Assembly: GCA_002269645.1 (NCBI GenBank)
Contig: NIVC01000035.1
Span: 248,001-312,000 of the forward strand
Reading direction: 5' to 3'
Origin: Macrostomum lignano
Lineage: Eukaryota
Length of the DNA stretch: 64,000 nucleotides
Part shown: in pieces, positions 1-64,000 of the stretch
Position numbering within the stretch: the stretch's first letter is position 1
Layout of the letters: the number at the start of each line of letters is the position of its first letter
Notes under the pieces: generated by a model
Told to the model about the DNA's origin: nothing
The model's input: the letters and a program-made list of their open reading frames with translations, nothing else
The model's database searches: none
Position numbers and translations under genes: made by a program

Positions 1-113
1 ACTACTATAAACCCTTATAGTTTTATATGCAAGTGAATTTAGACAATTGTTACTCGCATTTATGCATGTGCTGTTACATGTATGCAGAGTAAGCTAGGAG
101 AAGAATGGTTAAT

Positions 114-1560
114 GTCAAGTTCACCGTGAACTTCTCACTCTTGATCGCAGGCCTTATTTAATCCAGTCAGCATCGCGAGAAGCCGCAGGCCAGATGCACA
201 GAAAGAAAAGCGCATTGAACGCGCTGGCGCCCAAATAGCTAGCAAAGCAGATTTTGTCTTTGTGTCGCACTAAAAAGGATAGAAAAACGGCCAAGCGTCG
301 GGCAATTATCGACCGTCGTTTCTCAGCGGACTCGGACTGCGTGCGATGAGCTGCCACTTGAGGAAAACGGAAAACTGCAACAAAGGTGAAGAAGATCAGT
401 ATAAGCATCTGGGTGATTAGGAATGTTCCAACCAGAGGAATGATGTTCATCGACTTGGGCGCGGATTGGGAAGCGATGAGGACGTACAGCGTCATAGACA
501 TGATGATGGCGATTGACACGTTAGCTCGGTCGCCTTGCTGCTCAGCGAAGAACATGATACTAGCCAGTAGCGACAACAGTTCGTACGGCACAATCATCAG
601 GATTGCGTAATACGTCACGCGACGTTGCAGAAAGAATCGCAAATTGACAAACTGGAACGTGGAGCTGTTATCTACAACCATGTACTTGACGCTGTGGGTG
701 AGTCCGGCCAAGTCCCACTCGCCTACACTAAAAAAAGCGCTGCTATCAGACGTACTGGCACTCATTCTGCTGGTCAGAGTAAAGCTAAAAACGCTGGATG
801 GCGAGTTGATAGCTCCGATTTCCAGTGTGCACACCTGTCGATCAAATGGAAATAAACGCATATCCAGAGAGCAAGGAAATTGGATCACTGTGTAAATGTA
901 GGTAAATACGGAACCATCCGGAGACGCGATTGTTTCGAGGAATTTCGAGTTGCGCAAATCGAACAACTCGACCGATTTAGCGTTCCAATAGCCGATGTCG
1001 GGTATTCACAGGCTGTTCCTGTCAAGTCGTATCTGATTCACGCCAGTCTCAGTAGCGTTCCAGGCTAGTCTTGGATCGCGCCACGACATCAGTACCCAGC
1101 CGGACCATTCTAGCAGTTCTTCATCACCTAGTCCGTAGACTGTCTTCACATCAATGTTCACATGTACGGTGGTGTTGTAACCACTGAGACTGGGTGGCTG
1201 CATAGACCGGCACTGGGACAGATACTGCGGGCCGACGCTCTGAGTCAGGGCTCTGCAGACGGGTCCGTCAGTGTTGGTTGACGGATCCAGGCAGTCTGAA
1301 GGCTGCAGCGTTAGAGCCAAGGCTAGAAACAGTAATTGCATGTGTTCTTGCATAACTATATATTACTCTAGACTTATTGCTTAATGATGGACAGTTGGAA
1401 TTTGTGAGCACTTGTCTGAGACAAGCTTTCTGCCTCACTAATTATAATACCAAGGGATATGGAGCAGTGGAGACAAGTTGCAAGCTTTTGATTGGCTAGC
1501 GGAGCTGCGTACGATAGAAGTCAATTATTAAGGGAATGCGAAATCCATGGCAGTTCGGCA
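114..1560. repeat. Tandem duplicated segment, copy 1 (partner about 4850-6290)
   Basis: Direct alignment at offset about 4736 from tcaagttcaccgtg through catggcagttcggcag. Weaker homology continues (about 1700-1990 vs about 7440-7790). Confidence 0.92.
154..1353 (-). pseudogene. Intronless atypical nAChR-like Cys-loop ion channel subunit, copy 1, with one in-frame premature stop (TGA at 1008-1006; TGG/Trp in copy 2)
   Basis: ORFs 1006..1353 and 154..966 lie in one frame spanning 1200 nt and are colinear with intact copy 2. Signal peptide, Cys-loop CSLDMRLFPFDRQVC and four TM segments are present. The only disruption is AGC CTG TGA ATA versus AGC CTG TGG ATA. Confidence 0.88.
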
Positions 1561-2409
1561 GACATAAGCTGAACATTTTAGAGGCAATCAGACACAGGCT
1601 TCTTGATATTACGAACTGATGCGATAAGTTACAATGCCCAAGTTTTATTAAAGCAGTGGAAACTGCACTGGTATCGAAGCTATGCTCAGTGAATTCAGCC
1701 AGATACTTTACCCAGTAAATATTTCAAGCAGGTTGAACAAACTCCGTCGAAGCAAGAGTACCAGCTTGAACCAGCTAAACAAACTACTTGAGAACCTCTT
1801 GTTTCATCTGTAGAAAAGCAAAAGCAATTTTTTTTGATTCGAGAAAACTTTCAGTCAGCAGCAGCGGTGACTTAGCTGTCGGTTTGGTAAGCAAAGGAGA
1901 TTAATAATTTACCGATATGGGACTGCAGAAAAGGAATAGGACTAGACAGCAACTGTTTACCTGCTAAAACACTTCACAGTGATGAAATGTTTGAAAAGTG
2001 GAATTGAACAAGTTTTGGACGCTTGCTAAAAGCTTTAACTTTGCCTTATTAAGGAACCCTTTATGATCAGGCATCGGACTTTGTTTCGGTATGACTTGGC
2101 ATTATAATGTACCTTTTGCAATTGAATTCGTCCAAACTGCAACACCTTTCGTACACTAATTGCTTTCTTAACGGGAGTTAAATTTAGATCAGGCCATAGA
2201 CAGCTGCACAAAACGTTTCATCCAGTTTACAAAACATTTCTTGCCAATCCCAGCGGAATTGATTCAAGAATGGAGACACTTTACCGGTATTTGATAGAAA
2301 GCAGCACAAAATAAACAGTGTCAATGTGAGAAAGTTAAAGCAAAATTTCACTATTTGATTTTTCCATTGATGGCACTTCTCTAGTGCAATCATGTGCTGT
2401 GCAGCTTCT

Positions 2410-2860
2410 TCAAGCTCACTCTTCAATATCTGCATTCGCCAGGTATGCAAAGTCAGGTTCGCGACAGCGGCGGCTTGCCGTATAGAGTTCCTGTTGAACT
2501 GCTGGAACTGATAGGGCCCTCTTCACTGCTGCCTTCAGAGAAGAAACTGCTCGATCACCCGGTTTGGTTGAGTCACGGAGAGTACGGTAGCAGTTGAAAG
2601 GTGCTGTGCTCCAGTGATTCAAGTCCCCTCATAAAATATAACCACCTACTCAGCCTAGCAGAACGTCTAGCTACGCCAAGCAGAGTCAAGTTTTTTCCGC
2701 ACTGGCCGCATACTCGCACTGTTCTCATAGTTCGATTTGCACATCCTTGAGTTCTCGTCCTCCAAACTCTCGGCCCAAATTCATCTAGAAAGATCAGGTT
2801 TCCACCGTGTCCTTCGTTAATCATACTCTGTGTAAACTCATATCTCGCCGCCTTCACAAC
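2410..2860 (-). mobile_element. Decayed Tc1/mariner-IS630-type DDE transposase fragment
   Basis: Minus-strand translation gives LIFLDEFG..WRTRTQG..GQCGKNLTLL, then LPYSP*LN..IE..SSLKAAVKR across frameshifts and stops, matching the D(E)xG and YSPxLNPIE motifs of this superfamily. Confidence 0.75.
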
Positions 2861-4849
2861 CTGGGTAGCTCCGTATGTATAAACTTTTTAGTCCGCATTG
2901 AACAGGTGACAAACCAAATAAAAGAGCCATGCATTAATTGACTTGCTCTTAACTCATTTTATTTAATGAAATCTTTGAAGACTGCCACTGGTATTAAAAT
3001 ATTGGTTTCAAATGTGGCCTTGGTGCCGGAAAGAGTATTTGTAAGAGAGCAGTCCATCAGAGACGCGCTCCGTAACCTTCTCGAAACAAATTATACTAAT
3101 GCCCCAGTAGCATGCTGTACGTCTGTTCTTTTACCCCAAGTAGGATCCCAGAAAGGATTCGCCACCCTACTCAAGAGTCTCCTGCTAAAGCTGCTGCCCG
3201 TCCCGTCCAATCAGCATCGGGTGATCGCAGTTTCCTCAAACGTGAGACTTGTAGACAGCCACCGAATGAGTGTTGCGTCACCCAAAACCAACTTAATTTA
3301 TACATGCCCTCAAAAGTATTCTTATGCAGCCACCGAGAAGGTTTAATCAAATGTGGAGTCGGTGCAATTAGAGGCCAGAGGTGAAATCGCCTGCAAGCTC
3401 TGTGTGCTGCTACGATCAGAGGGGGATGTACAACATCCTGATTGGGTCCATAGGCCCCAACGTCTACGGGCACGGGAGCCCATACCCCTTTGAACAGCCA
3501 AAAATCATGTTGTCACACCAAATGCTGACTACTCTTAGGCTAGTAGGCTGAACTCCGCAGCCAATTAGATTCTCGCATTATTGCAGCCCTAGCAGAGAAT
3601 TCAGTGCTTCTGTGAGACCTGCAGGAAGCCTTGAGAAATCTACATAAAAATTGGCGCCTTGCTGGGCAAAAAATGAGCAGAGTCAAAAAGTAGAGCTGCA
3701 AAACTGTCTGCTAGCCTCAGGTCTCAGAGCTTTATTGGAGTATGGGAGAATGAAAATGGCAGAAAAAAAAGTAAAAGCACGAGTAGAGTCAATCAAAATG
3801 CTCGGCGGTCAAATAGTGGCAGTCAATTTGGGGTACTCAATCAATGTCGTGCTTTGCATGCACACACACACACACATACACGCACACACAGGCAGGTCCT
3901 TCAAGCTACGGTGCGACTCAAGCTAAAAGCTACGGTGCGACAGTACGGAGAGGCCGAACTCTAAAGGGGAAAGGCCAGAGATATGGGAGAAAAATCAGTA
4001 GAAAATAGATATAAAGTAATAAATCTTGACTTTGTAATACAAAAAATCAATTGCACAAACAGATGGTCCAAAAACTGGTCAAGCCAAAATATTCGGCACC
4101 ACAAGTGTGAAAATTTGATCGAAAAAAAGCTAAACCTAAAATTAAAGAAATGGAGAAGGGATGACGAAAGCCTGGGGAAGATGGGACAAGAGGGGAGAAA
4201 TAGATAAATTGTCAAAATCCTGGCGGCCACCAGAATGTCATCCTGTGCCATCCACATGTGCATATCCGCAGTGCAGATAAGTGGTACAGAATGGTGCAAA
4301 TATTAATTGTCCAAACATTGGAAAGCAAACCAATTAAATTAAACTCGGACAACATATACTCGCGTTAAGGAAAAAATTTGAATGAATATACAATCGATGC
4401 GACGAGGAACAAATACGCTTTTCTGAATGTTGACACTTCAAATTCGTATTTGCAGAGTGCTTTAGGTACATAGGAGGTACTTTATGCCAGTGCAAATATC
4501 AGATAGCTATTCCGTTGACTTCTTGTTAGCATGAAACAACTGAGACACCTCTACATGTAGAGAGTTTTTTGAAAATTAATTGCATTCCAAAGTCGAATCC
4601 ATCGAATGAATTCTGAGAAACGTAAGAGGGTTTTGCCACGGTACCGTAATATTTAGTTTTTAAAAATTACCATATTGTAACATCACTGGTTAATAGATCA
4701 GTTTTGACAATTTTATGGGTGGAGACACGTTACAAGGTAGAAGGGTGTTTAAAAAGGGCAATAAGAGACTCACTGAAGGGGTACAGAATAACAGGGTGCA
4801 GGGAGTCACTCACTGCAAAGGTAAACGATATAGTAGCTAAATTTTTAGT

Positions 4850-6290
4850 GTCAAGTTCACCGTGTACTTCTCACTCTTGATCGCGAGCCTTATTTAATCC
4901 AGTCAGCATCGCGAGAAGCCGCTGGCCAGATGCACAGAAAGAAAAGCGCATTGAACGCGCTGGCGCCCAAATAGCTAGCAAAGCAGATTTTGTCTTTGTG
5001 TCGCACTAAAAAGGACAGAAAAACGGCCAAGCGTCGGGCAATTATCGACCGTCGTTTCTCAGCGGACTCGGACTGCGTGCGATGAGCTGCCACATGAGGA
5101 AAACGGAAAACTGCAACAAAGGTGAAGAAGATCAGTATAAGCATCTGGGTGATTAGGAATGTTCCAACCAGAGGAATGATGTTCATCGACTTGGGCGCGG
5201 ATTGGGAAGCGATGAGGACGTACAGCGTCATAGACATGATGATGGCGATTGACACGTTAGCTCGGTCGCCCTGCTGCTCAGCGAAGAACATGATACTAGC
5301 CAGTAGCGACAACAGTTCGTACGGCACAATCATCAGGATTGCGTAATACGTCACGCGACGTTGTAGAAAGAATCGTAGATTGTAGAACTGAAACTCGGAG
5401 TTGGCAGCCCCAGCCATGTACTTGACGCTGTGGGTGAGTCCGGCCAAGTCCCACTCGCCTACACTAAAAAAAGCGCTGCTATCAGACGTACTGGCACTCA
5501 TTCTGCTGGTCAGAGTAAAGCTGAAAACGCTGGATGGCGAGTTAATAGATCCGATTTGTAGTGTGCACACCTGTCGATCAAATGGAAATAGACGCATATC
5601 CAGAGAGCAAGGAAACTGGGTCACTGTGTAAATGTAAGTAAATACGGAACCATCCGGAGACGCGATTGTTTCGAGGAATTTCGAGTTGCGCAAATCGAAA
5701 AACTCGACCGATTTAGCGTTCCAATAGCCGATGTCGGGTATCCACAGGCTGTTCCTGTCAAGTCGCATCTGATTCACGCCAGTCTCAGTAGCGTTCCAGG
5801 CTAGTCTTGGATCGCGCCACGACATCAGTACCCAGCCGGACCATTCTAGCAGTTCTTCATCGCCTAGTCCGTAGACTGTCTTCACATCGATGTTCACGTG
5901 TACGGTTGTGTTGTAACCACTGAGACTGGGTGGCTGCATAGACCGGCACTGGGACAGATACTGCGGGCCGACGCTCTGAGTCAGGGCTCTGCAGACGGGT
6001 CCGTCAGTGTTGGTTGACGGATCCAGGCAGTCTGAAGGCTGCAGCGTTAGAGCCAAGGCTAGAAACAGTAATTGCATGTGTTCTTGCATAACTATTACTC
6101 TGGACTTATTTCTTAATGATGGACAGTTGGAATTTGTGAGCACTTGTCTGAGTCAATCTTTCGGCCTCACTAAATACCAAGGGATATGGAGCAGTGGAGC
6201 CTAGTTGCACGCTTTTGATTGGCTAGCAGAACTGCATATGATAGAATTCGGTTATTAAGGGAAAGCGAAATACATGGCAGTTCGGCAGTT
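4850..6290. repeat. Tandem duplicated segment, copy 2 (partner 114-1560)
   Basis: Direct alignment with copy 1. Confidence 0.92.
4890..6089 (-). CDS. Intronless atypical nAChR-like Cys-loop ligand-gated ion channel subunit, copy 2 (399 aa from ATG 6089)
   Basis: Signal peptide MQEHMQLLFLALALTLQPSDC; SWRDPRLAW and WIPDIGYWN motifs; C-x13-C Cys loop with FPFD; GEW; M1-M4 with GDR before M2 and a short M3-M4 loop. No vicinal Cys in loop C and no loop-B Trp (GSINS). The ORF track start at 6143 is a GTG, so the first ATG is used. Confidence 0.93.
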   Translation of the reverse strand: MQEHMQLLFLALALTLQPSDCLDPSTNTDGPVCRALTQSVGPQYLSQCRSMQPPSLSGYNTTVHVNIDVKTVYGLGDEELLEWSGWVLMSWRDPRLAWNATETGVNQMRLDRNSLWIPDIGYWNAKSVEFFDLRNSKFLETIASPDGSVFTYIYTVTQFPCSLDMRLFPFDRQVCTLQIGSINSPSSVFSFTLTSRMSASTSDSSAFFSVGEWDLAGLTHSVKYMAGAANSEFQFYNLRFFLQRRVTYYAILMIVPYELLSLLASIMFFAEQQGDRANVSIAIIMSMTLYVLIASQSAPKSMNIIPLVGTFLITQMLILIFFTFVAVFRFPHVAAHRTQSESAEKRRSIIARRLAVFLSFLVRHKDKICFASYLGASAFNALFFLCIWPAASRDADWIK

Positions 6291-6429
6291 CGACAAAACT
6301 TGAGGTCTTTCGCCTCGGAAAAGCACAACAAAGCGCTGGTTTCGATGTAATACACACTGATGCAAAAACGTACAAAGCCCAACAACAGAAGAAAATTTCC
6401 TGATAGGTCTTAAAACAATATCAGCGTCA

Positions 6430-6950
6430 TAGGGCACTTTTTCGAGCTAGGGCGCAAACATAGGCCGCACTGCCGACAGAATCATGCATGTCCCAGCGGT
6501 AGGCAGCTGCAGGACTTCCTGCACTGGCTGTAGGCAGAACGACTCGGTGCGGCCTGTCAGCTGTAGACGCACCAGGCTCGCGCGACGATACAGTACCACG
6601 TAGGCAACTTCCTCATCGCCAATCTTGAAGACTGCGCATTGCAGGCCAGCGTGCGCGGCGTTAACTTGATGCTGGAACGATTCTCAACGCTGTAAAGCAG
6701 CACTACCTGGAACAACGCCGCCCTCTGACGCCATATAACGTAAGCCTCGTGGCTATCCCGCGGTGATGCCGCAGATCCTCGCGAACCAGACTGCCGAGAT
6801 AGACGAATTGCTGACGATCGAAGTCCTGTTGCCTATCCATCATCGCCTCCGCACAAAAATCGCAGCCTGCATGGAAGTCGTCCAGCACCCAGGGCACGGC
6901 GGTTTTCTGCGTGTCTTCACCAGGCCAGCACTCGTCGCAGCAGCAACCAA
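6430..6950 (-). mobile_element. Decayed non-LTR retrotransposon (RTE-like LINE) RT C-terminal fragment
   Basis: Across frameshifts: AGL..QKT, FVYLGSLV, VLLYSVE, AAHAGL..AVFKIG..LYRRA..RLQL..ESFCLQPVQEVL, which is the typical order of RT C-terminal motifs in RTE/L2-like LINEs. Confidence 0.72.
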
Positions 6951-7999
6951 ATTTTCAGTTTTTGCTGGTCTCTCTCGACGGTTGAGAAAAGTGTTGAAGT
7001 TTTTTAATATACGAGTATGAAAATTATAATCAGGATATACATGTACTGGGATATTGGTGCCTCCTGGATGACCTCAGCGAAGAGCCAAGACCTGCACCAT
7101 TGTGTTGCTTTGGGAGCAAAGCAACCCATTGCTTTGACAAGATCCGACAAAAACCCATTTGTCGGATCTAAATGCATTATGTCCTTTTGCAGCTAACTGA
7201 CTTTTTCTATGACCATATTCCCTCCAGTACTTTCATTCTCCTATCTATTCAATCCATGGCTAAACCTACCGCATTCCCCACTCAGACTATATAAGTCTTA
7301 AGCAGGCCCGCCCAAAAAAAATCAGTACCCGTATGTTTTCTTTCCAACATCAAATATACGACCTTGTAATCGGCTAGTTCATTTTCAAACAACACCGTTT
7401 TTTAATCTTAAATTACTATATTGCAATACGCGAAACTCGTGCTTACACAATGGACTAATAGTACCTAAACTTTACCCCGTGAATATTTCAAGAATTCTAA
7501 ACAGTCTGTCAATAATTAAAGGGAATCAGTGTGTACACGGGCACACGGGCACATAAGGAACAAGGTTAGCACGAGAGCCTTCTTCTGCCTTACCTATAGA
7601 AAAGCAAATGCAACTTTCAGATTCGAGAAAAACTTTCTGTCTGTCCACAGCAGCACTTTCTTTACCTATCGGCTTGGTAAGCTGAAGTCTAAGAGATGAA
7701 TAATTTACCGATATGTGACTTGCAGAAACAGAAATGGCCTTCCTCAAACCCACTCCACCAATGACGAAATGATGGAAATATGGTAGGAAACAAGTTTTTC
7801 TTTTTAGCTTTGGGGCAAAAAAGTGTCTTTGCCTTATTATAGGCACCTATGGTTTAGCAGACGACTCTATGAAGCTGTGACTTAGCATTAATTAGTACAT
7901 GTTTTTCGTCAGTACTCCAGACATTTGACATTTTGCAGTGGAGAGTAAGCTCAGGAAGAGTTTTGGGGCAGGTCAACATACGTGTATGAGTTTGATTGC

Positions 8000-8150
8000 C
8001 AGCCATTTGACCGCCGAAAGCTTGACTACTATCCATTTAACTTGGTTATGACTTGGTTAAGGTTCAGGATATGGTTTTAGGTTAGGGTTAGATTTAGGAT
8101 CAACAGTCAATTCGCGGCAGTCAAATTGGGGCAGCGAAATGTCGTGAACC
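8000..8150. mobile_element. Degenerate short inverted-repeat element with an internal ggttagggttag motif
   Basis: ccatttgaccgccgaaagcttgact (about 8003-8027) is an imperfect inverse of agtcaattcgcggcagtcaaattgg (about 8105-8129). Confidence 0.4.
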
Positions 8151-8967
8151 CGAGCAGTGTGTTGCTAATGTGCATGCTCAATATGAGCATCTATCAGATA
8201 TATGAGTGTGTATAGGAGTGCTAGCTCACTAGCTGAGAGCACCTCTCCTCTCCTTCTCTGTCAGCTGAATCGATTTCATTAATTTGGTTAGCAGCTACAA
8301 CACAGTGCTGAGCAAGAGAGTGAGTTTGCTGTATCCTTTGTTCGATCCCGTAAAACTAGTTTTACTAATTGGCATCAAGGTGAATAAGTCTGGCTACTGG
8401 TAAGTGCGAATGAAACACAATGCCAGAGACAACTCCTGTTTTGATCGATGCATGTACTGACGAAAAACTAAGTGTTGAACCTAATTAGAGGCAAATGTTA
8501 CACGTGTTGAAGGGCATTTTCCATGGGGGGTAAAGAAAAATGACACCCATTATATCATAAAAAGTGTCATAGTGCCCCATTTCCTAAGTACACGTTTAAC
8601 TTACTTTAGCCTGTAAAAATAAAAAAAATCATAAAAAAATATAACATTGTTTTGATTTTTTCCTATCCAAATATAAAAACAGAACAGTTTAATCATCAAA
8701 ACATCAAAAAACTGACAAAAAGATACATGCAAACCAAATATTTTAACAAAATATTTACCATGCTGTTTAAACTTATTAACTCTCGCACCTAATGCTACTT
8801 GCAGTAATAACAACAGTTTTAGGGAAGAAAAACATAGAGTAATTATTTTTTCAAAATACGCATTTTTTCTTATCATACAAAGTCCTAAAACTTTTAAATA
8901 AACAATAGATGGGAAAACTGTTTAATTAAAAACAATGTTGATGCCTAATTATTTAGAAGCCAAAAAC

Positions 8968-9330
8968 TCACTCCTCCCTCTTGCGAGCTGGTCCATACAC
9001 GGTTAGATAGTCATTGACTGAGCTGATGGTCTGCTGCAGGATGGCAGACACTGTGTCGGCGGTTTCTGGCGGCAGAGTGGGTCCCGACAGTATGCTGGCA
9101 GCGAACAGGTCCAGCGTAGACTCCAGCATGATTAGTTCGGAGCTGATCTCGTCTAGCATTGATCGGTACATGCTGAGTTTCAGAGCCGCATTCCTAGACT
9201 GACGAAGGCCAGATTCATCAGATTGCGGCGAAGCGACAACATCGAGTTTGGCCCGCTTGTTTGGTGCTGCCTTGTCTGCATCAGCATCCACATTGTCGTT
9301 TTCATTTGTTGAGGCACCTTGTCGTTTCAT
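8968..9330 (-). CDS. Orphan single-exon 120-aa protein with basic NLS-like motifs and a helical C-terminal half
   Basis: GC-richer open frame inside very AT-rich flanks; ATG in good context (atcacaATG); TATAAAA about 45 nt upstream; MKRQ..PNKRAK and terminal RKR. No recognisable family. Confidence 0.55.
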   Translation of the reverse strand: MKRQGASTNENDNVDADADKAAPNKRAKLDVVASPQSDESGLRQSRNAALKLSMYRSMLDEISSELIMLESTLDLFAASILSGPTLPPETADTVSAILQQTISSVNDYLTVYGPARKREE

Positions 9331-11488
9331 TGTGATTCTTGCTAGACTTTTAATGTAGAATTATTTTTATTTTTATAAAGCAGCTAGATGGGCTGAATTT
9401 CAAGTATCTGAAAAATAATTTACATGTGTGATGATTCTTTAACTAAAAGAGTTGATTTAAAAGACTCAATCTATTTTGTTCTATTTAAAAGAAATTCTGA
9501 TTTGCAAAAAAGTGCTATTATATAGTTTTTAATGTATATCCATTTAATGACTTAACAAAGCCATAAAGTCAGATAGCAAAATTAATAAAACTTTCCCATG
9601 TAAAAATGAGACTCTAATAATTAAAGTCAACCAAAATGTCTCAAAGAGCTTTTAATAGCTTTTAGCATTGATAGAATTTAAAAATTGTTTGAGTCAATAT
9701 TAAAACATTTATTGCAATATTTATACAGTTCAATTAAGTTTCATTACTTAATATTATTATATATTATTATTATATTATTATATAATTTTTTGAAATTTAT
9801 AGTACTAAGAAAATAATAAAAACTTAAATGTTGTGTTAATTTTCTTGCTTTAAATCAATGGAATTTATGTTAGATGAAGATGAATATTAAAACTAAGCAA
9901 AGCAAATACAGGGATTTAGCTATACCTGTAGTAGTGCTACAATTGTATTTTGATTATGTATGTCCAACATTATATATTATTCTTATTACATTTGGATATT
10001 ATCCCATATAAATTAGAAAATAAACAATGAAAAGATTTTGATAAAACTTTATTTTATGAACTGAGTCCTACAAGAGTTGATAGATCCAACCAAGAGATGA
10101 AATTGATCTTGTTAGACACAAATACACAACACAATATTAAATACACAAAGATATAATATAAGGCAAGCTACCAACAATTTTTTTTAATTCACAAATTCTA
10201 TTGTTTGTCTTAGTTTGTCTTAGTAATAAAGAACTAATCGGTTTGTCAAAATATTTCGCAAATTGCAACTCAGCTACACATAACGTGCCATCTGAGAGAC
10301 TGCTGTTTTGAAATCTGACTTGCTCAAAGTTTTTTTAACAGATTATGGTAGAAACCTTGTACATCATGTCATGCTTTTTGAATCTACGTATGTACTATAA
10401 AAATTTTAATAATCAAAGACGGAGAATGAAATTGCAATAGTTCTGTAATAGCCCTGTAATATAGTTTCAAAGTTTTGAAAGAGGAATACACGAAGGAGAG
10501 AAACGTAGGCTCCAACTCTGTCTATTGAAATTATCACTACGCAAGTTTTTGTCAAGCAGCGAAATTTTTGAAAAGCGATAATTTTATGAACCAATACTCG
10601 GTATAACAAATTCAAACTTTTTAATATTGCAAATTAGCACATGCCTATGTGTAATAAAATTCTATACATTTTTTATTTTTACAGAAACACTTTCACTGCT
10701 TTTAAACACAATATAAAACCAAATAAATGAGGCAATTTTTTATTTTGACTTGAAACTTCCTATATCCGATTTTTAATATCACGGTCTTGTGTGACACTAA
10801 GTTATTTATTTTGAAGAGTTAGCCAGAATATTCAAAACAATATTATGAAGTAAGCAAGGAAGTTATTAAATTCTTCTAACTTTTTTCATTATTGAGATTT
10901 CATCATTATTGAGACTATGTTGCTAGTGACTTTGTTACATTATATAGCGGTAGGCCAGTTTTTTTCTTTTTTGTAGCACTGCAAAATTTTTTAGATCTCT
11001 TTTCTTCTAAATAGTTCTATTTTAGTGAGAACTTTTATGTTAGAATAATTGATTGCTATTTAAGTGTAGTAGTTGAATACGAAGAATCTTGTGTAGTAGA
11101 ACTCATTATATGCTAGTCTAATAAATTGACTTAAAAAAGTATTTAACTTGATTTATGCCTATTTTTGTTTTAGCATATAGACGCTAGATTAGCTCTGACT
11201 TTACTACAAGTTAGCATAATATTGTTGCAAAGAACATATTGAACCTTTGTTCTGCAGAAAATACCACCAATAGTATGTTCCTATATTAAATCAGATTATT
11301 AACTTGCATATGTTGAACACATTCTATAACTTCTGATATTTAATTAAACATTTAGTTATGAACCTTTTATCATTAAATTTGTATCAGCCACCATTATAAC
11401 TTCTCGATTTTAATCAATTGTTCTCTTTCTCTACCACTAAGCTCATTGTTACATAACCTTATTTATGCTATAACCAGCAGTAAGAAAC

Positions 11489-30319
<18,831 letters not shown>

Positions 30320-30380
30320 GGAATCATTGACAAGTTTTAAATTTAAATACTTTCGCAAGCAAACATTCCGTGACATTTTA

Positions 30381-30386
30381 AATAAA
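30381..30386 (+). terminator. Probable polyadenylation signal of the Mcr-like gene
   Basis: AATAAA 62 nt after the stop codon. Confidence 0.6.
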
Positions 30387-30625
30387 AAATACTATTTGCA
30401 TTCTGTTTGCTCTCTATATACTACTATGCCCCTAGCTAGTAATATGCAGTGTATTATAGACCTGTGTCGCTGAAATGACTGTGCAATCCTATTTGTACTT
30501 TTATTTGATTCTTTTGTTTCGGCTTTTTGCTTATAGCATGTGGCTTCAAAACCTTGACTGGCCGGTCACATTTTTTGTCACATTTTGTGACAGTGATCAC
30601 ATTTGGCGCTTCACCTGACGTCAAT

Positions 30626-31150
30626 TTTTTGGCGCCAACCCTGACACCCACTTTGGCGCCAACCCTGACACTCACTTTGGTGCCAACCCTGACACCCACT
30701 TTAGCGCCAACCCTGACACCCACTTTGGCGCCAACCCTGACACCCACTTTAGCGCCAACCCTGACACCCACTTTGGCGCCAACCCTGACACCCACTTTGG
30801 CGCCAACCCTGACACCCACTTTGGCGCCAACCCTGACACCCACTTTGGCGCCAACCCTGACACCCACTTTAGCGCCAACCCTGACACCCACTTTGGCGTC
30901 AAACCTGACATCCACTTTGCAACTGGCCTTAAACCCACTTTGGCGCCAACCATGACACCCAATAAGGCGCCATTCTGACACCCACTTTGTCACTAACCAT
31001 GACACCCACTTGGCGCCAACCATGACACCTAATTTGGCGCCAACCATGACACCTAATTTGGCGCCAACCGTGACACCTATCTGGGCGCCGTTCTGACACC
31101 AGTTTGGTACCAACCATTATGCCTAAATTGGCGCCAGTCCTGACGCCCAC
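30626..31150 (+). repeat. 24-bp minisatellite (ggcgccaaccctgacacccacttt)
   Basis: Direct inspection. Confidence 0.95.
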
Positions 31151-32164
31151 CTTGGCGCTCTGTCGCAGGCCATTTTCTTAAGTGTTCAGTTTTTATAATT
31201 GCTTTTTTGCAATTTATCCTGCTATTTGTGGCAATAATATTATCTACACTACATATGTACTTCTTGTTGTCAAGACAATCCCAATTTGCAATCAAATCAG
31301 TAATAAAAGCTTTAATTTTGATTTTTAATTCTTTTTCATTGATTCTTTTCTATTTGCGTGAAAGCCAGCTTATCTATTTACTCACTGTGGCAAGAAATTT
31401 CCTGTAAATACTTAGCCATGACACACTACTTACAGTAGCGCTCTACCTACAGCAATTTTTTTCAGTTTTTTTTATTATTTGAATGTAGTCACGCGTTCGT
31501 TACCTTGGCCCCGTTTATATTATACTCAGTTGAAGTGATTTAAAACTGATTTTAGAGGCGATTATTAATATTACAAAAATTATCGGTATTGACTTTTTTC
31601 TGTGTGTTTGTGCTTTTCAGATGAGCCAAGCACTTTAAACTCAAGGGATTTCTACCGCAGGTCACACCCATGATGGCCAACCCCCAAGGCACTGGGAGTG
31701 TACATGGGAGTCGGGGCCGCTGTAATCCAATTTAGGATAATTCTGCATACAAGCCGATATGTATCGAAAATTTCATTAATAATTAGAAGTTCTGTTGACT
31801 ATTTCAAGTTCGAAGCTGTTGCGTCATCAGACCCCCTCCCCCAGTTTCCCCTCTCATTCCGGATAAACAAAAACCGACCGGAGCCCCCACCTGATGCTCT
31901 TGCGTCACCTGTCAATAATCTGCGGCCATTTCCTTGCGTGCGACTTTATATCGACTTTGTTGGCGCTGTTGCTAGGCGGAACTCCGCCTGCAGATGGGAC
32001 CCACAGTTATTAGTTGCTCGCCCGTGTGCGACCTATTTTGTGGGCTTAGAGGAACTGCGCTTCAAGTCCCAGAGTACGGGCACGCTATTAAGCTTTAATT
32101 ATTCATCTGACTGGATGACAGACAGTATTATGCCTTTGTAAGCCTTTATAATATTGAAATAGTT

Positions 32165-32800
32165 TGTTTGGCGCCTTCTAACATCCAATATAGCGCCCTC
32201 TGACACCACAATTGGCACCTTCTAACACCCGGTTTGGTGCCTTCTAATCAGACACCAAAATTGGCGCTTCCTGACACCCGATTTGGTGCCACTCTGACAC
32301 CCGATTTGGTGCCACTCTGACACCCGATTTGGTGCCACTCTGACACCCGATTTGGTGCCACTCTGACACCCGATTTGGCGCCACTCTGACACCCGATTTG
32401 GTGCCACTCTGACACCCGATTTGGTGCCACTCTGACACCCGATTTGGCGCCACTCTGACACCCGATTTGGCGCCACTCTGACACCCGATTTGGCGCCACT
32501 CTGACACCCGATTTGGCGCCACTCTGACACCCGATTTGGTGCCACTCTGACACCCGATTTAGTGCCACTCTGACACCCGATTTGGCGCCACTCTGACACC
32601 CGATTTGGCGCCACTCTGACACCCGATTTGGCGCCACTTTGACACCCACTTTGGCGCCTTCTGATACTCATCTAGCGCCTTCTGAAAACAGAATTGGCGC
32701 CCTCTGACACAATCTAGCGCCTTTTGACACAATCTAGCGCCTTTTGACACACAATTTAGCGCCTTCTGACACCCGATTTGGCGCCTTCTGACACCCAGTT
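32165..32800 (+). repeat. 21-23-bp minisatellite (ggcgccactctgacacccgattt type)
   Basis: Direct inspection; related to the 30.6-kb array. Confidence 0.93.
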
Positions 32801-33142
32801 GGTTCAATCAAGCGAGATCGGCCTTACAAGCATTTAAAATTCTCAGCTCGAATTTTTTTGGCCACTAATCCGAAAGTCCCAGGAGTGGAGCTTTGAATTA
32901 AAATCTCAAAAGCATTTTTTCAACTCAGTTCTCAGCCTCTTTAATAAGCTCTTTTCTGCCCTGTGCTTTCATTAGTGCTGCTGAAATTTTATTTCTAAGA
33001 GGAAAGTTAATTGCAGTGGAGTTAAACCTCTGCAGAATTGATTGGTCACCCACACGGCCCCTCAAAGTCTGCATGATATGCGGGTAGTGGACTTAGTAAA
33101 CCAAATGAATGCACCCCTTATTGGGCTTATAAATATTTGAAG

Positions 33143-34962
33143 GAGTGACAGGGAGAATAACAGGCAGTGTGACAGACTGAGTGACAGGGAGAATAACAGA
33201 CAGTGTGACAGACTGAGTGACAGGGAGAATAACAGAAAGTGTGACAGACGGAGTGACAGGGAGAATAACAGAAAGTGTGACAGACGGAGTGACAGGGAGA
33301 ATAACAGACAGTGTGACGAGCTGAGTGACAGGGAGAATAACAGAAAGTGTGACAGACGGAGTGACAGGGAGAATAACAGAAAGTGTGACAGACGGAGTGA
33401 CAGGGAGAATAACAGAAAGTGTGACAGACGGAGTGACAGGGAGAATAACAGAAAGTGTGACAGACGGAGTGACAGGGAGAATAACAGAAAGTGTGACAGA
33501 CGGAGTGACAGGGAGAATAACAGACAGTGTGACGAGCTGAGTGACAGGGAGAATAACAGAAAGTGTGACAGACGGAGTGACAGGGAGAATAACAGAAAGT
33601 GTGACAGACGGAGTGACAGGGAGAATAACAGAAAGTGTGACAGACGGAGTGACAGGGAGAATAACAGACAGTGTGACGAGCTGAGTGACAGGGAGAATAA
33701 CAGACAGTGTGACGAGCTGAGTGACAGGGAGAATAACAGAAAGTGTGACAGACTGAGTGACAGGGAGAATAACAGGCAGTGTGACAGACTGAGTGACAGG
33801 GAGAATAACAGAAAGTGTGACAGACTGAGTGACAGGGAGAATAACAGACAGTGTGACAGACTGAGTGACAGGGAGAATAACAGAAAGTGTGACAGACGGA
33901 GTGACAGGGAGAATAACAGAAAGTGTGACAGACGGAGTGACAGGGAGAATAACAGACAGTGTGACGAGCTGAGTGACAGGGAGAATAACAGACAGTGTGA
34001 CGAGCTGAGTGACAGGGAGAATAACAGAAAGTGTGACAGACTGAGTGACAGGGAGAATAACAGGCAGTGTGACAGACTGAGTGACAGGGAGAATAACAGA
34101 AAGTGTGACAGACTGGGTGACAGGAGGAATAACAGACAGTTTGACAAGCTGAGTGACAGGGAGAATAACAGACAGTGTGACAGACGGAGTGGCAGGGAGA
34201 ATAACAGACAGTGTGACAGACTGAGTGGCAGGGAGAATAACAGACAGTTTGACAGACTGAGTGACAGGGAGAATAACAGAGAGTGTGACAGACTGAGTGA
34301 CAGGGAGAATAACAGAAAGTGTGACAGACTGGGTGACAGGAGGAATAACAGACAGTTTGACAAGCTGAGTGACAGGGAGAATAACAGACAGTGTGACAGA
34401 CGGAGTGGCAGGGAGAATAACAGACAGTGTGACAGACTGAGTGGCAGGGAGAATAACAGACAGTGTGACAGACTGAGTGGCAGGGAGAATAACAGACAGT
34501 GTGACAGACTGAGTGACAGGGAGAATAACAGAGAGTGTGACAGACTGAGTGACAGGGAGAATAACAGAGAGTGTGACGAGCTGAGTGACAGGGAGAATAA
34601 CAAACAGTGTGACAGACGGAGTGGCAGGGAGAATAACAGGCAGTGTGACAGACTGAGTGACAGGGAGAATAACAGACAGTGTGACAAGCTGAGTGACAGG
34701 GAGAATAACAGACAGTGTGACAGACGGAGTGACAGGGAGAATAACAAACAGTGTGACAGACTGAGTGACAGGGAGAATAACAGAGAGTGTGACAGACTGA
34801 GTGACAGGGAGAATAACAGTGTGACAGACTGAGTGACAGGGAGAATAACAGAAAGTGTGACAGACTGAGTGACAGGGAGAATAACAGACAGTGTGACAGA
34901 CGGAGTGACAGGGAGAAAAACAGACAGTGTGACAAGCTGAGTGACAGGGAGAATAACAGAAA
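33143..34962 (+). repeat. 36-bp minisatellite, about 50 copies
   Basis: Unit gacagactgagtgacagggagaataacagacagtgt. Confidence 0.97.
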
Positions 34963-35456
34963 TTTGACAGGGACAGGGACCCATCTTAGCTCCCTTCCCC
35001 AACACCTGCCTTCCCCGTCCCCCCTCTCCTTCCACTCCATCAAGTCGGGTGACGCAATGGAGGCACGCAAACTGCAGGTTAGCAATCCCTGTCTGTATAT
35101 TCGGTCTGTACATACTAAAATAGTTTCTACCGGAGTCGAACTGCAGTAACGTCTCGTTCGCTATCTCACTCTTGGATTTTAGATGCGTGACGATGTAATG
35201 ACAAAAGACCTCCCGCTGTGACCAATGCTCCACCATCACGCTCTGATAAATGGCAGTGCCCCACCTCCACTAAAGCTGCTAAATGACTAGGCTTAGCGAC
35301 TCAACCTCCAGTTCGTGACTGACAAGGCGAAGTTCCTGGCTGACTTCCAAGAGTTGCCAGTTCTCCGGGTCTTTGTTCTACTGCTGGCGATTAGTAGGTC
35401 CGCTTTGATCTGGATTGGGGCTTGCAGCTTGGCAGCTACTGACACCCGACTGCCAA

Positions 35457-37612
35457 ATGAAGGGAGAGGATGAAGGGAGAGGATGAAGGGGAGAGGTTAT
35501 GAAGGGAGAGAATAAAGGGAGAGAATGAAGAGAGAGAATAAAGGGAGAGAATGAATGGAGAGAATGAAGGGAGAGAATGAAGGGAGAGAATGAAGGGAGA
35601 TAGTGAAGGATGAGAATGAAGGGAGATAGTGAAGGGAGAGAATGAAGGGAGAGAATGAAAGGAGAGAATGAAGGGAGAGAAATAAGGTAGAGATGAAGGG
35701 AGAGAATGAAGGGAGAGAATGAAGAGGGAGAATGAAGAGGGAGAATGAAGGGAGAGAATGAAGAGGGAGAATGAAGAGGGAGAATGAAGGGAGAAAATGA
35801 AGAGGGAGAATGAAGAGGGAGAATGAAGGGAGAAAATGAAGAGGGAGAATGAAGGGAGAGAATGAAGAGGGAGAATGAAGAGGGAGAATGAAGGTAGAGA
35901 ATGAAGGGAGAGAATGAAGAGGGAGAATGAAGAGGGAGAATAAAGGGAGAGAACGAAGGGAGAGAACGAAGGGAGAGAATGAAGAGAGAGAATGAAGAGG
36001 GAGAATGAAGAGGGAGAATGAAGGGAGAGAATGAAGGGAGAGAATGAAGAGGGAGAATGAAGAGGGAGAATGAAGGGAGAGAATTAAGGGAGAGAATGAA
36101 GGGGGAAAATGAAGGGGGAGAATGAAGAGGGAGAATGAAGAGGGAGAATGAAGAGGGAGAATGAAGGGAGAGAATGAAGAGGGAGAATGAAGAGGGAGAA
36201 TAAAGGGAGAGAACGAAGGGAGAGAACGAAGGGAGAGAATGAAGAGAGAGAATGAAGAGGGAGAATGAAGAGGGAGAATGAAGAGGGAGAATGAAGGGAG
36301 AGAATGAAGAGGGAGAATGAAGGGAGAGAATGAAGAGGGAGAATGAAGAAGGAGAATGAAGAGGGAGAATGAAGAGGGAGAATGAAGGGAGAGAATGAAG
36401 GGAGAGAATGAAGGGAGAGAATGAAGAGAGAGAATGAAGGGAGAGAATGAAGAGGGAGAATGAAGAAGGAGAATGAAGAAGGAGAATGAAGAGGGAGAAT
36501 GAAGAGGGAGAATGAAGGGAGAGAATGAAGGGAGAGAATGAAGAGGGAGAATGAAGAGGGAGAATGAAGGGAGAGAATGAAGGGAGAGAATGAAGGGGGA
36601 AAATGAAGGGGGAGAATGAAGGGGGAAAATGAAGGGGGAGAATGAAGAGGGAGAATGAAGAGGGAGAATAAAGGGAGAGAATGAAGAGGGAGAATGAAGG
36701 GAGAGAATGAAGGGGGAAAATGAAGGGGGAGAATGAAGAGGGAGAATGAAGAGGGAGAATGAAGAGGGAGAATGAAGAGGGAGAATGAAGGGAGAGAATG
36801 AAGAGGGAGAATGAAGGGAGAGAATGAAGGGGGAAAATGAAGAAGGAGAATGAAGAAGGGGAATGAAGAGGGAGAATGAAGAGGAAGAATGAAGGGAGAG
36901 AATGAAGGGAGAGAATGAAGGGAGAGAATGAAGAGAGAGAATGAAGAGGGAGAATGAAGAGGGAGAATGAAGAGGGAGAATGAAGAGGGAGAATGAAGGG
37001 AGAGAATGAAGAGGGAGAATGAAGGGAGAGAATGAAGAGGGAGAATGAAGAAGGAGAATGAAGAGGGAGAATGAAGAGGGAGAATGAAGGGAGAGAATGA
37101 AGGGAGAGAATGAAGGGAGAGAATGAAGAGAGAGAATGAAGGGAGAGAATGAAGAGGGAGAATGAAGAAGGAGAATGAAGAAGGAGAATGAAGAAGGAGA
37201 ATGAAGAGGGAGAATGAAGAGGGAGAATGAAGGGAGAGAATGAAGGGAGAGAATGAAGGAGAGAATGAAGGGAGAGAATGAAGGGGGAAAATGAAGGGGG
37301 AGAAGGAAGAAGGAGAATGAAGAGGGAGAATGAAGGGAGAGAATGAAGAGGGAGAATGAATGGAGAGAATGAAGGGAGAGAATGAAGGGAGAGAATGAAG
37401 GGAGAGAATGAAGAAGGAGAATGAAGAGGGAGAATGAAGGGAGAGAATGAAGGGAGAGAATGAAGGGAGAGAATGAAGAAGGAGAATGAAGAGGGAGAAT
37501 GAAGGGAGAGAATGAAGAGGGAGAATGAAGGGAGAGAATGAAGGGAGAGAATGAAGGGAGAGAATGAAGGGAGAGAATGAAGAAGGAGAATGAAGAGGGA
37601 GAATGAAGGGAG
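35457..37612 (+). repeat. 13-bp polypurine minisatellite (gaatgaagggaga / gaatgaagaggga)
   Basis: Direct inspection; the same family occurs at 39420-40100. Confidence 0.96.
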
Positions 37613-38299
37613 ACAGTAAGATCAGTGAAAGCAGCGCTGGATTGCTGAGCACACCGACCCTGACTCTGCAATGGTCAATACCCGAATTTTTTAAATCAAT
37701 CGCTTGTAAAACTTCACAAAGAAGCCATTGCGATACAAGAAAGCTCGAACGGAGGCTGACCCAGAAGCCTCTCCCAGATGAGAGCGATACCAGCAGACAG
37801 TTGGGAAAATTGCTTGGACAAGTTCTCATATCAATAAGCTTCATCAGTCCAGATCCCCTTTTGAGTGGTTCCGCGCGGCGAGGTCAGGCCGACTGTGTAG
37901 CTGACGGTTGTGCGATCGGACACTCAAGATAAATCTGACAGCGTAAAGACTAAAAAACAACTGCGCTAGGAATATGGATTGGGGTCAGGCCATGGACCGC
38001 TAGAGTTAGAGATCCGGATTTAGACAGCACTACAAAAAATTCATCAAATTCCTTTGTTCGTCCATTCCGCTGACTCCTGAGTACAACACAAGTGCGCCAA
38101 CACTGTACGCATACACGATCACACACGATCAATGGCAAGCAATGTAGACTCTCTGTACTTTGATTTGGTTCCGGTTCATTTGGGGCTTATATGCGCGAAA
38201 ATTAACCAGGGGGTTGTCAGTCAATTAATTCACAGCCATTTGAGCCAACTCCCAAGGCACAGACAATGTACATGCCTGACGATTAGAAAGTCAGGGCCA

Positions 38300-38700
38300 C
38301 TGTACGCCCTGTGTGAGCAGTGTACACCCTGTGTGAGCAGTGTACACCCTGTGTGGGCAGTGTACACCCTGTGTGAGCAGTGTAAACCCTATATGAGCAG
38401 TGTACACCCTGTGTGAGCAGTGTACACCCTGTGTGAGCAGTGTACACCCTGTGTGAGCAGTGTACACCCTGTGTGAGCAGTGTACGCCCTGTGTGAGCAG
38501 TGTACACCCTGTGTGAGCAGTGTACACCCTGTGTGAGCAGTGTACACCCTGTGTGAGCAGTGTACACCCTGTGTGAGCAGTGTACACCCTGTGTGAGCAG
38601 TGTACACCCTGTGTGAGCAGTGTACACCCTGTGTGAGCAGTGTACACCCTGTGTGAGCAGTGTACACCCTGTGTGAGCAGTGTACACCCTGTGTGAGCGT
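38300..38700 (+). repeat. 20-bp minisatellite, 20 copies (tgtacaccctgtgtgagcag)
   Basis: Direct inspection. Confidence 0.97.
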
Positions 38701-39419
38701 GTGCGAGCTCAGGGGTCAGCGGCAAGACCAGGAAGAAGGTTTCCCCTGTTTCCAGATACAATATCCATGGCTCTTGCGCCAAGGATCGGCGACTTGAATC
38801 CCGGACATCGATCTGACCTGAGTGTCTCTGTAACCCTGACTTTCGGATGCAGCTTTCTAGCAAAAAAGCGATTCACTCCAGACAAAGCCAGCACAATGAA
38901 GCAAAATAAATTACTCTTTTGTCAGCAGTGACTTCTGCATGATCTTGTGAAGTATCTTCTGTCTGTCTGTCTTCAGAACTGTGACGCAATCGCAGCTCAT
39001 TGTTAATCCTCCAGTGCTAATCCCTTCCCAAATCCAGCCATTTTAACTCGTACGCTGGCCCCTCTTTCGGGGAGATTATCGCAAGCTAACCGCAGAAGGA
39101 ATTTTGTGTCAGTAATACCGTTTATTTTTGGTTCAATAGGATTTCCCATTGTCTGACAGTTGACTTACGACTTAGGGACATCGCCCCGAAGAGTGTCTGA
39201 GTTAATCCGTTAGAATCAGTCCCACTACTGCATGCGGCGTGCCAGAGATTCAATCTGGAACTGCTAGGTGCTGGAGTTCCCTTGGCCAAATAAACACCCG
39301 GCATATTGAAATTCTGCTGCTGGAGTCTTTGAATAGATATGAACAGAAAAAACTGAATATAGAGCAAATGAAGTGAGAGGATTGAGAAAGAAAATGAAAG
39401 GCGAGAATTAAGGGGAAAA

Positions 39420-40100
39420 AGGAAGGAGAGAATGAAGGGAGAGAATGAAGGGAGAGAGAATGAAGGGAGAGAGAATGAAGGGAGAGAGAATGAAGGGAGA
39501 GAGACTGAAGGGAGAGAGAATGAAGGGAGAGAGACTGGAGGGAGAGAATGAAGGGAGAGAATGAAGTGGAGAATGAAGGGAGTGAGACTGGAGGAAGACA
39601 ATGAAGGGAAAGAATGAAGGGAGAGAATGAAGGGAGAGAATGAAGGGAGAGAGACTGAAGGAGACTGAAGGGAGATATGAAGGGAGAGAATGAATAGAGA
39701 GAGAGAGACTGGAGGGACAGAAAGAAGGGATAGAATGAAGGGAGAGAATAAAGGGAGAATGAAGAGAGAGACTGAAGGAAGAGACTAAAGGAAGAGAATG
39801 AAGGGAGATAGTGAAGGGGGAGAATGAAGGGAGAGAATGAAGGGAGAGAATGAAGGGAGAGAATGAAGGGAGAGAATAAAGAGAGATAGTGAAGGGAGAG
39901 AATGAAGGGAGAGAATGAAGGGAGAGAATGAAGGGAGAGAATGAAGAGAGAATGAAGGGAGAGAATGAAGGGAGAGAATGAAGGGAGAGAATGAAGGGAG
40001 AGAATGAAGAGAGATGGTGAAGGGAGAGAATGAAGGGAGAGAATGAAGGGAGAGAATGAAGGGAGAGAATGAAGGGAGAGACTGAAGGGTGAGACTGAAG
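39420..40100 (+). repeat. 13-15-bp polypurine minisatellite (gaatgaagggaga family)
   Basis: Direct inspection. Confidence 0.93.
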
Positions 40101-40678
40101 GGAATCTCAGGAGACAGAAGTCGGCCATCTGCAGCTACGCAGCAGCAACAGCAGTTCGAGAGCAGCAGACGGATGTCATGCAGTCACAGAAGTTCTGCCA
40201 TCGCAAACGGCCCATCAGACACCCCATTGTGGCCACATAGTGTTTAGGAATCTCAGCTATTTTGTTTTGAAACAAAATTGTTCAAACACACGGTCTTACT
40301 TGGATGGGTGAATTTGCTTTAACTGGGAGTAGTGGGGAATTTCCAGCTTATCAACTATTGCCGAGTCTTGAAGTGTGGCGCAATCCTCTATTGGGGATTC
40401 GGAATCTGGTTGCTAGGGCAAAGATCTAGAGCTGAAACGAACTGTAGGACTGAACATTAACAATGTTGATACAGAATCAGTTTCAACCGTAAACTAAAAT
40501 TGGCTGTTTAAAGAGAGTTTACTAGGCTTCCAAACAGATCAGCGGGCGGCCCCCTGGGCGACACACGCGATTCCATTAATTTTTCTGGTGATACTTCATC
40601 ACTGAGATTGCTATCTGCATGGCTGCTGGCGCAATCAAGCTGTGGTGTTGCTGAGTGACTGCTGCTGCTGCAGCTGCT

Positions 40679-40997
<319 letters not shown>

Positions 40998-40999
40998 AC

Positions 41000-41545
41000 T
41001 GAGAGTGAAGACAAGGGAGAGGAAGAGGAGAGAAGAGAGAGGAGAGTAAAGATAGGAGAGAGGAGAGAGGAGAGTAAAGAGAGGAGAGAGGAGTGAGGAG
41101 AGAGGAGAGAGGAGAGAGGAGAGTAAAGAGAGGAGAGAGGAGAGAGGAGAGACGAGAGAGGAGAGAGGAGAGAGGAGAGAGGAGAGAGGAGTGAGGAGAG
41201 AGGAGAGAGGAGAGAGGAGAGTAAAGAGAGGAGAGAGGAGAGAGGAGAGTAAAGAGAGGAGAGAGGAGAGAGGAGAGTAAAGAGAGGAGAGAGGAGTGAG
41301 GAGAGAGGAGAGAGGAGAGAGGAGAGTAAAGAGAGGAGAGAGGAGAGAGGAGAGACGAGAGAGGAGAGAGGAGAGAGGAGAGAGGAGTGAGGAGAGACGA
41401 GAGAGGAGTGAGGAGAGAGGAGAAAGGAGAGACGAGAGAGGAGAGAGGAGAGAGGAGAGAGGAGAGAGGAGTGAGGAGAGAGGAGAGAGGAGAGAGGAGA
41501 GACCAGAATTAGTTAAGAGAAGAAGAGAGAAGAGAGGAGAGGAGA
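41000..41545 (+). repeat. (GGAGA)n-type polypurine tract
   Basis: Direct inspection. Confidence 0.92.
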
Positions 41546-42219
41546 GAGTAGAGCAGGCAGAAGCATATGTGGAACATGCGTGGCCAAAGCTAAAGAAATT
41601 TACGCAGCACAACCGAGCTGAGAAGTGACGAGTAACGATTTAATCTACGCTCGTAACTCCCAAAAATAGCGAATTCCAGAGATTTCCAAGGCGTGAATAG
41701 CGAAATCTTATTGCTTTAGAGAATCAAATTGCAGTTTCTTCCTCTAGTAGAAAAAGCAAGCAGCTGGTGGCTTCAGCTGAGATCTGATCCCAAGAACTCT
41801 ATCCTCTGGGACCGTAGCAGCAACAGCTGCGAAGAAAAATGGCGATTGTTCAGAAGTTTTCCCCCTTGGATTTTGCCCCCGAGGCAAACGGAAGACAGAG
41901 AAGAAAATTCTCGATTGCATCACAGCCAATCCATAGGCTGAACGCACAGATGCAGTACGGCCAATTAGGCATTGCAAAATTGGAACAATTAACAATCGGC
42001 CGTGTGAATTACAGTCTTGAGGGGCCACTTTAGCCATACTTGGAGAGGCCCGGACACTACGGATACGGGCTGAAGGCGATTTTTATCAACAGAGCACCTC
42101 AAACAGGTGTTCTTGTGCAGCCAATAACCAAACTTCTGTACTCACTGAGCTTGCTTGATTTTTATTTTTGTCTTTTGGTTTAGATTTTGAATTCTGGCAA
42201 ATCATTTGTGAAATAACTA

Positions 42220-43175
42220 TAAGCAGATACAGACAGGCAGACGGATAGACAAACAGACACAGTCAGACAGGCACAGACAAACAAGCACAAGCAGATAGAC
42301 ACAAAGAGACAGACATAGACAGACGTACATACAGACAGGCACAGACTGCACACAGACACATACAGACAGACACATACACATACAGACAGACACAAACAGA
42401 CACATAAACAGACACATATAGACAGACACAACAGACAGACAGACACATGCAAACAGACACAGGCAGGCAGCAGCTAAAGCGGCCGCAAAGTTCATGCCTG
42501 TACACTTTAAAATGCTACATTTCACACTTTTATCCAGCGAATTCTATGGCTAAACTGACACGGAAAATCGCCACTCAATTCAGGAATTTCTCGCCAGATT
42601 CCCCCCCCCTTCATGCGGGCCTCTGCCAACCCTCGAACCCGCGTGAATAGAATCTCCGAAAAGGTAGGTCTCTCTCTCTCTCCCTCTCTCTCTATTAGAC
42701 GCACGCGTGAAAAGTGGCACCCATTAATGGCGGCGGTTGACACTCGACGCGAACCAGCCGCACGTCAGGTCCTCCCGGTCCAGCACAACAAAAATGACCG
42801 ACAGAGTGAGGGACAGAGGGTGACATCTGGCCTCCAGAGATCCTCCGGCCAAAAATATTGTGGTGGAAAGAAGGTCTTTGGTAGGGCCAAGATCCATCCC
42901 TGTTCTGATCCTCCGCGAATTTTATCCTCGTGAATTTTTTAAACGACAGGCAAAACATTGCGAGGAAAAAAGCGTGCGAGAGGCTCTCAGAGGCGTGCGG
43001 GTGTGACAGCTTTTTTCTCTATAGATTAAAAATGAATGTTGGCCATTGCGGCTGAGTGGCAAAAGTCGAATGCCGTTTCCGTGTTTTTTTGTTTCCTTTT
43101 ATTGCTGTTCGGGTTTGCTTTTTCTGGACAAAATAAAATGGTTGAGAGGAACAGTAAAAAAAGGCATTAAGATTA

Positions 43176-43263
<88 letters not shown>
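42220..43263 (+). repeat. Degenerate (GACA)-rich tract 42220-42470 and perfect (GACA)n 43176-43263
   Basis: Direct inspection. Confidence 0.85.
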
Positions 43264-43267
<4 letters not shown>

Positions 43268-43884
43268 GCCAATTATCACACAGTGAAGCAGGTGATCAGA
43301 AGCGTGATATTTTGTTGGTTTCCCAGCCACCTTGCCAGCTATGCTCAGTCACCTTAACAAGTTATTGAACATGCAAACAGATTCTCTTCTACTCATTTTT
43401 CCAGTTCTGAAATTTCCTCAACTTTATGCCAGCAATAATATGCCCACAGGAGCAAACAATGACACACGCCTTGCGCAATATGAACCCATTGTATTCCTAA
43501 ATTGCGCGAATAACACCCTTGGACATGGAATCGGGTTAGAGGGGTCACAGAGGTCAAACTGAGATCCGTGTGCGATACAGGGCGATTCCCAGTTTGTTTT
43601 GGTTGAAAGCGAAAGCCGTGCAGAGACTGAGCTGTCGCCGTAACCTGCATGGTTATTAAAACAAATACGGGCAAAGTTCTAAACAGAAGCAGCGATAGGG
43701 GTCCCGCGACCCTGATTTCCAGGGAAGCTCTGTTTGTTCCCCGAAGCCCGTCTGATGACTGGGAGTTTGGAGCAACAGCCCGCGGCTCCAACAGTGTAGC
43801 GCGGTTTTGTGTATCCGACGGAGTCTGCTGGGCAGGTGGGCAGTGAGAGTAGAGTTGGAGACTGTAATTGAGGGTAAAAAAGAG

Positions 43885-45130
43885 GGTGAAATGTAGGGTA
43901 GAAGTGAGAATGAACTGGAGCATAGAAGAGAGGATGAACTGGAGGGTAGAAGAGAGGATGAACTGGAGGTTAGAAGAGAGGATGAACTGGAGGGTAGAAG
44001 AGAGGATGAACTGGAGGGTAGAAGAGAGGATGAACTGGAGGGTAGAAGAGAGGGTGAGCTGGTGGGTAGAAGAGAGGATGAGCTGGTGGGTAGAAGAGAG
44101 GATGAACTGGAGGGTAGAAGAGAGGATGAGCTGGTGGGTAGAAGAGAGGATGAACTGGAGGGTAGAAGAGAGGATGAACTGGAGGGTAGAGGAGAGGGTG
44201 AACTGGAGGGTAGAAGAGAGGATGAGCTGGTGGGTAGAAGAGAGGATGAACTGGAGGGTAGAAGAGAGGATAAACTGGAGGGCAGAAGACAGGGTGAACT
44301 GGAGGGTAGAAGAGAGGATGAACTGGAGGATAGAAGAGAGGGTGAACTGGAGGATAGAAGAGAGGGTGAACTGGAGGGTAGAGGAGAGGGTGAACTGGAG
44401 GGTAGAAGAGAGGGTGAACTGGAGGATAGAAGAGAGGGTGAACTGGAGGATAGAAGAGAGGGTGAACTGGAGGATAGAAGAGAGGGTGAACTGGAGGGTA
44501 GAAGAGAGGATGAACTGGAGGGTAGAAGAGAGGGTGAACTGGAGGATAGAAGAGAGGGTGAACTGGAGGATAGAAGACAGGGTGAACTGGAGGGTAGAAG
44601 AGAGGATGAACTGGAGGGTAGAAGAGAGGGTAAACTGGAGGGTAGAAGAGAGGATGAACTGGAGCATAGAAGAGAGGATGAACTGGAGGGTAGAAGAGAG
44701 GGTGAAATGCAGGGTAGAAGAGAGGGTGAAATGCAGGGTAGAAGAGAGGATGAACTGGAGGGTAGAAGAGAGGGTGAAATGCAGGGTAGAAGAGAGGGTG
44801 AAATGCAGGGTAGAAGAGAGGATGAACTGCAGGGTAGAAGAGAGGGTGAACTGGAGGGTAGAAGAGAGGATGAACTGCAGGGTAGAAGAGAGGATGAACT
44901 GCAGGGTAGAAGAGAGGGTGAACTGGAGGGGTAGAAGAGAGGGTGAACTGGAGGGGTAGAAGAGAGGATGAACTGGAGGGGTAGAAGAGAGGGTGAACTG
45001 GAGGGGTAGAAGAGAGGGTGAACTGGAGGGGTAGAAGAGAGGGTGAACTGGAGGGGTAGAAGAGAGGATGAACTGGAGGGGTAGAAGAGAGGGTGAACTG
45101 GAGGGGTAGAAGAGAGGATGAACTGGAGGG
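43885..45130 (+). repeat. 24-bp minisatellite (gaactggagggtagaagagaggat) with 25-bp variants at the 3' end
   Basis: Direct inspection. Confidence 0.96.
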
Positions 45131-45621
45131 TATGATAAGGCATTTAAGGCGATACCCAGGAGCAGACGAGTCTGCATACTTGAGCAATGCCTGTCGCTGT
45201 TTTTTCTTGTCTTGGACTCGTGACTCACACAGTCTTCACTCCCCATTCATATTTCAAGGTCCCGGCCTTCCCGCCAGGGGGCGGAGCCTCTATATGTAAG
45301 CAAACTTTGCTCAAGTCAACCAGAAAAAACCCATGGGCTCCGCTTCCCTTTCAATTGTCTCTGGTTTCTAAATTCTACGCTCTGAAATATGACCAAGTTA
45401 GCAAAACCAAACTCTGGCGTGATGCGGCAGTTTGTCAAGCAGATAAAAAGCAATCCTGGATAAAGTTTGGTGACCTTATTAACTTATCAGCGAGAATGTC
45501 GTTATTGTAAGACTATTTGCGGTCTGAATTGAATTTAATTCTTCAATTATTCAATGAAACTCAATCAAATAATTTTTGGTTTTTGTTTTTAATTTGTAAG
45601 GTATTTTGCTGCCTTAAACAG

Positions 45622-46322
45622 AGACGAGGAGAGAGGAGAGAGTAGAGAGGAGAGGGAGAGAGTAGAGAGGAGAGAGGAGAGAGGAGAGAGGAGTGAGGAG
45701 AGGGGAGAGGGAGAGAGGAGAGAGGAGAGGGGAGAGAGGAGAGAGGAGAGAGGAGAGAGGAGAGGGAGAAAGGAGAGAGGAGAGAAGAGAGAGGAGAGAG
45801 GAGAGAGGAGAGGGAGAAAGGAGAGAGGAGAGAAGAGAGAGGAGAGAGGAGAGAGGGGAGAGAGGAGAGAGGAGAGAGGAGAGAGGAGAGAGGAGAGGGG
45901 AGAGGGAGAGAGGAGAGAGGAGAGAGGAGAGGGGAGAGGGAGAAAGGAGAGAGGAGAGAAGAGAGAGGAGAGAGGAGAGAGGGGAGAGAAGAGAGGAGGG
46001 AGGGAGAGGAGAGAGGAGAGGGGAGAGGGAGAGAGGAGAGAGGAGAGAGGAGAGAGGGAAGAGAGAAGAGAAGTGAGGAGAAAGCGAGGGGAGAAAGGAG
46101 AGAGGAGAGTGGAGAGAGGAGAGGGAGAGAGGGGAGGGAGAAAGGAGAGAGCAATGGGAGAGGGGAGAGTGGAGAGAGGAGAGGGAGAGAGGGGAGGGAG
46201 AAAGGAGAGAGCAATGGGAGAGGGGAGAGTGGAGAGAGGAGAGGGATAGAGGGGAGGGAGAAAGGAGAGAGCAATGGGAGAGGGGAGAGAAGAGAGGTGA
46301 GAATCAGAAGAGAGAAGAGAGA
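45622..46322 (+). repeat. (GGAGA)n-type polypurine tract
   Basis: Direct inspection. Confidence 0.92.
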
Positions 46323-46330
46323 TGCCAGAT

Positions 46331-49300
46331 GAGCTGATGAGAAATGATGAATTTCTGTGTATGTGATTAGAACATGGCGATCATATTTTCATCAAGTACG
46401 GGTATTGGGTGTCAAATCCTTCAACAGTCGATTAACTTATATCTTTATAACTTGTGCAAGTTTAACATCCAACACACCGTGACTGAACCAAAAATGAAAG
46501 CCTGACTAAAATTTAAATAAAATAAAAGCAAGTTAGTTCTTGCTCCTTCATGATTAGGGATTTAAATTTTTTGCTTAAGCGAGCGAGCATAGTTTGAAAT
46601 CGAATTATAGTCGCTTGATTGACAGCAGCAGTTTTTTTTTGGGAGGAAGGGGGAGTTTTATCCCCCTAAACTCGTTTGTGGGTCTGGCTGGTAGGATGAG
46701 GCAGTTTGATGAGTTGGTAAACAAGCTCGAATCGAGTAAAGGTCGCCATTGGCTATTCAGCACCAGCCTCCAGAGCCATGCGACATCACTTAATTCATAT
46801 TGGATCGCCAGTTTTAATAGTTAGCCAAACAAACAAATTGGGGGGCTCCGGGGATTGACAGATGGGATGCGAGCTGAGCACAGTGTTTTATGATGCCTTA
46901 CATAATGTTGAAACGCATGCATCAAGCAGCAGGATGCCTGTGTTTTCTGAAGCCTTGAACTGCTCTCCGATGCTTCAGGAAGCCTAAACTTCAGTGTGTT
47001 GTAACCTACACTTCATGATACTGTAACCTACACTTCATGATACTGTAACCTACACTTCATGAAAATGTAACCTACACTTCATGAGACTGTAACCTACACT
47101 TCATGATACTGTAACCTACACTTCATGAGACTGTAACCTACACTTCATGATACTGTAACCTACACTTCATGAGACTGTAACCTACACTTCATGATACTGT
47201 AACCTACACTTCAGGATGCTGTAACCTACACTTCAGGACGTTGTAACTTACACTTCATAATACTGTAACCTACACTTCAGGATGTTGTAACCTACACTTC
47301 AGGATGCTGTAACCTACAATTCATGATACTGTAACCTACACTTCATGAGACTGTAACCTACACTTCATGATGCTGTAACCTACACTTCATGATACTGTAA
47401 CCTACACTTCATGATACTGTAACCTACACTTCATGATACTGTAACCTACACTTCATGATACTGTAACCTACACTTCATAATACTGTAACCTACACTTCAT
47501 GATACTGTAACCTACACTTCATGATGCTGTAACCTACACTTCATGATACTGTAACCTACACTTCATGATACTGTAACCTACACTTCATGATACTGTAACC
47601 TACACTTCATGATACTGTAACCTACACTTCATGATACTGTAACCTACACTTCATGATACTGTAACCTACACTTCATGATACTGTAACCTACACTTCATGA
47701 TACTGTAACCTACACTTCATGATACTGTAACCTACACTTCATGATACTGTAACCTACACTTCATGATGCTGTAACCTACACTTCATGATACTGTAACCTA
47801 CACTTCATGATACTGTAACCTACACTTCATGATACTGTAACCTACACTTCATGAGACTGTAACCTACACTTCAGGATGCTGTAACCTACACTTCATGATA
47901 CTGTAACCTACACTTCATGATACTGTAACCTACACTTCATGATACTGTAACCTACACTTCATGATACTGTAACCTACACTTCATGAGACTGTAACCTACA
48001 CTTCATGATACTGTAACCTACACTTCATGATACTGTAACCTACACTTCATGATACTGTAACCTACACTTCATGATACTGTAACCTACACTTCATGAAAAT
48101 GTAACCTACACTTCATGAGACTGTAACCTACACTTCATGAAGCTGTAACCTACACTTCATGATACTGTAACCTACACTTCATGATACTGTAACCTACACT
48201 TCATGAGACTGTAACCTACACTTCATGATACTGTAACCTACACTTCAGGATGCTGTAACCTACACTTCAGGACGTTGTAACTTACACTTCATAATACTGT
48301 AACCTACACTTCAGGATGTTGTAACCTACACTTCAGGATGCTGTAACCTATACTTCAGGATGTTGTAACCTACACTTCAGGACGTTGTAACTTACACTTC
48401 ATAATACTGTAACCTACACTTCAGGATGTTGTAACCTACACTTCAGGATGCTGTAACCTATACTTCAGGATGTTGTAACCTACACTTCAGGATGCTTTAA
48501 CCTATACTTCATAATACTGTAGCTTACACTTCATAATACTGTAACCTACACTTCAGGATGCTGTAACCTACACTTCAGGGTGCTGTAACCTACACTTCAG
48601 GGTGCTGTAACCTACACTTCAGGGTGCTGTAACCTACACTTCAGGATGCTGTAACCTACACTTCAGGATGCTGTAACCTACACTTCAGGGTGCTGTAACC
48701 TACACTTCAGGGTGCTGTAACCTACACTTCAGCTGATGAGAAATGATGAATTTCTGTGTATGTGATTAGAACATGGCGATCATATTTTCATCAAGTACGG
48801 GTATTGGGTGTCAAATCCTTCAACAGTCGATTAACTTATATCTTTATAACTTGTGCAAGTTTAACATCCAACACACCGTGACTGAACCAAAAATGAAAGC
48901 CTGACTAAAATTTGAATAAAATAAAAGCAAGTTAGTTCTTGCTCCTTCATGATTAGGGATTTAAATTTTTTGCTTAAGCGAGCGAGCATAGTTTGAAATC
49001 GAATTATAGTCGCTTGATTGACAGCAGCAGTTTTTTTTTGGGAGGAAGGGGGAGTTTTATCCCCCTAAACTCGTTTGTGGGTCTGGCTGGTAGGATGAGG
49101 CAGTTTGATGAGTTGGTAAACAAGCTCGAATCGAGTAAAGGTCGCCATTGGCTATTCAGCACCAGCCTCCAGAGCCATGCGACATCACTTAATTCATATT
49201 GGATCGCCAGTTTTAATAGTTAGCCAAACAAACAAATTGGGGGGCTCCGGGGGATTGACAGATGGGATGCGAGCTGATCACAGTGTTTTATGATGCCTTA

Positions 49301-50440
49301 CATAATGTTGAAACGCATGCATCAAGCAGCAGGATGCCTGTGTTTTCTGAAGCCTTGAACTGCTCTCCGATGCTTCAGGAAGCCTAAACTTCAGTGTGTT
49401 GTAACCTACACTTCATGATACTGTAACCTACACTTCATGATACTGTAACCTACACTTCATGAAAATGTAACCTACACTTCATGAGACTGTAACCTACACT
49501 TCATGATACTGTAACCTACACTTCATGAGACTGTAACCTACACTTCATGATACTGTAACCTACACTTCATGATACTGTAACCTACACTTCATGATACTGT
49601 AACCTACACTTCATGAGACTGTAACCTACACTTCATGATACTGTAACCTACACTTCATGATACTGTAACCTACACTTCATGATACTGTAACCTACACTTC
49701 ATGAGACTGTAACCTACACTTCATGATACTGTAACCTACACTTCATGATACTGTAACCTACACTTCATGATACTGTAACCTACACTTCATGATACTGTAA
49801 CCTACACTTCATGATACTGTAACCTACACTTCATGATACTGTAACCTACACTTCATGATACTGTAACCTACACTTCATGATACTGTAACCTACACTTCAT
49901 GATACTGTAACCTACACTTCAGGATGTTGTAACCTACACTTCAGGATGCTGTAACCTATACTTCAGGATGTTGTAACCTACACTTCAGGACGTTGTAACT
50001 TACACTTCATAATACTGTAACCTACACTTCAGGATGTTGTAACCTACACTTCAGGATGCTGTAACCTATACTTCAGGATGTTGTAACCTACACTTCAGGA
50101 TGCTTTAACCTATACTTCATAATACTGTAGCTTACACTTCATAATACTGTAACCTACACTTCAGGATGCTGTAACCTACACTTCAGGGTGCTGTAACCTA
50201 CACTTCAGGGTGCTGTAACCTACACTTCAGGGTGCTGTAACCTACACTTCAGGATGCTGTAACCTACACTTCAGGGTGCTGTAACCTACACTTCAGGGTG
50301 CTGTAACCTACACTTCAGGGTGCTGTAACCTACACTTCAGGGTGCTGTAACCTACACTTCAGGATGCTGTAACCTACACTTCAGGGTGCTGTATTCTATA
50401 CTTCAGGGTGCTGTATTCTATACTTCAGGGTGCTGTAACA
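46331..50440 (+). repeat. Tandem duplication (period 2399 bp): about 660 bp unique sequence plus a 22-bp minisatellite (ctgtaacctacacttcatgata) in each unit
   Basis: agctgatgagaaatgatg begins at about 46332 and 48731; identical ORFs at 46594 and 48993; arrays at about 46995-48731 and about 49395-50437. Confidence 0.95.
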
Positions 50441-51334
50441 TAAACCTTAAGAAGCTTCAACTTTACCCCACCCCCCAATCCTCGAGAATGAATCCACAAA
50501 GCCACTGCTACTATAAGTAGTTGATTCATTTCTGAGTGAAGAAACGGCCAAGCGCAAGCCCCATTGGTTGGCCAATCCCGACAGTCCTATCCAAGACCCA
50601 AACGCCCCCTAGTCTCAAAAACAATCTTTAAGAAGCGAGACAAAACTCTCAGAAGAAGCCTTAGCGGTATAAGCTTCATTCCTGTCATCGTTATTCGACA
50701 ATAATTTTTTTTAGCGACGATGACCACGCTTCTGGCTGACAGCGATACTGTGTGCTCAAGTGCTCGGTGAGTCCGTATATGAGAGTTGATATATTAATGC
50801 TCAGTGTGGAAGTCTTGTGTATCTGCTGCGGCTCAATACCGTTAAGGTCTGAGAAGGAACAGCAGTAAACGCAAGCTATAATGGGGGGGGGGCTGAGACA
50901 GACTGTGAAGAGACAAAAACTTGGCACTGAAATGCAGACTTAGTGAAACAAGAAATGGACAGTGCTTTCAAGAAGCGCCCACATAACTGTGTATTATATG
51001 GACAATGGGATTGATCAATGCATGCATGGCTTCACTGGGTTTGCAATACTTCATTTTTATGGCAGCATAGAGGGCTGGGAGGGCGCTTTCTCAGCATGCT
51101 TGGTGAATAACAACACTGCAGCAGCAGAGTTACTGCTTTTTAGCTGCTGTTTCTCATTTTCTATTGCTGCTGGGGCTGTCTGCAAATTCTAGCAGGCCTT
51201 TCTCTGGCCAGCCGCCTTTTTAGGTGTTGTTAAAGACTTGAATAACCAAACAAATGCAATCTTTTATGAAAAACTGGTGTCAATGGATTGTTTTATACTC
51301 TTGTTCACACTTATTCTGCCATACAGGATCTGTT

Positions 51335-51635
51335 CCTCACTCTCCTCTCCCTGCTCCCCCTGTCTCATCTCCTCTCTCTGCTCCCCCTGTCTCATCTCCT
51401 CTCTCTGTTCTCCCCCTGTCTCATCTCCTCTCCCTGCTCCCCCTGTCTCATCTCCTCTCCCTGCTCCCCCTGTCTCATCTCTTCTCTCTCTGTTCTCCTT
51501 GTCTCATCTCTTCTCTCTCTGCTCTCCCTGTCTCAACTCCTCTCTCTCTGCTCTCCCTGTCTCATCTCCTCTCTGCTCTCCCTGTCTCATCTCCTCTCTC
51601 TGTTCTCCCTGTCTCAACTCCTCTCCCTCTGCTCT
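51335..51635 (+). repeat. CT-rich about 25-bp tandem repeat (ctcctctctctgctccccctgtctcat type)
   Basis: Direct inspection. Confidence 0.88.
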
Positions 51636-52114
51636 GCTAAAGCAAAAAACGAAAATGCTTTTTGGCACTGTTCCGATCTATCGTATCGTCATATCGATAG
51701 CACAATAAAGGTTGGATGGTCCAGCACACATCAAGAGGGATTATACAAGTGCGACTCATGCTGACGACCTCATTCTGACTGATTGCTATCTTTTCTCCTC
51801 TTTCGCTACAACGCATCGACGCTTCATCCGGTTTTGTTATGCATATGGGGTGAGGTGAAAGGTGTACTGGGCTGTGGTACAAGGAAATGTTAATTATAGA
51901 TACATTTCGATATACACTTTGACATCAGCGATGCTTTTTATTAATATTTGACTCTATTAATGATATGTGACAAGCAGTATTAATAATGATGATGAAAGTT
52001 CCATAGCAATAATGCTAGAGATGGGTTGAAATATTGCGTGCTACTGGGAAGAGAAAGTATTAAGCGCATTTAATCTCAGGTAAAGCCCTCACAATCTCGC
52101 GTCTCCACTGATCT

Positions 52115-53601
52115 GTCTACTCTCCTCTCCTTCCTCTCCTCTCCTCTCCTCTCCTCTCCTCTCCACTCCTCTCCTCCTCTCCTCTCCTGTCCTCTCCTCT
52201 CATCTCATCTCCTCTCCTCTCCTCTCCTCTCCTCTCCTCTCCTCTCCTCTCCTCTCCTCTCCTCTCCTCTCCTCTCCTCTCCTCTCCTCTCCTCTCCTCT
52301 CCTCTCCTCTCCTTTCCTCTCCTCTCATCTCCTCTCCTCTCCTCTCATCTCCTCTCCTCTCCTCTCCTCTCCTCTCCTCTCCTCTCCTCTCCTCTCCTCT
52401 CCTCTCCTCTCATCTCCTCTCCTCTCCTCTCCTCTCATCTCCTCTCCTCTCCTCTCCTCTCCTCTCCTCTCCTCTCCTCTCCTCTCCTCCTCTCCTCTCC
52501 TCTCCTCTCCTCTCCTCTCCTCTCCTCTCCTTTCCTCTCCTCTCATCTCCTCTCCTCTCCTCTCATCTCCTCTCCTCTCCTCTCCTCTCCTCTCCTCTCC
52601 TCTCCTCTCCTCTCCTCTCCTCTCATCTCCTCTCTCTCTCCTCTCCTCTCATCTCCTCTCCTCTCCTCTCCTCTCCTCTCCTCTCCTCTCCTCTCCTCTC
52701 ATCTCCTCTCCTCTCCTCTCCTCTCCTCTCCTCTCCTCTCCTCTCCTCTCCTCTCCTCTCTCCTCTCCTCTCCTCTCCTCTCCTCTCCTCTCCTCTCCTC
52801 TCCTCTCCTCTCCTCTCCTCTCCTCTCCTCTCCTCTCCTCTCCTCTCCTCTCCTCTCCTCTCCTCTCCTCTCCTCTCCTCTCCTCTCCTCTCATCTCCTC
52901 TCCTCTCCTCTCCTCTCCTCTCCTCTCCTCTCCTCTCCTCTCCTTTCCTCTCCTCTCATCTCCTCTCCTCTCCTCTCATCTCCTCTCCTCTCCTCTCCTC
53001 TCCTCTCCTCTCCTCTCCTCTCCTCTCCTCTCCTCTCATCTCCTCTCCTCTCCTCTCCTCTCATCTCCTCTCCTCTCCTCTCCTCTCCTCTCCTCTCCTC
53101 TCCTCTCCTCTCATCTCCTCTCCTCTCCTCTCCTCTCCTCTCCTCTCCTCTCCTCTCCTCTCCTCTCCTCTCCTCTCATCTCCTCTCCTCTCCTCTCCTC
53201 TCCTCTCCTCTCCTCTCCTCTCCTCTCCTCTCCTCTCCTCTCCTCTCCTCTCCTCTCCTCTCCTCTCTCCTCTCCTCTCCTCTCCTCTCCTCTCCTCTCC
53301 TCTCATCTCTCTCTCTCTCTCCTCTCCTCTCCTCTCCTCTCCTCTCCTCTCCTCTCCTCTCCTCTCCTCTCCTCTCCTCTCCTCTCCTCTCCTCTCCTCT
53401 CCTCTCCTCTCCTCTCCTCTCCTCTCCTCTCCTCTCTCTCCTCTCCTCTCCTCTCCTCTCCTCTCCTCTCCTCTCCTCTCCTCTCCTCTCTCTCCTCTCA
53501 TCTCATCTCCTCTCCTCTCCTCTCCTCTCCTCTCCTCTCCTCTCCTCTCCTCTCCTCTCCTCTCCTCTCCTCTCCTCTCCTCTCCTCTCCTCTCATCTCC
53601 C
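52115..53601 (+). repeat. (CTCCT)n polypyrimidine satellite, about 1.5 kb
   Basis: Direct inspection. Confidence 0.96.
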
Positions 53602-54348
53602 TTACCAGTTCCTTTTCCATCATGCATAAATCGATTATTGACTTAACCGTCCGCACGCACTTGCATAATCTTCCATACCAATAAAGGACTCACAGACCCT
53701 AACACTCTCAAGACATAAATAAATCACCATCACTCAAGTTAAATAATTGATCAGCCACTTCAATATGCAGTTTTTAATAATTTCCACTGCTTTCATTTGC
53801 CAGAAACGCTAGAATGCACTTAAATATTCTTTCAGTGTTGCAATTAAGTGAATCTGTCTCAAGATGGGTTGATTATATCCGAGTGCAATCATTTTTGATA
53901 ATCAGTTTGGGCTCCGATGCAAGTCCGGATCTCACGGAGGCAAAGCATGTTTCTTTTTTTCTGGGGATTCACTCGCGAAAGCAGCTCCCGACAAGCTCGT
54001 TCGATATAAGTTCCATTTCTGTCTAATATTTCCTAGGTAAGTTGCTTACCATCCATAGTCCGAGAGGAGAATGGAATAAATGACTGGGCCTTCTGACGCA
54101 CCTAAATTCACCCCGAGAGCGTCAGATGCTGGCTGATGATAAACCCCGATTGTGCAAAGCTCCTCACAGATCCTTTCCGATATTATGAACATCCTGTGGG
54201 TTCGGATTCCAGGTCACGACAGCAATTTCTGGTAGAATTTAGGTTTATGCATTTGCCAATATAGATTTTCCTTCGAATTCCTGCCAAATTCCATGACCTT
54301 TTATGCTTTTTACTTATTACTTATTTATTGTGTTTTTTTCTGCGACAT

Positions 54349-56404
<2,056 letters not shown>

Positions 56405-56898
56405 TGGAACATTTTTACCTGCCGATGCAGCACCTCGTGCACGAATATTATTAAATTTCGGTGGTTTCAAATCCCTACCCTTACAAAGACCACTGAAGCA
56501 GTCAGCCTCCTGCATTCTTGGAATCCTATAAAATATTAAGGAATTTTCACCACCCGCGTGTCAGGCAGGCGTGACAACTGACAATATAAATTGTGTTGGG
56601 CAAAAGCATTTTTATAATGTCATGTCAAAACCCTATGCGCTCGCATAAGGCAATGTAGAGGTGTGTGAGCCCAGCTTTAGATAAATTTTAATATGCTAAG
56701 CGTGGAGAAGGAAAGTGTCGAGTTGCGTAATAATCAAATTTTCGGGCGCGTAGAGCAGCGGGGTGCCGGCTGAGGTTGGGGACTAAAGGCAAATAGAATG
56801 TTCTCCCGGCGAACAATGGGCCATGAACTCGCTAGCTGCTTGAGGTGGAATGGAATTTCGCGAAACGAATTTTGACAAATATTGCAAGCTGCTGTGCA

Positions 56899-56993
56899 TG
56901 ACGTCAAGTTTTACCTTACAGTTATGGATCTTAACAACCAAATCAATATATAATTGTAATAAGGAATTATGAGTCGTCATGACAACTATATAA
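56899..56993 (+). promoter_or_regulatory. Candidate promoter: palindromic CRE (TGACGTCA 56899-56906) and TATA box (TATATAA 56987-56993)
   Basis: Consensus matches in the expected order upstream of a signal-peptide exon. Confidence 0.45.
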
Positions 56994-57122
56994 GCTTGAA
57001 ACAGTTCAAATGTCTGCCGCCCAACATTTTCTTTCAGAACTGATTAATTCAAAGTCTGGCTTTGAAATCGAGGTTTCTCAACGAGAAATTCTTCACTCTT
57101 CTTGAAGCAGCAATTGAAGACA

Positions 57123-57189
57123 ATGTGGAGTGAAACGATTAAGGCTGCATTTCTGCTGCTGGCTGCAGTTACGGTCTTAGTCTTTCAAG
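57123..57189 (+). CDS. Candidate first coding exon of a secreted protein (MWSETIKAAFLLLAAVTVLVFQ); downstream exons unresolved
   Basis: gacaATG, n-region Lys followed by a 14-residue hydrophobic core, perfect phase-1 donor AAG|GTAAGT. Confidence 0.55.
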
Positions 57190-60100
57190 GTAAGTTTTTT
57201 GTTTTAATTTATAACTGATTTTCTTAGCCCAGTCTCTTTGTAAACTTGTTTAACCAATCAGATTTGTTCTGGGGTTAGTTTGTATGTACAGCTGAGTGTG
57301 ATTCCCCACTGTACACTGATATCGCCACTAAATAGCTTTTCAAAGCTGCACCAATTAGAATTACATGAGGACGAGTGAGAAGAGTACAAAGCTAAATGTA
57401 CATTTCCCCAACTTGTATACAGTGAGAAAGGAATTAAACAAATACATGTACATTTGACAAATCGTTGATGTACATTTTCATTGCCCCAGCGCCAGGACAT
57501 TGCAGTAATAAAACAACTCACGAGTACAAAGTGAATACTTAAAACAAAAAGGCCGGAATTTATTATTATATAGAATCGTGATTTGTCAGTCCTCCCCTGA
57601 CAAAAAATCGATAAACAAAACGATGCAACGCAAGCAAAAGGAACTGTATATTTTGGATGGCACCCAATTATTTCTTCTCTGTCCAAATTGGAAAGACAAC
57701 AGTCCAAGTTTAGATGTGCTCTCTGTACTTTTGGTGCTTTTTTCTGGCACGTTATTCAACTATATAGAACGTGTGAAAGTTTTGACAGCTCTGCGCTGCT
57801 AAACTTAAGCCCCTTTATAAATAGACATTCAGGGAGATTTCCTAGAAAGTCGCAGTTCGTAGCTGTGTGTTCAAAGTTCGAACTTTCATTAGACATTCGC
57901 GCTAACAACGTTAACGTAAATGTATAAATGTGTGTTTCTTTCATCTGACAGACCACACACGCACACACGCACACACTACCACTGCATTAGGGGTAACTTT
58001 TCTCTTCTGCAAAGATAGGGAAGTTTTCATCAAATTTGGTTGTGCAGTCTTTCGCTGAATTTTTATTAACTAAAATATCGTGGGACGAATTTGGCGAGAA
58101 TCTTTTTTATTATCATTGTCTCGACTGGACGATCTGGCTAGGATTGAGGATTTATTTTTCTTTTATTACTTTTCCGCTTTTTACCAAAACTCCATCTCTA
58201 CCTCCATTATTATTGTTTTTCTTCTTGTGCGTCCGTTTTAACTTTCAGTTTCTGCTGTATAGATAGTGGGGTTGGGGTTTGTATAGAAAGAGTTTTAAAG
58301 CAATACTGCAGTAAGAGCCACCGACAACCAAGGTATATAGAAATAAAAAGTTGGGATTGAAATTGCGAACTAGGAAAACGACGTCCACCTGTTGCAAATC
58401 GACCACCGATTGCCGCGTATTGTTTTTTCGGCATAACCGCCACCTATCTATATAAATAATATATACAGTGGCTAGAACAATATTGTAGAAAACGGACTAG
58501 AGATGAACTTTTAAACGATTGCTTCTTAAGAAGCGAAAATTGCTTGTTTTAGTGCAAAATTTTTAATTTGAAATAAACGCTTTTTGAACAAAATTCGAAT
58601 TCTTAAATCAGAGTTTCAACTATAATTAATTGCTAATCATCATTATCTAGTCTAGATTCTAGAATATTTAATTCCCAGATCAAATGAATGAATGATGGAC
58701 TAATGGACTACTGCTGTGCCGAAAAAAAAGTGTTGATAAATATCTTGTGGCCATGGCTGGCTTCTTTCCAGGCTCTTACAGAACTATAATATATCAACAG
58801 GCAGTCGCCACTCTCCAACACCACTTATCCTATACCAGTACCAAATAAAAGCCGTCCATCTAAGCTTCAAAAATCTCAACCGCGTTCGCTTTGTTTTCCA
58901 AAGCGCCAGGATCCGATTAGATAATGGCGTTAGACTGATTAATGATCTGCTAATAGCTCCTCCCCTCCTCTTACACTATTGCTATAGTTCCATCTGATTT
59001 CACCATTCCAGCACTCAGTCATTTCAAAGCCGAATTCTAGCACAATCTGCCTGTCTGCGTGGCGCTTCGCGTTAGGCGTTCATTCCATTGCTATTAATTA
59101 TCCTTCCGCTTATCGGTGGACCCCCTCCTGCCTGGCCGTTCGCAGAGTTTCACACTTTGGAACTGAACTGAACCGCCTCCCGCTCAGTCATTAACTTTAC
59201 TCTCACTCTGCCTTCCTCACAAGTTTAGGGGGGATCGGCGCTTGGAGCGTTTGGGGTGGTGGCCAATTTTATTCCCGGCCAGCGAACCGACCACCCACCA
59301 CCCCACAAGACAAAACAACAACCCCCTCAGCCCCGCCTTCACCGCCCGATAATCGCTGTCATTAATTTTACAAGCTCCTATTAACTTCGGCACGGAGGGC
59401 CGAGCCAGGACAGATGGAGCATGGCATGGGTTTAGTAAATTAGGCCGATTCGTTTTTTGGCTTATAGTATACTCGTTATATTAGTTCTAGCTCCGTAGTA
59501 TTTGAAATTATTGTTAGGGTATTGGATTTGTTTTGGTTCAGTTGGCTCGTTGTGCCAGACTCAGATTAGCGCCAAACTTGTTGTGCTTTGTAGTAGCTTT
59601 TTGAAAGTCGTATTATTAAAAGCAGTAGTTTCAACTTTCCACAGTCATCTTCATCTCCTCTAAGACAAGACAGTTTCCATTTTAAGAATCTTTGTGGACA
59701 TCCCTTTATCAGTATTCATTCCCCTCTAGCTACGCACAGTAAAATATAACTTATGCAGACTGTGGATAATAAGTAGTAATTATAGTATCCATAAAAAACT
59801 ACGCACCGAGACTCTGGAGTCGTTAAATGCGGAACTGAACAGAGCATATGGCGGGCAATAGAATTGGTCATCTGTGATGCTATAGCGCGCAAAAAAAACC
59901 GAAATAAATTAGTTGGACTCACGCTCTGATAATCTATATTTATCTATCGATATTCGAACAGTTTGAACTCGAATGTTGAAACGGACAGATGGTTCGTAGG
60001 ATTCTTTATGACCGCTATATGTCTGCTGGGTACCACCAACGGAGTTAAAGGGCCGATAGACTGAAATTAAATAGAGACAAGACAAAGATAGGGTCGGGCG

Positions 60101-60667
60101 AGAGTGAGCAGCGAGTATGAGTCGAGTGGAGCAGCGTCGGACGTCAGACGAGCACGTGGGCTGAAGCTATTATTTATGCAAAAGCTTTATTGCCTCCGTG
60201 TCGCACTCGCACGGATAAAATTTATCTGATAATTTTCATCTTTCAACGCTTAAACCTATAAGTTGAGGTTCTGACTAATAAACCTTACAAACAGTGTATA
60301 GTAAATTATAATAACAAACAACACAACTAATACTACGAATATTCGAAAGTCATCTCTTAGACCCGCAAAGTTATCGAGCTGGAGGGCATTTAAAACTTGA
60401 GTTTAGCATCCTTTTCTATATAGGTTTTCAATCTAATTTTGTTAAAATATACGCTCGTACGAGCTACGAGTTAGACCCATTCGGTTATTCGAGCGCAATG
60501 GTTAGGGACACGTTTCATAAATCTATAAGTTTATCTTGTAAAGTCAAGGGCCATGCGTTATTTTTATAGTTGCTCGCGTATTAAGAATTTTCCTGCTTTA
60601 TTTCTGTAATAGCATTCTCAAGCTCACTTTAATTTTAAGCCAAAACTTTTTAATAATCCGTGACTAT

Positions 60668-61060
60668 AGATGATATCATTGATGACATGATACCCTTGAC
60701 TAGGTGATAACATTGATGACATGATACCCTTGACTAGGTGATAACATTGATGACATGATACCCTTGACTAGGTGATAACATTGATGACATGATACCCTTG
60801 ACTAGGTGATAACATTGATGACATGATACCCTTGACTAGGTGATAACATTGATGACATGATACCCTTGACTAGGTGATAACATTGATGACATGATACCCT
60901 TGACTAGGTGATAACATTGATGACATGATACCCTTGACTAGGTGATAACATTGATGACATGATACCCTTGACTAGGTGATAACATTGATGACATGATACC
61001 CTTGACTAGGTGATATCATTGATGACATGATACCCTTGACTAGGTGATAACATTGATAAC
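60668..61060 (+). repeat. 34-bp minisatellite, about 11.5 copies
   Basis: Unit gataacattgatgacatgatacccttgactaggt. Confidence 0.96.
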
Positions 61061-61105
61061 ATACAAATACCCGTAGCTAGGTGATGCCCTTGATGAGAGG
61101 ATATA

Positions 61106-61222
61106 GGACGACCACAGGACACCCTCGACCACAGGACACCCTCGACCACAGGACATCCTCGACCACAGGACACCCTCGACCACAGGACATCCTCGACCAC
61201 AGGACAACCTCGACCACAGGAC
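61106..61222 (+). repeat. 17-bp minisatellite, about 7 copies
   Basis: Unit gaccacaggacaccctc. Confidence 0.92.
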
Positions 61223-62135
61223 TGAATTTTGAGTTTAGACTCTAGAATCTCACTCATCATCTCAAATGAGCACATCAAATCCATGAGCATTCCTACGCCA
61301 GTCGAGCGTGTAATGACTCGGGATTAAGGCTTGGTAGGCTTAACTCACACAACAAAGAAATCGTTCGATATAGTTATTAAAATGGACCCATTTTTACCTT
61401 TATATGCCACCAAATTTGAGTTGGCATTGATGTCGAAAGACAGTGATTACTATTTATAATACCCTATAGCTCAGATCAGGTGAACCATGCAATGCTCAAA
61501 CTGTCAAATCTAATTTATTGGCTTCGGGACAGAACGATCATACTCATAGTTACAGCGGTTCGCCTCTGCACGAATTCCGGATTCAGAAATAATCAAATTA
61601 TGAGTCTCCTTACCAAGGTTAGAGTAGGGTATAGAGGTTTCAAAACGATTTTAACTCATTTTAGCTTCATGCATGCGAGGGAATTAGCGAGCTATAGGAG
61701 CTGCTCGTATTATGTGCTTGGCTGGAGTTGAGTAGACCAGGGGGTGAATGAATTGGAACAAAGACAGGGCAACAATCAGTGGAGTGCCAGTGCCAGCTTA
61801 ACCCTTCAAAGCGTGTTCTTCACCTACTCAGCTGTCGAGCTCATCAAATTGTCGAACATTTTCCACTGGGAAAAAGTACTTTGACTATAGAACAATGAGA
61901 TTAGGCTTAACAAAACGCAAATTTGTTAGGTTTTTTCCTCAGATATGCAGGGAAGTCAAGTCTGTGGAAGGTGAAACAATGATTTCAATGAGTGATTGAC
62001 AGGTAAGGAGTTGAGCTTGAGAATGAGAGGAGAGTGGCGAAGCAGACAAGGATTTGTAGTGACAATTAATAAGGTGAATTATTGCAGATGAAATCTGCGA
62101 TTTCGATTGTTAAAAAGACTATAATGTGCAGCTTA

Positions 62136-62545
62136 CCATCTATCTGTCATCTATCTACCATCTAACTAGCATCTATCTGCCATCTATCTACCATCCAACT
62201 AGCATCTATCTGCCATCTATCTGCCATCTATCTACCATCCAACTAGCATCTATCTGCCATCTATCTACCATCCAACTAGCATCTATCTGCCATCTATCTA
62301 CCATCCAACTAGCATCTATCTGCCATCTATCTGCCATCTATCTACCATCAAACTAGCATCTATCTACCATCTATCTACCATTTAACTAGCATCTATCTGC
62401 CATCTACTTGTCATATATCTACACCCAACTGCCATCTATCTATCATCTATCTACACATAACTGCCATCTATCTACCATCTATCTACCATCTAACTGCCAT
62501 CTATCTATCTCCCATTTTCTCGCATCTATCTGCCATCTATCTGCG
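62136..62545 (+). repeat. 33-bp TCTA-derived minisatellite
   Basis: Unit atctatctaccatccaactagcatctatctgcc. Confidence 0.9.
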
Positions 62546-63675
62546 TTTCTGGACACAATTCTGCACAAAGTTTAAATTTCGAACATTAAAAAACATCAGA
62601 TATATCAATAACACAAAAGACTTGTTTGACAAAACCACCAGTGCAATACTCGTATAGAGGTTTCTGCATCCGAATGCATGTGACAGATTAGTATACCAAC
62701 ATATGTATTTCTTTTATTACAAAAGTACGGCACCAAACAGCAAGAGAAGAAGCTTATCTTAATAATAACAATGCCTTCGAAAAAATGCTGCAAATTTTTC
62801 TAAGTGGTTCGTGAAAAATTCCGACTAAAATTGTACTTTTTGGAGAGTGAAAACGCTTTATGAAATATCGGATTTTGGGAATGATTTGTTGTGTTGCACA
62901 GCGCTGAATGAGTCTTGGCCATAGACAACTTCGTCTAGGGAACAATGGCTAAAGCAGCTCTCCTCTCTTTAATCTCCTCTCTTCTCTTTTCCTAGTTCAA
63001 GTTTCCACTCCTCAATATCCGAGTTTTATCTTTCCTCCCCTGTTTTCCGAGCCATGCAAAATGACACAGAAAAATCAAAGACAGAATTAGCAATTGTTTT
63101 GGCTTTCAATATCAGCTCGGCTCTCTCCTTGCCCATTTTAGGTCTTCTGGGATGATGAAGATGGAAGAAATTGACGCTATAGCCTTGAATAATTAAAGCA
63201 ATTTGAACAGCGTATAGTATAGAGCAAAGGGAGAGTGAAGAGGGGCCAAGAAAATTAGTCCGATATTGAAGGAAACAAGCGGCTTTCCCTTCCGCAGCTG
63301 CTGCTGCAGTTTGCGTTTGCTTCTGCTGACTTTTGGGAGGCGGCCGAGAAGGAGGGGCCACAAAGGGAAGTGAAAACTGGCAGCATGAAAGCCCAGTAAG
63401 ACGTCGGGGCCTATGTGTGTGTGTGACTCACGCCAGCCACTCTCTGGCCCTCCTTCTCTTCCCTCCTCTCTGCTGCAAGTGAGGCTGCTGCCTGTCTCCA
63501 ATTTCACCTTTGAAATCGCGCTTCTGCCGCCTCTCGCGGTGTCACTCGCTGGCTCTCGCACACGGGAAGACTCTGATCTGTGCTCTTGTTCAAAACAAAC
63601 TGTTGGACATTGAAGCCGGTGATGGATAGAAGCCAGAGGTCGCGACGCACGATTGACAGTACTGTATCTAGCTCG

Positions 63676-64000
<325 letters not shown>

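What the first reader, a model, noticed from the sequence alone, without database searches (positions are those of the whole stretch)
640..5413. Hypervariable loop-C cassette between two otherwise near-identical receptor paralogs
Seen: manual alignment of the 1200-nt frames gives 15 differences in one 38-bp tract (640-677 vs 5376-5413; M-VVDNSSTFQFV-NL vs M-AGAANSEFQFY-NL, 7 of 11 residues changed). Only 21 differences occur in the other about 1160 bp (14 synonymous, 7 not). Several remaining amino-acid changes also sit near binding loops (E/Q and A/S at loop B, I/T before the Cys loop, L/F after loop A). Known: loop C caps the orthosteric pocket of Cys-loop receptors. Inference: the tract also holds 4 synonymous differences, so it is older than its surroundings. 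Either a specificity cassette was patched in by short-tract gene conversion from a third paralog, or the copies are homogenised by conversion everywhere except loop C. Both point to a ligand-diversifying receptor repertoire.
Basis: partly seen in the sequence, partly recalled or inferred. Interest (0 to 1): 0.85.

Follow-up and report, generated by a model that had tools for sequence, protein, structure and literature searches.

The report
Loop-C mosaic in duplicated receptor genes
Two neighbouring, almost identical genes for an orphan nicotinic-type ion-channel subunit differ sharply only in the 38 bases encoding the tip of binding loop C, a real gene-conversion-type mosaic, but one copy also carries a premature stop codon, so a working "ligand-diversifying repertoire" is not shown.

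Summary
The two intronless 1200-nt genes (copy A 154-1353, copy B 4890-6089, minus strand) differ at 36 sites. Fifteen of these lie in 640-677 / 5376-5413; 20,000 random placements never gave more than 8. The tract encodes the beta9-beta10 hairpin tip, which is loop C. Its synonymous divergence is about 0.60 against 0.05 elsewhere (p=4e-5), yet it is still homologous (23/38 identical). It therefore has an older ancestry than its surroundings, which fits non-allelic gene conversion and not point mutation under selection.

New points:
- Copy A has TGA in place of the loop-A Trp codon (1006-1008), so as assembled it is a pseudogene.
- Copy B's loop C resembles the only close relative (Macrostomum lignano, 51% identity); copy A's does not.
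- The 95.5%-identical block is only 1.45 kb. A collinear upstream flank is about 77% identical, which suggests older duplicates homogenised by conversion.
- dN/dS within the tract is below 1.
- Both copies lack the loop-B Trp and the loop-C Cys pair, so they are orphan receptors and not canonical ACh subunits.

No third paralog could be retrieved, so I cannot say whether the tract was imported or escaped homogenisation. This is a new member of a known kind, of moderate interest.

The parts
4890..6089 (-). Copy B: intact, intronless 399-codon gene for a nicotinic-type Cys-loop (pLGIC) subunit. The likely start is the ATG at 6089; the mechanical ORF runs on to a GTG at 6143.
   Evidence: Searches show the ORF. 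Pfam gives Neur_chan_LBD 1.4e-29 and Neur_chan_memb 1.6e-8. PDB nAChR beta4, beta2 and alpha7 match at about 1e-29. The AF2 model matches pLGIC structures at E about 1e-20. The Cys loop is C161-C175, with the FPFD motif.
154..1353 (-). Copy A: same length and frame as copy B, and 97% identical at the nucleotide level. It is interrupted by one in-frame TGA, so as assembled it is a pseudogene or null allele.
1006..1008 (-). Premature stop in copy A. Codon 116 is TGA; copy B has TGG. This is the Trp of the loop-A WxPD motif, which is invariant in all aligned relatives.
   Evidence: W116 is an invariant column.
640..677 (-). Loop-C tract of copy A (codons 226-238, M-VVDNSSTFQFV-NL). It is unlike the outgroup loop and creates an N-X-S sequon (NSS).
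   Evidence: It shares 1 of 11 residues with the M. lignano loop.
5376..5413 (-). Loop-C tract of copy B (M-AGAANSEFQFY-NL). It resembles the outgroup loop.
   Evidence: It shares 5 of 11 residues with the M. lignano loop 'NAAG-QEFGYY'.
109..1561 (-). High-identity block around copy A. It is 95.5% identical to 4845-6288 and covers about 208 bp upstream, the gene, and about 45 bp downstream.
4845..6288 (-). High-identity block around copy B.
1705..2051 (.). Older upstream flank of copy A. It is collinear with, and about 75-80% identical to, 7469-7839.
   Evidence: BLAST E 3e-19; alignments; no other copy in the window.
7469..7839 (.). Older upstream flank of copy B. About 1.05 kb of extra sequence (6289-7468) separates it from the block.

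Best explanation
Two same-strand duplicates, 4.7 kb apart, encode an orphan nicotinic-type Cys-loop receptor subunit. The source is probably a macrostomid-like flatworm (inferred). The duplicates form a mosaic produced by non-allelic (ectopic) gene conversion.

Shown: a 1.45-kb block bracketing the gene is near-identical. The 38 bp encoding the tip of loop C are homologous but about 30 times more diverged, with saturated synonymous sites. That segment therefore has a separate and much older ancestry.

Inferred: there are two possible routes.
(i) A short conversion patch (at least 38 bp and less than about 160 bp) copied a foreign loop C into copy A from an unseen third paralog. I lean slightly to this route, at about 0.4.
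(ii) The copies are older duplicates that conversion keeps homogenising up to both edges of loop C. The 40% mismatch there, possibly with selection, stops heteroduplex extension. I put this at about 0.35.

Copy B has the ancestral-like loop C and an intact frame. It would form a cation-type channel (pre-M2 'GDR') gated by an unknown ligand that is not acetylcholine. Copy A has the foreign loop C: it loses the conserved Glu and Tyr and gains an N-glycan sequon. It also has a very recent nonsense mutation, so it is currently non-functional, or a null allele, or a possible conversion donor.
For: - Cluster: 15 of 36 differences lie in 38 nt, against a random maximum of 8 in 20,000 trials.
- Synonymous divergence: pS is 0.60 in the tract and 0.051 elsewhere, Fisher p=4e-5.
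- The tracts are still homologous and in frame: 23/38 identical, P=4e-6 against a 25% expectation.
- The rest of the gene is under purifying selection: pN/pS = 0.007/0.051.
- The block ends sharply at 1561/6288. Further upstream there is a collinear flank of about 77% identity, E 3e-19, with no other copy in the window. This suggests the gene-sized block is itself conversion-homogenised.
- Divergence within the block is patchy: 0/182, 16/385, 0/109, 5/486.
- Polarity: copy B shares 5 of 11 loop residues with the M. lignano outgroup and copy A shares 1 of 11.
- The tract is loop C.
Against: - No donor or third paralog was found in the window or in public collections.
- With only two sequences, tree incongruence cannot be tested.
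- The patchiness outside the tract is only suggestive (scan-statistic p=0.069).
- The 77% flank could be a shared mobile-element fragment and not a relic of the duplication.
- Polarity rests on one outgroup at 51% identity (5/11 vs 1/11, which is not significant).
- The tract is more diverged than the old flank (15/38 vs about 23%, P=0.02). This fits route (ii) poorly unless the loop also evolved fast.
- Reads were not available to confirm either the tract or the TGA.
Confidence: 0.75

Rival explanations
1. Point mutations driven by positive, diversifying selection on loop C after a recent duplication, with no conversion involved.
For: Loop C caps the binding pocket, and 7 of 11 residues differ. 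In a related pair of Logan transcripts or contigs (L001/L002), 5 of 13 replacements fall in the 20 residues of loop C while synonymous differences are evenly spread. So loop C can evolve fast by ordinary substitution in this clade.
Against: Synonymous sites in the tract are also saturated: 5 of 8.3, including TTG/CTA, TTC/TTT and TTT/TTC, against 5% elsewhere (p=4e-5). Tract dN/dS is about 0.35, not above 1. Selection on amino acids does not explain a tenfold excess of silent changes confined to 38 bp.
Confidence: 0.06
2. Assembly or consensus artefact. The tract (or the TGA) comes from reads of another paralog or haplotype wrongly polished into one copy.
For: The window is very repeat-rich: about a third is mini- or microsatellite. 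Near-identical paralogs are hard to polish. No reads are available to check.
Against: The two copies sit in different flanking sequence on one contig. The tract has 15 substitutions, no indel, and keeps the reading frame and the conserved F233, Q234, F235, N237 and L238. This is not a typical error profile. Even if the tract were mis-polished, its sequence would still have to come from a real third paralog.
Confidence: 0.06
3. A complex one-step mutation (template switching at a quasi-palindrome, error-prone repair, or a compensated frameshift) rewrote the 38 bp without any paralogous donor.
For: A 7-mer in copy A's tract (TTGTAGA) is the reverse complement of TCTACAA in copy B's tract. I saw this by direct reading; by my estimate the chance expectation is about 0.2.
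Against: No 12-mer of either tract occurs elsewhere in the window, and only a single 11-mer does. No shifted alignment reduces the differences appreciably (inspection). The tract retains codon-level homology at 61% nt identity, which is what a paralogous loop C would show and random template DNA would not.
Confidence: 0.03
4. Both copies are functional and TGA-116 is a sequencing error or a rare allele. The pair would then be a true two-member specificity set with different loop C sequences maintained by selection.
For: Apart from the TGA, copy A shows no frameshift. The pair shows strong purifying selection (pN/pS about 0.13), so any inactivation is very recent. The derived replacements are shared between both copies.
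Against: As assembled, the stop is unambiguous and removes everything after residue 115. No expression or read data are available. This rival concerns function and is compatible with the conversion mechanism above.
Confidence: 0.25

Closest known systems
Macrostomum lignano Neur_chan_LBD proteins A0A1I8I4U5 / A0A1I8HUS3 / A0A1I8HYE3 (uncharacterised)
   Same: These are the only close relatives among about 15 billion proteins: 51% identity over residues 7-259. They share the WIPD loop A, the Cys loop with FPFD, Ile in place of the loop-B Trp, and a loop C without Cys-Cys. Their loop resembles copy B's.
   Different: The models are partial (271-273 aa, ending in M1). The three near-identical copies have identical loop C sequences, so there is no mosaic. 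They come from a different species.
Lineage-specific intronless, tandemly arrayed nAChR-like gene expansions in lophotrochozoans (Jiao et al. 2019, PMC6896357)
   Same: The genes here are also intronless nicotinic-type subunits lying next to each other, some are probably inactive, and their sequences diverge from canonical ACh subunits.
   Different: That paper reports retroposition plus tandem duplication in molluscs and annelids, with tens to hundreds of genes. A text search of it found no mention of gene conversion or of loop C. Here only two copies are seen, in a flatworm-like genome.
Cephalopod chemotactile receptors (nAChR-derived chemoreceptors; reviewed in PMC11526382)
   Same: They are nicotinic-type pentameric channel subunits that no longer bind acetylcholine, and their ligand-pocket residues are the evolving determinant. 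Here too the loop-B Trp and the loop-C Cys pair are absent.
   Different: No orthology is shown: the best named hits are generic 'nAChR alpha-like' proteins at 25-30% identity. Diversifying selection is not shown here (tract dN/dS below 1). A sensory role is pure speculation.
Short-tract ('micro') gene conversion between tandem paralogs, including conversion from or into a pseudogene copy (for example CYP21A2/CYP21A1P, MHC class I/II, opsin arrays; from my own knowledge of the literature, not checked here)
   Same: There is a sharply bounded patch of tens of bp with much older ancestry inside otherwise near-identical paralogs. One partner is inactivated. The divergent patch lies in the ligand-contact part of the protein.
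   Different: The donor is not identified here. The gene family (Cys-loop receptor, loop C) has not been described in this context in the searched literature: no paper contained all three terms 'loop C', 'gene conversion' and 'Cys-loop'.

Membership tests
Cys-loop receptor / pentameric ligand-gated ion channel superfamily | Extracellular ligand-binding domain (Neur_chan_LBD) followed by the transmembrane domain (Neur_chan_memb) | tested here: met
   Pfam PF02931 at 1.4e-29 (103.6 bits, cutoff 26) and PF02932 at 1.6e-8 (35.5 bits, cutoff 28.1).
Cys-loop receptor / pentameric ligand-gated ion channel superfamily | Two cysteines separated by 13 residues (the Cys loop), with the FPFD motif | tested here: met
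   C161-SLDMRLFPFDRQV-C175 is present in both copies. Both cysteines are invariant in the alignments.
Cys-loop receptor / pentameric ligand-gated ion channel superfamily | Beta-sandwich ectodomain plus four transmembrane helices | tested here: met
   The AF2 model (pLDDT 63.7) has beta strands over 61-244 and helices 246-271, 277-297, 305-328 and 348-391. Foldseek matches GABA-A, nAChR and GlyR chains at E about 1e-20.
Cys-loop receptor / pentameric ligand-gated ion channel superfamily | Pentameric assembly and ligand-gated conductance | not testable with these tools
   Needs expression and electrophysiology.
Acetylcholine-binding (alpha-type) nicotinic subunit | Vicinal Cys-Cys at the tip of loop C | tested here: not met
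   Loop C reads MAGAANSEFQFY in copy B and MVVDNSSTFQFV in copy A, with no cysteines.
Acetylcholine-binding (alpha-type) nicotinic subunit | Loop-B tryptophan (alpha7 W149) that makes the cation-pi contact | tested here: not met
   alpha7 'KFGSW' aligns with 'QIGSI'. Ile182 takes this position in both copies and in the M. lignano relatives.
Acetylcholine-binding (alpha-type) nicotinic subunit | Cation-selectivity signature before M2 (G-E-K type, acidic residue at -1') | tested here: inconclusive
   The sequence reads G-D-R, aligned to GEK. It is acidic at -1' and lacks the Pro-Ala-Arg anion motif. Selectivity is inferred from this, not measured.
Gene-conversion mosaic between paralogs | Differences clustered beyond chance in a bounded tract | tested here: met
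   15 differences in 38 nt, against a maximum of 8 in 20,000 random placements.
Gene-conversion mosaic between paralogs | The tract differs in age (synonymous divergence) from its surroundings | tested here: met
   pS is 0.60 in the tract and 0.051 elsewhere, p=4e-5.
Gene-conversion mosaic between paralogs | An identifiable donor, or incongruent trees for the tract and the rest of the gene | not testable with these tools
   Only two copies exist in the window, and no further paralog was found in any collection.
Pseudogene (copy A) | A disabling lesion in an otherwise conserved reading frame | tested here: met
   TGA at codon 116, where Trp is invariant. There are no frameshifts. Read support could not be tested.

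The most novel reading that the evidence does not exclude
The genome holds a family of Cys-loop receptor paralogs that gene conversion keeps near-identical everywhere except loop C. Loop C would then behave as an exchangeable specificity cassette, shuffled among functional and pseudogene copies. This would be a conversion-based way of diversifying the ligand pocket of an ionotropic receptor, analogous to pseudogene-templated diversification in immune receptor loci.
Probability: 0.1. Interest if true: 0.75.

Novelty: new member of a known kind. Interest (0 to 1): 0.38.

Why it matters
Mosaic paralogs, in which conversion homogenises everything but the ligand-contact segment, are well known for immune, opsin and chemoreceptor genes. 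In the literature I could search they have not been described for the loop C of a Cys-loop receptor. If further paralogs with other loop C versions exist, this locus would be a compact natural experiment on how loop C sets ligand specificity in an orphan flatworm channel clade that has lost the acetylcholine-binding residues. As it stands there are two copies, one of them with a stop codon. It is therefore a clean example of a known evolutionary process and not a new mechanism.

Tried and rejected
- Search for a donor in the window. tblastn with the whole protein and with loop peptides, pattern searches allowing 3 mismatches, and 11- and 12-mer seeds all found nothing.
- Search for further paralogs or orthologs. 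Two word-index protein searches, one full HMMER scan of 1.84 billion representatives, one metagenome scan with peptide patterns, and one DNA pattern scan bridging the tract were run. They found only the M. lignano trio (51% identity) and relatives at 36% or less. The exact-sequence look-up of copy B found no record.
- Species identification through the neighbouring A2M-like gene gave no hit.
- Compensated frameshift or shifted alignment of the tract: inspection shows no shift that lowers the mismatch count appreciably.
- Retroposition signature for the 1.45-kb block: no poly(A) tail or AATAAA at the 3' boundary.
- Mobile-element signature for the extra 1.05 kb upstream of copy B: no terminal repeats or target duplications. 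ORFs between the copies have no Pfam hit.
- Mosaic structure outside the tract: the 183-567 cluster gives p=6e-5 post hoc but only p=0.069 after a scan-statistic correction, so I treat it as suggestive only.
- Family-wide variability of loop C: in 104 broad nicotinic-type sequences loop C is average (rank 61 of 176). This sample is dominated by canonical YxCC subunits and is not the relevant close clade.
- No tRNA and no Rfam family occurs in the window.
Full report
**What is there**

The minus strand of the window carries two intronless 1200-nt reading frames. Copy A is 154-1353 and copy B is 4890-6089. Copy B encodes a 399-residue protein.
- It matches Pfam Neur_chan_LBD (1.4e-29) and Neur_chan_memb (1.6e-8).
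- Its best matches among solved structures are nicotinic beta4, beta2 and alpha7 subunits, at about 1e-29.
- An AlphaFold model (pLDDT 63.7) has a beta-sandwich ectodomain and four helices, and matches pLGIC chains at E about 1e-20.
- The Cys loop (C161...C175, with FPFD) can be read directly from the sequence.

No other copy exists in the 64 kb.

**Check of the observation**

- There are 36 nucleotide differences. Fifteen lie in codons 226-238 (640-677 vs 5376-5413). The other 21 are 14 synonymous and 7 nonsynonymous.
- Seven of 11 residues change in the tract.
- Random placement of 36 differences never put more than 8 in a 38-nt window in 20,000 trials.
- By Nei-Gojobori counting, the tract has pS 0.60 (5 of 8.3 sites) and pN 0.33. 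The rest of the gene has pS 0.051 and pN 0.007. Fisher p is 4e-5 for the synonymous contrast.
- The two tract versions are still homologous: 23 of 38 bases are identical (P=4e-6 against 25%), and length and frame are the same.

The tract is therefore a real segment with much older ancestry. It is not a cluster of selected point mutations. Tract dN/dS is about 0.35, so replacements are not in excess.

**Is it loop C?**

Yes. In the HMMER alignment to nAChR beta2 the tract lies over 'NENPDDSTYVDITYDF', and it lies over the equivalent segment of beta4. This is the beta9-beta10 hairpin. In the model, beta9 ends at residue 226, the turn is 227-231 and beta10 starts at 232.

Codon 116 of copy A is TGA (window 1006-1008); copy B has TGG. 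This is the Trp of the loop-A WxPD motif and is invariant in every alignment made. As assembled, copy A cannot make a receptor. The rest of the pair shows strong purifying selection (pN/pS about 0.13), there are no frameshifts, and derived replacements occur in both copies. The lesion is therefore very recent, or a null allele, or an error. Reads are needed to decide.

**Relatives and polarity**

- A full HMMER scan of 1.84 billion representatives found one close cluster: three near-identical partial Macrostomum lignano proteins at 51% identity. Everything else is at 36% or below.
- Word-index searches found nothing closer, and the exact protein is not on record.
- I infer that the source is a flatworm related to Macrostomum. 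The neighbouring gene gave no hit that could confirm this.
- The outgroup loop 'NAAG-QEFGYY' shares 5 of 11 tract residues with copy B and 1 of 11 with copy A.

Copy B therefore looks ancestral and copy A's loop looks foreign or derived. Copy A's loop loses the conserved Glu and Tyr and gains an NSS glycosylation sequon. This polarity rests on a single distant outgroup and is only suggestive.

**What kind of receptor**

Both copies and the M. lignano relatives have Ile where alpha7 has the loop-B Trp149. None has a Cys pair in loop C. The defining features of an acetylcholine-binding alpha subunit were tested and are not met. The pre-M2 'GDR' aligns with the cationic 'GEK' motif. I infer an orphan, probably cation-selective channel subunit with an unknown ligand.

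**How the mosaic arose**

- The high-identity block is only 1453 bp (109-1561 vs 4845-6288, 95.5% identical) and ends sharply.
- Upstream of it, both copies carry a collinear, same-orientation segment of about 350 bp at only 75-80% identity (1705-2051 vs 7469-7839, E 3e-19). Copy B has about 1.05 kb of extra sequence in between. No other copy of this segment occurs in the window.
- There is no poly(A) or retroposition signature at the block ends.
- A gene-sized island of 95% identity set in 77%-identical or unalignable flanks is what conversion-driven homogenisation of older duplicates produces.
- Divergence inside the block is also patchy: 0/182, 16/385, 0/109, then the tract, then 5/486. After scan-statistic correction this is only suggestive (p=0.069).

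The pattern therefore fits gene conversion acting at this locus, though none of these points proves it. Two routes to the loop-C island remain.
- (i) Import of a short patch of at least 38 bp from an unseen third paralog into copy A.
- (ii) Repeated homogenisation that stops at both edges of a loop that had already diverged.

The tract is more diverged than the old flank (15/38 vs about 23%, P=0.02; synonymous sites 5/8, P=0.02). This favours route (i) slightly. The absence of any visible third paralog, and the evidence that the whole block is homogenised, favour route (ii). I put them at about 0.4 and 0.35.

**Is loop C generally the fast part?**

The evidence is mixed.
- The three M. lignano copies have identical loops.
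- One related Logan pair (P0025/P0159) has no loop-C difference.
- Another pair (P0160/P0022, loci L001/L002) has 5 of its 13 replacements in the 20 loop-C residues, while its synonymous differences are evenly spread. That is ordinary fast substitution and not a mosaic.
- In a broad sample of 104 nicotinic-type sequences, loop C is only average in entropy (rank 61 of 176).

A 'ligand-diversifying repertoire' is therefore not demonstrated.

**Comparison with known systems**

- Intronless, tandem nicotinic-type expansions are described in molluscs and annelids (PMC6896357).
- nAChR-derived receptors that have lost ACh binding, with pocket residues under diversifying selection, are known in cephalopods (PMC11526382).
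- Short-tract conversion mosaics between paralogs, often involving a pseudogene partner, are textbook cases for CYP21, MHC and opsins (from my own knowledge).
- No paper in the searchable library combined 'loop C', 'gene conversion' and 'Cys-loop'.

**Verdict**

The functional conclusion is not, chiefly because one copy is interrupted and no repertoire is visible. This is a new member of a known kind, of moderate interest. It would rise substantially only if the full assembly shows several paralogs with swapped loop C versions.

Noticed in passing
window 1006-1008 (minus strand): Copy A has an in-frame TGA at the invariant loop-A Trp codon; copy B has TGG. The G-to-A change also turns GTGGAT into GTGAAT, which is closer to a 5' splice-donor consensus. 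This is probably irrelevant.
   Followed up: partly
window 1705-2051 and 7469-7839: Both receptor copies have a collinear upstream segment of about 77% identity, lying outside the 95.5% block. Copy B has about 1.05 kb of extra sequence (6289-7468) with no recognisable mobile-element ends.
   Followed up: partly
window ~12248-30319 (+ strand): A multi-exon alpha-2-macroglobulin/TEP-like gene with MG2, A2M_BRD, A2M, TED and receptor-binding domains. The thioester position reads 'PAGAAEN' where GCGEQ is expected, so the thioester is probably lost. A word-index search with its TED exon found no relative.
   Followed up: partly
window 13596-14189, 23200-25906, 27801-28811, 33143-37613, 43870-45132, 47000-50439, 52116-53600, 54349-56404 and others: Roughly a third of the window is mini- or microsatellite arrays with periods of 4-88 bp, including TAGA x514 and TCTCC x297. 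Strand composition skew there is extreme, with GC skew up to +/-0.8. Several arrays lie inside introns of the A2M-like gene.
   Followed up: no
window 21643-22043 and 27801-28811: The same 18-bp unit (AGGAGAGACTAGATCTAT) forms two separate arrays 6 kb apart, at about 85% identity to each other.
   Followed up: no
L002 ~857 (Logan DRR639838 contig) vs L001 316/317: A related receptor contig differs from its near-identical partner by a 1-bp indel in the coding region. This is why its called product (P0022) starts late. It may be another inactivated copy or a sequencing error.
   Followed up: no
window 644-895 (+ strand): An 83-codon antisense ORF is present only opposite copy A. It starts at a TTG inside the loop-C tract. 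It is a mechanical ORF with no supporting evidence.
   Followed up: no

What the first reader, a model, noticed from the sequence alone, without database searches (positions are those of the whole stretch)
154..6089. Tandem, intronless, non-cholinergic nAChR-like channels: candidate chemosensory family analogous to cephalopod chemotactile receptors
Seen: single-exon genes next to a 13-exon gene, arranged head-to-tail. The Cys loop and four TMs are intact, but there is no vicinal Cys-Cys, the loop-B Trp is replaced by Ile (GSINS), the loop-C aromatics are largely lost, there is an acidic residue before M2 (GDR, cation-type), and the M3-M4 loop is only about 37 aa. Known: cephalopod chemotactile receptors are tandemly expanded nAChR derivatives lacking the ACh site, and nematodes also use divergent Cys-loop channels for chemosensation. 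Inference: an independent lineage-specific sensory receptor expansion.
Basis: partly seen in the sequence, partly recalled or inferred. Interest (0 to 1): 0.75.

Follow-up and report, generated by a model that had tools for sequence, protein, structure and literature searches.

The report
Duplicated divergent flatworm nicotinic-type channel gene
Two head-to-tail, intron-free copies of a divergent nicotinic-receptor-like ion-channel gene, probably from a Macrostomum-like flatworm, one intact and one with a premature stop; nothing here shows that they are taste or smell receptors.

Summary
The genes are real. Copy A (4890-6089, minus strand) is an intact 399-aa single-exon Cys-loop channel. It has a signal peptide, a 13-residue Cys-loop with FPFD, four TM helices, GDR before M2 and a ~37-aa M3-M4 loop. 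It has no vicinal Cys, and Ile replaces the loop-B Trp. "Loop-C aromatics largely lost" is overstated.

The nearest named relative is a Macrostomum lignano protein (51% identity). With trematode "nAChR subunits" and three unnamed sequences it forms a clade with 91/100 bootstrap support. The whole clade lacks the Cys-Cys pair, and the trematodes keep the loop-B Trp.

The pair looks like an old tandem duplication. A 1453-bp stretch (gene plus ~200 bp of promoter) was later homogenised to 95.5%. A 39-nt island at the loop-C tip escaped this and differs at 15 positions. Outside the island dN/dS is 0.13.

My reading is an orphan, non-alpha, probably cation-selective subunit plus a recently disabled paralogue. 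A sensory role and an "expansion" are untested: two copies are seen, one broken. Intronless tandem nAChR-like genes and Cys-Cys-less orphans are already known in lophotrochozoans. Interest is modest.

The parts
4890..6089 (-). Copy A: intact single-exon CDS of 399 aa plus stop. It encodes a nAChR-type pentameric ligand-gated channel subunit with a signal peptide, extracellular domain, M1-M4 and a short intracellular loop.
   Evidence: ORF and translation; Pfam LBD and TM domains; PDB matches to nAChR; hydrophobic segments and Cys positions; AlphaFold2 model, pLDDT 72, with nAChR structures as best Foldseek hits.
154..1353 (-). Copy B: a paralogue of the same length, 97% nt and 96.5% aa identical to copy A. 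An in-frame TGA at codon 116 makes it a probable young pseudogene or null allele.
   Evidence: Translation; tblastn; codon-by-codon comparison.
1006..1008 (-). Premature stop codon of copy B. TGA replaces TGG, the Trp of WIPD in loop A.
   Evidence: W116 is invariant in the alignment of relatives.
4845..6288 (-). Homogenised duplicated unit, copy A side: about 45 nt of 3' flank, the CDS and 199 nt of 5' flank.
   Evidence: blastn 95.5% over 1453 columns; alignments.
109..1561 (-). Homogenised duplicated unit, copy B side.
5376..5414 (-). Loop-C tip of copy A (codons 226-238, AGAANSEFQFYNL). This is a divergent island inside the homogenised unit.
   Evidence: 15 of the 36 CDS differences fall in these 39 nt; P about 1e-10 after correcting for window choice. 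The position was assigned as loop C by alignment to alpha7-like sequences.
640..678 (-). Loop-C tip of copy B (VVDNSSTFQFVNL).
5565..5609 (-). Cys-loop of copy A (C161 to C175, CSLDMRLFPFDRQVC).
5196..5264 (-). M2 pore helix of copy A (residues 276-298). GDR lies just before it, giving Asp at -1'. Position 9' is Met and 20' is Gln. The M2-M3 motif SQSAPKSM follows and is typical of the clade.
   Evidence: Alignments to beta4 and beta2 and to relatives.
6090..6288 (-). Proximal 5' flank shared by both copies (its counterpart is 1354-1561). It contains a CCAAT motif at 6218-6222, about 130 nt before the ATG. I infer it is the promoter.
   Evidence: Sequence; alignment shows 17 mismatches plus 9 gap columns in 199 nt. 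Promoter function is inferred, not shown.
7573..7903 (-). Distal upstream segment of copy A. It is weakly similar to 1790-2117 upstream of copy B, in the same order and orientation. It looks like a remnant of an older and larger duplication unit.
   Evidence: blastn 76% over 144 nt, E 3e-11; 66% over 354 columns, plus three weaker collinear matches.

Best explanation
Copy A encodes a functional subunit of a pentameric, probably cation-selective, nAChR-related channel. It belongs to a clade whose named members are all flatworms (Macrostomum and trematodes). It is a non-alpha type subunit. Its own principal face lacks the Cys-Cys pair and the loop-B Trp, so it cannot supply a canonical acetylcholine site, and its agonist is unknown (an orphan).

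The two copies come from an old tandem duplication. The coding region and proximal promoter were later homogenised by gene conversion. The loop-C tip stayed divergent.

Both copies evolved under purifying selection until copy B recently acquired a nonsense codon.

What is shown: the fold, domains, motifs, the duplication, the mosaic divergence, the nonsense codon and the clade membership. What is inferred: cation selectivity (from Asp at -1'), non-cholinergic gating, gene conversion and expression.
For: - Family and fold.
- Motifs.
- Clade: best hit is M. lignano A0A1I8I4U5 at 51% identity and 276 bits. Next come unnamed proteins of about 390 aa, then trematode and monogenean 'nAChR subunit' proteins.
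- Bootstrapped NJ tree: copy A with M. lignano 95/100; the 8-member clade 91/100.
- Shared GDR and S-x-x-A-P-[KR]-S-M motifs.
- Purifying selection: outside the loop-C island dN is 0.007 and dS 0.054, a ratio of 0.13. The non-coding flanks inside the unit differ by 8.5-9%.
- Old duplication with later conversion: homology at 95.5% stops abruptly about 200 nt before the ATG and about 45 nt after the stop. Beyond that only collinear similarity of 66-76% remains.
- The loop-C island is about 62% identical, similar to the distal flanks.
- Acidic -1' residues determine cation selectivity, and PAR-type motifs anion selectivity. This is established pLGIC knowledge.
Against: - There is no transcript, expression or functional evidence.
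- Copy A could itself be silent.
- The source organism is not in the protein collections searched, so the genome-wide copy number is unknown.
- The loop-C island could instead be a short conversion tract from an unseen third paralogue.
- The distal upstream similarity could be a dispersed repeat rather than a remnant of the duplication.
- The NJ tree is crude: representatives clustered at 50% identity, Kimura distances, 383 columns.
- Position 9' is Met rather than the usual Leu, and 20' is Gln, so pore properties may be unusual.
Confidence: 0.55

Rival explanations
1. One reading: the genes are members of a flatworm chemosensory receptor family. It would derive from nAChRs independently of the cephalopod chemotactile receptors, be gated by environmental (non-ACh) ligands and be expressed in peripheral sensory cells.
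For: - The Cys-Cys pair and the loop-B Trp are lost.
- The genes are intronless and tandem, as reported for chemotactile receptors (CRs) and many other chemoreceptor families (PMC11526382).
- 13 of the 14 amino-acid differences between the paralogues lie in the extracellular domain.
- A strongly divergent loop-C tip persists despite homogenisation elsewhere.
- The short intracellular loop lacks the long synaptic-type region.
Against: - Only two copies are seen and one is broken.
- The nearest M. lignano cluster has three near-identical members, so no expansion is visible.
- The Cys-Cys loss is shared by the whole clade, including parasites.
- Four of the five aromatic-box positions are still aromatic in copy A.
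- The same gene features occur in hundreds of molluscan nAChR-like genes with developmental, immune or stress-related expression (PMC6896357).
- The island could persist for a neutral reason, because high local divergence itself blocks conversion.
- There are no expression data.
Confidence: 0.12
2. It is a structural or complementary (beta-like) subunit of a heteromeric, ACh-gated flatworm nicotinic receptor. It would contribute its minus face to an alpha-type partner, and its own plus face would be irrelevant.
For: - The best sequence matches in PDB are the non-alpha subunits beta4 and beta2.
- The loop-D Trp (W86) and hydrophobic loop-E positions of the complementary face are retained.
- Every member of the clade, including the trematode proteins annotated as nAChR subunits, lacks the Cys-Cys pair.
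- A plus face free of constraint would explain the variable loop C and the lost loop-B Trp.
Against: - In the alignment, the alpha7-like and alpha10-like sequences and the beta subunits all keep the loop-B Trp, and so do the trematode clade members. Its loss in the free-living branch suggests a remodelled pocket.
- The 37-aa intracellular loop is far shorter than in known heteromeric nAChR subunits.
- No partner is known.
Confidence: 0.23
3. Both copies are dead retrocopies with no function.
For: The genes are intronless. Copy B has a nonsense codon. Neither protein is annotated in any collection searched.
Against: - dN/dS is 0.13 outside the loop-C island, and synonymous changes outnumber non-synonymous ones 14 to 7.
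- Copy A's ORF, signal peptide and all motifs are intact.
- About 200 nt of upstream sequence, including a CCAAT box, was co-duplicated.
- Full-length single-ORF relatives of about 390 aa exist in at least three other sequencing projects.
- No poly(A) tract follows the 3' end.
Confidence: 0.08

Closest known systems
Flatworm nAChR-like subunits: Macrostomum lignano A0A1I8I4U5 / A0A1I8HUS3 / A0A1I8HYE3; trematode 'nAChR subunit' proteins such as Fasciola hepatica THD26242.1 and Paragonimus westermani KAA3676803.1
   Same: - They share a clade (91/100 bootstrap).
- None has the loop-C Cys-Cys pair.
- They share GDR before M2, the S-x-x-AP[KR]SM M2-M3 motif and the WIPD and FPFD motifs.
- The M. 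lignano protein also has Ile at the loop-B Trp position and the N-terminal Cys pair.
   Different: - Identity is only 51% to M. lignano and about 30% to the trematodes.
- The trematode members keep the loop-B Trp (PWQS). Some have very long intracellular loops (proteins up to 800-1100 aa), and the Fasciola gene has at least 3 exons across 13 kb.
- None of these proteins has a described function, as far as I could find.
Intronless, tandemly arrayed nAChR expansions of molluscs (Jiao et al. 2019, PMC6896357)
   Same: Both show the same genomic pattern of intron-free nAChR-type genes in head-to-tail arrays. [quoted passage not shown] Those genes also have divergent binding sites, and pseudogenes occur among them.
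   Different: The phylum is different; that paper found intronless nAChRs only in molluscs among the species it examined. Molluscs have arrays of up to 12 genes and 99-217 genes per genome, whereas here only two copies are seen. No retroposition scars (poly(A), target-site duplications) are visible here.
Cephalopod chemotactile receptors (CRT1, CRB1)
   Same: Both are nAChR-derived cation-channel subunits that lack the ACh signature residues. Both are intronless, and both show diversification in the orthosteric pocket (PMC11526382; bioRxiv 10.1101/2025.03.03.641191).
   Different: - This gene is not a member of that cephalopod family; its nearest relatives are flatworm proteins.
- CRs did not appear among the top PDB matches by sequence or by fold.
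- CRs number 6-26 per genome, with shown sucker expression and shown hydrophobic ligands. None of that is known here.
Alpo4 (Alvinella pompejana orphan Cys-loop receptor, PDB 8BX5; PMC10338036)
   Same: It is a lophotrochozoan nAChR-like subunit without the vicinal Cys pair. It does not respond to ACh or serotonin and is still an orphan, so it is a precedent for 'nicotinic by sequence, not by ligand'.
   Different: Alpo4 retains the whole aromatic cage, including the loop-B Trp. The flatworm gene has lost that Trp and has a much shorter intracellular loop.

Membership tests
Cys-loop / pentameric ligand-gated ion channel superfamily | Extracellular ligand-binding domain plus four-helix transmembrane domain | tested here: met
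   Pfam PF02931 1.4e-29 and PF02932 1.6e-8, both above the curated cut-offs. Four hydrophobic segments. Predicted fold matches nAChR structures at E about 5e-21 and TM about 0.6-0.67.
Cys-loop / pentameric ligand-gated ion channel superfamily | Cys-loop: two Cys separated by 13 residues, with the [FY]P[FY]D motif | tested here: met
   C161-SLDMRLFPFDRQV-C175 in copy A, and the same in copy B.
Cationic nAChR / 5-HT3 branch | Best similarity to nAChR subunits, and an acidic -1' residue before M2 (G-E/D-K/R) rather than the P-A-R of anion channels | tested here: met
   The top 50 or so PDB sequence hits are all nAChR subunits, and 5-HT3A follows. GDR aligns with GEK. Ion selectivity itself was not measured.
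Alpha-type (agonist-binding) nAChR subunit | Vicinal Cys-Cys at the tip of loop C | tested here: not met
   There are no adjacent cysteines. The loop-C tip reads AGAANSE in copy A and VVDNSST in copy B where alpha7-like sequences have YNCCPEP.
Alpha-type (agonist-binding) nAChR subunit | Aromatic box: TyrA, TrpB, TyrC1 and TyrC2 on the principal face | tested here: not met
   TrpB is Ile182. TyrA is Trp123. TyrC2 is Phe233. TyrC1 is ambiguous (Tyr224 lies one or two positions away).
Cephalopod chemotactile receptors | Membership of the cephalopod CR clade within the molluscan nAChRs | tested here: not met
   The nearest relatives are flatworm proteins, in a clade with 91/100 support. CR structures were absent from the top sequence and fold matches in PDB. 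CR sequences themselves could not be placed in the tree.
Cephalopod chemotactile receptors | Intronless genes in an expanded, clustered family | tested here: inconclusive
   Intronless: yes. Clustered: two copies 4.7 kb apart, one with a stop codon. Genome-wide family size is unknown.
Cephalopod chemotactile receptors | Expression in peripheral sensory cells, and gating by poorly soluble non-ACh ligands | not testable with these tools
   No transcriptome or electrophysiology is available.
Retrogene followed by tandem duplication (the mollusc nAChR model) | Loss of the parental introns, with a poly(A) remnant or target-site duplications | tested here: inconclusive
   The CDS is uninterrupted, while a Fasciola clade member has at least 3 exons. 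No poly(A) tract or flanking direct repeats were seen. The shared 200-nt promoter shows that the last duplication or conversion was DNA-based.
Pseudogene (copy B) | A disabling mutation in an otherwise alignable CDS | tested here: met
   TGG to TGA at codon 116. There are no frameshifts. Whether this is fixed, polymorphic or a sequencing error cannot be told from one sequence.

The most novel reading that the evidence does not exclude
Free-living flatworms may have independently turned a short-loop, Cys-Cys-less and TrpB-less branch of the nAChR family into environmental chemoreceptors. In that case paralogue-specific loop-C tips would be kept distinct by selection while gene conversion homogenises the rest of the gene. 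This would be a second, convergent origin of 'chemotactile-type' receptors outside the cephalopods.
Probability: 0.1. Interest if true: 0.7.

Novelty: new member of a known kind. Interest (0 to 1): 0.3.

Why it matters
If copy A is expressed, it adds a compact, divergent orphan to the flatworm Cys-loop repertoire. It is 399 aa with a 37-aa intracellular loop, which makes it convenient for heterologous expression or structural work.

The pair is also a tidy example of concerted evolution that spares a ligand-binding loop.

The finding bears on how often nicotinic-type receptors are recruited to non-cholinergic ligands. That matters for sensory biology, and also because flatworm nAChR-like channels are candidate anthelmintic targets.

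As it stands this is an ordinary lineage-specific paralogue pair. The chemosensory idea is a hypothesis, not a finding.

Tried and rejected
- **Word-indexed homologue search.** It was run with copy A and with a family alignment. It returned only generic nAChRs at about 28% identity and missed the M. lignano relative. The exhaustive HMMER search was needed to find it.
- **Source organism.** Exact look-ups of copy A failed, and a CD109-like exon found nothing. The organism is inferred only from the nearest relative.
- **Chemotactile receptor (CR) sequences.** I tried to reach them through PDB with copy A and with a molluscan nAChR as queries. No CR appeared among the 60 rows shown, so no direct CR comparison or tree was made.
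- **Foldseek against PDB.** It confirms the fold but cannot separate the subfamilies.
- **A transposon between the copies.** The ORF at 2573-2857 looked transposase-like by eye, but it and the other intergenic ORFs gave no Pfam hit at E up to 1. No inverted repeats were found in 1-12000. I dropped the idea.
- **First bootstrap run.** It was invalid because the distance formula produced NaN values. It was repeated with a cap.
- **Haplotype-collapse artefact.** I rejected this because the flanks outside the 1453-bp unit are not alignable at high identity.
- **Origin of the unnamed relatives.** One (P0012) comes from a Tara Pacific coral long-read metagenome. I therefore do not call the clade strictly flatworm-only.
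- **RNA genes.** tRNA and Rfam scans of the window found nothing.
Full report
**What is there**

The first 6.3 kb of the window holds two copies of one gene on the minus strand. Copy A is at 4890-6089 and copy B at 154-1353. Each is exactly 1200 nt. A tblastn of copy A against the whole window finds only these two.

Copy A is an uninterrupted ORF of 399 codons. Pfam places it in the neurotransmitter-gated ion-channel family, with the ligand-binding domain at 1.4e-29 and the membrane domain at 1.6e-8. The best matches among solved structures, by sequence, are nAChR beta4, beta2 and alpha7 at about 1e-29, and 5-HT3A follows. An AlphaFold2 model has a mean pLDDT of 72. It shows the expected beta-sandwich and four helices, and its best structural matches are nAChR structures.

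| Feature | Finding |
|---|---|
| Signal peptide | MQEHMQLLFLALALTLQPSDC, hydrophobic |
| Cys-loop | C161-SLDMRLFPFDRQV-C175 |
| Other cysteines | C21, C33, C48, C369, C386; no vicinal pair |
| Loop-B Trp | aligns with Ile182 (GSINS) |
| Pre-M2 motif | GDR aligns with the GEK of cationic nAChRs, so Asp is at -1' |
| Pore | 9' is Met (Leu in relatives); 20' is Gln |
| TM segments | 248-270, 276-298, 306-329, 367-389 |
| M3-M4 loop | about 37 residues |

Two points do not.

- Copy B is not intact. Codon 116 is TGA (window 1006-1008) where copy A has TGG. It replaces the Trp of WIPD, which is invariant in the alignment of relatives.
- "Loop-C aromatics largely lost" is too strong. F233 aligns with the second loop-C Tyr, and Y224 and Y236 flank the tip. 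The loop-A Tyr position holds Trp123, and the complementary-face loop-D Trp (W86) is kept. What is truly missing from the principal face is the Cys-Cys pair and the loop-B Trp.

**How the two copies relate**

High identity (95.5% over 1453 aligned columns) covers 109-1561 and 4845-6288. That is the CDS, 199 nt upstream with a CCAAT motif, and about 45 nt downstream. Similarity drops abruptly outside this unit.

Further upstream only weak, collinear, same-orientation matches remain. These include 1808-1937 with 7594-7735 at 76% (E 3e-11), and 1790-2117 with 7573-7903 at 66% over 354 columns, plus three shorter matches in the same order.

Divergence inside the unit is mosaic:

- No differences in codons 1-60.
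- 8.5-9% in the non-coding flanks.
- 21 differences in the other 1161 coding nt.
- 15 differences in the 39 nt of codons 226-238, the tip of loop C.

The chance of such a cluster, corrected for the choice of window, is about 1e-10. In this island both synonymous and non-synonymous divergence are high (NG86 dS 0.78, dN 0.30). Outside it dS is 0.054 and dN 0.007, a ratio of 0.13.

My reading is an old tandem duplication whose gene and proximal promoter were later homogenised by gene conversion. The loop-C tip kept the old divergence. This is inference, and three alternatives remain:

- A micro-conversion from an unseen third paralogue produced the island.
- The island persisted for a neutral reason, because high local mismatch blocks conversion.
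- The distal similarity is a dispersed repeat.

A haplotype-duplication artefact is unlikely, because the flanks do not align at high identity.

The low dN/dS shows that both lineages were constrained after the last homogenisation. The nonsense codon in copy B is therefore recent, polymorphic or an error. Thirteen of the 14 amino-acid differences lie in the extracellular domain (residues 108-236). They include two next to the loop-B position (Q178E, S181A). None lies in the membrane helices.

**Relatives**

The word-indexed protein search found only generic nAChRs at about 28% identity. The exhaustive HMMER search found closer relatives:

- The best hit is a partial Macrostomum lignano protein, A0A1I8I4U5 (51% identity, 276 bits). 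It comes from a cluster of three near-identical entries.
- Next come three unnamed full-length proteins of 386-398 aa from raw-read assemblies.
- Then come trematode and monogenean proteins annotated as nAChR subunits, from Fasciola, Paragonimus, Dicrocoelium, Clonorchis, Opisthorchis, Schistosoma, Heterobilharzia and Cichlidogyrus.

In a bootstrapped NJ tree of 115 representatives, copy A joins M. lignano in 95/100 replicates. The 8-member clade of copy A, M. lignano, three unnamed sequences and three trematodes is found in 91/100. Its internal order is unresolved.

The whole clade lacks Cys-Cys and shares GDR and the S-x-x-A-P-[KR]-S-M motif after M2. The trematodes keep the loop-B Trp (PWQS). 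Copy A, M. lignano and the three unnamed short proteins have Ile, Phe or Leu there.

The unnamed relatives sit as single ORFs on short contigs without poly(A) tails. One of them comes from a Tara Pacific coral long-read metagenome, so its organism is unknown and I do not claim the clade is strictly flatworm-only.

A Fasciola member spans 13 kb with at least three exons, so the intron-free state here is probably derived.

Copy A and a neighbouring CD109-like exon have no match in the collections. The source species is therefore not represented, and a Macrostomum-like flatworm is the best guess.

**Mechanism**

Shown: a complete pLGIC subunit gene with the motifs of a cationic nAChR-type pore and a non-canonical principal binding face.

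Inferred: copy A assembles into pentamers that conduct cations, on the established role of the acidic -1' ring. It also cannot provide a canonical ACh site from its own principal face.

Two modes remain open. It could be an orphan receptor gated by something other than ACh, alone or with paralogues. Or it could be a beta-like partner that lends its minus face, where the loop-D Trp is retained, to an alpha-type subunit. I lean towards the orphan reading for three reasons:

- The loop-B Trp is kept by the beta subunits and by the trematode clade members but is lost here.
- The intracellular loop is very short.
- The paralogues differ mainly in loops B and C.

The margin is small.

**The chemosensory proposal**

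The analogy with cephalopod chemotactile receptors rests on features that are real but not specific. Intronless, tandemly arrayed, divergent nAChR genes number in the hundreds in bivalves. They are linked there to development, immunity and stress (PMC6896357). Cys-Cys-less orphans such as Alpo4 are known in annelids (PMC10338036).

CRs are defined by their cephalopod clade, sucker expression and hydrophobic ligands (PMC11526382). None of these could be tested here, and clade membership is not met. The "expansion" consists of two copies, one of them disabled. I put the chemosensory reading at about 0.1.

**Verdict**

This is a real and correctly located gene pair. It is a new, divergent member of a known kind. 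It has a neat signature of concerted evolution and an overlooked nonsense codon. The sensory interpretation is unsupported but not excluded. Interest 0.3.

Noticed in passing
window 12248-30319 (+): A multi-exon gene of the alpha-2-macroglobulin family, with CD109 as its best PDB match. Its exons carry the MG2, bait-region, A2M, TED and receptor-binding domains. At the thioester site PYGCGEQ is replaced by PAGAAEN (Cys to Ala, Gln to Asn), so the protein probably cannot form a thioester. The last exon ends in a hydrophobic tail (NPILLLLVALTTVAMLVG) that looks like a GPI-anchor or TM signal.
   Followed up: partly
window 13596-56404: The window is unusually rich in long minisatellite and microsatellite arrays. 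Examples are 23200-25906 (23-nt unit, 118 copies), 33143-34960 (36 nt), 35456-37613 (13 nt, 166 copies), 43870-45132, 47000-50439 (22 nt, 156 copies), 52116-53600 ((TCTCC)n) and 54349-56404 ((TAGA)n, 514 copies). Several lie in introns of the CD109-like gene. They produce long spurious ORFs and extreme GC and AT skews.
   Followed up: partly
window 20228-20623: A (GTCT)n array of about 100 copies sits inside the long ORF 19751-20974, which also carries the two halves of the TED domain. It is probably an intron. Read naively, it translates as a CLSV repeat joining the two halves in frame.
   Followed up: no
window 46594-46824 and 48993-49223 (+): Two identical 76-aa ORFs lie 2.4 kb apart, at the edge of and inside the 22-nt minisatellite region (47000-50439). 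This points to a larger duplicated block around that array.
   Followed up: no
copy A residues 21-48 (window about 5946-6029, -): The N-terminal extension before the first beta-strand carries three cysteines (C21, C33, C48). C33 and C48 are conserved in the M. lignano relative (PACRAL ... PSCHV), which suggests an extra disulfide not typical of nAChR subunits. The model has low confidence in this region (pLDDT below 50).
   Followed up: no
search results, (P0013-P0017, P0021-P0032 and others): Many high-scoring database 'proteins' of 800-1800 aa, from nematodes, an annelid, a hemichordate and a fish, contain two to nine pLGIC-domain matches. They are most likely neighbouring tandem genes fused by gene prediction. 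That would mean tandem arrays of nAChR-like genes are common in many phyla.
   Followed up: no
window 8968-9330 (-): A 120-aa ATG-initiated ORF (MKRQGASTNENDNVDADADK...) lies in an AT-rich stretch between the channel genes and the CD109-like gene. It has no Pfam match, and it is unclear whether it is a gene.
   Followed up: partly
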